Shown here piece by piece: positions 1 to 64,000 of a stretch of 64,000 nucleotides of DNA. Every line of letters begins with the position of its first letter. The stretch's first letter is position 1. The position numbers were made by a program, and so were the translations under genes. This stretch comes from Hormiphora californensis (Eukaryota; Animalia; Ctenophora): positions 1,364,001 to 1,428,000 of the forward strand of contig CM035354.1 in NCBI GenBank assembly GCA_020137815.1, written 5' to 3'. The notes beneath the pieces were generated by a model. That model was given only the letters and a program-made list of their open reading frames with translations. It had not been told where the DNA came from and did no database searches.

Positions 1-71
1 AAGGTGGTAAACACACATTATACTACTGAAGCTCTAACTACAGCTCAGCTGCTTTAGCACTTAATTCATAC

Positions 72-3000
72 CCCCGTCTTAGCACGTAACATGTTAGGAT
101 CATATGACATTCTCCTACTTTCGGTAGTCGGGGGACATCTCTGAAACACGTGACGTCATTACACACGTGACGTGATTAACACGTGACGTCATTACACGTG
201 TGTGACGTCATAAAACAAGTGTTAGATGAGAGGTTTTATCATCTGCATTCAATGCCTCAATGGGAAATCAATGTTTTTTAGAAGAAGATGTAATGTTGTC
301 ACAAATAAAATCAATGAATGGAAAGGAAAATTATCAAATCATGGTCTCATAAATCTTGTTGAGTGATACATATCTCAGATATTATCTGAATTTTACATAT
401 ATTGGTGCTCATTACCTTATTGGGTGTGAACTTTTTCCTCGGTGTGACATCTTTAACGATATCCTTCCTTTCTTCTTGTTCCTAGGGGGATGTTCTGTTA
501 AATAGAGTTTCATTTTGGTATCTGGTTGCCATAGCAACTTATCAACTCCTAAATTCTGTCTGAGCGGAGACCGAGAATTTAATGGGGTCAGGGGTTCAAG
601 GATAACGGGTGATAACTAAAAATTGTTACTAATTTAAAACAGCTGTAGAATTTTTTCCTTTTGAGATACAGTTTCGGGCCAGTGATAGAACGATTTTTCA
701 GACAATTTTGAATCAGAAAAATATAACGGCGATGACTAAAACGTTCATTCTCATAGCGATATCGGATCATCTCCTCTTGCCCCACCAAAGCATATAGTCC
801 GTGAAATCTACACGTTTTTCTAGCACCTCTAGCGCCTGTTCTAGTCGAAATACAGCTTCGGGACAGTGATAGAATGATTTTTAAGACAATTTTGAACGAA
901 ATTAACTTTGCTTCAAACTTCATAAATATCAATTTCCTGATCAGAATCTTCTGTAACAAAGCGTAGTTTACAGGTAATTTGAGAAATCGCCATTTCGACA
1001 TCTCTCAAAACATTAATGACCGTGGAAACCCAACTTCCCAAAGAGCCAAAATCTTCAAACTTGGCAGTTATGTTGGTTATGGCATGAACAACCAGACTTC
1101 CAATTATGAGAATTCTATCTCATCGGGAAGGTCGTTTCTGATAACATAGAAATTTCAAATCTCCGTACTATATGCTTTGGTGGGGCAAGAGGAAATGACC
1201 CGATATCGCTATGAGAATGAACGTTTTAGTCATCGCCGTTATGTTATCCTGATTCAAAATTGTCTGAAAAATCGTTCTATCACTGGCCCGAAGCTGTATC
1301 TCAAAAGGGAAAAATTCTACAGCTGTTATAAATTAGTAACAATTTTTAGTTATCACCCGTTAAATGCATTTTGAGCAATACCTAAGTGATTGGCCCTCGT
1401 GCCGGTGCGTAGGGTCCCCAACAGGGATTCACACCCATGGGCCATGGCAACCGCTCTCATCTTATATTAAATAAAATACAAGGGTCTCTATCAAGGAAAA
1501 AATCCTACCTGGATTTGTTACTCTTTATTACAAACCTGGATTGTATCGATTTTAACCTCTGGAGGGGGGACGTCCACAGGATCAGGACTATCACTAGTTT
1601 CATTTTCAGGGGTCCTGTTTTCTCTGTGGAACATCTTCATCATCTCAATAACTGTCAAATGTTCCTCCTCCCCTCCCTCTCCACCCTCTCCTCCCTGAAA
1701 AACGTTGTTGAGTAAGGGGTGGGAGACAAGAAAAATGGGGTTTTATCCTGTCAAAGCATTGGCAGTGTTTATCAACAATTTTAGTGGTCGGAGTCTGTCT
1801 GGCAGCGCCGCCACACAGTTGTCGGAGTTGATTGTTCTGAAATTTTTTTGAGATGTTCGAGCAAGAATCTACTTAGACCCCCCTCTCTGTGTGGGGACGA
1901 GGGAGTAGGGATATGTGTGGTGGCACCCACCCCTCACAATAACTCAATCCCAATGCTAGTCCAGTTGCTCTTTAGCAAAATCACGTACGTGATTTAAGAT
2001 TTTGCTAAAGACCGACCCTTCCATACGGTACAGAAGGGTCGGTCCTTGCCCTGCTGAAACTCCCCACGTAGGAACCCATTATAATAGGATTCTCAAGGGG
2101 GCAAGTAGAGGGTTATAAAATGGAGGCCGGGGGTTACATTTTTACAAAATATCCCAATTTCTTACCGTGACCCAGTAGTGATCGCTGATCTCTTTCGCTG
2201 TGATTCTATCTGCAGGGTTCACCTTCACCATACATTTTATCAGTGAAATAGCTGAAATGAGAGGGATGTAGGTTTTTACTAAAGATCACTGATTTACTAA
2301 ATCAGAGCAGCCAAAAAATAAAGAATCTCTCTTTTTAATATTTCAGTTTTTGAAAAAACAGAATGAATGAATGATGAAAGATGACATGCACTAAAAAAGA
2401 AGATCAGAAGATCTATTCAATCTAAAGCATGGGCACATGTGACTACCAGCTGTATCAATATCATGCGAGTTCCCATGGGTGTCACATTCATTACATGTGA
2501 ACTAACATGTGATATTGATACACTGGGTCCTTTTATAATTTCATAACATGGCCCTCCTATCATGCAGCTGGAAATTGAAATGGAATACGTTTGTGGTCTT
2601 CCGAGTGCATGTCAGGAATATTAAGACCTTTCCTGCATCTTTCATGGACATATGGAAGGCCAAGGGTGGCATTGCCATACACACACACACACACACACAC
2701 ACATTTGACCACGCGCGCGGCGCGTGCTTCAGACCCTGCTGCTATAGCACACTGCCGACTACATGCGGCCACTTTACATTGGTATGGTGTCACGGCGCGT
2801 ACCTGAGCCGCTGATCTCCTTCCACTCTGGTCCCTCGAAAGATATGTTCCCTGCTTTGATCATCTCATATAAGTCTTCTTCATTATCAGCCACAAATGGA
2901 GTGGCCCTACTCAGCCTGGGGGATAGAGGGATAGGACATGTTGTGGAGTTATTGAATACTATTCAAATACGATTAGAGATTAGGGAAGAAAGAAATTGTA

Positions 3001-3556
3001 TACATGACAGAGAGAGAGAAAATTTATATTTTATACAATATTTTCTGACTTCACTTTATGTTAACAGATTAGACACGTTTTGTTACTCCATCTATCGCTC
3101 TGTTGTTCTTTTCAATTCCTTCCCTATCTCTATCTCTCTAGTCTCGATACATCTTTCCTTCAATTTCTCTCTATCTCCCAATCTATCTCCCAATCTATCT
3201 CCCAATCTATCTCCCTATCTATCTCCCTATCTTTCTCCCAACTTACAAGATGTACATGATGATTCCGATACTCCAGATATCACACTGATGAGAATACCCC
3301 ACACTGTTATCCAAGATCTCAGGAGCTGGGAAAATAGAACTGATTGGTATATTGGAGATACTAAGTAGGGATATACCGTAGATATGATGATGATGATATG
3401 GGTAGAATGTGTTTGAGTAGAGGTATTATTTGGTGCTTTCAGGGAAGTAGAAGTAGGCATACCTAACATTGTGATATGGAAAGAGAAAAAAGCAAGATTG
3501 ATGTAATAATGAATCAGAAAGAGAGAGATAGATAAAGAGATAGAGAGAGAGAGAGA

Positions 3557-3644
<88 letters not shown>

Positions 3645-4546
3645 GGATGAGAAAAGCGCTTGTGACGTCATTTTTGACAAGTATCAATTTATTTTCGTGT
3701 GTGTGTGCTCACAAAAAGAAGAGACAATGTCAAGTATCGTCTCATCTCCTATCCACGCATCCTCAAAAACAATAAAATCAGCCCTGTTAGACCAATGCTC
3801 TGACCGCAGTTATCACGGGAAATGAGAATAGGTCAATGCTCTGACAGGACACATACCCATGTAAAGTGGAGTTCCGCAGGTGGTAGTCATCATTTTATCA
3901 CTCCCAAATGTGGAGTTTCCGCCCGTTATGAAGGACAACCCGAAATCTGTTACCTGGCGAGGAAAAGATGCTTTAAAATATTAATATCAGCAACTCAAGT
4001 GGAAAAGATGCTTTAAAATATTAATATCAGTAGTGGATCATTCCACCTCCAGTTGTTTGTTTGACGACGTCCAGTTTTACTAATTAGTTAATTAATGTGT
4101 AATTACCTTAATGTTAAACTTATCATTAGGATCAAGTCCACTAAGTAGGATGTTTTCCAGTTTCAAATCTCTGTGAACAATATCTGAGGAGAGAGAGGGA
4201 GATAGATAATGGGCAAAAGTGGGGCAAAAGTGTTCCATGATAACCGTATAACAGTGCAACCCCCCTTTCTACCAACCCCCCTTTTATTATTTCTACCAAC
4301 GCAATAATGATAACGTCCTCTAACCACAATGTACCCCTCCGAAATATTGGTATCGAAGACACCTCACACGCACGCTGGCAAGGGGTAACTTCGTAACCAA
4401 TCCGAAATAATACCCTCGAATCTCGACGTCCGCGTCTCGGACTTAAGGGGGGGGGGGGGGGGTTACTCACCGTTATCATGAAGATATGCCATAGAGCTAG
4501 CTAGCCGCTGGATTATTATAGCGCACTCCTGTAGGGTAAATATATA

Positions 4547-4600
<54 letters not shown>

Positions 4601-4819
4601 TGGGAGAGAGAGAGGGTGAGCGAAGAGAGAAGGCGAAAGTGTGCACGCCGAAGTAGCATTATATTGCTTATGGACTTCACTGTCGACTCTGACACGAAGA
4701 GGGATGAGAGATAGAGAGAGAGAGAGAGGAGAGAGAGATGAGAGAGAGAGAGAGAGGGAGAGAAGAGAGTCAGGAGATGACGAGAAAGAAGAAGAGGAGA
4801 GAGAGAGGAGAACGAGAGA

Positions 4820-4850
<31 letters not shown>

Positions 4851-4875
4851 GAGGAGAGAGAGAGAAGGAGAGAGG

Positions 4876-4970
<95 letters not shown>

Positions 4971-6699
4971 GAGAAAGACAAAGAGAGAGAGACAAAGAGA
5001 GACAAATAGAGAGAGCGTGTGTGAACGGTAAAGTGGGGGAGGTAGAGGGAAGAAGGCATCATAGTGGTGGTGGTGGCCTGCATTACCACAGTCATGCAGC
5101 TCTCCGTCTATTTATAGCACGGTATACCACTGTGGCTGCATGGTGCAAAATAATATGACAAGAGACTTGTCAAGACAGATATTACCCCCCTGAGTGGTCT
5201 GTTATAGGAGACAGCAGCTTTCTGTAGCAAACAAGCTTAGATAAAAGAGTTGAGTGAATACTAGGTACCCAAGATGCCCAAATCAAGGGTGTGAAGTAGT
5301 CCAACTTGATCTAGCCAATTCAATCCTGCCCTGTGAAACCCCTCATCGAAAAGTGGAGGAGCATTCAACAACAATCATAGCACTGGCAAGTGCCCCGGGC
5401 CCAAAAGGGGGGCGTGGGGGCACAGCCCCCACCATAAACGGGGGTGTGGGGGCAGAGCCCCCACCTTAGAAATACCCTCTAACTCAAAAACAAAAGATAG
5501 AGCACACGCAACACTTCTACACACAAGCGCGTGAAAACCTGCCAGTGCTACTATAATATACCATTGCAGATTTCGGGGTTTTTGATGCTTTAAAAAAGCA
5601 TGTTCCAGATGAAGTAGAGAGCTGAAATTTTGTACTCTGAGGGCCCTCATATAGGAGAAGAGGCATGCAAATTTTCAAAACGATCGGATATAAGGTAAAA
5701 ATTTGCCAGAGGGGTCCCAAAATGCAAAAATGTAAGGGAGGGGAGGGGAGGGGAGGGGGAGGGGGAGGACTTTGAGTGTTCTCCTAAACCACAAATAGTA
5801 GCGACTTGCCGTTTGGAACAGTGGTTCCTTACATCATTTCGCATGGTATAGGCTATGCGAGAACTTCGAAATCGCCATAGTTCATTTATTATTCAATAAT
5901 TAGTCATAAATTAGTCGTATCATTATTTCTAATAATAACGATATCATATGACTGGAAAGTCATTAAGACTTGAAATTGGTCACATTAGACGGGGAATGGT
6001 CGATTTATGGGGGGTCGTCCCCCGGACAAAAAGTCGTATCTCGCATCGTTTAGCCATTATTTGCATATTTATGCGCCGATTTATGATTTAATGCATATTC
6101 TGAATATTTCCACTTCAGCTGGTCCTAGAACGTTTTCATGGACATATTTCGACGCAAAATAGTCAATTTATGGGGGGTCTTACTCGGGACGAAAATCTCT
6201 ATCTCGCACCGTTAAGCCGTTATTTGCATATTTATGCACCGATTCATGATTTAATGCATATTCTTAATATTTTCACTTCGGCTGGTCCTAGAACGTTTTC
6301 ATGAACATATTCCAGCGCAGAATAGTCGATTTATGGGGGGTCGTCCCCCTAACAAAAAGTCGTATCTCTCACCGTTTAGTCGTTATTCGCATATTTATGA
6401 ACTATTCAAATTCGAAAATATGCAGAAATCAGAAAAAATAGCTTTTTCTATCTAACACCAAAAAGAACAGAAATTAAGTCCAAAAACCAATTAAATAAAT
6501 TAGTTTGGATGCCCGGGCCCATGTGGTGTCACGGGGGTAACACCTTTAGGCTACTGTCATAAATGATGGATATCGAGAGAGAGATAAAGGCAAAGGAAAT
6601 TAGGATTGAAAGAGTGAGATATAATATAAAAAGACGGAGAGAGAAAAAATGAGAGATATAGTGGAAGAAACAGTGAGAGAGAATGAGAGAGAGAAGTAG

Positions 6700-6776
<77 letters not shown>

Positions 6777-8091
6777 TAGAGATAGAAAGATTGAAGGATA
6801 ACAATTAACAATTAACGAGATATGCCGTTAATTATGGCAGTAGCCTAAAGGTGTTACCCCCGTGACACCACATGGGCCCGGGCATCCAAACTAATTTATT
6901 TAATTGGTTTTTGGACTTAATATATATGTACCTGTTCTGTAAGTTTTGATTGATCCACAAGAGATTTCAACTCTCCTCCATCGCACAGCTCCAGAAATAA
7001 ATAGAGATGCTGGAAAAGGGAGGGTTTGTTAGAAAAAGATAGAGATGCTGGGAAAGGGAGGGTTTGTTAGAAAAATATAGAAATGCTGGGAAAGGGAGGG
7101 TTTGTTAGAAATAGCTGGGAAACTGAATAAGATATACAGGGGGATGACCAAGTTATTGAGCGGCTTGCACTGAAAAAAGAAACTCGTGCAGGCATAGATG
7201 TTTTGCACCATCCCATATGTCTTTCTACTTGCTCTGTCTATCTTTCTATTTGACATCATGTCCCCAGTCCAGTGTCTAGTGTCAACCCGTAATTTTCAAG
7301 AAATTGTAGCGGTGTGTTTCAAAAAGAATAAGAAGAAATAATTCTACTACTTGCCAGGCTCTGACTGTAATATCACACCTCTTGCAGCCGCACCGGGCCC
7401 TCGGTGCGAAGAGGATAGTACTCTTATTTGAGACATTCTACTACATATAATATTTTGTATCAAAAGAGGGGGGGGGGCGGTCGACGTTTTCTCGATAATC
7501 TGCTGCATGTTGCGGCCGGTTCGTAAAGACAGTTTAGACAATGTGTATCTCACTCTGTGGCTGTTATATCTCACTCTGTACTTATAAAACCGCCGCTAAG
7601 ATAAATGTTATGATATATTTCTCCCACGTTATCAATCTGTCTTCTTTCAATCATACCATCCCATCTATCACTTTTCTCATCCTTCTTCTATACCTCTTCA
7701 CCTAGTATTCACTATACGTGAAGTCTAACATTATATCCGATTAAATATATAATGAGCATGAACTTCACGTCATGCTCTTCATGACTAGTTCCCACGATCC
7801 TGGGTGGGCTACCAACTACCAACACTTCCTCAGAATGCTTAGGAGTACTTGTTCTAGAGTGAACAATTGAGTTATTTAAAACACAGTAATTGTTCGATGA
7901 ACTACAGCTGCTACGAAGGAATGGTTTTCATTTCAATATGTGGCCTCCTATTCGTGAGAATACAGCTATCTCTCGAAAACCAAAAACAGTTTTCAAGTAA
8001 TTTCCACCTCATCTCAAGATGAATGATGGATCTATTCAAAGAGAGCTCTCTTGACCAGATCTGCTTGTCAAGTAGTGTACATTTGAGTGTG

Positions 8092-8138
<47 letters not shown>

Positions 8139-8139
8139 T

Positions 8140-8211
<72 letters not shown>

Positions 8212-8727
8212 GAGAGAGAGAAAGCTTTGAAAGAAGAACATAACATGCCTAGGAGACATATTGCTACAGGTAGGAATTCTCCTCATCCTCTGTTCAGTTC
8301 CTTAGAACCGCTCGGTAACTATCATGACCTTCATTATGATGAGGAGAGGGAGGGATAGAGAAAGATAGATAGATAGAGGGATAGAGAAAGATAGATGCAT
8401 CTGTCTACCACCCCTGACAGATCTATAACAATCCCTCCAATCCACTTTTCTAGTATTATCTAGCATATATCTTACTTTTTCAATCTCTATCTCTCACTCT
8501 TTCTCTCGTTCTCTCTCTCTCTCTCCCCCTCTCTCTCTCACTCTCTCTCACTCTCTCCATCAACCTCCAGCGGTTTTTTGCAAGGTGTGTTTCACATTAG
8601 TTTAGTTGGACATCACCAACATTACTACTACACCTTCTCTTCGGAAGAAATAACTCTAGATGAAATAATGAGAATGATCATTACATGCACACATTACTAG
8701 ACTTAGTTAGACGGGAGAGAGGAGATG

Positions 8728-8795
<68 letters not shown>

Positions 8796-8811
8796 GAAAG
8801 AGAGAGAGAGA

Positions 8812-8909
<98 letters not shown>

Positions 8910-10272
8910 GGATTAAAAAAAGAGAGAGAGAGCACATTCCACCATCTTGCCGTCTGACAAGGGAAGAAGCGTGCAGGTGGTATACATTCGACCCCACCGA
9001 AGGTACTGCAGAACTCTACTGCACTTTGAGTTGGTATGCAAGTGTAGTAGACACTGGTACAAGTACATTGTACTGCAGCTATTCGATAGCTATAATGGTG
9101 AATGATCGGATCTGGTAGTCAACTGTCAGAGCATTGGCCTAACCCTATTCTTAGGGGTCCGGACTTTGGAATAGCACCCTTCAGCAGTTATACTGCCGTG
9201 TAGAGATTTTTGAGCTGAAAAAGAATATATCATTCTTTTTTCTCTACGATACTGTTTTCTATTCATTATGGGCTCATAAATGAATGGGGTCTTCTCAAAT
9301 GCTGACAATTCCCTCAAGCGCGTTTTACTGCTCTCTCCCCGGCTTAGGGCCTATTCTCCGTGGTCAGAGCATCAGCCTGACAGTCTGTCAACGGACATTA
9401 CATTTTCAGTCAGTGCTGGAATAACTGTTAAATGTCAGAGTTACAAACCTCGCTGGTCTCGTACACTTCCTCCAGTGCAACTATGTGTGGGTGTTGCACT
9501 CGTTTCAATATGGCCACCTCCCTCTCCAACATCTTGTTAGCCATGGCACCCAACTGAAAGGGGGGATAGAGTTAGGGGGTCGTAAAGTTAGAGAAGTGGA
9601 GAGATTTGGGGGTAGGTTTAAAGACACTAGACGTTGAAATGGTTCATTGACAGTGGGAGTCATACTATCAGCTGTGTTTTATTCATAAATTCAGAGTATC
9701 TAACTGTCTGAACTAGTGGGAATGTAAAAGGATCAGAGTGAGGGGGTACATAGAGAATTACCCTCCTGTAAATAGTTTACTGTAACTAACGCTACTCAAT
9801 TTACTTGCCATCTGTCTGGGCCCAGAGAATTACTTGAGTCATATCCCAAAATTATACAAGAACATGTTGACTTGGTACATGAGAAGGTATTTTCATTGTG
9901 AAAACTTACCGAGTGTTTCTCTATCGTTTTCATTGCGAACTTTTCACCAGTGGCAATGTTAGTTGCTTTGTAAACCACCCCGAAACTTCCCTCTCCTAGT
10001 ATTTCATCTGCAATGGCATACTTATCTCGAATCGAGGAAATCCTGAAGAAATAGAATTTCTGTAAATTACTAAATTATTTGAAAAGGGAAAAGAACTTCC
10101 TCTATAAACTACTACATTGTACTGAACTCATACAGTTATACTGCAGCTGTGACTGCCACTACTGCAGTAGTCTACTACAATGTAATTACCCATCAATTCG
10201 TGTATGGTTTACGTTCCGTGGCTGGCAGCTCGACTTTGACTCAAAATACCTCATGGATCCACCATGGGACAT
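72..10272 (-). CDS. STK33: Serine/threonine kinase 33-like (CAMK group), multi-exon, 3' end runs off the window
   Basis: In-phase GT-AG exons: 10272-10190 (MSHGG..NHTRIDG), 10042-9910 ([17 protein letters not shown]), 9553-9449 ([25 protein letters not shown]), 7009-6932 ([14 protein letters not shown]), 4528-4471, 4183-4107 (HRDLKLEN), 3953-3857 ([14 protein letters not shown]), 3325-3247 ([14 protein letters not shown]), 2915-2803, 2251-2166 (RITAKE..WVT), 1694-1536 (TVIEMMK), and less certain 481-416 and 140-72. HTRI, [11 protein letters not shown], RITAKE and EMMK match STK33 as I recall it. Confidence 0.9.
605..1360. mobile_element. Non-autonomous DNA transposon (MITE) with ~190-bp terminal inverted repeats
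   Basis: 605-~797 is the reverse complement of ~1167-1360 (ACGGGTGATAACTAAAAATTG...). TA flanks both ends. Lies in an STK33 intron. Confidence 0.85.
3784..3846. repeat. Short dispersed element family (CTGTCAG...CTGACAG ends, internal CCAATGCTCTG direct repeats)
   Basis: Related copies at ~1748-1805, 9123-9382, ~11210-11245, 48065-48166 and ~54005-54032. Confidence 0.6.
4348..4400. repeat. Short dispersed repeat TTGGTATCGAAGACACCTCA...GCTGGCAAGGGGTAACTTCGTAACCAA
   Basis: Near-identical copy at 13541-13600 and an inverted partial copy at ~14775-14810. Confidence 0.7.
4549..5013. repeat. (AG)n microsatellite / purine-rich low-complexity tract (largest of many)
   Basis: Other long AG/CT tracts at ~3520-3640, 6707-6782, 8095-8220, 8730-8903, 25917-25998, 26880-26960, 43073-43200 (CT) and 51627-51831. 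Confidence 0.95.
5378..6470. repeat. Transposon-like intronic insertion with internal degenerate ~105-120-bp tandem repeats
   Basis: Four related units (GTCGATTTATGGGGGGTC...TATTTGCATATTTATG) across 5998-6400, and a short inverted pair TAGCACTGGCA/TGCCAGTGCTA at 5378/5540. Boundaries are approximate. Confidence 0.5.
6474..6920. mobile_element. Foldback/MITE-like element with ~88-bp inverted arms enclosing an AG microsatellite
   Basis: 6474-6561 is the reverse complement of ~6831-6920 with one mismatch. TTAA at both outer ends. Confidence 0.75.
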
Positions 10273-11004
10273 ACTAAATAAAGGAGTTCACTAAAACGGG
10301 TCTCAAAGTTTGTTGAGTAAGGGGTCTCAACGAGCTAAAGGAAGACCCTCCTTTACATGTAAAGGAGGAGGGTCGCGGGGCACGAAGAGAGGGTAGAACA
10401 AGGAAAGGAGAACCGAGAAGTTCAGTAAAATATCTTCCTGGTCGGCCCCTGTTAGGGTATGGACAATGATCGTCCCGAATTAATGAAACTCTATCAAACA
10501 TACACGGGGATATATTATTAGATGGACAAACGTCAAACTCAGCAGCCTTTCAATCCTTGGTGCTCTGCGCTGACAACGATTTGTGCACTAAACAGTCAAC
10601 GAAAGCATAATAAGTTGCTATTTGTGAAATTAAAGACGTAAATCTGGTAAGCACTGTAGTCCCCTCACTCCTAAAGCAACTGAAGAGCTCTAAAACGAAA
10701 CGAGAGCAAAAATTTGAAAAGTTTGTGAGAAAAAAAGAAAAAATCTCGCTGAAAATTTCAGCTTGAATTCGCTTGCGCGCGCAATTAACTTCAATAGTTT
10801 CATGCGCGCCGCAGTAATGCATCGTTTTAAAATTATATTGCCGCCGGAGGGAGAACAAAAGAACAAGACCATTTCTTTAGGTTTTCTACTCTTCGATGAG
10901 TAGTGAATAATAATACTATTATTAAATTATAAAATTACATAGATCATAAAATGATAAAAACAGGAGTCTTTCTTTTCGAGATCTCCCTGTGTGTCTGGTG
11001 TCTA

Positions 11005-12911
11005 TCAGCAGTGATCCGTCAGCTTGAAATGTTCGTCATCCACTGTGCTGTAGATATGACCTTCATTGCTAAGGAACTCAATCGCAATCCGGATCTGGGG
11101 GAGGGAAACATTGATTATGACGTGGAATAACCCCTCGGAATTATTTGATATGATTTTAGAACTAGTGAGAGGCATTTAAAAACACTGTACAAACTACAAA
11201 CTTTCTGGTAGGCCTTGATGCTCTGCCCACTGTTCTCTGCCAGCAAAATCTTGGTAAATACTCACGTCATTCATGGGCATGGAGGTCGTTGATTGTATAT
11301 CCCTAACACTAAGTCCTGTTTGATTGTCAGGAGAACACTTCTTCAGTGCGCTATACACCTGGAGAGAATGGATTTGTTAAGATCTATCTCGGAGAATGGA
11401 AAACATTATGAACTCTGACAGAGAGGTTGAACAATTGGAGAACAGCCTCAGAGAATGTCAGGGGGTGGGGGAGGAGGGATAATACCTTGGTCTGTGTCAT
11501 GGTCATTCCAGGCATGGATCCTCCCTCACTCTGAGCAGCACCGCCGTTATTGTTGAATGTTCCTGAGCACAAATCAAGGAGTTAGTTTGGTTTTTTACGA
11601 GGAGGACACTGTTTGACCAAATCTTCAAGTGTTGCACTACTTTCAATTGACATGTTTCAAGCCCACGCAGGAAAACTCAAGAATGTTTATTGGTACAGAC
11701 ATAAGGAATCAAGACAGTTAACATAACCACTGTCCAACACTAACCTGCTGAGGAGACACCACCAGAGGCGGCCAGTTTAGATCCCATCTTAGGGGCCAGC
11801 TCCTTACCGCACATGAACCTAACCACAGAGAGTCTGTGAAGTAGGAACTCATTGTGGGACTTGATCTCCTTGATAGAGAACGCCATGATACTAGGTTGCT
11901 CCTTGACGAACCGGAGATGACCCACTACTCGGACGTAGCAGTTACTACGGGGGAGGGCACTCGCATCCTGACATGAGAGGTTGGAATGTGAGGTTAACAC
12001 ATAGAGGTGTGAGGTTGAGAATCGGGTGTAACTGTAATTTACAGGGAAAGAGACCGGGGGATATAATAATTCGTGTTACCCTGCTTACATCATTATCGTT
12101 CAAGAATTTCCTAATGTAGAGGGGTTCCGGTGCTGTCCTGTCACAGATGTGATACTCGTAACAAGTTGATCCCTCAGTGATGTCCATAATGTAGCCTACC
12201 ATTTCAACCTGCACAGGAGGGGTTATGACATGATGTAACCTACCATCTCAACCTGGACAGGGTGAAGTGGGGTTATGGTGGGGTTATGACAAGATGTAAC
12301 CTACCATCTCAACCTGGACAGGGTGAAGTGGGGTTATGGAATGGAAACAATCCTACTTGTATTACTACATTATCAGGACTTACCAAATGAAGATCAATGT
12401 TTTCCTTGAAGATGAACATGTCCTTATCAGCATTGTGAACAGCTCTCCTTATCATGCAGTTGGTTACGGGAGATAAACTCTCTGGCCTGTTATTCTGGGC
12501 TTTGCTGGCTGAAGGGGGGAGGTCACATCTCAATTAGAATACCACATGAATGAGGATCCTAGACAGTTTCTGTAGCAACAAGATGCACCTCAGTACTCTC
12601 TCTACTTACAACTCAAAGGTCCTACTACTCTCTCACTACTTACCGCCAGGGGAGGCTCCTGAAGTGTTGAACCCCCCTGCATCACCAAACCCTCCACTCT
12701 CTACTACTCTCCCATTACTCTCTCACTACTTACCACCAGGGGAGGCGCCTGAAGTGTTGAATCCCCCTGCATCACCAAACCCTCCACTCTCTACTACTCT
12801 CCCATTACTCTCTCACTACTTACCACCAGGGGAGGCTCCTGAAGTGTTGAATCCCCCTGCATCACCAAACCCTCCACCTGCCTGTGAACTACCAAAATCT
12901 CCTTGGAACAT
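11005..12911 (-). CDS. RPA2: Replication protein A 32-kDa subunit
   Basis: Exons 12911-12824, 12508-12384, 12208-12089, 11967-11745, 11562-11486, 11358-11266 and 11094-11005 join in phase. Gly/Ser-rich N-terminus, OB fold (YVRVVGHLR..NEFLLHRL), and winged-helix end FLSNEGHIYSTVDDEHFK. Confidence 0.95.
12622..12877 (-). repeat. 3 x 90-bp tandem repeat spanning the RPA2 exon-1 donor site
   Basis: Unit = last 54 nt of exon 1 + first 36 nt of intron. GTAAGT donors at 12823, 12733 and 12643. Confidence 0.95.
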
Positions 12912-12921
12912 TCTAGTAACA

Positions 12922-13312
12922 AGTGTTAGGGAACTTTGTGTGATATCGTGTTAGGACGTGTTAGGGAATTTTAGTGTGATATCGTGTTAGGGAATTTTAG
13001 TGTGATATGGTGTTAGGGAATTTTAGTGTGATATCGTGTTAGGGAATGTTAGTGTGATATCGTGTTAGGGAATTTTAGTGTGATATCGTGTTAGGGAATG
13101 TTAGTGTGATATCGTGTTAGGGAATGTTAGTGTGATATCGTGTTAGGGAATGTTAGTGTGATATCGTGTTAGGGAATGTTAGTGTGATATCGTGTTAGGG
13201 AATGTTAGTGTGATATCGTGTTAGGGAATTTTAGTGTGATATCGTGTTAGGGAATGTTAGTGTGATATCGTGTTAGGGAATGTTAGTGTGATATCGTGTT
13301 AGGGAATGTTAG
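12922..13312. repeat. 26-bp minisatellite (GTGTTAGGGAATGTTAGTGTGATATC), about 15 copies
   Basis: Direct inspection. Ends about 10 nt upstream of the RPA2 ATG. Confidence 0.95.
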
Positions 13313-13616
13313 GAGGAATTCATTGGAAAATGTTTTATGACGAGATCGGGGGACTGAGGAGAGAGAGCTCAGAGAGTTTACTAACATTATCGAGTAAACA
13401 GAGACAAATGTTGCGATTAAACGAAAAAGAAACAAACAAACAAATCCCTTGCTCGACCCTGCTTCACTGCGTCCCAATTCCGGGAAATGTAAAGAGGGTT
13501 AGAACATAACAACAAATCCAACGGTGAGATGATGTACCCCTTGGTATCGAAGACACCTCAGTCCTCACGTGCGTGCTGGCAAGGGGTAACTTCGTAACCA
13601 AATGTACCCCACTATA

Positions 13617-16600
13617 TCATTGAGAAGATACAAATGTTTTAGGTATCTTATACTCAGTTAACAGAAGTTTAGTAGCATGTTTCCTCGCATCACCCTGTAC
13701 GAGCACCTCCTCACCCTTCACACCCTGCACTACACACGCACTGGACGATTGTAGTAGTTGGAGTTTTTGGGCCAGCTCCTTGCCCTCTATTCCAAAGATT
13801 GAAAAGTTTGAGATGAGGGTCACCACTTTGTTTCCCGTCCTTTTCTCCACCTTGTACTGTATTGGAGGCAACTTTCCCTTTACAGTAATGGGAATGCGAC
13901 CAGGGAGAGAGATCACGTAACACTGCCCAAAGGCTTGCTCCGCTCTTTGCATCACATCGTTCCATTTGCATCTCACGTCCTTGATCTTGGAAAGATCTGC
14001 TAGGTGAGGGTCTAGGGTTATCCGTGATTTGTCGCCATCCAGAACGAGGTTTTGTTGTCGGATGTAGTTAGTTAGACTTGCTCTGATTTCCTTCCGTGTG
14101 AGGATGTCACCCTTTTTATAGCCTGCGGAAACAGAGGTTTTTGTAGCCTGTGTGGAAACATAAGTTGAGAAAGAGGGATTTATTTCTTGGTCTGACAGTA
14201 ACATAATAAGAACTGTGCAAAAGCTAGACCGTATCATATGAAACAATGAAAGCTGCAAAACCTACCAAACTTAGAAAAGAATTTAGCAGCATGTGCGTTA
14301 CAAGTGAATGCCTGAACAACAGCTATATCTTCCTCCTCTTCATCCTCCTCCTCCTCCTCTTTCTCCAGTCTCTTGATACCACGAAGTAGCAGGTGGGTGA
14401 AGTTGATTTCAGTGATACTCTGTACACCTGGGCGAGGGGGGGGGGGGGTCATGGGAGTGGGGTTATACACTGTATAATATACAGTGAGGATGGGAGATGT
14501 GTTACGGAGGATCAAACATTAATATTGGAAGAGTGGCCATCCCTTTTAGTATCAGAATGGAGGATAATCTAATGAGAAGAGTGTCTCAATTCTTGCTTGC
14601 TTGTTCTTTATGTTCTAACCCTCGGAGTGATAGGGTCGAACAAGGCAAACCTTTCTTCTGCTCCTTCACGGTTAGTAATCCAGTCTCCTGTAGTTCCTTC
14701 AGGAGTGTCCCCAACTTCTTCCACTTGGTATGCTTTATCTCAACTTGGTGTTCACAGCATCCCTAAATAATGGTTTGGTAACAAAGTTACCCCTCCCTTG
14801 CCAGCACGCGAAGGGGTAAATAACGGTTTGGTAAGAATTAATCAGTGCCAGTTGCAACCCTACAACTTATGGGAAGCAACATATGCTAACATGTCAAATG
14901 TTCTGTTCAGAAAACTGAATTATTGCACTGGAGAAGGTTGGCGACAGCCTCCAGTGTTTACGAATAAAAGGATTACTCACCTTTACATGCTGACTATAAA
15001 AAGCGCTCGTTAAAATAGGCAGATCCGTCTTCTTGATACTTGTCTTAATGGCCCGATAACATCCCTCTAATAGTATCTGGTCCTTGTTTAACTCCTCCTC
15101 TTCTTCTTCTACTGTTGCTTCCATTTCTCCGAGTTGTTCAGTTATCTCTGTTACCCCATCTTGCTCCTCAGAGGCGGTAGTGGGTTGCTCATCTTCAACT
15201 CTGGTTTCTTCAGCTAAAACTGTAAAATGGTAAGTGGTTTTAGTTGCCAACAATTTGAAGTAGTTTCTCTCTAATTTCGTCGAGAGCATAACACTTGCCT
15301 TGTTTGAACAAAACAACATTTCAAACAATATAAACCTACCAGGGAATTCTTCTTGAGACTGTGAAACATTATAATCAGGTAGCGGGAGCTGCGGCATCTT
15401 ATCTTTAGGTCCAAAATGCCACAGTTGATCAAGATAAACTTGGTAGACAATAATCCCCTTGCCTTTCATGCCTGCTGCCAAGGCCTCTCCCCTGCCCACT
15501 GCCCAAATACCTACTGCCATAGCTGCTCCTGAGTTAGTCGAGCATACTGAGACTACCTGGAGAGGGAGAGTAACGGTTTGAGGACCATCAGGCGAGCCAA
15601 GTCTTGAATTGACCAAATTGCAGTCCCGCTTTTTGAAGCCACAACTCGGGTCCGCGCGTCATTTTGGCGCTTCTACAGGAGTTCCAGGGGGGCCTTTCAG
15701 TTTAAGAGTGTCTTCGCGCGTTACAGTCAGAGTCTAGTGAGCTTGTCGGCAACACTGGGACACAAAATGTGTCGCAACGCCACAGTTAACATTAATGAAT
15801 TAATATTCTATCGATAATGAATCATGAAACATGATGATGAGTTGATAAACACAGTTCACACAACATTCTCTACTCACATCTCCAGCCTGCCAGTCAGCAG
15901 GTAAAGAATGGTGAAGTATGCCTGGTAACATAACATCAGCTCCACCAACAAGCCTATCCAGAACATTTAGGGGCACCATAACACGGGGCACTGGGGAATA
16001 CGATGTTACACATTTGGACTGGTGCCAATATTAATCACTTACACAGATCAGGCACTTTCCAAAGTGTGTAGACAGTTGGGATTGGGATTTCACCTTCCAG
16101 GGTCACAAACATTGGTGTCTTATCGAGGCAGTGAACCTGGAAAATACACACTTATTGTTGAAAAATGTAGAGAGCTAAAAACTTAACTGAACTGTTCGTA
16201 CTGCCTCGACAGTCTACGTTAAAAACGGTTCAAAAACATCTCCCGTATTGAATCCTTGAGTGCTCGGATGATAGATGCGCTCTTCAAAAACTAACTACCT
16301 CAATCATTCCCAGGGTTGTATCATGGGGTAGAACTCTAGTGATTGTAATGTTGGCCTTGTTGCTAAGTAGCTCACTAATCTCAGGGTGACTGGAGAAACA
16401 TTGCTCAACTAGAGCACGGAACTTCTTCCTGTTGTGGAAATATTTGGGTCAGGGGATTTGGGTCAGGGGATTTGGGTCAGGGGATTTGGGTCAGGAGATT
16501 TGGGTCAGGGGATTTGGGTCAGGAGATTTGGGCCAGGGGATTTGGGTCAGGAGATTTGGGTCAGGGGATTTTCTGTTCGAGATTTGGGCCAGGAGATTTG

Positions 16601-16875
16601 GGTCAGGAGATTTGGGTCAGGAGATTTGGGTCAGGGGATTTGGGTCAGGGGATTTGGGTCAGGGCCCAGGGGATTGGAGTCAGGAAGTTTTCTGTTACAG
16701 ATTTGGGCCAGGAAATTTTGACTCTTTTAAATTTCACCGTGCAGTGAGACAGTGTCGAACAAGGTCATGGGATTTCGTTAAAGGAGATTGGACCCCAGGA
16801 GATTTTTAGTTTCACTTACTTCTCTGAAGATTTTAGCTGAACGCTGGACTTTACTCGAAATGATTTGATAAACAT
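13617..16875 (-). CDS. EIF2D: Eukaryotic translation initiation factor 2D (ligatin)
   Basis: First exon MFIKSFRVKSSVQLKSSEK, then PTVYTLWKVPDL, PUA motif LVGGADVMLPG, SWIB-like region (LTNYIRQQNL..ITLDPHL) and C-terminal SUI1 (KVEKRTGNKVVTLI..EVLVQGD). About 10 exons; stop at 13617-13619. Confidence 0.93.
16441..16720. repeat. 15-bp minisatellite (GATTTGGGTCAGGRG) in eIF2D intron 1
   Basis: Direct inspection. Abuts the exon-2 acceptor at ~16429. Confidence 0.95.
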
Positions 16876-17269
16876 TTGAACATTGCTAAAACAAGTTTAG
16901 TTTGATTAAAAGGGAGATATGTAATCACTTGACCTGGTTTAGAGTTTGTAGCCAAATCTCATATAATTATTAAATCTTACGTGATTCAGTGTAGGTGAAG
17001 TTGGAGGGCTGGTGAGTGAGCTGTAGATCTTGTGTTCTGATAAAATGTCATCAATCTATTTGGGAGAGAGGGAGAGTGAGTGTTGATGGAAGGGGGGGGG
17101 GGGGCTGTGAAAGGGTTATAAATAATGACACACTCATCTGTATGAAATATAAATGAACATGAAATATGATAATGAATGAACACGTTGAACTGTCCACATC
17201 CAATTTAAGAGGAAGTAGCCAGGGACTTGAGAGCCTCTTATCTCTCCAACTCTCTCTCTCTCTCTCTCT

Positions 17270-18310
17270 TCACAGCCCTGTAATGCCCGATGCAATATTG
17301 AGTTTCATAAATTGAAGCTCATTGAACAAGACTGTGGTAGACTGTAAAACCTCGTAACTGAGGTATGGTAGTAAGTCAGGTCGAGTTCAAGCTGTTAGGT
17401 GTTGAACATTCCACCATATAATGGCAATTCCATCAAAATTCTAACCATATTTTTTACGTTACAGGTTTTATCGAAGATGTTGACGAAGGTGAAGTTAGAT
17501 AAATCTTCAAATCTCCATCCAATCTCTGTAACCACTGACCAGATGAGTCCCCCGTGTAGCTCCCTCCAATGATCCTCACCTGTGACCCAGAGTGCTCTCA
17601 ACATTCAACAACGAAGGCATCAAGTGTCCCGGGGACAGCAGCTCTTTCCCCCTCTCGTTCGACCCTCCAGTCCTTCTGAACAGATCGTCGAAGTTTTCTG
17701 CCATCTTCTCTAATCTCTCTCCACAGGCCTAATTGCCGATGCAATGTTCACTTTCATAGATTGAACCTCATTGAACAAGACTGTGGTAGACTGTAAAACC
17801 TTGTGTAACGCATTGCTAATAAAGATAAACTCAAAATCGTCCATTTGCCTCAAGAAACCTGTGGCCTGGGACTTGCTTGAATCATCAAAGCCCCCCCTAA
17901 CAATGGTGTGGAAGGTCTCTTTCAGTTTGTCCCTATTCAGTATCACATATGAAACAGCTCTCGAACGGTAAGACCAACGTGTTTCGCTGCTGGTGGGGGG
18001 ATGGCTGCATTTTAACACATCAGATCTGAGTGGTGATGAGTGGAAGTAGCTTGCCAGGGACTTGAGAGTAACCAGGGACCTAGTGCACTCATTACTCAAT
18101 AGAATTTCCAATTGAATCACCGAGTCGATGAGCCATACAATGAGTGTAGCTAGCTATTGGAACATCCTTCCTAATCAGGGCTTGGAGTCCAGCATGAATT
18201 CCGGACACAAGGGAGGCCCCATCGGATATCTGATTAGTCCCCCCTGGCATCCTTGTGAAGGGTATAATTGTGAGGGTGAGCAAAGTAGCTGTTAAAAGTA
18301 ACCACACCGA
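17270..18310 (-). mobile_element. Degenerate hAT (ZMYM1-like) transposase
   Basis: Frameshifted pieces DGASLVSG..GLQALI..YTHCMAHRL (CxxH) and SETRWSYR..FEFIF..LFNEVQS. A partial duplicate lies at ~17212-17355. Confidence 0.8.
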
Positions 18311-18469
18311 GGAGCAGCTCCTTTTCAGACGCGGTTAAAAATGTCGCACCATTTATCAGCGGGACCTCAAATAGCAGGTGGTTGGCACCTTTCTCAATGA
18401 CCGGTTGTCGCCGAATCCTTGTTTGAACCTAAGAAAATTGTTTTATGTTAGACCAGTTTTGTACTTGTT

Positions 18470-19665
18470 TTAAACTTTCCAACCTAACCCCGTACATTCC
18501 CCAGGATTTACCCGATGGTATATGTGGACGATATACGTGGCAAGTTTGTTGAGGACCGGGTGGCCTGGGGCTGGGGTTGCCACATACAGTCTAATCATCC
18601 TATATAATGCAGTCGTAAACCATCTGACGTTGTGGATTTTAGCAATCCTGAGTCCTTTCAGGTCCTCGGAAATCTCCTCCGAACCTGAACAAAAATGGTT
18701 AGTCAAACAAGAAAACTTAGATTTGAGAGCTAGTTAAAAATTACCCCCAATTACCCTAGTATCAATCACTTGATCCTCTCGTCGCTCACCTTTCGTTGCA
18801 GCCATTCGGGTGCGCTTATAATAGGGATGTACCTAGTAATCTCCCGATCCCACAGGTCCGTTGATAGTTCTTCCTCGATTGTGTCCCAACCATTGGGGTC
18901 TTTCGCAGGACCCGAGAGACCGACATCAGACTTCGTAAAAATCCCCAGATCCTCAGTCAAGTGTTTGAATGGCAGTTCATTGTGGTGGATCAAGCACACA
19001 TTGAACTGGAGCGTTCTCACGGCCAGGGACTGAAAATGTGCCAGCGCTCCCACTTCCCTTCCAAGCAGGATACCCCGTGCAGGAAGTTGGGGCATACATT
19101 GGAGATGTACCAATGGGTGGTTGTGACCATATCCCGGGACCAGGCAGGACACCCCTGACCCCATGCAGGAAGTTAGGGCATACGTTGGAGATGTACCTGA
19201 AACATGGTATAGGTGTTACATTTTCATGAGAGGATGGAATTTACAAAAACAAGTACTTGGTGATATCAGTATATTGAAAGGGAAATATCACTTACGCCAT
19301 TCGTTTCCTGCCGGGGTCCTCCTCCATGGACACGGAAGAGGAGCGTTGAATCTGACAAACAACTCTCTCTGACACCGGTCGTTAGTGCCATTTCAATCCT
19401 TGTTGAAGAACCTTGGCTTGTGTAGCACCTCTATACAGGACCCTACTGTCTCGACAATAGCCTCTGATCCTGCGATGGATAGCAGTTTGACCAACACCTC
19501 CCTCAGGCCAATGGGACATTTCTTCTCGCGGATTATCTCCTGGAGGCGCCGATCAAATGGGATATGAGCAGGGTAGTCAACAATATCCGCTTTTAGTTGG
19601 TCCACCGCTTCCGGCCGCAGATGACTGAAAATAGAAAGGGTTAAAATCAGTTTTGGCAATGACAA
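18470..19665 (-). mobile_element. Fragments of further hAT-superfamily-like transposases
   Basis: LQFNVCLIHHNELPFKHL (CxxHxNE), HNVRWFTT..IRLYV, and SEAIVETVGS resembling a hAT dimerisation motif. Fragmented and interrupted. Confidence 0.55.
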
Positions 19666-20092
19666 AAAATTCCTAAAAATGAAATTTCATGAAACCTCCG
19701 GACCGGAAACATATCCAATATACATGAAAATTTGGGATTGACATAGAAAATACCCAAAAAACATTTTAGTTGCCTTGTTCGACCCTAAAATAAAAAGGTT
19801 TGAACAAAACAACATTTTAGCAAAGTCTCAGCACCAGCAGAAAATTCCTTCTGGTAGTTTTGATGCCAAAAACACACTTCCGGGGGTGCTAGAGCTCCAA
19901 AACCCCCAGGAACCTTGAATGAGGGTATAGAATAGTCCAAGTATCAAGTTTCATGACCTAATCTTGTCAACTTTTTTCTGGGTGAAGCCCAACGCTTGGA
20001 AAGATCCCATATGAACACCCTGTATGTTCAATCCACACAATTATTGTGCTTATAATAATAAATAAATTAGTATTATGTGGAATGCTACCTAC

Positions 20093-21345
20093 CTAATGCT
20101 AGTATGAAGAGCTTCAAGACCCAGGAGGAATTTGTAACGGTCAGTCAACTCTTTGTGTTGCTGAACATGCTCCTGGGACAACTGATTTTTTGCTCTTTTA
20201 CTCGCGTTCCTCTCTTTAGCCCTGTAGAACTTTTCGTACATAGTCGTTGAATCCTCTCATCTATCACTTTCTTATTCTCTTCCCTCCTCCGTCACAAGTG
20301 TGGAATTGGTGAATGGATTAACCACTACTATATTTGTCCCTGGACCCTGTGATACAATTACATTATCTAGGGACAGTAAACATGGTTGAAGAAAACAGTG
20401 AATTAGCATTGCTAATAGCAAAACATAAGTAAGACTAGGTCATGTGCCCTAGAAAATTTACAGACATACCGACAGATGCAGAGAGACTTACTGCTACTAG
20501 CAGACTGCTGTTGTTGGGTAGGGGGTTGAGGGCATACTGCAGGTACAGTCTGGTTCTCTGGCTCTGGCTTTCCTTTCCCAGTTCCCTTTACCGTGGTAGC
20601 AGCTGTCTCTGATGCTGTAGAGAAAGATTCCATATTTATTAAGGGGCCACCTTAAAATTAACGTAGTAGCTAGGGTATAACTGAATTACTTGATTGATAT
20701 AGAATTGCTATCAAAATCAAAATGGTACCCACCCTGGGAGTCACAGTCCGCAGGGTAGGTGATATCAATTTCACCACCCCAAAGATGTTCGTCCACATTA
20801 ACAGTTTTGTTGTGGTGGTCGATCTCCTCCATTATATTATTATTAAGCCTCCAAGTTTGGAAATATGCATTGCTAAGTGAAGTACAGATTGGTTATAAAG
20901 TTGATTAGTTTGATTTGATTTGGTTCGACTGTACCTCGCACTGCGCCCCGAAGGTGCCTGGCTCAAGTGGTACTGTTGTATCCGTCTGTCGTCGGTGACA
21001 TTGTCTTGAGCATAGCTCAGTAAGGTGTTCAGGTCTGTCTTTGTAGTTGTTTAGTTGTTTGTTAACGTATTTGTGTTGATTCTACCTTCCTTTGGATGTA
21101 TCCTTGTCTACGATGAGGGTAATGGGACATCTTATTCCTAATTCCTTGAACACGGCACAAGGCCTTTGCAGAAGATAGAAGTTCTGCCAAGATATAATGT
21201 GTGCCTGAAGGACAGATCTGTCATGTGGGACCCGTCCCACACCTACAGAATTTCCGACTTTCCCCCTAACTGGTCGGCCACATGTTCTGCGAAGTGCACA
21301 TTGATGACCACCCCTCCAATGATCCACTAACGTACTACCCATGGG
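20093..21345 (-). pseudogene. Unresolved spliced, disrupted coding remnants (possible decayed PHD-finger start CICRG..FHTC)
   Basis: Exon-like blocks ending in GT donors (~20935, ~20470, ~20093) with internal stops and frameshifts. No family confidently recognised. Confidence 0.25.
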
Positions 21346-21791
21346 TGATCAGGCCAGGAAATCTACTCTTCAGGAAACCCTGGACACATAACCGGCCGAG
21401 GAAAAAAGTGACAGAAACCGCCGAGGAAAAAGTCACAAATTCCAGCTGAAACGTGAACTAAACAAGGTCGCGCGGCGCGGTTTGTATTTGCGCGCTACCA
21501 CTGAACCTCGCGCTGAGATCTTCATCAGGTTGTCATCGCGCGTTCCGCTTTTCAACATTTCACACAGCGTACCGCCGTGTCACTGCAGCAGCAGCCTGCA
21601 AAATCGAACGATATCGAGGGAGACAAGAGAGATAACAATAAACCCGGGCAGCTTGGAAGTCGTAAAAACTAAAATGCAACATGAAAATCGTTTAAACACA
21701 TACACACACTGGAGCTGTAGTAGATAGAATACAATTAACATAGAATGTAAAAACACCCAGATATATCACTTCTTTTACACACACATTCATT

Positions 21792-24700
21792 TCAACTGCC
21801 AACCGTATTTTTCCTTCGTTTCAATTCCAAATGTTCATCAATGCGCTTTCTCAGGGAAAGGTGAAAATCTTGAATCACCTCAACCATACTAGAGTTTATA
21901 ACTTTAGCGGGGACAAAGGGGAGTTTGAGGTCACAGTTGACGACATAAGTTAGTTTGACTGATCCGTCTAGGTCCGGGAAGAAGACATAGCCACATGGCC
22001 CGTTGCAGCCTCTGGAGAGGGAGAGATAATGTCAATTAGTACAACACGAGGGTAGCAAACTTAACAACTTTTATGATGAAATTTACTGAAATGTTATATT
22101 TTACCTGACATATGACTTGGAGACAGGTTTTACAGGATCGTCTATGTCTCTGTTCACTATGAAGAACATGTCTCGCTCCTTTGCCCAGTATCGTAACGTC
22201 AGAAACTCTCTGGGTAAGAGAGGGATGTTGATTCAGCTTTGTGAGATGGGAGTGAGATTCTAGGGGTATTAATTCCAAATATAGAAGGGGATATGGGATA
22301 ATTTCAGCTCAATGTGCTGCAATAGGGGCATAGTATTATTATAGAGGATTGGATAAGGTGATATCTCTACCAAACCTTTCTAATTTCTATATTTGCCTCT
22401 TTCTCTCTCTTTCCATATCTATCGCTGACACACAATCCCAGTAATTGTGATGGTCATTTTGCTATGGGAAAGCCATACACACAACTCATCATTACACTCA
22501 AAACAATTCCACTCATTCGCTCTAGTATAGTCTCTCTCCTTCAACATTCAAAACATCAACACACACATATTCAGTCGTCTGTGGTTTAGACATACCTACA
22601 GAGAACACACAGAGACTAGAGATAGAGAAAAAAAAGAAGTAGAGAGAGACAAATAAGAAACAATCAAGCCACATCACCACGAACACCCATTAATTAATCC
22701 CCAATTTACTGCGTTTACCTGCTTTTAATAAGACCACCGGCTCCATCGACTCCAATACTGTAAATAATATCCATTCGTGAGTTTAGTCTCTCTACCTCTT
22801 CCAGCTGTGTGGGAAATGTTAAAAGTGTTAAAAGAGGGTGTTAAAATAATGAATGTATGAGTGTAACATAAATCATGAGGGCCTTCTCTATTTCTTGTAA
22901 TGTCATACTGGAATTATGCCCGCATTGAACTTGTTTTTATGTTCTAACAAGCTCGCGAAAAGGGGTTCGAGCTAGGCAATGAACTTGTATACCCCTAAAA
23001 TAATTAGGCTTGGGGTATCCCCTTTTTTAATGGAGAACGCAAGAGAGGGGGAAACTGTGCCTGATCGTAAACCAATATCTCACCTCGATAATGCCTTTAT
23101 TCCAGGACACTGCCCCGGAAATCTGTCTATACAAAACATCATATAAATCCTCAAGAGAACAGAAAAAGTTGGACTCGCTGAGAAATATCTTATTGGGCAT
23201 TTTCCGTTGTGCCCGACTGAAAACTTTGACCCCTTCTTTCTCTGACTCTGTTGTCCATCCGTCAGGCCAGAATACTGTTTCTCTTAGTTGTCCCATGGCA
23301 TCTACTGATACTTCGTAGAGCCTTTTACCCTGGATGGAGAGGAGGCGGTTAGAGAGATGGAGATTAGAGAGGGAAGTGAGATGCAGAGTTTCGGGCATCC
23401 ATCCAATGTCATGGGTAGTGGAGAAAACGTGATAAATAGCATGAATATTATGAGTCGAGTGCTGTAAATACACATATTTTGGGTGACAAGTCCCATGTTC
23501 ACAGTAAACAGTTGTAGTACATGTTAATATATATGCTACTCAAGAAGCAACTACAGACATTGGAATACACACTGGAAAGTAATCAGTGTTTTATATCGGA
23601 ACAAGATTTTTAATATCTTCTCTGGCTGATAATCTCACTTTCTCTCTCACACATACACGCCCTACTGTTTAACAGTGAAGGGGAAACATACAGCGGGCAG
23701 TGCAGGTCACGGTTGTGGAAGAATGGATTGGTTAAATATCAATGAATGAGATCTGTTCAGGATTAAATAGGGAGGAAAATTAGAAAAATATATCTGGCGA
23801 GGGCCGGGCTCGAACCGTCAACCTCTGGTTTTCGCGTCCATTGTTCTACCTCAATAAGTAGAGCAATGGATGCGAAACCCAGAGGTTGTCGGTTCGAGCC
23901 CGGCCATCGCCAGTTTTTTTTTCTAATTTTCCTCCCTACTTAATCCTGAACAGATCTCATTCATTGATAGTGTTTTATATCCATACAAAGCTTCTTCTAG
24001 GAGACACGTGTGAATTGTGAAAGCTACATGTGAATCTGACAATTGTAGGGGAATGTTATGAAATTGATATGTTCCAACTTACCCTGTAGTCTAAGTTTGA
24101 TACGTCCTCTGGTGGTAATGCAGCACCTGAAACAGAAGAAATAGAAGAAATAGGGTTACATATACCAGGAACTACATACCATATTAAATTATATCCCACA
24201 AATTATATCCCCTTTATCAAAAGATTATCTATGTTATTGTCCACCCCCACCCCCAAGTATTAGTATTATTATGGGCACCTGGTATGTGGATTGGGGAGAT
24301 TAACCCCCCCCCACCCCCACCCCCAAGTATTAGGTCCCCTGTTATTATTATGGGCACCTGGTATGTGAATTGGGGGAGCAGCGTGCCCCCCCACCCCCCC
24401 CCCAAGATCCCCTATATTGGATATTATTGTGGGCACCTCGTATGTGGATTGGGGGAGATTACCCCCACCCACCCCCCACCCACCCCCCTGTTATTATGGG
24501 CACCTGGTATGTGGATTGGGGGAGCGGCGTGTTTTCAAAAGATAATCTTTCTAGATTACCCCCCCCCCCCCACCCCCAAGTATTAGATCCCCTGTTATTA
24601 CTATGGGCACCTGGTATGTGAATTGGGGGAGCGGCGTGTTTTCTTTGATATTGTCCACCCCCCCCCCCCCCCCCACAAGTATTAGATCCCCTGTTATTAT

Positions 24701-25916
24701 GGGCACCTGGTATGTGGATTGGGGGAGATTACCCCCACCCCCACCCCCCAAGTATTAGTATTATTATGGGCACCTGGTATGTGGATTGGGGGAGCGGCGT
24801 GAACCCCCCCCCCCAAGATCCCCTATATTGGATATTATTATGAGCACCTGGTATGTGGATTGGGGGAGCGGCGTGAACCCCCCCACCCCCCCCCCCCCCC
24901 CCCCCGAAGATCCCCTATTATATTGGATATTATTATGAGCACCTGGTATGTGGATTGGGGGAGCAGCGTGTTTTCTTTTGGAACTTGACCTCAGCCTTCT
25001 AATCATCATCTAATGATGGGGCGCTGTGAGACAGGGTCGAACAGGGCAACTAATATGGCAGCTTGAATTGTTCAAACAGTAGGGAAACAGGAGACTCAAG
25101 CAAGAAGACAGTACCAAGCGGCTGGTAGCAATACAAAGTGAGAAAAGTGAAAGTGAGAAAAGTGGAAATAGTGCACACAGACATCGCATTTAGCAGTCTA
25201 CATATTCGACGTAGTGGGGATTATAATCGAATTTATTGAGAAAACTGGGAATAGAGAAAATACGGGCGATGCATCAGCACATGTAGGGAATGTATAACAA
25301 TGGATTACCCCAGATACACTGGATTATTTGAATATTTGGAGATCACAATTTCGACAATGGATCAAGAAGTATTATGGGCTGTGTAGTGTGTCACAGTGTT
25401 TGAAATATTAGAGTGAATATAGGCTTTATGCAGGTAGAATATACACGCTAATGAAGCAAAGAGAACTGCTGCAGCAGCTCATACAGTGCACGAGAGAGCT
25501 AATGTATAGTCCGAGATTGCAGGGAGAGAGGGAGAGAGGGAGAGAGAGAGAAACAGACTACAGAGAGAGAGGGGGAAATTAAGGTATAGCGAGAGAGAAA
25601 GGGAACTGTAAGATAACAATAAGGCAGCTGTGCAGTTAGCTCCCTTTCTTTTTTCCCAAGGAAATTTCACAACACTAAATCTGAAGGACGTCATAGGAAG
25701 TACGTCATAGGAACCTGAGATGCGACGTATCTCAGGTTTCTATGACGTCCAGAGCGAAAAAAAAATCGGAAAGACTGGTGAAGCAACAATTTACCAAACA
25801 ACTCAAAATGTGCTGGATCACCACAAAATACTGAAAATAGCTCTTAATTCACATCATCAGTACTGCACACACATCACGGACACAGCTCGCAGCTGTTTTA
25901 GGATCATCTGACAATT

Positions 25917-26003
<87 letters not shown>

Positions 26004-26909
26004 TAGAGATATCTATACTATAAAAGCGATTTAGCGCAGCTGTTAAAAAGTAGCAAAGAACTACGAAGTGTATCTCCCCACTCCACTGAGAGTAGTGTAA
26101 TAGACGCGTGTGTACGTTGTTGCTCCGATAATGATTAACATTAAACATCTCATGTTATAGCTGCTTAGTTGTACTTTTCTACTTTTCTACTTCTATGCCA
26201 ACTAAATTTGTTTTCTTAACTTCTAAATAGAGCGGGGATCGAAAAAATTGTGCTACATTTGTAACGGGTGCTATTATTGAAGTTTTTAAACAAGAAAAGA
26301 GACTCGAGAGAATATTCCGATTGACGCAAGCAATATATACTTATTGTTAATGAATGATTTCCGTAACATGTTTAAGCGTTGGCAGAAAAAGGCAAGTTGC
26401 CAAGGATTCCCAAAAAAATCAGGAGAAATAATCAAATATCACACCGAGTGTCATATTATCACACCACTATTACTGCACTACACTAACGAAACCCGAAGTT
26501 CGAGTCTACCACATGGAAAAAGAGATATAATAGACTATACCAAGCTTTGTACAATTGTACATTGTACAACTGACACCAAATAAAGCAGAATGAAAAAGAA
26601 AGTTCTATTGTGGATTACAAAATATTAGCAAAATAACAGCAAAATATTGTTTGGAGAACAGGAAATGGAAAAACGCTTATTAGAGAGATGGAGAGAGAGA
26701 AGCGGAGTGATAGGGAAATGAGACCGGCTTACACGCGAAGAGAGAGGGAGAGCCTAGTATTATAATTTATAATGACTGCAATTAGTAGAGTCTGCCATAA
26801 AGGAGAGCGTGAGGGAGAGGGAGATAGATACGATATAACACTGAAGATATCTGACAGCAGTCAGCTGAGTGGATTAATTGGAGAGAGAGAGAGGGAGGAG
26901 AGAGAGAGG

Positions 26910-26965
<56 letters not shown>

Positions 26966-29900
26966 GGGGGAGAGAGACACTAGACAGTTATCGCATTTCC
27001 TCTCTATCCCGATTCAGGACAGACCTGTGCTATCTCAGATACTGTACGTGGTGTGGAATTAAATCCCAATCAAAAGGTTGAAGAAACTGAAGATGGTTTC
27101 AGAAGAGTACCTTGATTACTAATCAGGACTCCATGAGACCATCTTTAGTCTAATGAGATTAGAAGAGAATACTGGTTTCAACGAACACACAAAAAGTGAT
27201 AGCAAGGAGAGAGAGGATACGAATTGACAGCAATACTACCATGTCGACTGAGTCTGCAGCAATCCCAGTCGCCAGCTGGTGCACCGTGTATTATCACCTT
27301 ATGTTGTAGAGCTGAGAGGCGACTTGAGAGGTACACGCACCTGACTTATCACCTCATTTTTATTGAACGCTATATTTGTTATACCAGTGCAGCACCAGTT
27401 GTGTTTGCCATATTTCTTTGTCACGAGGCCCAATCACGAGGCCCAATATTCCAATAGTGACTTTATCACACACACACACACACCTCCACTTTTCGAACAT
27501 AGTTTCAAGTTGTCGTGGTGGTTTCTGATTTCACTCCAAACAAAAGTCGTACGATTTTTATCAGTCTGTTGCACCCCATATGATATGCAGCTTCCATACA
27601 CGCACATTGCTAGCTGAAGACGCAACACAAGTTGACATAGAAGATACAGGTAGAGGAGAAAAAGGGAGAACAAAGAATTCAGATTGAATGTCAATCACAA
27701 TCCATTATATATATCGTGTTACTACGGCCAAAGATGCACCTAAAATTCGGGTAGCTAGACCTACTATAACAGCTGTACTGTGTGTGCTTATAGCATGATT
27801 CATTGGGGAGAAACCGAAACGGGGGATAGTGCGAGACATAACCACGATCCCCAATCATCCCCCAGAATGCAATCTAGTTATTACTTCTTGATCTACCGAA
27901 CCAGATCAGTGACCCACACAAGGCATTACCTCCGGAAATCGCCCCCAGACTGCAAACCAATTAATTATTAATATTACCTTCTAATCTAGGAATTACCTCC
28001 AGAAATCACCCCCAGACTATAATCATATTAATTATTCAAATTACCTACTTAATAACCTTCCTAATTAATTATTAATATAACCTCCTAATCTAGACATTAC
28101 CTCCGGGGGTAGGAGGGATGGTTGCAGAGGGAGTTTGGAATGCTGAGTAGTTAAATACACTCTCTGGACCCGTTCCAGTGTAGACCCTGAAAATAATAAA
28201 CATCTCATGATCATTTGGTGTACATGATATAATAATAATATATGCTGATATTATGAACAAAGAACACATCAACAACAGACCTTGATGTGGTTAAGTACTC
28301 GGAGAGTGTAATACACTCTCATACACTTTAAGTGTATGAGTTTTAATACTCATGGCTCACGCATGCTTTTGCTGTCTGACATGAAATCTTACCCGCCCGA
28401 CAGTAGCGGTGTAGTCTCACTGTTGTATGATCTGGGTCGGAGGTTACGTGTAACCTGGTTCTCCACCTTCAGGACTTTAGTTTCAAATAGCCAAACCTCA
28501 GTCCAACATAATACAAAGGAGGCCAGGAGGAGACTGTACGTCTCAAATGTATTATTCTGAAACGGAATTCTGAATCAAATCAAACCATAAAACATACTAC
28601 TGGTCCACTGATTATTGGAGATTGATATTTGATATCAACTAGCATATTTCATATTTGGCCAAACTTACATCAACTTTATCAAAAAGTATTAGTTTTACAA
28701 AAACATAAGCTGTGGAAGCAACTGTTGTTACCTGTCGGGGGGAGAATAGTTAGAATTAGAAAGAAAGTAAATACATTTGATTTGTGTAGGTAATGATAAA
28801 CAACTTAGAAATATAACATTCTCTGTTGATAAACTTTTATAGGTAGATTCGCAACATCTGTTATTTGTAATTCAACTTGAAATCTGTTGCACTTACTATC
28901 ACAGTGATCTGAAGTTTGCTCATGATAACCCAGTAGTGTAGGATAAGAACTGCAGATCGTACCCAACTCAATAACTAGAACACGGGAAATTAGGAGTTTA
29001 GTTCGTAGTGTCAAACCCAACTCAATAACTAGAACACGGGAAATTAGGAGTTTCGTCCGTAGTGTCGAACCCAATTGTAGAACGGGAAATTAGGAGTTTA
29101 TTCCATGTGTGACTGCCCCTTAAGTTATGTTCTAACCCTCCTTTACATTGTAAAAGAGTTGTCTAACAAGGCAAGACTGCCCCAGTGTTGAGAGAGATAA
29201 AGAACTTACTAAGAGATCTGCCATGGAGTGTTTGTAGGAAAAATGTTTAACAGCCTCATCCCAAGCTTTTGGTAAATCTTTGTAAGTATTCTGAGGGGAT
29301 AAAACATATTCTCAACAAACCTTTTTAGAGCAAATATTTAAATTCTTTTTTAGACAAGCAACTGCACATGTTTCACATCACTTACGATTGCTATGATAAC
29401 CCACAGAATGCTCATTAGTAAAAAATCAAAAACACAGCAAATGCTAAAAAGTCGCCGAGCTGAACTTCGTTGTTGGGGTAAAACCTCGTCTGTGATATAG
29501 TTTCCGGCTGCATGGGGAAGTATAGTGTTGGTTCGGAATTATAGGACACACAGCCAAATGTTGAACCTTACACACTGCATTTAGAACTTGGTTCGAACAA
29601 GGAGACCCCGCACACGCACAGTGGTAATTTACTATACGTCGTTAATTACCAAAGAGAACCAGGATCCTGCACAGTTTTAATATCTAAGTCATTAGAAGTG
29701 TCACTTACCTGTTGAAGGAATATAAAGGTAGCTGTCTGAGGAGCGAGGTGGGGTAGCTGTCACACTATAGTTGTGCAAACTGGTCGGGCCACTGAAATAG
29801 TATTGGTTACTAAGGTAACTAGGTCAGTTGCTATGGTAGCTGTCACACTATAGTTGTGCAAACTGGTCGGGCCACTGAAATAATATTGGTTACTAAGGTA

Positions 29901-30324
29901 ACTAGGTTAGTTGCTATGGTAGCTGTCACACTGTAGTTGTGCAAACTGGTCGGGCCACTGAAATAGTATTGGTTACTAAGGTAACTAGGTTAGTTGCTAT
30001 GGTAGCTGTCACACTATAGTTGTGCAAACTGGTCGGGCCACTGAAATAATATTGGTTACTAAGGTAACTAGGTTAGTTGCTATGGTAGCTGTCACACTAT
30101 AGTTGTGCAAACTGGTCGGGCCACTGAAATAATGTAAGTAGTAATAATATACTGCTTAATAAACTTTCAAGGATTTGAATATTTCTTGTTAGGGACGGTG
30201 TATATTCCAATATGTACCTTGAACTAGCGCCTGACACTGCTGATGGATTCATCTGGGAGAGGATTTCCTGTGCCGTAACGTGTGCCTGAAATGCTCGTTC
30301 ATCTTCATAGCCTCCAGTATTCAT
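21792..30324 (-). CDS. STARD3: StAR-related lipid transfer protein 3 (MLN64): MENTAL + START domains
   Basis: 13 in-phase exons: 30324-30218, 29791-29709, 29489-29386 (SARRLFSICCVFDFLLMSILWVI), 29290-29210, 28974-28897, 28731-28669 (VTTVASTAYVFVKLIL), 28556-28393 (SFVLCWTEVWLFETKVL), 28186-28101, 24126-24083, 23329-23084, 22804-22719 (GAGGLIKSR), 22209-22105 (EFLTLR) and 22011-21792 (RGCNGPCGY..NCDLK). Confidence 0.92.
23737..23969. mobile_element. Palindrome of two head-to-head tRNA-derived (SINE-like) arms
   Basis: The right arm reads AGTAGAGCA..AGAGGTTGTCGGTTCGAGCCCGGCCATCGCCA (D-arm end, T-loop/B-box, CCA) followed by a T-rich tail. The left arm is its reverse complement with about 10 differences. 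TA at both ends. Confidence 0.8.
24235..24975. repeat. Irregular tandem array, 9 copies of TTATTATGRGCACCTGGTATGTGGATTGGGG with poly-C spacers
   Basis: Direct inspection. In a STARD3 intron about 110 nt from the 24126 acceptor. Confidence 0.9.
29752..30131 (-). repeat. 5 x 83-bp tandem repeat spanning the STARD3 exon-2 acceptor
   Basis: TTTCAG|TGGCCCGACC.. recurs with exon-equivalent starts at 30123, 30040, 29957, 29874 and 29791 (the real one). Confidence 0.95.
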
Positions 30325-30368
30325 CCAGGCTTAGTAAGGCATGATTAATTTGAAACATATCATAAATA

Positions 30369-30527
30369 CAGTCAGGCCCCGATTTACCGGGATGCTCGGG
30401 GTAAAGGGTTTTGCCCGGTAAATACTATATCGGGGTGCTCGGTATACCGGGGTCAAATATCATTAACTTCCTCTATCGGGGTAAGTTTGACCTCCGGGTA
30501 AATCGGGGTTCCGGTAAATCGGGCCTG
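30369..30527. mobile_element. Short Tc1/pogo-type MITE
   Basis: TA|CAGTCAGGCCCCGATTTACCGG ... CCGGTAAATCGGGCCTG|TA. Related to the element at 54294-55154. Confidence 0.7.
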
Positions 30528-31635
30528 TATCAAGCTTAAAAATTAAGCCGGGAAACAGTTTTTAGTCTCAAAGAGGACTGCCGACAGATCGCTATTCAGA
30601 TTTCAGCGTTTGCCAGAGGCGGAAGTCGTAATAAATTGTCAAATACCGCTGTATTTGTTTTGATGTGGCAGTTCCTCGTACCAAGTCTGGTGGCGTAATC
30701 CATATAATAATTTCCAAAATGTTAGTCCGATAATTGTTTTCTCCCTACTCCTCCTACAGTTTTTGAGCTAGACCCCTGAAAATTTGTACACTGGTACTTT
30801 GGACCAAGGCGGGTGTAAGTACGGGCTCAGATTTTTGATCCGATCTTTACAACAGTGACGTCACGGGGTGACGTCATTGCGCCAAAAATACTTATATTTT
30901 TCAAACGCTTCTAAGACCCTGAAAACGGCTCTAAATCAAAAAACTAACGCAATAGTGGGGAAAGAGAATCGTTTGAACTTCATTTTACATTATAGCGATT
31001 TCCCGTAACTCAATGTTTAAGGGTCGTAAATCGCGTCGGGAAAGTTAAAAATGCCAAAAATACGATATTTTTCACCGTAGCCACCCAAAATCTTATCCAA
31101 TCGATATGAAACTTGGTCGTTATGTGAATTTTAATGTCCTTTGGCCAGGGGTTCCCGAAAAACGGATTGGCAAGATGAGAACTGACCGGAGTTCTTATAA
31201 TTCTAAATTCACGAATTTGGAATTTTTCCTCGACTTTTTTTTGGCGAGAAAATTTTCAATGAATTTTAAAATTTTTTATTTACACTGCGCGCGTAATTTT
31301 AGGTTCCGCGCGCGGCGTAAAAAAGCAACGCTTTTTTGGGAAAATTCGCGCGTTACAATAAATGATTTACCCGCCTCGCCAAAATTGTAATGGCCGTTTT
31401 TTCAAAAACCCAAGGTGTATGATAGTAGGAGCGGTTAGATCACCACGTGGTCGCATCCAATCAAGAAATGTCCCTCAAGTTTTCGCTTCTCCTTGAGGAG
31501 ATCTACAGGTTTGATGAAGGTCACTTTTGGATTGGATGCGAAATGAAGCCGTGAGAGTAACCTGAGATTAGGGTGCGACTTTCTGCACGTGCTGATCTAA
31601 CCGCTCCTACTATGAGACTCATTAGTCATTGCTCT

Positions 31636-31790
31636 AAAGTCGGATTTTTTGAAGTTGTCACCCCAAAATGACCGCGCATGTGAAATTTATCAATTTTGAC
31701 GCGCACACCACACGTTAACATGTGATGTGACGCGCAAAAACATTCCGCGCACGAAAAGGGGGGTGACAACTTCAAAAAATCCGACTTTAA
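31636..31790. mobile_element. MITE family with TAAAGTCGGATTTTTTGAA...TTCAAAAAATCCGACTTTA termini
   Basis: Inserted in Helitron unit 1 only. Relatives at ~39106-39258, 39258-39482 and 40358-40503. Confidence 0.8.
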
Positions 31791-32621
31791 GTCTAAGGAA
31801 CAAACAAATTATCTTTTAAAAATCAAACACAAATGTCACCGGTTACCAGGTCACGGGTTCCCAGCAAACGGGTACTCTAGTCCATATAATAAATCCCATA
31901 ATGTTAGTCAGTCTGTCCGTTAATTGGTTTTTCAAACTCCTCCCACAGTTTTTGAGCTAGACCCCTAAAAATTTGTACACGGGTACCTTGGACCAAGGCG
32001 GATGTAAGTACGGGCTCAGATTTTTGATCCGATCTTTACAGCAGTGACGTCACGGGGTGACGTCATTGCGACAAAAAGACCTACATTTTTCAAACGCTTC
32101 TAAGACCCTGAAAACGGCTCTAAATCAAAAAACTAACGCTATAGTGGGGAAAGAGAATCGTTTGAACTTCATTTTACTTGATAGCGATTTCCCGTAACTC
32201 AATGTTTAAGGGTCGTAAATCGCGTCGGGAAAGTTAAAAATGCCAAAAATACGATATTTTTCACCGTAGCCACCCAAAATCTTATCCAATCGATATGAAA
32301 CTTGGTCGGGATGTGAATTTTAATGTCCTTTGGCCAGGGGTTCCCGGAAAACGGATTGGCAAGATGAGAACTGACCGGAGTTCTTATAATTCTAAATTCA
32401 CGAATTTGGAATTTTTCGTCGACTTTTTTTTGGCGACATAAAACGCGAGGAAATTTTCAATGAATTTTAAAATTTTACACTGCGCGCGTAATTCTAGGTT
32501 CCGCGCGCGGCGTAAAAAAGCAGCGCTTTTTTGGGAAAATTCGCGCGTTACAGTAAATGATTTACCCGCCTCGCCAAAATTGTAATGGCCGTTTTTTCAA
32601 AAACCCAAGGTGTATGATATA

Positions 32622-33499
32622 CCGTATGCGGCAAAAAAAGCCCCCCCCTAGACCACCATAGTTGCCGATGTGGTGGAGAGCTGTAACTTGGCAGGGTTGC
32701 TCCACTATGTCTATCTTGATCCTGACAGAAAAATCAGAGCTCTAGCTCAAAATTCATTTTTTTGATAGGAATGAACATTGTCATTCATTCCAAGAAAAAA
32801 TATTTTCGGTCCAGAATTCAAGCAATTATCTTTGGCCATCGATTAGCTTTCCAATGTGACCAAGATCATCTAAATTGGGCAACCACAAGAGACACAGTGT
32901 CATGTTTCTTAAAGTTAGTCAGGTCATGTGATCTTCACCGAATCGTTCATTATCCGGGATTGCTAATCGAGCCAATGGCAGAGGAATCTCGTATCACGGC
33001 CGCTAATGACATGAGGTATGTGTACCAATACAGGGTAATGTGATTCGAGGAAAGAGGACATTTATCAAAGAGCTACAGATCTCATGACCAATCAGCATCG
33101 TCATCCCTCATTAGTAGCCGTGATAAGTGATTCTCTACCACTTAGACCGATTCGTAATACTGAACACTCAACGATTCGGTGAAGATCACATGACCTGATT
33201 AAATTTAAGAAAGATGACACTGTGTCTCTTGTGGTTGCCCAATTTAGATGATCTTGGTCACATTGGAAAGCTAATCGATGGCCAAAGATAATTGCTTGAA
33301 TTCTGGACCGAAAATATTTTTTTCTTGGAATGAATGACAATGTTCATTCCTATCAAAAAAATGAATTTTGAGCTAGAGCTCTGATTTTTCTGTCAGGATC
33401 AAGATAGACATAGTGGAGCAACCCTGCCAAGTTACAGCTCTCCACCACATCGGCAACTATGGTGGTCTAGGGGGGGGGGGCTTTTTTTGCCGCACACGG
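32622..33499. mobile_element. Near-fully palindromic MITE (arms >320 bp) inserted in Helitron unit 2
   Basis: CCGTATGCGGCAAAAAAAG ... CTTTTTTTGCCGCACACGG, flanked by TA. The empty site ATGATAGTAGG is visible in units 1 and 3. Confidence 0.9.
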
Positions 33500-35076
33500 T
33501 AGTAGGAGCGGTTAGATCACCACGTGGTTAAAGTCGCATGCCACCCCTTTTTGCGCATTGTCATAGCTCCTCGAGGTCGCATCCAATCATTATCAAGAAA
33601 TGTCCCTCAAGTTTTCGCTTCTCCTTGAGGAGATCTACAGGTTTGATGAAGGTCACTTTTGGATTGGATGCAAAATGAAGCCGTGAGAGTAACCTGAGAT
33701 TAGGGTGGTGCGCGACTTTCTGCACGTGCTGATCTAACCGCTCCTACTATGAGACTCATTGCTCTAAGGAACAAACAAATTATCTTTTAAAAATCAAACA
33801 CAAATGTCACCGGTTACCAGGTCACGGGTTCCCAGCAAACGGGTACTCTAGTCCATATAATAAATCCCATAATGTTAGTCAGTCTGTCCGTTAATTGGTT
33901 TTTCAAACTCCTCCCACAGTTTTTGAGCTAGACCCCTAAAAATTTGTACACGGGTACCTTGGACCAAGGCGGATGTAAGTACGGGCTCAGATTTTTGATC
34001 CGATCTTTACAGCAGTGACGTCACGGGGTGACGTCATTGCGACAAAAAGACTTACATTTTTCAAACGCTTCTAAGACCCTGAAAACGGCTCTAAATCAAA
34101 AAACTAACGCAATAGTGGGAAAAGAGAATCGTTTGAACTTCATTTTACATGATAGCGATTTCCCGTAACTCAATGTTTAAGGGTCGTAAATCGCGTCGGG
34201 AAAGTTAAAAATGCCAAAAATACGATATTTTTCACCGTAGCCACCCAAAATCTTATCCAATCGATATGAAACTTGGTCGGTATGTGAATTTTAATGTCCT
34301 TTGGCCAGGGGTTCCCGGAAAACGGATTGGCAAGATGAGAACTGACCGGAGTTCTTATAATTAACGAATTTGGAATTTTTCGTCGACTTTTTTTGGCGAC
34401 ATGAAACGCGAGGAAATTTTCAATGAATTTTAAAATTTTACACTGCGCGCGTAATTTTAGGTTCCGCGCGCGGCGTAACAAAGCAGCGCTTTTTGGGAAA
34501 ATTCGCGCGTTACAGTAAATGATTTACCCGCCTCGCCAAAATTGTAATGGCCGTTTTTTTCAAAACCCCAATGTCTATGATAGTAGGAGCGGTTAGATCA
34601 CCACGTGGTTAAAGTCGCGTGCCACCCCTTTTTGCGCATTGTCATAGCTCCTCGAGGTCGTATCCAATCAAGATTCAAGAAATGTCCCTCAAGTTTTCGC
34701 TTCTCCTTGAGGAGATCTACAGGTTTGATGAAGGTCACTTTTGGATTGGATGCGAAATGAAGCCGTGAGAGTAACCTGAGATTAGGGTGGCGCGCGACTT
34801 TCTGCACGTGCTGATCTAACCGCTCCTACTATGAGACTCATTGCTCTAAGGAACAAACAAATTATCTTTTAAAAATCAAACACAAATGTCACCGGTTATA
34901 TGAGGATAAATTACCATTTACCAGGTCACGGGTTCCCAGCAAACGGGTACTCTAGTAATAATAATAATAATAACGACAGTTTTAAATATCCCGCACTGAC
35001 ACAGTTTATTTACAGACAACTCGTTTTCCTTAATTTGAAAGGGACTGCAGTAGACTGCCTGCTCCTAGCACGGTTC

Positions 35077-38000
35077 AAGATTACAAGATTACAAGATTAC
35101 AAATAAGTTTTAGTATACATAACAAATGAATACAACGCACTCAGCAGAGCTTCCGCGTGATAAAATGATATTCCCTATATGAGTGAACTACTTCCCCTCA
35201 GTGAGCAGGGCAACGAGGGAGTTATCTCTAGGGCTCGAGTATCCTCTGACAGGTGGAAAGTCTGGTATGGTAGCAAGGAAGTCTCCAAGTGTGACTTTTA
35301 GGTTCTCGATTGATGTTGCCAGCCGTACTTCCTCGGGCATCCTGTTAAAGAGTTGAACCGCTCTAACTCCGAATGATGCCCGTAGCTGTATGAGCGGCGC
35401 CATACCCCATCAGATGGGTCGCGGCGCCAGACAGTCCCGTAGCGTCTGGACTGATTTCTGTGCCGATGTGATGATCCGAGGGACAACTGCTTTCGGACCG
35501 TGTCGATGGTGGACGTAGAAGGATATGTTCGTGCTGTTAGGTGCTAGCCCCTTGTATATCTTCCACATATGTATGATATCTTTCCCGTCTTCTCTGCAAA
35601 GAAAGTATCCTGAGGTGGGCTAATCGTTCCCAGTAATTCATGCCTTCACAGTCTGTGATTCTCCGTGTGAAGAAACGTTGGATTCCCTCGATCTTTGCAA
35701 TCTCGCCAGTTTGGCATGGCGACCATAGTGGCGAGCAGTATTCTAGCTTCGGCCGAATGAGCGATTTCAGTAAGGTAACCATGGTTGCTGTAGATCTGTC
35801 TCTGAACACTCCTAGGACCCATCCAGCTAATCTTTTGGCTTCTCTGGTGATGATACCGATGTGTGTTGTCCACGATGCGTCATTGGTCATGTGGATACCC
35901 AGATCTTTCACACAGTGTGCAGGGCTAATGTCCTCACCATTTGTATTGTAGTATCGATAGTTTTCCACATTGAAGGGAAGAACTCGTAGAAGCTATGTTT
36001 TGTTCAGGGTGTAGTTGAGAATTTCGAACTTGTCCTCATGTAGAAGCATGTTGTTCTTCTTTGACCAATCGGCGATTCTGTCGAGGTCTCCCTGAAGTGA
36101 TTTCATGTCCTCTGCTTGTTCGATCGATTGCCTGCTCTTCGTGTCGTCTGCAAACGTTAGTGTACCACCCAGCGTGCAAGCGGCCAAATCACTAACATAG
36201 ATAATAAACAGAAGTGGACCCAGCACTGAGCCCTGGATCACACTACTGATGACATATTCTGGTCTGGAGCAGTAGCCCTCCGTCACTACCGTCTGTGCTC
36301 TACCTGTAAGGAAGGCCTCGATCCAGTTCAACAGTTTTCCTCGTATGCCGTATCTTTGCAGCTTGCCCAGTAGGATTCGAATATCGACTTTATCGAATGC
36401 TTTAGCAAAATCGATATAGGCCACATCTACTTCGTGGCCATTGTTCAGATCCTCTAGGATTGCATCGTAATGGTTGAGTAGTTGCGTCAGACAGCTTCTA
36501 CCCGACCGGAATCCATGCTGCTCCTCGTTTATGATCCCTGCCTTTTCCACAAAGTCCGCTAGTTGACTTCTTACCACTCGTTCGAAGGTTTTAGTGACGT
36601 GGCTCGTCAGTGCCACTGGGCGGTAGTTCTCTGGCAGACTCTTATTGCCCTTCTTGAAAATGGGTGCAATTTGTTGTTTCTTCAGTTCGGCGGGAATGAA
36701 CCCGCGGTGAAAGGATTGGTTCCACAATATCCATAGTGGATAGCAAAGTTTATCCCTGGCCTCGTGGAGAATCAGTGATGGAATATCGCCTTTGGGTGCT
36801 GCGGAATGTGGGTTTAGCTCCTTCAAGGCCCCTTCGATGATTGCAGGGGAAAGTTCAATATCTGTCAACTCGGCTTTCCTCTCTTCGATATCCATTAGGG
36901 CGTTTTCTACGTTGACTAGGGAGGGGTCACTGAAAACTTTAACATACTGGTCCTGGAGTATTTCAGCTTTCCTCCGTGGATCATCCGTCAGCTCTCCACT
37001 CTGTGACAGTAATGGTCCAACTGTCGACTGTACTTTTCTTTTCCTCTTCGCAAAAGAGTAAAAAGCTCTGGGATTCTTCTTGATCTGTGCCACTGCTTTG
37101 TCTTCCTCAGCATTTATACTTCGGGTAATGTGTTCCTTGATATTGGTGATGATCTCAGCTGCAAGGGCTTCTAGTTTAGCAACTCTGGTCTGGCCGGCTC
37201 CCTTCTTCTGTAGCTTCTTTATTCGTCTGTCGATCCTCCTCCTCTTTGATTTCAACTTGGTTAGTGCATTGTCCTTAACAAGGTGGGAGTAGTCCTGGAT
37301 TTTCTTCAGTGGGGCACTGGAGCATGTGACCTGAAGGACAGTGAGGGTTAGTAGGTTTGTGAATGCTGTGAGCCTATCAATGTTTTCAAGTGATTCACAC
37401 AATTCCCAAAGAACATCCCAATCAATATCACTAAGCAAGTCCCTCAGTTTATTCATATCCGATTTGTGATAACACACTCCTTCGAATGACCAACGATCTA
37501 GTTTTTTCTTCTTAAAGTGTGGAGTGCATGTCATGTTATACCCTAGTACACCGGCTACTGTTTTGTGATCTGACATACTAATGGTTGCTTCAACCTCAGT
37601 TTTGATAAAGTAGTCCGGTCTATTAGTCAAAATTACATCAAGCAAACTGGACTCTCTTGTTGCATCGTCGACAACTTGACATAGGAAATTTTGTTGTGTA
37701 AAGTTCTCTGTTGCTGCTGATATTCTGTCTTCTCTGTCTCCCCCCAGGGTTGAAAGATCCCAATTGTGGTATGGTAGGTTTAGGTCCCCCATGATGTAGA
37801 GATCAGGGACAGTTCATTCGTGGGAGTGCTTGTTTATAAAGGCCTGTAGTGTCTCAAGCAAGTCTTGGTAATCACTGGTGCGGTAGATTGAGGCAACTAT
37901 GGTGTGACACCTAGCAATGTACACAGCAACCATGTTGTTGAAGTTGTCTCCCCAAGAAGTTTTATCAGTGACTATCAGCGAGCCATGAACGAACAGAGCA

Positions 38001-38930
38001 CAGCCTCCCCCGGTCCTGGTCTCCCTATCTGCTCGCCACAGACTGTATCCCGGTATCTTTACTTGTGCGTCCTCCACTCTTCCATCCCACCAAGTCTCAG
38101 TTAGGCCCACTGCCATTACAGGTAGATCAGAGCTGGTGATTTGGTCCGCAAGGTATCTCATTTTCCACTTTGTTTTGCTAGTGGAGGCAGGGTTGAGACT
38201 CCTGCCGTTAATAAGGAGAAGCTTTGATCCGCATACTTCTCCTTTGGTGCCTTTGTTTAGCGTGCACCCTGTGTCAATTGCGTGCCGGGTGGAATGTTCC
38301 ACGATATGTTCGAGACTGGCCTGTGTTTGTGTATCTCGGACGCCACAAGCCCTGGGAGAGAGATTGTTAGCCTCTCTAGGAGGCGCTCGAAAAAATCCTC
38401 CTCTTTACTCTTGTTTGTGTCCTCCCTGGATGGTTCCCTGGACCTATTCCTGTCAGCACTGGAAATGTTGCTGGCGTTCCTGGTTCTGGAACTAGATCGT
38501 GATCGAGTCCGGTTTTTAGGTTGGTACTGGCCGGAAGTGTTGCGGTTCCGTTGCCCGGCTATCTTCCATCCTTCGTCGTTGGATCTTCTGGTATTCTTTA
38601 GGTGTTGGTGTTGGCAGTCTTCCTTCAAGAGTTATCAAGAGTTCTCTGATAACGGTGAGTTAGTGGGGAACTATCCCACTTGGATAACGTTATTACGGAT
38701 ACAATCCGTTTCAAAGTGGACCTTAGAGCTTTTTGCTCCTTCAGTTCAGAGGGCGTAAGATCTGGAGACTGGAGAGAGATAAACAGCCAAAAACTGTTTG
38801 GAGTCTTTGAGGTTTCGTGCCTTTTTGAGAATCGCCAGGAGAGTCGCTCTCATTTCTTTCGCCGATGCGTTACATTGGATTCATCTTCCTGCTCAATAAA
38901 TAGTTTTACGTTGTAGTTGATGAAAGTTTG
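35077..38930 (-). mobile_element. CR1/L2-group non-LTR retrotransposon (ORF1 remnant + APE endonuclease + reverse transcriptase), inactivated
   Basis: EN motifs LTETW, GGGCALF, GDLNLP, LDVIL, SDH. RT motifs NYRPVALTS, QHGFR, DFAKAFDKV, QGSVLGPLLF, FADD, and RPKLEY..WSP. In-frame stops at 37814-37816 and 35993-35995, a frameshift near 35570, and an 8-bp 3' tandem tail (CAAGATTA)n at 35077-35102. Confidence 0.93.
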
Positions 38931-39676
38931 AAAGGCCAAGGGGCAGGGACCAAGGGGCAGGGACCAAGGGGCAGGGAAGGGGCTGGGGCCCTACCCAGCG
39001 TGTCCCTGTGCGTCCGGAGCCAGGGGCGTGAACCCCCCTCCCACAAGCAGGGCCTAAGGGCTACAAGCCCCGCCCCCCGGTAGGGCCTTGGACCTTGGTA
39101 ACTGGTAAAGTCCATTTTTTTTCAACTGTTCACCCAAAAACTGAAATTTAATAAAAATTAGAATTTGGGTGGCGCGCGCTACACGTTAACATGTGATAAA
39201 CGCGCAAAAAAATTCCGCGCACGACTTTGGGGGGTGAACAGTTGAAAAAAAATGGAGTAAAGTCGGATTTTTTGAAACTGTCACCCCCCTAGGTCTTTTC
39301 AAACTTCGTAAATGACCATAAAACCGGTTCCTGACGAGATAGAGACTTGAAATTTGGAGGTTACGAAGATCTTGCTATGTTCTTCCGAACCTCCAAATTT
39401 CAAGTCTCTATCTAATCAGGAACCGGAGATATGGCAAATTTTGTTATTTCAGGGGGTGACAGTTTCAAAAAATCCGACTTTATAAGGGATCAGCGATTCC
39501 AAGTTTGAGTTTTCAAACTCGCGAAAAGTTTGTTTTTTGACAATTTTCGAAATTCGAAAATGAGTCAAGTTTTGTACGAAGCAACGCACTATGAAAATAT
39601 TTCGCGCGTTCCATAAAAAGCGGCGCGTGGATGGCACAAAAAAGTTGAAAAAACATTTTTTAAAACACGGCTTCTA

Positions 39677-40062
39677 TAAGGAACCATAATAAAGTTCAAG
39701 AGCGCACCCCATCCAAGAGCGCACCACCTCCAAAAGACACCACTCCGAGAGCGCACCACATCAAAGAGAGCTCCCCATCCAGAAGATACCGCGCGCAGGG
39801 GACACCACGCGCAGAAGAGACCGCACGCGCAAATACAACGCCGCGCTGGTCTCTTCTGCGCGTGGTGTCCCCTGCGCGTGGTATCTTCTGGATGGGGAGC
39901 TCTCTTTGATGTGGTGCGCTCTTGAAGTGGTGTCTTCTGGAGGTGGTGCGCTCTTGGATGTGGTCTCTTTTGGGTGTGGTGCGCTCTCAGGTGTGGTCTC
40001 TCTTCGATCGGGGGCGCTCTTGGGTGCTCTTGGAGGCTCTTGAACTTTATTATGGTTCCTTA
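39677..40062. mobile_element. Palindromic MITE with internal ~19-bp repeats
   Basis: TAAGGAACCATAATAAAGTTCAAGAG ... CTCTTGAACTTTATTATGGTTCCTTA. A diverged relative lies at ~40527-40744. Confidence 0.8.
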
Positions 40063-41049
40063 TTCAAAACGCAGACGGTTCGCGAAGTGAAAGTGAAAGT
40101 TTGGTTCGTGTTGTTTTTCTAAAAATCGTGTTGCTTTTCTAAAAATCTTTCTCCATCCAGCCAGCCTAACCTGAACCTGATTTTCAATACGATATGGGGA
40201 GCTGGAGTAGCTCAGAAACACGAATGTTCCCAAGATCGTTTCACGAAAGTCGAAAGTGTCAGTGCTCAGGCCTCGGTCTCAGGCCTCAGCCCTCAGGTCT
40301 CGGTAGACGGTACTGGATACTTTCGATAACAAACACTTTCCCGTGGTGCTAGACGAGTAAAGTCGGATTTTTTGAAGTTGTCACCCCCAAATGACCGCAC
40401 ATATAAAATTTATCAATTTTGACGCGCACACCACACGTGAACATGTGATGTGACGCGCAAAAACATTCCGTGCACGAGAAGGGGGGGGTGACAACAAAAG
40501 TCCAAGTATGAAGTTTCGGAATAGTTTACCATAAAAAGTTCAAGAGTGTGTCAGATCAAAGTCCCAACTCCCAAGAACACACCACATTCAAGAGCGCACC
40601 ACATCCAGAAGAGACCACTCCAAGAGCGGTTTATTTTGGATGGGGAGCTCTCTTGGAGTAGTCTATTCTGGTGCGGTCTTGCCTCTTGGGTGTGGTATCT
40701 TCTGGATGTACTGACTACTGTGGTGTGCTCTCAGATACATGGTAAATTCAGTGTAAACCTTACAGTCCACAACACTGTTTAATGCTTGTTGTCCCTGTTT
40801 CAAGGAAAAAGTGTGTGCAACTTGTCATATTATTTTATTTTGGTTCATTTTCGGATCATTTATAATTTCCGACGCCTTTTCCCCTACGTTCCTTTTGTTC
40901 GGTGCCGAGCAAGACCTGACCAAGTCCCATTATACCGTGAAACAAGTATATTTTATTGGTTTTAAAGTTTGATTAAAGATCACAATTAACAATAACTAAA
41001 CACGATATTTATTGTTCGCATAGAGTCCTTTACAATATATGTTAGATTA

Positions 41050-42835
41050 CTACTGCTCGGGGCATTTGCAGACGAAAGGTCGTTTGTAGTGGATGAAGGA
41101 ATCGTCCCATCTTCCGTGATCTCGGAAAATTCCAGCGCAATCCTGACCTCCGGGGAATCTCTGCATATCGTCCGGTTGTTGTTTGTCCCAGTTGGTCCAC
41201 TGTACCAATATTTCCATCAAGATCAATCCAGACATCCTCCTGCTCCAAATCACTAGCACCGATCCACAGCTAGGGAAGAGGGGGGGTTACTAGGGGGTGT
41301 TACTAGGGGTTACTAGGTGTTACTAGGGAGTAGGGGTTACCAGGGGGTGTTACTAGGGGTTACTAGGGGTTACTAGGGGGTGTTACTAGGGGTTACCAGG
41401 GGGTGTTACTAGGGGTTACTAGGTGTTAGAATCCACAGCTGGGGGGGGGGCTTACTAGGGGTTACAAATGGTGAGGGGGGTGGGGGGGGGGGCTCCAAAT
41501 CGCTAGGGTCGCGTCGGTTTTCGGGTGATTAGGGGAGGGGGTGGCCGGTAGGTATTATGGTCGGTTGTTGCCTGTTTTATGATCCGGGGAGGGGGTCGGG
41601 GGAGATGGGGGTTATGGGTTACTTATTAGATAGAGACGAACTGTATTGGAATTCTGAGCTATTACTACCTTATAATTTACTAATTTCACTTACCCAGTTC
41701 TCGTGGGCAAACTTCCTGGCATTAGGATGGGACTCGAAACTCTTCTGGATGTCAGACAGGAGTTGGGCATTCTCCTCCGCACTCTTTGGGAAGGCCAACA
41801 CCATACCCATATCCTGGCATGTCTGGACGGCCGTGGTCCAGTTCACGTACTCATACACAGGTGCAAATACAACATGACCAATGCCGTAGACATCCTCGCA
41901 GGTCTGATCAGGAACCCTGATTTCAATGTCGATCTCAATGTTGGTCCCCTTGCAGCAGTCCCTGATGACACACCTGTAGTTATCCAGGTGATCTTCAGTT
42001 ACCTCCGGGATGAAGAGGGTCGCCTTACCAGATCCAATCACTCCCATCATATCACCCACCTTATCTGGAATGGGGGGGGTGTTAGTGGGGGGGGGGATCC
42101 AATAACTCCCATCATCTCACCCACCTTATCTGGAATGGGGGTAGGGGTGTTAGTGGGGGGGGGGGGGTGTGTGTTAGTGGGGGGAATCCAATAACTCCCA
42201 TCATCTCACCGATCTTATCTGGAATGGGGGGGGGGGGGGAGGTTGACAAGGATGAAATTTAGGGCGGTTATCGAGATTCAATAGAAGACAAATACTCAAT
42301 ATATATGGTGGTGGTCAAGCCAGGAAGGATAGTGTTTTAATAGAAGACAAATACTAAGCAGCAATACTGGGCTAGTATCTAACTAATTAGTCTTTAGTTA
42401 GTGAATTAACTTACCTTTTCCTACACCGGTGGTCTTGTACCAGATAACATTGGGGTCTGATCCAGCGTGGTTATGGGCGGCACACACAACGGAAACCTTC
42501 TGTCCTAGCTCCACCTCAAGTACCTCAGGGGGCCTCATTATAACCTCAATCTCACCAGTTGACTTGGTGCAGAAGGTGTTGGACCTTTGGGCAACTGTGG
42601 AGAGAGGAGGGGGTTAGTGGGTAACTGTGGATGGAAAGAGAGAGAGAGAGAGAGGAGGTTAGTTTTGGGGTTTTTAGATGGGGCCGAGCTTTAGATTTAA
42701 TAAGAACTACGAGAGCAATAAGTCTGCCACAGTACAGTTACTTATTGGTACAGTACCACCATGGTATACAGTACTAAGTGGGTGTGACTCACCTGCAAGA
42801 GCGAGAAGCCCAGCTAGAATGATAACTCGGATCAT
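41050..42835 (-). CDS. Secreted Ig-domain + C-type lectin protein (apparent 1-nt frameshift in last exon)
   Basis: Exons 42835-42793 (signal peptide MIRVIILAGLLALA), 42594-42415 (VSVVC..VIWYK), 42064-41694 (TLFI..DNYRC; NWTTAVQTC..LA..EEN) and 41269-41050 (LWIG..W, then after a frame change WTNW..QPD..C..WDD..FVC). Confidence 0.85.
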
Positions 42836-43074
42836 GGTTACTGCTGTAGGTATCAGATAGAACTCAGTGATGATCTCCGTCCAGTGGACTAGTTATATAC
42901 CCCCGGGCCCCACTACAGCAGCCCTATCACGCGATGACGCGGCGTTAGGGCGGCGCATTGCACCTGATACAACATTCCGTGTGATTGGTGGCAAGATCGA
43001 TATATCATTTTTCAGTACTAAAGACTTGTCAAGCTCAAGGTCTAATATACAATTGCCGTTAATCACGTGTCCTC

Positions 43075-43190
<116 letters not shown>

Positions 43191-43250
43191 TCCCTCCCTC
43201 TACTTTTCACACTCTAAACTAACAGTACCGCGTGTTGTTATAGCACACAC

Positions 43251-43556
43251 ATGGCTAAGATCATACGTGGAGGTGTGTTGGTAGTGGCTGCTGGATCTGC
43301 CGGTTACTATGGTTACCAAACCACCAAGGAGAGAGTGGGTGAGGTCCCCCTTCCAACCATTCCAACTGTGAGTGAGGTCAGGGAATCACTGGGAGCAATG
43401 AACCCACTCAAAACAGTGAAACAGTATTGGAACTCTGTGGTGATCAACAGTACACTGTATCTACACAGTAACGTGTCCCCTGATATTGTTAAGGATGGGG
43501 TTGTAAAGGGTTATGAGACTGTAGCCAACAAAATAAAGGGTGATGAGGAAGAGTGA
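43251..43556 (+). CDS. Small single-exon membrane protein, MICOS subunit MIC13/QIL1-like
   Basis: Clean 101-aa ORF preceded by TTATAG. N-terminal Gly/Ala-rich TM segment with GxxG..Y and a downstream KQYWN motif like MIC13 RDSWN. The identity is a recollection-based inference. Confidence 0.55.
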   Translation: MAKIIRGGVLVVAAGSAGYYGYQTTKERVGEVPLPTIPTVSEVRESLGAMNPLKTVKQYWNSVVINSTLYLHSNVSPDIVKDGVVKGYETVANKIKGDEEE

Positions 43557-43788
43557 TTTTAGAAGGGGTGAAATAAGAGGATGGAGTTTTGTTGAATGTA
43601 ATTAACTTATTTATTAACACTTTTCAAGTTTCATAGAATATTGGTTCTTTGGTTTTTACATATATATCTACCCCTGGCACCCCCTGGGTATGACATCCCC
43701 TCTTCTTCTCTACCTCCTGCGCTGTCCTCTCCCTCATCATTCCCCCACTACCAATAACCCATCCCTGAATTATATAGCAGCCAGCAAT

Positions 43789-46700
43789 ATGGGTAAACAA
43801 GAAGCCGGGGGTCTGAGGAGTTTTGTGGCGGGAGGTACTGGTGGGGTGTGCTGTGTTGCTTCTGGACAACCATTCGATACCATCAAGGTATGAATGATGA
43901 TATATCATCTGACCCCCTGTGACTTCGTAACCAAGGTATGAATGATAATATACATCACCATACATCACCCACCTATAGTATCTTAGGTGGAAGACCTCTT
44001 TTTGTATTTACTAACACACCAATAACTCTCTGTTACTCCCCAACAACTGCGTTAACCAATAATTTCTCCCCCAGGTCCGAATGCAAAACCAGGTCGGCGG
44101 TGCGCTCTACAAAAATAGTATTGATTGTACTGTAAAGACCATACGGAATGAGGTGAGAACTGAGACAATCCGCCATTAAATTCAACCATCTAATTATCAG
44201 ATAATCGCAGTGTTTGTTCTATTTAGGTTTTCAACCCGCCCTGTGTAACATTTCAGGGATTTTTCGCCCTCTACAAAGGGATGGCAGCACCCCTCGTAGG
44301 AGTAGTCCCTATATTTGCTGTTAACTTCCTCGGCTATTCCCACGGCAAGAGTCTTCAGCTTATGAACTCTAAAAGCCAAACTCTGAGGTTAGTAATGCAT
44401 TGTTAGGTGTGCTGCTTCTCTCAGACTCAGGAGTAGAAAGGATTATAAAAAGAGATGCGTAGTTTTTCAAATAAACGGGTCAATATGAAATTATTATTCA
44501 AGAATATAATAAGCGCTATTGCTTTACACCTGGTGGCTTTTCTCTTGTTCTATAGAGTACAATTCCATGCTGATGAGTTAGACTAGTTTTTATTCAAAGG
44601 AAAACTGAGTTTTCTCTTAAAATAAACACTAGTCTAATATAATATGGAGTAATCTCATGGTAATATTCGACATTATCTCCTATAATAGTTAAATTATGAT
44701 ATAGTGGTCAATGTGGTGTCATGATGTAGTTTATAGGTCCTTGGTCATCTAGTTCATTAAAAGGGCACATAGGATGGTAAATTTGAATTATCGTTAGACA
44801 GATCAATAATTGTTATAGACTAAGATCAGTAACTATTACACGTGACTCAGTATAATTGTCGGGAAGATATAGACGTATTATTGAAGCTTCACACACATGA
44901 AGTTCCTGTCACCCACATCATTACCATTTCACTTGCCATTCTACGCCCGGTGTATCTAAGACAGCCGACATACTGGGAGTATATTTCATGTAGCATTTCT
45001 CATGATTACCATCCTATTCTCCCTATTTTCCTACATTTTGCCACCCATTTCTCACCCCCCTCCCCCATTTCTCACCCTCCCTTCCTCCCCCATTTCTCAC
45101 CCTCCCTCCCTCAGTCCGTTACAACATGGTTTTGCTGGTTCTCTGGGGGGCCTCTACATGACTGCCCTGATAGCTCCTGGTGAACGGATCAAGTGTCTGC
45201 TTCAGGTATTAAACTAGGGCAGTATTAGAGAGGGAGCTACCATGGTTATTAGTACCGGGATATCAAGAGGGCGGGTGGTGGAGGCCAAGAGAGGCCGAGA
45301 GAGAGAGAAGTGCGTTGTGGGCCTAATTAGTAGTTGGTGCGTTGTGGGTGAGCCATCGGCACCCTCTAACTCTGGACTCTGGAGAGAGAGAACCGTTCCC
45401 AGTTCCTACTCTGGAGAGAGAGAGAGATAGAGAGAGAGAACCGCACAGCTTTCAATGAGACTCGACGTACCTCCCTCAAAAGCTGCTCAAAACTCTTTCT
45501 AATTGGTCTAGCCACACCTAGCCATACTATGATGTAATTTAACAGTAGTTTTCCACCAACACCACCAGTAGGACTGGCACCACACTGGGAAATGGCCCCA
45601 GATCATTGGCCTGCTGGTACCACTTCTCAGTTCTCACTCCCTCCTAGATCCAGACGACTGGTCCTGCTAAGTACAGCGGTCCCCCTCCCTCCCTCCCAGA
45701 TCTAACTAACAGATCTAATTCCCTCTTCCCTCCTAGATCCAGACGACTGGTCCTGCTAAGTACAGCGGTCCAATGACCCCATTCCCTCTAACTAACAGAT
45801 CTAATTCCCTCTTCCTTCCTAGATCCAGACGACTGGTGCTGCTAAATATAGTGGTCCCCCTCCCTCCCTCCCAGATCCAACTAACAGATCTAATTCCCTC
45901 TTCCCTCCTAGATCCAGACGACTGGTCCTGCTAAGTACAGCGGTCCCCCTCCCTCCCTCCCAGATCCAACTAGCAGATATAATTCCCTCTTCCCTCCCCT
46001 TCCTAGATCCAGACGACTGGTCCTGCTAAGTACAGCGGTCCAATGGATGTACTAAAGCAGAGTTACAGGGAGGGAGGAATAAGGAATGTAATGCGAGGAA
46101 CAGTCATTACCGCTGTCAGAGGTACAAATATTAATAATATTAATAATTAATACTAGTGTAATACAAATACTATTTAATACAAAATGCAACTTACAAGTGA
46201 GGTCCAATCTTGTTCCCTAATATTAGATAATAGATAGATGTACATGAGTGACACTCATTGAGTGTTGAATCGATGTTCCATTTAAAATCTTTCTCAGACT
46301 CTCTGTCACCAATACATATACTCCATTACCCCCCTCCCATCCAGATATGCCAGCCTCATTCTGCTAACAGTGACCTATTCCCCCATCCAGATATGCCAGC
46401 CTCAGGGTGCTACTTTGCTGCGTATGAGCTGACTAAATCCAGATTTAGGGCGGCTAATGGCAGTGATGATCTCGCGTTCTGGCAAGTGCTTGTTGCTGGC
46501 GGGTTCGCTGGGTGGGCTAACTGGGCCTGGGGTATCGCCCCTGATGTTGTGAAGACTAGATACCAGACAGCCCCTGAGGGGAAATACAAGAGTGCCATGA
46601 GCGTAGTTCCTGAACTGGTATGTGTGGTTTGGTGTTACCACGTGTTGTACAGTACACGTGTTGTGTGTAATTGTGTACCTTGTAGTTACACAAACTATTA

Positions 46701-47307
46701 AATGGCTGTCATTGTTTCTGTAGTAGTGGCAGCTGTACACACAGTACTGTGTATTTTATTCAATTTGTTTTTTAGCATGTCATAATGCAGTAGAATTCCT
46801 CTCTTAGCTCATGTTAAAACTTGATTTATTTCTAACATCTCTCTCTCTCCGCAGTACAAGACGGAAGGTGTGAAAGGTTTCTTCAAAGGTCTCGGTCCCA
46901 TTGCACTGCGAGCATGGCCTGCAAATGCGGTAAGATAAGGATTTTAGAAGTTGTATTGTGAAGTACCACTACCAAAGTTAACTTGGTACTTTTACTACCA
47001 CCCCACCCATCATGCTTCCTGCTGGACCCCCCTATAATATTATGTTTCCCTCCCTGCGTGTAATATTTGCTGTTCCTACCCCCCTCATGCTTTCTCTAAT
47101 ACCCCCCCGTAATATGCTACCATCCCCAGCGTCAAGCTTGTAATATGCTGTTCCTATCCCACCGGCCACCACCTCTTATGCTTTCTTCCCCCCCCCCCTG
47201 TAATATGCTGCCTCGCTAATAACGTCTCTTATTTTCAGTGTTGTATGTTGGGATACGAGATGGCCCTCAAAGCTATGAATTGGGCCGCCCCCCTTCCTGA
47301 ATACTGA
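43789..47307 (+). CDS. SLC25A20: Mitochondrial carnitine/acylcarnitine carrier
   Basis: Exons 43789-43887 (GQPFDTIK), 44075-44152, 44257-44387 (LYKGMAAPL), 45115-45205 ([11 protein letters not shown]), 46007-46121, 46391-46617 ([28 protein letters not shown]), 46855-46929 (LRAWPANA) and 47239-47307. Confidence 0.92.
45636..46044 (+). repeat. 5 x ~86-95-bp tandem repeat spanning the SLC25A20 exon-5 acceptor
   Basis: CCTAG|ATCCAGACGACTGGT.. with exon-equivalent starts at 45648, 45737, 45823, 45912 and 46007 (the real one). Confidence 0.95.
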
Positions 47308-48277
47308 TCTGATATAATGGACAATAAATTGGTTTAAAAAACACTCTGTTGAATTATGTTGTATGTAGAATTCTGTTATTCAGAGGTGTTGACAAGTTTG
47401 AAGCGATGTGTTTTCTACGTGTTTTAGCCTACCCACGATGTGGACCTTTTTGTATGTAATAGATCAATGTTTCGTCCAAAACCAATATTATTTCGTTTTC
47501 TAATTCGGGAACTGGGACATTGTGGCACGCGCCGCCGCCAAACCAATATTTGACAGAACTCCCAGCGCGAGTTACTCACCTTCAAGACGCGCGCAGCAAT
47601 GACGCAGAATCATTCCTGACTCTGGAATCTGTTGATTTTGTCGCATCTGTGATCGTCTGCATTTTTCGTTAGTCGTTGCCAGTGACCCCAGTTTCTAATT
47701 TTAGCCTCCCTCTCTTGGTGGTCAGCAGGTGCATCACTTTAACGGGACATTAACTGAGTTGCAGTTTTTCCAAGTGGTACTTGAAACTATTAATCCGCTA
47801 AGTAGTGTCCACCTGTTTATATGGCAACTAGCCTTGCACTCTAATTCATATCCCTCACACAATCCAACACACAACTATATAGGTTTTATTAAATCCAGCT
47901 CCAACACGTTACACAACTGTATATAGGTTTTATTAAATCCAGCTTTATAAAATCAATAACAGTAAAAACACACGATAAACATGATTTAAAAACACTAGGC
48001 CCCCTTTTTAGATTTCCCTAAAGAGTCTCTTCCCTTGTCGTCAAATAAAATCTCGATCCCCCCACTGTCAGGCCAATGCTCTGCCCACAGTTCTCTCGCG
48101 GTCCGCGTGCAGAACATTTGAGAGAAATGAGAATAGGGTGTCATGCCAAATGCCAATGCTCTGACAGATCCCTCAGCAACCGATATCCGATAGAAGTAGT
48201 AAAATCTCAATGATCTCCTTAGTATGTCAAACTGTCAGAAGAACCCTAGTTGAAGTGAGTCCAACTGCAGAAGCTGG

Positions 48278-48968
48278 GATGGTTGCTATGGTGACAGGAA
48301 GGTTGCTATGGTGACAGGATCTGATATTGCTGCTGTATCGATCACACAGTGGAGTATAGTTGCTATGGTTGCTATGGTAACAGGATGCTGCTACACAGTC
48401 GAGTATAGTTGGTGTTTGGTAGCTGCAGTGGGAGGTTGCTATGGTGACAGGATGCTGCTACACAGTGGAGTATAGTTGGTGTTTGGTAGCTGCAGTGGGA
48501 GGTTGCTATAGTGACAGGATGCTGCTACACAGTGGAGTATAGTTGGTGTTTGGTAGCTGCAGTGGGAGGTTGCTGTGGTGACAGGATGCTGCTACACAGT
48601 GGAGTATAGTTGGTGTTTGGTAGCTGCAGTGGGAGGTTGCTATAGTGACAGGATGCTGCTACACAGTGGAGTATAGTTGGTGTTTGGTAGCTGCAGTGGG
48701 AGGTTGCTATGGTGACAGGATGCTGCTACACAGTGGAGTATAGTTGGTGTTTGGTAGCTACAGTGGGAGGTTGCTATGGTGACAGGATGCTGCTACACAG
48801 TGGAGTATAGTTGGTGTTTGGTAGCTGCAGTGGGAGGTTGCTATGGTGACAGGATGCTGCTACACAGTGGAGTATAGTTGGTGTTTGGTAGCTGCAGTGG
48901 GAGGTTGCTATGGTGACAGGATGCTGCTACACAGTGGAGTATAGTTGGTGTTTGGTAGCTGCAGTGGG
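48278..48968 (-). repeat. 9 x 67-bp tandem repeat spanning the stop codon of the SLC25A20 paralogue, plus decayed partial copies
   Basis: Stop-equivalent CTA (+ strand) at 48391, 48458, 48525, 48592, 48659, 48726, 48793, 48860 and 48927. Confidence 0.95.
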
Positions 48969-51386
48969 TAAATACTTTTTCCATGCCTGCATCACTAGAT
49001 CATACACCACCAAACACACCTGGAGATTGGGGTCATTATTTATTATTTAATCATTATTGTCCATGATAGTGGGCCCGATTTAGTGAGTGAACAAGCATAC
49101 TACTAGTATCCGGATTCCAAAAGTGGGTATAATCCGGTGGTGAATGGTGATTATCACCTGTTTGTCACCATGGCAACAAGATAGTGGCGTTCCTCAAAGT
49201 GCAGTATAGGTACTCACCCCGTTTGCGAGGAATGCCCTCATCCCACTGGGAGCGAAACCCTTGAAAAATGCTCCTGGTCCTTCACGGCGGTACTGAAACA
49301 TATAAATGTTGTTGATTGTTGATAGAAATGTGTCATTCGTGGATTGTACACTTCCAGAGATCTCCAGGGGATCTTGGGAGGTGCAAGGGAGGTTGTTACT
49401 GAACTCAGCTCAGGCCCTTTCAACAACTACATTTCCTTGCCTCCTTGGTGACATATAGACACCTGGTGCGACCCCCCGCAGTGCGACCCCCCGCACACAG
49501 GTGTCGGCTCCGCCCCAAAAAGGGTCGTTTCTTTCAAGGGATGTTGCACGCGATCCACTGGGTACCGAACCTTTTTTAGGGGGCGGAGCCGACACCTGTG
49601 TGCGGGGGTTCGCACCAGGTGTCAATGTCACCAACATATTTTCCTAGATGTTCTCCGGAACTTTCTCTTTACTCTGAACTCCTTGACGCACCATGTCAAA
49701 CTAACAAACGTCCATGAAGTTTTCAGTGATAACTGCAGGTTCGCCCTGCACTTCTTGAATTTCAGTCACGAGTGCTGCACAAATGCACTAGCGATATACA
49801 ACCTTGCAGTCTTCTTATCTAACCCACGCCTTTTAAAAACTTGCTATACGAGATATAAGTTGGGATGTGGGAATGCACTCCACCCCTAGTGCATTGCACA
49901 ATGTACATTATGTACAATGTACAGTACAATGTATATTGTATAATGTACAGATTGTACACATTGTCCAGCCCTCGAGGAACAAAACATGTTAGATTTGTTT
50001 AGCACAGCTTCAATTATAGTGTGTACCTACCAATTACCACTACCACTGCATTTACCAATTCTGGTGCCACGTCAAGGAATGAGTTATATTTCCCGGGGGG
50101 TGCAGTTTGGAACTTGGTCTTTAACACATCCGGAGGGACTCCCCACAGCCACATTGCCATTCCTCCCAATCCCCCAGCTAGCATTACAGAAGAAGAGGTC
50201 TCACCGTACCGCTGTGTGGTGGCTTGATAAAGGACGTAGAACAAGCCAGAGCCAGGTACATCTGAAGAATGGGGTATTGGGGAAATATTGGGTACTATTG
50301 GGTGATATTAGGATATATTGGGTACTATTGGGTGATATTAGGAATGGTGTGTTATCTAAGTAAGTAAGTAGAGATGAACGCCGTGGTTTACTAATCAATA
50401 AGTAATTACCCCTGAGAGCTGTGACAAAAGTTCCTCGGAAGACCTGTCGTAGTCCTCCCGTCCTGAGTGTCTGTCTCAACACATCCACCGGCCCACTATA
50501 CTGTCGGTGTGCCTTTCTTTTGTCTGTCTGTAACTGTATAGAAACGAGGGGTCAGGCCGTTATTTAGGGTGCAGATACTAAACCCATTGCATCATGGGCC
50601 CATAGGATCTATGGCATAGAAACGAGGGGTCAGGCCATTATTTAGGGTGGATAGATCTACATGGGTATCATACCCTTTCTGGATATTAGACATTGGACAT
50701 TGGATAAGGCGATATAATTGAGCGCAAAGGCTCGTGTTCCTTCTATCTTACCTGTAGTAAGCACTTGACTCTCTCCCCGGGAGCAATAATGAATGTCATG
50801 TATACCCCTGCCCAGAGACCCCCAATCCCATGATTCAGCACTCCCATCTCCTCTCGACCCAAGACGTGCTGCTGGAACCGGATCATGTGATCGTGACCCA
50901 GGAACCACACTGCTGAATATGGGATGCATGCCAGGAGAGGTGTTGACATGCCCTTGTAGAGCGCTCTAGGTCCCTCTCGGGTAACGGTCTTCCGGAGACA
51001 ATCAAGGGAGGATCTGTAGACGGAGCCCTTGACTTGGTTCTGCATACGCACCTGCGCCGGGGAATAAGGATTGTTATACTCATAGGGGCCGTACTTAGTG
51101 TTTCATGGATCTCCTTTTCCCTAACTGGAAGTTAATCCTTTCTTCTATAATGTAAAACTATAGCTGCTAGTAAAAACAAGGAACAATATGGAACACTCTA
51201 GTGTTTTGAATGTTAGTAAACCTACCTTGATGGTATCGAAGGGTTGTCCGGTGACAAGAAATGCTAAGTTAGTAAACCTACCTTGATTGTATCGAAGGGT
51301 TGCCCGGTGACAAGGAATGCAGCACCACTGATTCCACCCGCAACAAAAGATCTGATCCCTGTCGGGTCATCCTCAGCAATCCCCAT
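48927..51386 (-). CDS. Second carnitine/acylcarnitine carrier-like (SLC25A20 paralogue)
   Basis: Exons 51386-51282 (GQPFDTIK), 51051-50752 (LYKGM..APGERVKCLLQ), 50533-50410, 50261-50056 (PPDVLKTKFQTAPPGKY), 49292-49218 (FFKGF..RAFLANG) and 49019-48927. All in phase. Confidence 0.9.
49458..49623. mobile_element. Small palindromic MITE
   Basis: GACACCTGGTGCGA ... TCGCACCAGGTGTC with inner arms CCCCCGCACACAGGTGTCGGCTCCGCCCC. Confidence 0.75.
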
Positions 51387-51622
51387 GTAAAATCTCTGTG
51401 TCGGTTGACGTTATCCCACCATTACTTCAAACACACAGAGGAGCTAACACACGCGGGGGGACCTGCTCCTTCATAAAACATGTCAATGTCAATGGAAAAA
51501 TAATTCGAAAATGTCTGACTAGATGTATCACAGTGTATTTACACTAAAAACGAGCTAAAAGCAGACGAATCTAATAATAAACTGTATGTCGCTCAGATGC
51601 AGTCTATAATAGCACTTCCTTG

Positions 51623-51833
<211 letters not shown>

Positions 51834-53172
51834 ACAGCTGTGTATGCATTGATAATCGCTGTGTATGCCCTGCCTGTCTGCTTGTATTAGGGATGCCTCA
51901 CAAGTGCCTCAAACTATGTTGCCAAATAATTGCGTCCTAAAATCTGGCGACTATCAGAAAAACGGGAGAGCTATAAGCGAATGATATGGGCTATATTATG
52001 ATAAAGCAAATGTAAATTCCGTTCTGGGTCCATGGTAAAATATCATGGGGGGTCGTGGTAGGGCGAAGAAAGCAAAAAAGCAAGTGATAGCAAGGCCCTT
52101 AATTAGATTTACGAAAATGTGAGCTCTTTCAGTGTTCTGTTATAGAGCTTAATTAGGAAAGGAACTTTATCGCGCTTTGAGGTGTGTCGGTGTGTGTCGG
52201 GGGGGGGGGGGGGTTCCTTGTAATTCTATTACACACTCTGCACCCCTCTCAGCTTCTAGCTCTATGTTTGTTTAACACACAGCATTTTAAATCATGACAG
52301 TGCCCTCTGTTCGGCATGAATCAACTGTATGCGTCTTCTGCTACTACCTAGTAAGGGGCTCCCGTCCTATCCTATGATGCATGCCTCCCCGTTTAACCTG
52401 AACCATAGCAATACCCAATTCCTTCCTTATTAAAGCTTTGTTGCTGATGTTTTAGTTGCAGTATGGCCCTCCAAAGACTCACTGCCTCTATGTTCCGCGG
52501 GGCAAGGTCCGTTGCCACTGTTGGTGCTGTATCTGAGGGAGTGTTTGGTGCTGTATCCCTGGAGCCTGAGGGTGTGTTTGATGGAGAGAGGCTGGTCCTG
52601 CATCACGAGTCTCGCTATCTCTGCAGGTGAGTGTGATAGTATAGGATGGGTGGGGGTGGGCCCCTGGGTTGTGGGTAGTGAGTGATATAGACCCGGCCAC
52701 TATGAGTGAGTGATGGTATATTGGGGAAGCTAGGACCCTATTTGGCCACATTGATGCCTGAGTGAGATCGAGGTCGCGCAGCGACCGAGATCGATCTCAC
52801 ATCTATTCTTCGCGGAGCGAGAATAGGTTGCAATGGAGCCAAGGACCCTATAATTTATAGGGCCTATATAGCTATAGTATAATATGGCTATAGTATTACT
52901 ATTACATACAAATAACACAAAAAATTCAACTTTTCTGATTCAGAATATTGATATTATCTTCATCGAGTATGTACTAAATTAATTCATTAGTACATGATAC
53001 TAACATTTTTACATAAAAACACGTCATTTGAAATACAAATACAAATACAAATACTTATAAATTGTTTTGTTTTTATTCCATTTCTGCTGTTTTTTAATAA
53101 AAGAAATTGTAATAGGTAGTTTGGAAGATCTAGTAGGCCGCACAATTTTGACCGCCAATTTTGATGGTTACA

Positions 53173-53664
53173 TTAATTCATCTGCTGTACGATCGTTGCT
53201 TGTTGAGTTCCATCCTCCGCATTTACGTATACCACCGATTGATTTGATGCACCGCCCGCTCTATTCATATCATGGGCCATTTTCACATTGACAGATAGCA
53301 GTACCACTACTGCAACAAGGATGGTAAACAGGACCAGGTAAAACAACCAGTCAACTTCAACGGATTCAACCGATATTATAAGTGGGAGAAGGATGACAAT
53401 GGGCGTGAGAAGCTGCAGAACGGCTGCCACGAGAGCAATAATTGACATGATGAGTTGACCCTGAGGAGATAATTTCATGCACTGCACGACAATCATTGCA
53501 ATACAGAGTCCACCAGTTATCAGCGGGAGAAGAGCATAGAAAAAAAGTAGAAGTATACCATAAATGGTCAAGATACTATAAATGGCCATGGCCCCTACCA
53601 GAATCACCTCTATTCCAAGTGAAACTGAACAAAGTGTTATCCCCACTTTCCTCTTCGTCTCCAT
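53173..53664 (-). CDS. Uncharacterised 4-transmembrane protein, single exon
   Basis: 163-aa ORF with four long hydrophobic segments and a polar tail. Good start context TTTAG|GCCATGG; AT-rich 3' flank. Confidence 0.75.
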   Translation of the reverse strand: METKRKVGITLCSVSLGIEVILVGAMAIYSILTIYGILLLFFYALLPLITGGLCIAMIVVQCMKLSPQGQLIMSIIALVAAVLQLLTPIVILLPLIISVESVEVDWLFYLVLFTILVAVVVLLSVNVKMAHDMNRAGGASNQSVVYVNAEDGTQQATIVQQMN

Positions 53665-54293
53665 GGCCTAAATAGTTGAGTAATGGTAATTAGACACATT
53701 TTGTAGGGGGTCATTAACAGTAGAGCTGGTAGCGGAGAAACGGTTTTCAAGAATGGTGCGCTTTTGAACCGTTTTGGGGGGGGTTCCAACCTATTTTTTG
53801 TATGTTTGTACGGAAAAAAACAGGTTTTTCCTCAAACAAAAAAATACAAAAAAATACAAAAAAAATACAAAAAAATACAAAAAAATACAAAAAAATAAAA
53901 TCAGTTTTTAATGGTAATTTACCATTATTGTTCGAACTTTTACTGTTTATACATTCTTCCACGCTATTTCACGCAATTTAGCACAAAATAAATATGTATA
54001 GGGCTGTCATGGTCAGGCCAATGCTCTGCCAGATATAGGGCCTATAACTGTTCATATAATAATAATAAAAAATAATAATAAAGTCTACCGATTTAAGATC
54101 TACCGAGAAAATTAACCCATAAAATATTACTAGGTATTTAAAATTTCCCGAGATAAAGTTAGACTTGATCTTGAATATTCTTGGGTCAATATTTCTTGGG
54201 TCTTGGGTCTAGGGTCTAGGGACATGTCAATTGTGATTGTAACTTTTTCTTATCTTCGTGGGACGTTTAATTAGGTGACATGACCACCTACTA

Positions 54294-55154
54294 CAGTCGG
54301 ACCCCGATTTAACGGCACCCTCGGGGGAAAGGGTTTTGTCCGTTAAATCGGGGTGTCCGTTAAATCGGGGTAGAGCATATTTGGCCCCTAAAACCCTATT
54401 TTTGTCCAAAATGCTATACTAAAACACCTCTAAGCTGTTAAATGCAATGTCTATGTATTGATTACATGATCATTTCTGATTAGAAAAAGAAAGTAGTTTC
54501 AAAATAATTTCAAAATAAGTTAAAAAAACTTTCTAAGGTACTACCAATATCAACCACGTCCGAATCGTTTATCGAATCAATGCATCTCATCGCATGTCTT
54601 GCTGCTAATTAGACGAACCGATACTTGATACCATGCCGAATCGGGGCACTTTAAGCGGGGTGAGGAAGAATTTGAATTTCAAAAAATATTTTTCTCTGAA
54701 AATTCATGGAGAGCACCGATCAAAGCATTGACAATCATTCTGTAAAATTTTGCAAAAAAAAGTCATGAAAATTTTTCAAAGGTAACTCAACCACGTCCGA
54801 ATCGTGTTTCGAATCAATGCATCTTATCGCACGTCCTGTCGCTAATTAGACGGTTCGAAACGAACCGATACGTGATCCCCATGAGGCCAGTTTAACAAGC
54901 GTCAAAATTGCGATTCGATGGGCCTCATGGGGATCACATATCTGTTCGTTTCGAAACGTCTAATTACCGGCAAGACATGCAATAAGATGCACCGATTCGA
55001 AACACGATTCGGACGTGGTTTTTCAACAACAAAAAATTCAAAAAAATTCAAAAAAAAATTCAAAAAAAAAGTTCAAAAAATTTTGGGAGAAATTTATCCT
55101 GCCGTTAAATCGGGGTGCCGCTAAATCGGGGGCCGTTAAATCGGGGTCCGACTG
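54294..55154. mobile_element. Tc1/pogo-type MITE
   Basis: TA|CAGTCGGACCCCGATTTAACGGC ... GCCGTTAAATCGGGGTCCGACTG|TA with repeated subterminal CCGTTAAATCGGGG. Confidence 0.88.
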
Positions 55155-55399
55155 TACCTAGTGAGTAGTGAGTGATATATCTTGGTCAGGATTGAACAGT
55201 TTGCAATGCAGTATACCGTATTATTATAGGGTATATTAAACTGCAGTTTAATATACCCTATAATAATAGGAGGGGTTGCCAAGTGGTTTAAAATATGCGT
55301 CGTGCATGATCTAAAAGGTTTATCAGCTACATATATCATGCATATATCATGTCAAAGCTATCATATATCCTCCGCCTCACTCGGACTCTGATGTATATT

Positions 55400-58300
55400 T
55401 ATATTTGAACTCTAAAATTTAACCTCCTACAGATATGCAGGACGTTCTATCCCCCTGTCTAACCCCCATACCTAATATACAAGTTGCTTGTTAAGACAAC
55501 TTAGACATCTAACGTGGTTGTAAGGCACATCAGTCGATCTCTGGGTATTTTAATACAGCAAGACTCTACCCTAAAGAGAGCTTTGGTTTAGAATTTACTT
55601 GAACCAACTTTCTTATGAGCTAACCTAGTTAACCTGCCCACTGGTTCCCAACAATTACACTCAGATTGAAGCACTTAAAACGCCTTTGCAAATCATAGCC
55701 GTCCATCTAAATCAAGATTAAGTAACTGTATAGAATCTTATTCTCTTATTCGACAGTGTTAATTCCAGTGTATCTCCCCTATATATATGTTTTCTGGCTC
55801 GCTTTGAACAAAGTTTACCAAGCCATCCTCCCGTCCGCAAATGGTCTTCCCACTAATCAACTTCCCAACCCATCGTCAGTGCCAATTTTATCTTGGCATG
55901 GATTGTGTACACCCCGTTATTCGTGCCATGTTAAAAGCGATCCTAATCCTGCTACTTCCTTGCCCATGCACAAGCTCTACTAACCACTCACACATTTATC
56001 TAATGTTGCCAACTGACTGTCGATCATGATCTGAGAAATACGTGCCATCTATTGCATAGCTCTCCACTCTGGCTCTACCTCCTCGGGAGCTCTTTCTCAC
56101 TCTGCTCTACCCCTCAGGAGCTCTTTCTCACTCTGGCTCTACCTCCTCGGGAGCTCTATCTCACTCTGGCTTCTACCTCCTCGGGAGCTCTTTCTCACTC
56201 TGGCTCACCTCCTCGGAGCTCTATCTCTCTCTGGCTCTACCTCCTCGGGAGCTCTTTCTCTCTCGCTCGTGTCACTCAAATCTATATCTCTGTATTTTCT
56301 GTCAACATTAAATTGGAGCTTGCCAGCTCATGCAGGTTAGCCACCTACTTTAATTATTAGCTCATTAGTTAAGCTGTAAACCCAAGAACATGTTGAATTA
56401 AGTGTATGGAATTATAATTATTCACTAATTGTCAACCCAAAGAGACTTATTTTCCTAATTGTATCCTGAATATTATCAATAATTTGATGAAAACCCTATG
56501 TATAAAAGCGTTCCTCCACATTTTGATCCATTTGTAAATGTGGCCTTTGTCGCTATGACAGTCAGACAGACTGTCAAATCAAGACAAACTATAAGCATGC
56601 TCCTCCTATGCAGAATATAACCTGTTTCAATGAGATCCTTTTCTAGCCTAGCTTATTAGTCAATAGGCCAATTAAGTTGCGCTGTAAACATCTGTTACCC
56701 CATTTCGTTCTATTCGAAGCTGACTAATGTTTCCCTACAAAATTATCGAGAACTGTATACCCGTGTGGTGTTACCGTAAATAACAACAAAATAAATAAAC
56801 TAATTTATATTAAGTAATCCACCCTGGGCGATCCTAGCTCTATATAATTTTCACAATAAAAAAAACTTATTTTTATTCCAACCAAAAGTTCTTTCAAAAT
56901 AAGCCTAGCATTTCCAAAATACAGCAGCAAGGGACATTATAAGATCCAACTCTTCCGCGACTGTCTCATTTACAAATAAACTGAAGAAGACTTCAAAAGT
57001 TCTTTTAAAATCAGTATGATTCTAAATACCCAGAACGTTGAGCAGTCCAAATTGTTTCCATCCTACTCACATGACATATTCTCTAACTCGTCTCTTGATG
57101 ACCCAATTCGGTTTTCCAGACAGATATGCAAAACTCAACCTCTACAGCTGCACTAGCACTCAGAGTAGGAAAATAAATTGTGGTGGAGCTAAGGGCTAGT
57201 GTAACAACATTCGTCTTATGCGACTCGTACAATTAGACTGCCCGTCGAGTAGTCCTTTCCAATTCCAACCCAACCGTGACCATGCAAGACCCCAATGCAC
57301 GTCGAATTCAGCCTCTATGATAAAAATACTTGTGCCCTACACCCAAGCTAGGCTGAACTCCACCCTTCTATTGGTTCAATTTGTAAACCCCTACCGCCCG
57401 AATTCCGTATATTCGTCATTTGATAACCCATACTGGAAATTTAGAGTTCACAAACTCGAAATCGGCCCTTTCCATAAAGCCCTCAATATGCAACAGATTT
57501 TCGATTGTATACACATGCAGAACCCCACATGCCCGGCCCCCATCTCTTGAGCCCCTGTGCAACTACTCGTACGTGCAAATAGTGTCCCGACTACCACATA
57601 ATCAAAAATGAAATACAATTTATTGAAACATGATTCTCCCCCTGAATGATAGAGTGAATAGACAGCCTACAAAACCTGCCGATTGATCCTAAAAACGTAG
57701 CTTCTTATTAAACTGTCTAGTAACATAAACTGCATGCTGTATTCTTACCGAGAACTGCGCATCATACCCGCATAAAATGTCTGTTCCAAGTTGAAGAATG
57801 TCCCTCCCTCTAATCAGCTTATCAACAGTTCCACATATAACAGCAATGCACCTCCCACTCCCACAGTCCCACTTGGTATCCTCCAGTATCCGAGACCACA
57901 TCCAACTCGTATCACCGTGCGATCTCTCCTCCATCCTGCACCTCTACATGAACATCTTCTTATCCTGTAGCATACAATGCAGCTCCTTCAGAACGCCTCC
58001 GTCAGAACGCCTTCTTTTGAACACTTCTATCAGAACACACATATAGGTTCCCAAATAAATCTCTGAAAATATTAGCGCATTCCTGTAAATTAGGTTACTA
58101 CTACCTCAGAGAATGATCCTTCCTCTGCACATAATTCAGAGAAGAAAGATGAATTCCTCAGACGATCCAGGAAATGTGGCGCTGTCGACCTTGGCCATTT
58201 CCTCCGTGTGATCCCTCCACTCCCTCCAATAACATCCAAAATACAAGCAGTTCGCGAGCCCAAAGTTCATGACCTGAAAGGAACCTCACCTCCCCTGGTT

Positions 58301-60630
58301 GTTAGTTATGCTCCTTACTCTAATAGACTCATACAACCACAAATAAGGCGAAACATATTGCCATGCCGCTGACCTGTGAACGCGACCAAACTTGAATAAG
58401 TAAGTGAAAATAACTTCGAACTAAGCAGGCACCCCAAGCCCACCACAAAGATGCCAAAATTCCCACAAACTATGACCACCCACAAATACAATTCCCACAC
58501 AAGCCTGCCATTTCGATATGTTGATCACTGCCTCACACACAATTGTGGTAACACTAACCTCAATGAGTTTTAATTTTGGAGTGAGGTTAGTTATTATCTC
58601 TCCAATATCACCAGAACCCCCCATGGTTCGTAAACTGTGATTTCATATGATGTGATGAATACAGTGTATTTTTTCTATAGAAATGGACGGTTTAATTTTC
58701 GTTTATTCCCGTTTGCAATTATAGCCGTCACATAAACAAAACTTGCAAATACACGCATACCGCGTCAAACCCACCAAATTGCCAAATAAAGGACTAGTAG
58801 GGAATTATAAAAAGCTAAGCATGCCACGATAGCTAGGCCATAACATATTAATAGTCCAATTTTCACAGCCATTTAATTTCCCATTCTGTCAAGGTACATT
58901 AAATTGCTCCCTATCATATTTTATGAATGATTGAGTGAATACGCTACACCTTTGTGTGCATATATCAAGTGGGAATTTTACCTCTATTTTTTAACCATGA
59001 CTAAAACACGTCATATTAGCTCAATAAACAAGCGTGAATAATATTTACTAACAAGCACCCATATTATACTTACATTTTCAATAAACAAGCCACCCACTCT
59101 CCGTACAAACAATGTTAATAGATTGTTCACCCAAAATGCAATACAAATTGTATCACGTTCGTCGTGTAAAATATCACAAAATAATTGCCACGTCATAATT
59201 ATCGCAACCTGGGCAAAATCAAAACTCCACGAATCATTCAAACTTGTCCGTTATATACAGCTCTACTCAGCTCTACTCAGCTCTTGCATCTCTTTTGATA
59301 TACACCTTCTCACTAATTAGCTGTATCCTGGTAGCTCTATAAATGTCCCAAGGCACTATGCTGAGCGTTATTTTCATCTACTATCACCAAAGTTACGAGG
59401 CCTGCTCTATGTACTGTGTCTCCAGTAAAATACTTTCAATATGCTCTTAATTTTCGACCATCCCTGACTTCTGATCAATCATCTGGTTCGTCGGTACCAA
59501 ATTGTAAGTGGTAAAGCTCAGCCCGGACTGTCAAAAAGCCATTCTATGTGCAACCTGTTCCTCAGTGATGCAACATGCACTCACTCACCTACGGAGCGAA
59601 GAGACTACTTATCTTGCTCCAATCACAATCTAATGAAAGGGATGGGAAATGAATAGACGAATTTATAACCGTTTATCCGAGTCAAATAGAAACTCAAAGC
59701 TCATGGTGCAAAGGCGGGAATACCAGCCCTAAATGGTAATCATCAATCATCACACATAAAAGTCACACACTTTGCACCCATGTTAGATACAGCTATGCGC
59801 TCACGCCTCACTCATAGCACTCATAGTTATAAAGATCCACTCGTCATAATCTCTTCTCAATCTCTCCTATACCACGTTAGCACCCGTCAACCTCCAGCAC
59901 TGTAGCTGGTAGCATGTAGAATAAAGCAACTATAATGCTCGAGTGATTCATCTCGCCTAGTTAAAGTCCCAGGGTGAGTCGTGCCCAACACAACTCAATC
60001 CTGGTCAATAGTAAGGCATGTTCCAAGTGAACCGATAAGTAAGCTGAAGAGGAAAGTTCCCTAAACTTAGGCACGAGTATTAGTACTCTCAGTGTGGGCC
60101 CTTCAACACTGCGATAAGACCGTATGTTTCTACAAGCTGATATAAGGTCCAGTTCCAGTCTCATAAAACAGAGACCTCACGTGACTGACCCCAACCTCGC
60201 CCAGGAACCCTGTCTAAATACCCATTTTTCTAGATATCACGTGATGCTCTAACTAATTAGCCTGGTCCGGATACAATTAACCTCATCCCCGCGAAGACTT
60301 GCTTGCGCCCTCCCACGTGACCGGTGTTTCCGAGCTCATCAAAAGCTCAAGCTTGTCCTTACCATAGTATTCCCTATTATAGCTAGATTAACCCAGTCCG
60401 CCCACCAGTCATTTTACTGCAAGCATTTGCTGCAAAGCATTCCTTGCTTATTGAGTTAGTTAAATCCCTCCACTTTCGCACTATTTCCTAAGCCATTAAC
60501 CTGGGTGCCTACGTGGTCCTGCCCCGACTCACTCTCTCACTCTAGAAAACACTCTCACACATCACTCACACATAATCACAATTCACACATATTCACAACC
60601 GGGGTCTTAGAGTACAATTTACCACTCTAC
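55400..60630 (-). mobile_element. Heavily degenerate (or error-rich) Ty3/Gypsy-like LTR retrotransposon
   Basis: Only motif ghosts in pol order on the minus strand: DTG (~57885), AQLN (~56675), HAY (~56595), FGLT (~56435), and NLHEL in place of YLDDL (~56330). No long ORF; boundaries uncertain. Confidence 0.45.
56058..56263. repeat. ~33-bp tandem repeat (CTCACTCTGGCTCTACCTCCTCGGGAGCTCTTT), about 6 copies
   Basis: Direct inspection. Confidence 0.9.
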
Positions 60631-63600
60631 ACAGTGAGACAGGGGTGGGGGGTTAGACAGGGGGTTAGAACAATTCCTGCATCAGTGAGACAGGGGTGGG
60701 GGGTTAGACAGGGGGTTAGAACGTCCTGTCATCAGTGAGACAGGGTGGGGGGTAGACAGGGGGTTAGAACAATTCCTGCATCAGTGAGACAGGGTGGGGG
60801 GGGATTAGACAGGGGGTTAGACAATTCCTGCATCAGTGAGACAGGGTGGGGGGTTAGACAGGGGTGTTAGAACAATTCCTGCATCAGTGAGACAGGGGTG
60901 GGGATGGTTAGACAGGGGGTTAGAAGTCCTGCATCAGTGAGAACAGGGGTGGGGGTTAGACAGGGGGTTAGAACAATTCCTGCATCAGTGAGACAGGGGG
61001 GGGGATTAGACAGGGGGTTAGAACAAGTCCTGCATCAGTGAGACAAGGGGGTGGGGGGTTAGACAGGGGGTTAGAACGTCCTGCATCAGTCAGACAGGGG
61101 TGGGGGGTAGGGCAAGGGGGTTAGAACGTCCTGCATCAGTGAGACAGGGGTGGGGGGTTAGACAGGGGCCGTTAGAACGTCCTGCATCAGTGAGACAGGG
61201 GTGGGGGGTTAGACAGGGGGTTAGAAACAATTCCTGCATCAGTGAGACAGGGGGGGGGATTAGACAGGGGGTTAGAACGTCCTGCATCAGTGAGACAGGG
61301 GTGGGGGGTTAGACAGGGGGTTAGAACAATTCCTGCATCAGTGAGACAGGGGTGGGGGTTAGACAGGGGGTTTAGAACAATTCCTGCATCATGAGACAGG
61401 GGGGGGGGTTAGACAGGGGTTAGAACGTCCTGCATCAGTGAGACAGGGTGGGGGTTTAGACAGGGGGTTAGAAACTCCTGCATCAGTGAGACAGGCGTGG
61501 GGGGGTAGGACAAGGGGGTTAGAACGTCCTGCATCGCAGGACAGGGGTGGGGGTTAGCAGGGGGTTAGAAGTCCTGCATCAGTGAGACAGGGTGGGGGGT
61601 TAGACAGGGGGTTAGAACATCTCCTGATCAGTGAGACAGGGGTGGGGGGTTAGCACAGGGGGTTAGAAAACGTCCTGCATCAGTGAGACAGGGGTGGGGG
61701 GTTTAGACAGGGGGTTAGAACGTCCTGCATCAGTGAGACAGGGGTGGGGGGTAGACAGGGGGTTAGAACAATTCCGCATCAGTGAGAAGGGGTGGGGGTT
61801 AGACAGGGGTTAGAAACGTCTGCATCAGTGAGACAGGGGTGGGGGGTTAGACAGGGGGTTAGAACGTCCTGCATCAGTCAGACAGGCGTGGGGGATGGTT
61901 AGACAGGGGGTTTAGATAACGTCCTGCATCAGTGAGACAGGGTGGGGGATAGACAGGGGGTTAGAACAATTCCTGCATCAGGAGACAGGGTGGGGGGTTA
62001 GACAGGGGGTTAGAACAATTCCTGCTCAGTAGACAGGGGTGGGGGGTTAGACAGGGGGTTAGAACAATTCCTGCATCAGGAGACAGGGGTGGGGGGTTAG
62101 ACAGGGGAGTTGAACTCGCTGCTCAGTCGACAGGGGGGGGGTAGACAGGGGTTAGAACGTCCTGCACATGAGACAGGGGTGGGGTTAGACAGGAGGGTTG
62201 AAACAATTCCTGCATCAGTGATACAGGGGGGGGGTAGACGGGGTTATTAAGCCTGCATCATGAGACAGGCGTGGGGATGGTTAGACAGGGGTTAGAACGT
62301 TGCATCAGGAGACAGGGGTGGGGGGTTAGACAGGGGAGAACGTCCTGCATCAGTGAGACAGGGTGGGGGGTAGAACATGGTTAGAACGTCCTGCATCAGT
62401 GAGACAGGGGTGGGGGGGTAGACAGGGGTTGAACAATTCTGCATCAGGAACAGGGGTGGGGGGTAGTGGTTGACCATGTATAAGGTCCAAATAAGGCACA
62501 GAACTTTCTGAATCAGCTTTTCAAGACGAATCCAACGCAACCGAATTAGCTCTCTATTCATCGGAAGTGCTGGGTCTGGAACCTTCATTTTTAGTCATTT
62601 TTTCGGTGCGCGGGCCGAATCAGAGGCCTTTATTTTGAAATCCAGGCCTCTGATGGCTCGCGCACCGAAAAATAGCAAAAATTGAGAACAAAAACGAAAA
62701 TGGCCAACCCCAGTCACTTCCCGAAGATAGAGTATCGTCTTGAATTCTAAAAGTAGAAAAGCTGTGCAATGGTTACCTTACCACTAGTGGGGTTAGACGG
62801 GGAGACGTCTCTCTGGACGGGGTTCGGGGGCAATTCTACAGTGACTGGGGGTCAAGGGTTGAACGTCATCAAGCGGGTGGGATTACGTTAGCAATCTGGA
62901 TATAGCGGTGCGGAGTAGGGTTGCGTCACTATGTAGACGGTGGGGGTTCGTAGTCTGATATAACAGGGGTGGCAGGGTGAACGTTCCACCTCAACGGGGG
63001 GGAGGAGGGTAACGTCTGCATCCCAGTGACGGGGTGTGGGTTAGACAGGCGTTAGTGAGCCTGATCAGTGAACAGGGTGTAACAGGGGACAATTGTCAGG
63101 GGGGATACAGGGGTTAGGACCTGCATCATGAGAGGGTGGGGGGTTAGACGGGGGTGTTAGAACTCCCTGCTCAGTAGACAGGCGTGGGGGGGATGGAAAG
63201 GGGGTTAGAACGTCCTGAGTCAGTGAGACAGGGGTGGGGTATGGCTTTAGACAGGGCGGTTAGAACAATTACTGGATCAGTGAGACAGGCGTGTGGGGAT
63301 GGTTAGACAGGGGTTGAACGTACCTGCATCCAGTGAAAGGACAGGGGTGGGGTTAGACAGGGGGTTAGAACGATCCTGCATACAGTGGAGACAGGGCGTG
63401 GGGGGTAGACGGGCAGGGGTTTAGAACTTCCTGCAGCATCAGTGACAGGGGAGGGTACAAGGGGGGAAGTCTGATCAGGCGACAGGGTGGGGGGTTAGAA
63501 GGCCGTAGAAGACCTGATCAGACGGGGGTGAACGGGTAGCTTCTGACATCAGGGGTGGTTGACGTTAACGTCATGATCAGAGACGAGGGGTGGGGGGGTT

Positions 63601-64000
63601 TAGACAGGGAGACGCCGCCAGGTCGACGTGGGGATGTAAGTAAACGTCCTGCATCATAGAGGTGGGTTGAGTGTAGAACACCTTACGAACGGTGGGGATG
63701 GTTGACAGTGTGACGTCCTGCGTAGACAGTGTGGGGTTTAGCAGGGTTAGAACGTCCTGCACATTAACAGGGTCCAGTTAAAGCCGCATCAGGAGTACGG
63801 TGGGGGGGGTTAGACAGGGGTTAGAACAATTCGCCAGGAGGGGTTGACAGGGTAGAAGGCCACATGGACGGGTGGGGGGTTAGACAGGGGGTTAGAACGT
63901 CCCTTGCATCAGAGCAGGGGTGGGGGGGTTAGAACAGGGGGTTAGGAACAATTCCTGCATCAGTCGAGACAGGGGTGGGGGGTGTAGGACAGGGGGTTAG
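60631..64000. repeat. G-rich ~52-55-bp satellite (CCTGCATCAGTGAGACAGGGGTGGGGGGTTAGACAGGGGGTTAGAAC + AATT or GT)
   Basis: Dozens of copies running to the window end and becoming progressively noisier. Interrupted at ~62463-62787. Confidence 0.95.
62463..62787. mobile_element. MITE-like insertion inside the satellite
   Basis: Central inverted repeat TTTTTCGGTGCGCG..TCAGAGGCCT / AGGCCTCTGA..CGCGCACCGAAAAA and weakly inverted ends. Confidence 0.5.

Follow-up and report, generated by a model that had tools for sequence, protein, structure and literature searches.

Tandem copies of intron/exon borders have been described in amphioxus under the name of mirages, with units of 10–160 bp, copy numbers that differ between haplotypes, and normal splicing. 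The examples given in the main text of the two reports are Adh3, troponin C, the globins BflGb6 and BflGb9, and PGBD5 (PMC3087553, PMC3902484). Somatic instability has been reported for the Adh3 mirage, and the main text of the first report calls the generation of mirages unclear and invokes unequal or intra-strand crossing-over (PMC3087553). In human F7, a polymorphic 37-bp VNTR in intron 7 lies across an exon border, and splicing selects just the copy closest to the exon (PMC1557585). Inter-allelic, non-reciprocal exchange is behind most human minisatellite mutation (PMC2599865). The window analyzed here, a stretch of 64,000 nucleotides of the comb jelly Hormiphora californensis, carries a comparable array at the third exon of RPA2, with the following features:

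11005..12911, minus strand: whole RPA2 coding gene, seven exons and 271 codons, with five of the six joints present in the RNA contig X7 and an RPA_C match in the last exon
12384..12508, minus strand: RPA2 exon 2, whose intron 2 donor, GTAAGT, starts at 12383; the piece of X7 here is 12382–12508
12209..12383, minus strand: RPA2 intron 2, 175 nt in the window haplotype and about 108 nt, without the copies, in a second haplotype
12290..12339, minus strand: decoy 1, a 26-nt acceptor end plus exon-3 codons 1–8 (GAG, GGT, ATC, TTG), with a stop at codon 10
12229..12278, minus strand: decoy 2, a 26-nt acceptor end identical to that of decoy 1 plus codons 1–8 (GAG, GGT, ATC), with a stop at codon 10
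12209..12228, minus strand: working acceptor, with a branch-like motif common to the decoys, a different and shorter pyrimidine tract, and CAG
12089..12208, minus strand: RPA2 exon 3, beginning VEMVGYIM, an OB-fold strand

A protein search with exon 4 gave two matches, P0001 and P0002, at 95–96% identity, whose source identifiers ("sb/number") presumably denote comb-jelly gene models. P0002 matches human RPA32 (E 3e-12), and the last exon of the window gene matches Pfam RPA_C (E 2e-6, 28.7 bits, cut-off 22.6). Both the OB-fold D and the C-terminal winged helix of RPA32/RPA2 are therefore represented, and these matches identify the gene as RPA2 (RPA32), as the sequence-only reading had named it. 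Neither the whole of P0002 nor RPA2 exons 2 and 3 had a match in the Pfam search. A metagenome scan with P0002 reduced 125 pattern matches to one locus, which was rejected as it aligned only to an unrelated tail of the P0002 model; blastn of that locus against the window gave no match. The RPA2 introns have GT..AG ends and measure 121–315 nt. P0001 and P0002, which are related gene models, read through differing versions of the end of intron 3, which suggests that the 3′ part of this intron is also strongly different between alleles. Just upstream on the same strand lies an eIF2D-like gene (13617–15658, minus strand; SUI1, SWIB, and WH_eIF2D matches), and a minisatellite of 26 nt × 13.7 occupies 12957–13312 between the two genes.

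At its start (12208, minus strand), the working exon 3 reads GTT GAA ATG GTA GGC TAC ATT ATG. A copy at 12252 has GAG, GGT, and ATC at codons 2, 5, and 7 and encodes the same peptide, VEMVGYIM, and a copy at 12313 has these three codons as well, plus ATG>TTG at codon 8. The letters and coordinates of all three copies are as the sequence-only reading had reported them, including the silence of all three changes at 12252, and its estimate of an intron of about 175 nt consisting mostly of copies agrees with the 175 nt measured (12383–12209), 124 of which belong to the array. TRF describes the array as period 61, 2.0 copies, 98% match, and score 235; each 61-nt unit contains the 26-nt acceptor end, exon-3 codons 1–8, and a short filler, and both decoys reach TAA at codon 10. 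CAG directly precedes the working exon start and both copies. The acceptor had been described as triplicated, which is true of the branch-like motif and CAG, the only parts common to working and decoy acceptors, and not of the pyrimidine tract, which differs. Judged by their motifs, the acceptors of the decoys seem at least as strong as the working one: they have CAG, TAAC at −23 as a branch-like motif, and more pyrimidines in the tract (fraction 0.82 vs 0.71). A donor-like GTAGGT lies 9 nt into each copy (ATG|GTAGGT). RNA folding, run without a shuffle control, gave mean unpaired values of 0.39 and 0.36 for the decoys and 0.46 for the working site, and no clear masking of the decoys.

The RNA contig X7 spans intron 2 with a gap of exactly 175 nt and GT..AG ends, and uses the working acceptor (joint 12206/12382, cut +2). 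It is a metatranscriptome contig that could be from a sister species, and of its 638 exonic bases 31 are not those of the window, about 5% between alleles. The comparison covered six of the eight listed runs (X1, X2, and X5–X8), of which X8 yielded no matching contig, so that X7 is the one RNA contig for this gene. Since it has nine letters other than the window's in exon 3, X7 comes from another allele and may lack the copies. At a background divergence of the X7 type, at least three differences in eight codons have a probability of about 0.08.

In the genomic run X2, four contigs with no other letters tile 12146–12400 with exact 30-base overlaps. The depth is 40.6 over the 47-nt stretch common to both units and 21.9–22.6 over the unique pieces, and a shared stretch at double depth with unique pieces at single depth means that two copies lie on one haplotype. 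Runs X1 and X2 (also X3 and X4) represent one sample, possibly the source of the window, and X2 is therefore not an independent individual. A second haplotype (X2 records 3 and 7, depths 25 and 21) departs from the window sequence at 12217, rejoins it at 12337, and has an unrelated spacer between; computed from the overlapping loose ends of these records, its intron 2 is about 108 nt long and contains no copy. The same loose ends are found in X1. The tandem is heterozygous, with two copies on one haplotype and none on the other. The sequence-only reading would have been contradicted by variants occurring only as the single exon of the other haplotype and never in tandem, and the DNA contigs show them in tandem.

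Runs X5 and X6, which represent a second sample, contain a single-copy allele (X5 record 10, depth 169; X6 record 12), whose intron end in X5 record 10 is unrelated to that of the window and of the same kind as in the second haplotype of X2. A rarer allele, X5 record 9 (depth 65), has 64 extra letters and one spare copy. Along the gene, a common-type acceptor is followed by a decoy-like exon head, by the filler motif that the window also has, and then by a new acceptor with the exon, so that the old acceptor is retained upstream in this one-copy allele. The decoy-like head aligns to 12312–12269 with two other letters and is followed by nine unmatched letters, CAG, and the exon. Among the alleles seen in the run contigs, no single-copy allele bears the window's own acceptor.

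Three features of mirages are found at this locus: a tandem repeat across an exon–intron boundary (the 61-nt unit with an acceptor and 24 exon bases, the boundary being set by the RNA joint), AG/GT splice signals kept (CAG, pyrimidine tract, and TAAC in both copies), and length differing between haplotypes, the structural alleles in X2 and X5 having 0, 1, or 2 spare copies. According to the main text of the amphioxus reports, mirages likewise consist of tandem copies of an intron's 3′ end together with the 5′ portion of an exon, and also of donor borders, in a highly heterozygous host, with a boundary unit unlike the inner units. The 61-nt unit falls within the 10–72 bp range of Adh3, and haplotypes differ in copy number as in BflGb6 (6 and 3 copies). 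Unlike the amphioxus cases as presented there, the RPA2 array has only two spare copies and one allele has none, and most of the differences between its copies and the working exon are silent, with one letter traced to the working exon of another allele. In the main texts, neither "synonymous" nor "silent" appears in PMC3087553, and "synonymous" does not appear in PMC3902484. A literature search over titles and abstract beginnings, with most subscription papers outside its range, returned nothing on mirages of comb jellies, nor on silent changes that mirage copies owe to another allele.

The other systems share parts of this layout. The human F7 VNTR is also a polymorphic array across an exon border, but it lies on the donor side, has identical pseudo-sites, and was tested by experiment, whereas RPA2 intron 2 is affected on the acceptor side, has diverged copies, and is known from sequence (PMC1557585). 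Non-reciprocal inter-allelic transfer yields mosaic arrays in human minisatellites, as proposed here, yet it concerns established arrays, while the RPA2 case would be a birth or capping at an exon edge (PMC2599865). In the Rogers model of intron gain, a duplication similarly results in a surplus piece of exon, which splicing removes; RPA2, in contrast, gets no new intron, and an existing one is lengthened and its acceptor replaced (PMC3265369).

The origin of the silent letters was approached through the working exons of other alleles. In a listing that passes over differences close to contig ends, only two appear within 12120–12400, both some 30 bases or more away from the end of a piece in some run, although the records carry 2–7; the total of other letters in X7 is 7, the same as in X6. 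By counts, and taking X6 record 12 to be the same as X5 record 10, the single-copy allele differs from the window at four sites within 12188–12211 (codons 1–7), and the working exon of X5 record 9 differs, again by counts, at two. The peptide at the start of exon 3 is unchanged in P0002. X5 records 9 and 10 have their terminal 30 letters in common; in record 10, 21 of these are loose and the remaining nine cover 12203–12211, where the loose end of record 9 has the GAG form. Because these 30 letters are shared, the GAG of the decoys is placed at codon 2 of the single-copy working exon, a placement well supported by the geometry of contigs with 30-base overlaps. The two records branch at 12188, the ATT/ATC site, which shows that codon 7 differs between the working exons of the alleles, the branching giving the site and not its letter. 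One of the decoy letters, GAG, can thus be traced to the working exon of another allele, and GGT and ATC, approached through counts and geometry, are predicted there if the decoys come from another allele. The earlier suggestion that the decoys stem from another allele's exon is accordingly supported in part, by the four differing sites and by GAG. No clean donor allele was found, the working exon of record 9 being still two sites off the window.

RPA2 carries a heterozygous mirage with two tandem copies of the intron-2/exon-3 border, and on balance we consider it probable that its exon-like part came from a working allele other than that of the exon that follows. The structure belongs to the described mirage class, and what it likely adds is a clue to origin, namely that decoy and working exon come from different alleles via unequal exchange. 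Unequal exchange or one-ended repair between homologues would have joined an allele with GAG/GGT/ATC to a second allele's intron end and exon, and the joined unit would then have doubled. Two orders of events can be envisaged. In one, a break after codon 8 of allele A would be repaired by copying the intron end and codons 1–8 of homologue B, so that the acceptor and exon head of A would stay behind within the intron, as they lie in record 9; later the unit would double and the old acceptor be lost. In the other, it is on allele A that the array would grow, to be capped with the acceptor and exon of B through a crossover at the branch-like motif common to both. Both fit the data alike, the mechanism being deduced from the layout. 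If different alleles were joined, the silent changes would be ordinary allelic differences from a time when both versions coded, and would not have been selected in the decoy. The strong allele divergence at RPA2 fits the heterozygosity reported for a comb-jelly genome, 3.2% with indel-rich introns (PMC8527503).

As judged by reading frames, only the last of the three acceptors keeps the RPA2 protein intact, and it is the one predicted to be used in the carrier haplotype. A message spliced at a decoy would hit a stop after nine codons and be discarded, so that the array may be tolerated rather than functional and is probably harmless.

Arrays on splice junctions occur elsewhere in the window. 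A near-direct-repeat scan, set beside the TRF list, yielded 28 clusters, and nine junction-straddling arrays with a readable frame were tallied: those at RPA2 exons 3 and 1, three in two mitochondrial-carrier genes (named by Pfam Mito_carr), one at a kinase-like exon, and three at unnamed exons. Those other than RPA2 exon 3 are as follows:

12626..12877, minus strand: second RPA2 mirage, exon-1 end and donor, 90 nt × 2.8, all three exonic differences silent
45638–46045, plus strand: acceptor of a mitochondrial-carrier gene, five repeats, one unit with three silent and one replacement difference and three others with none
46336–46404, plus strand: next acceptor of the mitochondrial-carrier gene, doubled, from the repeat scan
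51212–51320, minus strand: exon end and donor of a second mitochondrial-carrier gene, doubled, three of three differences silent
6993–7111, minus strand: acceptor-straddling array of three copies, frame by eye
29752–30133, minus strand: acceptor-straddling array of five copies, frame by eye
42031–42230, minus strand: acceptor-straddling array of three copies, frame by eye
48367–48968, plus strand: acceptor-straddling array of nine copies, frame by eye

The RPA2 exon-1 donor array has the layout of the human F7 VNTR (PMC1557585). In the nine arrays, distinct codon differences between spare and working copies comprise 16 silent and seven replacement changes, with reading frames and working copies chosen by eye in four (7k, 30k, 42k, and 48k). 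The tally covers neither 19072–19197, where the working copy is unclear, nor 27.9k, 28.9k, 24.2–25.0k, and 60–63k, where frame or exon status is unclear. Pfam gave no match for the 7k, 19k, 30k, and 42k exons, and the 48k exon is too short to scan. Random change would give 23–27% silent differences (p 3e-6 to 3e-5 for the 16/7 tally). Slippage plus drift, with both copies drifting, would give 31–43%, for which p is 1e-4 to 1e-2 over all arrays, 8e-4 to 0.025 without the RPA2 exon-3 locus, and, where Pfam or PDB backs the gene (five arrays, with 12 silent differences among 14), 3e-5 to 1.5e-3; these pooled p-values overstate the number of independent events, because differences cluster. For the RPA2 exon-3 locus alone, p is 0.09–0.22 with three of four silent and 0.03–0.08 with three of three, and its silent bias against slippage plus drift is weak. 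In the exon-1 array, the spliced RNA of X7 has the letter of the middle decoy (no mismatches in 24 nt, vs one to the working copy). This presence of a middle-copy letter in the RNA of another allele, together with the odd unit at 45638–46045, favours import of whole units.

Other parts of the window carry related or separate features. At 19072–19197 (minus strand), a 40-nt coding-like stretch is doubled at 86-nt spacing, with three of three differences silent in frame and AG before the first copy only; a duplicated donor or a recently formed intron may account for it. Further arrays of medium period, in which motifs resemble splice signals, lie at 27921–28110 and 28961–29104 (minus strand), 24228–24978, and 60632–64000. 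A 606-codon frame at 35993–37813 (minus strand) belongs to a LINE-type element with endonuclease and reverse transcriptase matches.

Slippage on one chromosome may also have made the copies, followed by silent substitutions in the working exon under purifying selection and homogenisation of the decoys, with no second allele involved. Concerted evolution within clusters that excludes the boundary unit is known for the amphioxus globin mirage (PMC3087553), the RPA2 exon-3 locus alone is compatible with slippage (p 0.03–0.22), and the window haplotype is about 5% diverged throughout. We nevertheless regard this origin as unlikely. If GGT and ATC are the letters of the common allele, all three changes would be required on the working lineage, at a probability of 0.004–0.006; the pooled arrays speak against it (p 1e-4 to 1e-2), and a unit at 45.8 kb with four differences among identical units is hard to obtain by drift.

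It is quite improbable that the copies are in use, whether as poison acceptors whose premature stop tunes RPA2 output or as an in-frame micro-exon of 9 nt (VEM), with selection keeping the peptide. The decoys do have CAG, TAAC, and a pyrimidine tract richer than that of the working acceptor, and GTAGGT would end a micro-exon in each copy. However, neither the second haplotype nor the allele commonest in the second sample has the copies, which are therefore no fixed control element. Poison use would put no constraint on the peptide at all, and micro-exon use would leave codons 5–8 unconstrained and need introns of 70 plus 96 nt, or of 35 nt, in a gene whose introns measure 121–315 nt. Published mirages, moreover, leave splicing undisturbed (PMC3087553, PMC3902484).

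Although the sample is strongly heterozygous at RPA2 intron 2, stitching of the other haplotype's exon start into a false tandem during assembly is most improbable, since both copy junctions are spanned by short-read contigs with no other letters at the depth of a single haplotype, with twice that depth over the shared stretch, and since the intron end of the other haplotype is unlike the acceptor of the decoys. A gain of an intron through tandem duplication was rejected because single-copy haplotypes already have an intron at the same position, and mutually exclusive duplicated exons because only 24 of 120 exon bases are copied and a stop lies at codon 10.

With silent-only differences and three structural alleles, the inter-allelic origin preferred here is directly testable with phased genomes. 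If it is true, splice acceptors would be swappable wholesale between alleles, and spare exon heads would record past alleles. Such copies can also cause errors at exon edges in gene models, in the mapping of reads, and in variant calls. More tentatively, mirages in general might be scars of recombination between very divergent alleles. Where homologous introns are no longer alignable, exchange or break repair could start only in exons; it would then cross the exon edge, import the intron end and exon head of the homologue, and leave the former acceptor with its exon head stranded as a decoy. X5 record 9 would then be a one-step product. Such a process, if true, would account for the piling up of repeats on splice junctions in highly heterozygous marine animals, as well as for the appearance of coding selection in spare copies and for the turnover of 3′ splice sites within species.

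What the first reader, a model, noticed from the sequence alone, without database searches (positions are those of the whole stretch)
12622..12877. RPA2 exon-1 donor triplicated; all differences silent
Three GTAAGT donors 90 bp apart. Exon-part differences are GGA>GGC, GGA>GGG and GGT>GGC, all Gly third positions. Using a distal donor would read into TAG immediately (GGT AAG TAG), so the copies should be untranslated, yet they look constrained.
Basis: seen in the sequence. Interest (0 to 1): 0.78.

Follow-up and report, generated by a model that had tools for sequence, protein, structure and literature searches.

The report
Comb-jelly RPA2 splice-donor repeat archives alleles
In a comb-jelly DNA-replication gene (RPA2), the end of the first coding exon and its splice signal are copied three times in a row, a repeat type already known from lancelets and human genes, and the copies differ only at silent positions likely because they were taken from other working alleles of a very variable species rather than because they are translated.

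Summary
Real, but a known kind of repeat. A 90-bp unit (54 nt of RPA2's first coding exon plus 36 nt of intron) stands 2.8 times at 12626-12877 in a pleurobrachiid-like ctenophore; its three exon-part differences are silent glycine third positions (about 0.026 by chance). DNA runs fit three units on one chromosome and one on the homolog; another animal likely has ten or more. It is a variable-number repeat spanning a splice donor, like amphioxus 'mirages' and human F7 IVS7. Selection on the copies is not needed: all 21 listed allelic differences in RPA2 exons are silent, copy 2's letter is in another animal's spliced mRNA, copy 3's GGC is on a second path in the same animal, and the other animal's array holds a missense and a frameshift. 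The copies likely captured working alleles by unequal crossing-over. Six other junction repeats in the window show the same bias (16 of 24 variants silent overall, 5.8 expected). In-frame 33-nt mini-exon use is not excluded. The scan reported this pattern and reading earlier on other DNA of this genome.

The parts
12824..12911 (-). RPA2 first coding exon (ATG at 12911, phase-1 donor after 12824); its last 54 nt are the exon part of repeat copy 1
   Evidence: 28/29 identical to P0007 N-terminus; 816-nt CDS, no internal stop
12788..12877 (-). 90-bp unit, copy 1 (live exon end + authentic donor GTAAGT 12823-12818 + 36 nt intron with internal 11-nt duplication)
12698..12787 (-). copy 2; pseudo-donor 12733-12728; GGC at 12747; in-frame AGs ending 12767 (33-nt mini-exon) and 12749 (15-nt)
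   Evidence: same 24 nt in RNA contig X7
12626..12697 (-). copy 3 (partial); pseudo-donor 12643-12638; GGG at 12672, GGC at 12645; runs into the unique intron
   Evidence: X1 contig 12445-12685 with 0 differences; X2 contig with both letters
12384..12508 (-). RPA2 coding exon 2 (acceptor joined to the exon-1-type donor in RNA)
   Evidence: RNA joints
12219..12339 (-). second junction repeat in RPA2: exon-3 acceptor + 24 nt of exon 3 copied twice (61-bp unit); 3 silent + 1 missense variant; replaced by other sequence on the second haplotype and in sample S2
   Evidence: loose ends at 12211/12217/12337
12957..13312 (-). 26-bp x13.7 array with CTAAC branch-point-like motif just upstream of the AG before the ATG
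11005..12208 (-). RPA2 coding exons 3-7 (12208-12089, 11967-11745, 11562-11486, 11358-11266, 11094-11005)
   Evidence: four of these joints seen in RNA; exon 6/7 junction inferred from sequence; RPA_C

Best explanation
The three donors are a copy-number-variable tandem repeat spanning RPA2's first coding exon-intron border, whose extra units likely stay in the intron and likely owe their silent-only differences to capture from other working alleles of the exon. A local duplication of exon end plus intron start made an array; unequal crossing-over or conversion between homologous chromosomes (inferred) grows, shrinks and reshuffles it. Because homologs in this animal differ by several percent, almost all at silent sites within exons, a unit copied from the other homolog's live exon brings only silent differences. 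Splicing would use the most upstream donor (inferred from F7 IVS7 and amphioxus data, not shown here), so the extra units are removed with the intron and slowly gather unfiltered mutations.
For: Shown: k-mer depth of four contigs from two DNA runs of sample S1 (1.96, 1.59, 2.30, 2.15 x haploid) fits '3 units as assembled + single-unit homolog' (1.89, 1.65, 2.45, 2.00; SSE 0.05) far better than five alternatives (SSE 0.72-5.0). Sample S2: two contigs over one interval sum to 14-18 x flank depth in X5, one contig is 4.9 x flank in X6 (rough). All 21 coding-exon differences among those listed between haplotypes/samples are silent (from 40 of 111 rows shown and the rows), including a three-letter site in the live exon (12879 GCA/GCT/GCG). 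Copy 2's GGC is in a spliced RNA contig of an unrelated sample (24 nt, 0 differences, joined to exon 2). An X4 contig joins the unique intron to a unit with GGC at 12825 but GGA at 12852, a combination absent from the assembly, likely the homolog's single live exon. Site 12837 has a third letter, GGT, in S2. S2 array units carry GGA>AGA and a +1 G. Window-wide: 16 of 24 distinct variants in 7 junction repeats are silent against 5.8 expected (P about 1e-5), and one carrier-gene copy has a block of 4 differences in 35 nt while its three sister copies have none. Bolinopsis has the same intron position with a single donor.
Against: No raw RNA reads from an animal with a known array: first-donor use is inferred. 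The one RNA contig maps by best fit to donor 2, and stops at an adapter after 24 nt, so use of copy 2 as a 33-nt in-frame mini-exon cannot be excluded. Copy 2's GGC and the homolog's structure in S1 rest on depth modelling of collapsed contigs, not on a spanning read; no listed X2 or X4 contig (4 of 4 and 6 of 6 listed) shows GGC at 12837. The intron contig depth is 0.7-1.3 x haploid, which the model does not address. Copy 3's GGG (12672) was not seen in any live exon. Only 8 of 41 (X5) and 8 of 23 (X6) contigs were listed and variants near contig ends are not tabulated. The GGA>AGA change lies 2 nt from the unit junction and may be a shifted breakpoint. The 24 variants are not independent, and cases were picked from Tandem Repeats Finder rows by eye.
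Confidence: 0.74

Rival explanations
1. Order of duplication plus chance: copy 3 split off first, two silent changes then arose in the live exon (under selection) before copy 2 was made, and one silent change in copy 2 is luck.
For: Two of three variants separate copy 3 from copies 1+2, and a single change is silent with probability about 0.3.
Against: Does not explain copy 2's letter in another animal's mRNA, GGC+GGA on a second path in S1 or the 4-difference block in one carrier copy. Not exclusive of allele capture.
Confidence: 0.12
2. The copies are used as in-frame mini-exons (33 nt after GCAG, 57-nt intron; or 15 nt after TCAG, 75-nt intron) that lengthen RPA2's glycine-rich N-terminal tail, so selection keeps them silent.
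For: Both AGs are in phase with the donor; all three variants fall within the 33-nt stretch (chance about 0.23); the RNA contig maps to donor 2; the Bolinopsis exon is longer and internally repetitive.
Against: P0007 (a gene model) has one unit. The RNA contig runs unbroken through the 15-nt acceptor, excluding that form for this molecule. A +1 G inside the 33-nt stretch is present in an S2 unit at about flank depth. Acceptor-type repeats with the same silent bias cannot be mini-exons because they have no donor. Pyrimidine content before the AGs is only 6-8 of 12.
Confidence: 0.07
3. Distal donors are a regulatory device: their use makes stop-containing mRNA that nonsense-mediated decay removes, tuning RPA2 dose by copy number.
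For: Any distal donor gives a stop after residue 31; in human CBS and one other gene some pseudo-sites are used (PMC1557585 introduction passage).
Against: Would not select for silent codon changes; array size ranges from likely 1 to ten or more; absent in Bolinopsis; similar repeats sit at many unrelated junctions.
Confidence: 0.04
4. Assembly artefact: both alleles of the exon were stacked in tandem by the assembler.
For: Other arrays in the window look indel-noisy (60632-64000); the animal is highly heterozygous.
Against: The unit-to-unit junction is present in X2 and X4 contigs with 0 differences at about twice and 1.6 times haploid depth, and in S2; models with two or four units fit much worse.
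Confidence: 0.02

Closest known systems
Amphioxus 'mirage' minisatellites (Adh3; globins BflGb6, BflGb9); PMC3087553, passages read
   Same: Tandem duplication of an exon-intron boundary with its splice signal; both 5' and 3' boundaries; different unit numbers on different haplotypes; unequal crossing-over proposed; normal splicing apparently undisturbed.
   Different: Here in a ctenophore. The word 'synonymous' does not occur in that paper's main text; a silent bias and its link to live alleles are not described there (supplements not read). Somatic instability untested here.
Human F7 IVS7 37-bp VNTR, with CBS IVS13, LMNB2, PDGF intron 4; PMC1557585, abstract and passages read
   Same: First monomer spans the donor, followed by identical pseudo-donors; polymorphic copy number; only the upstream site normally used in F7, LMNB2, PDGF.
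   Different: F7's unit holds 4 exon bases; here 54 of 90 are coding, so codon-level comparisons are possible. Upstream-donor selection was shown in mammalian cells, not in ctenophores; in CBS two pseudo-sites are also used.
RPA2 / RPA32 (human 2pi2_A; Bolinopsis gene in L001)
   Same: Gly/Ser-rich N-terminus, OB fold, C-terminal RPA_C; same neighbour eIF2D and same phase-1 intron after S-P-G in Bolinopsis.
   Different: Bolinopsis has one donor and no junction repeat at this intron.

Membership tests
Mirage / exon-boundary minisatellite | Head-to-tail repeat whose unit spans an exon-intron boundary | tested here: met
   90-bp unit = 54 exon + 36 intron, 2.8 copies; boundary confirmed by RNA joint type and by P0007
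Mirage / exon-boundary minisatellite | Repeated units keep the splice signal | tested here: met
   G|GTAAGT in all three units
Mirage / exon-boundary minisatellite | Unit number differs between haplotypes or individuals | tested here: met
   Depth fit 3 vs 1 in S1; about 5-18 x flank depth in S2; inferred from contig depth, not spanning reads
Mirage / exon-boundary minisatellite | Normal splicing is not disturbed (authentic site used) | tested here: inconclusive
   One RNA contig from another sample, 24 nt upstream of the joint, array status unknown
Mirage / exon-boundary minisatellite | Somatic length instability (reported for Adh3) | not testable with these tools
   Only assembled contigs were served; no raw or long reads
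F7-type pseudo-donor array | Only the most upstream of identical donors is used; the next takes over when it is lost | not testable with these tools
   Needs minigenes or RNA of an array carrier
RPA2 (RPA32) | OB-fold core similar to RPA32 | tested here: met
   P0007 (204 of 211 aligned residues identical to the window model) vs 2pi2_A E 3.3e-12; Pfam itself gave no OB hit
RPA2 (RPA32) | C-terminal winged helix RPA_C | tested here: met
   PF08784 E 2.3e-6, 28.7 bits over cut-off 22.6
Alternative in-frame mini-exons | Transcripts joining donor 1 to an acceptor inside a copy | tested here: inconclusive
   15-nt form excluded for the one contig seen; 33-nt form not excluded

The most novel reading that the evidence does not exclude
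Junction arrays are a standing reserve of working exon ends that rotate in and out of the coding position: each contraction or conversion hands the reading frame to a different unit, so selection filters the whole array over time, and ctenophore genomes carry thousands of such dated allele archives plus natural multi-donor and multi-acceptor competition tests of how an early-branching animal picks the outermost splice site.
Probability: 0.2. Interest if true: 0.6.

Novelty: new member of a known kind. Interest (0 to 1): 0.27.

Why it matters
As a single locus it is ordinary: a splice-junction VNTR. Two things keep some value. It is a natural 1 vs 3 vs many test of 5' splice-site choice among identical donors in an essential gene of a ctenophore, a lineage with short introns where the nearer donor might be expected to win; allele-specific RNA from one heterozygous animal would settle it. 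And it shows that silent-only differences in non-coding copies can come from allele capture in a hyper-diverse species, a trap for anyone reading low dN/dS in partial duplicates as proof of function. I found no paper on such repeats in ctenophores or on their silent bias in five searches, within a library limited to open papers.

Tried and rejected
No whole genome is held for the window. P0007 has no contig on record; a 25-nt exon pattern found nothing in metagenome contigs; a third homolog search with P0007 residues 1-110 returned only P0007 and P0006, so no further transcripts with or without mini-exons were available. X8 (guessed RNA) laid 0 contigs, which proves nothing. X7 holds no cover upstream of 12757. 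GTAAGT is not enriched in the window overall (36 vs 33.2 +/- 5.8); only the 90-bp spacing matters. Pfam scans of 231 picked ORFs were used only to name neighbouring genes. Left out of the silent tally: 3961-4037, 48367-48968, 24264-24950, 60632-64000 (no exon part found by eye), 27921-28100 and 41283-41440 (exon part under 12 nt). Look-ups of earlier findings near this place and by sequence returned nothing. Rejected: assembly artefact; 33-nt intron at TAG|AGAGT (in frame but too short and purine-rich).

Full report
Observation. On the minus strand a 90-bp unit stands 2.8 times at 12626-12877 with 97% matches. Each unit has 54 nt of exon end, G|GTAAGT and intron start; donors lie at 12823, 12733 and 12643. 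The three exon-part differences are GGA>GGG (12672, copy 3), GGA>GGC (12747, copy 2) and GGT>GGC (12645, copy 3). Reading through donor 1 stops after residue 31. A fourth GTAAGT at 12609 sits in a degenerate partial copy. With 28-31% of random changes silent in this stretch, 3 of 3 has probability 0.023-0.030: suggestive, weak alone.

The gene and organism. The upstream neighbour is eIF2D (SUI1), whose best named relative is Bolinopsis microptera at 60%. In Bolinopsis an RPA_C gene follows eIF2D too, with the same phase-1 intron after S-P-G, a single donor and no junction repeat. Seven exons give a 271-residue frame without internal stop; the last exon hits RPA_C; a 95%-identical database protein, P0007, hits human RPA32 at E 3.3e-12 and has one N-terminal unit. 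The animal is a ctenophore, likely a pleurobrachiid (inference; the 'sb/' label as Pleurobrachia bachei is recalled). High heterozygosity and trans-splicing are reported for the pleurobrachiid Hormiphora (PMC8527503, passages); the AG one base before the ATG makes this the first coding exon, not necessarily exon 1.

Is it real? Seven of eight listed runs hold part of the stretch. Laid on one unit, runs X2 and X4 of sample S1 each give a contig across the unit-to-unit junction with 0 differences; X1 gives 12445-12685, copy 3 plus intron, with 0 differences. Observed depths of four contigs relative to haploid flank (1.96, 1.59, 2.30, 2.15) match a model of three units as assembled plus a single-unit homolog (1.89, 1.65, 2.45, 2.00; SSE 0.05); five alternatives, among them 'copy 2's GGC is an error', two units, four units and three on both homologs, give SSE 0.72-5.0. 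S1 may be the source of the assembly, so this tests assembly, not spread. In sample S2, contigs on the unit reach 14-18 times (X5, two contigs over one interval) and 4.9 times (X6, one contig) the flank depth. Contig depth is a rough guide only, but the array is clearly larger there. So this is a variable-number repeat.

Why silent? Alleles of RPA2 differ heavily and silently: S1's second haplotype has 13 differences in 233 nt around exon 4, and all 21 coding differences I could classify (from 40 of 111 rows shown; one further listed site was outside the CDS, intronic rows were not entered) are silent. P0007 does differ by 7 residues in 211, so alleles or close species are not free of amino-acid change. 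Within the unit, site 12837 has three letters (GGA, GGC, and GGT in S2's last unit), as does 12879 in the live exon. The RNA run X7, an unrelated metatranscriptome 31 letters in 662 different from the window, gives one 713-nt contig with five RPA2 joints; its last 24 nt match copy 2 exactly, including GGC, and join exon 2, then adapter. The simplest reading is that this animal's live exon carries GGC; literal use of donor 2 through a 33-nt mini-exon is the alternative and cannot be excluded, while the 15-nt form is excluded for this molecule. In X4 a contig joins the unique intron to a unit with one difference only, GGC at 12825 with GGA at 12852, a combination the assembly lacks and likely the homolog's live exon. 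So two of the three letters have a likely live counterpart; copy 3's GGG has none seen. In S2's array the visible variants are two silent (CCT>CCC, GGA>GGT), one missense (GGA>AGA, 2 nt from the junction) and one +1 G at about flank depth: units are not held to frame or protein. Only 16 of 64 S2 contigs were listed.

The pattern is not special to this donor. The window has 131 tandem-repeat rows. Seven repeats with at least 17 nt of exon (RPA2 donor and exon-3 acceptor, a kinase, a MENTAL-domain gene, an Ig-domain gene, two mitochondrial carriers) give 16 silent of 24 distinct variants against 5.8 expected, P about 1e-5 (13 of 21 without this locus; variants not independent; frames outside RPA2 inferred). 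One carrier copy has four differences in 35 nt while three sister copies have none, a block that fits import from another allele. RPA2's exon-3 acceptor repeat is replaced by other sequence on S1's second haplotype and in S2 (loose ends). Acceptor copies have no donor and cannot be mini-exons, yet show the same bias.

Mechanism. Shown: array, variants, reality in DNA, silent allelic diversity, shared letter in an mRNA. Inferred: 3-versus-1 and larger arrays (depth), capture by unequal exchange between homologs, use of the upstream donor. Confidence 0.74. Rivals: duplication order plus chance (0.12, compatible), translated mini-exons (0.07), regulated decay (0.04), artefact (0.02).

Comparison. 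Human F7 IVS7 is a polymorphic donor-spanning VNTR in which only the upstream site is used (PMC1557585, abstract and passages). This locus meets the structural and polymorphism features; the splicing feature is untested. Five searches found no paper on such repeats in ctenophores or on their silent bias; supplements were not read. Earlier unreviewed notes of this scan describe the same pattern and the allele-capture reading on other pieces of this genome; I had written that reading before seeing them.

Verdict. New member of a known kind; interest 0.27. The residual interest is the ready-made splice-site competition test and the possibility that units rotate through the coding position.

Noticed in passing
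window 12219-12339 (-): RPA2 exon-3 acceptor plus 24 nt of exon copied twice; three silent and one missense variant; other haplotypes carry unrelated sequence here.
   Followed up: yes
window 51212-51320 (-): Mitochondrial carrier exon end and donor duplicated (56 bp); three differences in 39 exon nt, all silent.
   Followed up: partly
window 45638-46041 (+): Carrier acceptor plus 35 nt of exon, five copies; one copy (45823) has four differences, the others none.
   Followed up: partly
window 42031-42230 (-), 29752-30133 (-), 6993-7111 (-): Acceptor-spanning repeats in an Ig-domain gene (conservative D/E, V/I differences), a MENTAL-domain gene (83 bp x4.6) and a kinase (38 bp x3).
   Followed up: partly
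window 12957-13312, 16442-16664, 41283-41428; L001 18510-18962: Arrays of branch-point-like motifs (CTAAC, CTGAC, ACTAAT) directly upstream of acceptors, also in the Bolinopsis RPA2 intron (11 bp x41).
   Followed up: no
window 13617-12911; L001 17204-17482: eIF2D and RPA2 are adjacent on one strand with a short gap and an AG just before the RPA2 ATG in both ctenophores; compatible with trans-splicing or a polycistronic unit.
   Followed up: no
window 11562/11561 (-) exon-5 acceptor to 11486 donor: The RNA-supported donor after 11486 is a weak GTATTA; P0007's model diverges from the window frame after this point and has an extra stretch before exon 4, so that database model is probably mis-spliced.
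   Followed up: partly
window 13565-13602 and 14774-14811: 38-nt inverted pair, 76% complementary, flanking eIF2D's last exons.
   Followed up: no
window 60632-64000: 50-bp array with heavy indel noise, possibly unpolished long-read sequence.
   Followed up: no
window 39690-40040: Near-perfect palindrome with 17-bp sub-repeats in both arms, MITE-like.
   Followed up: no
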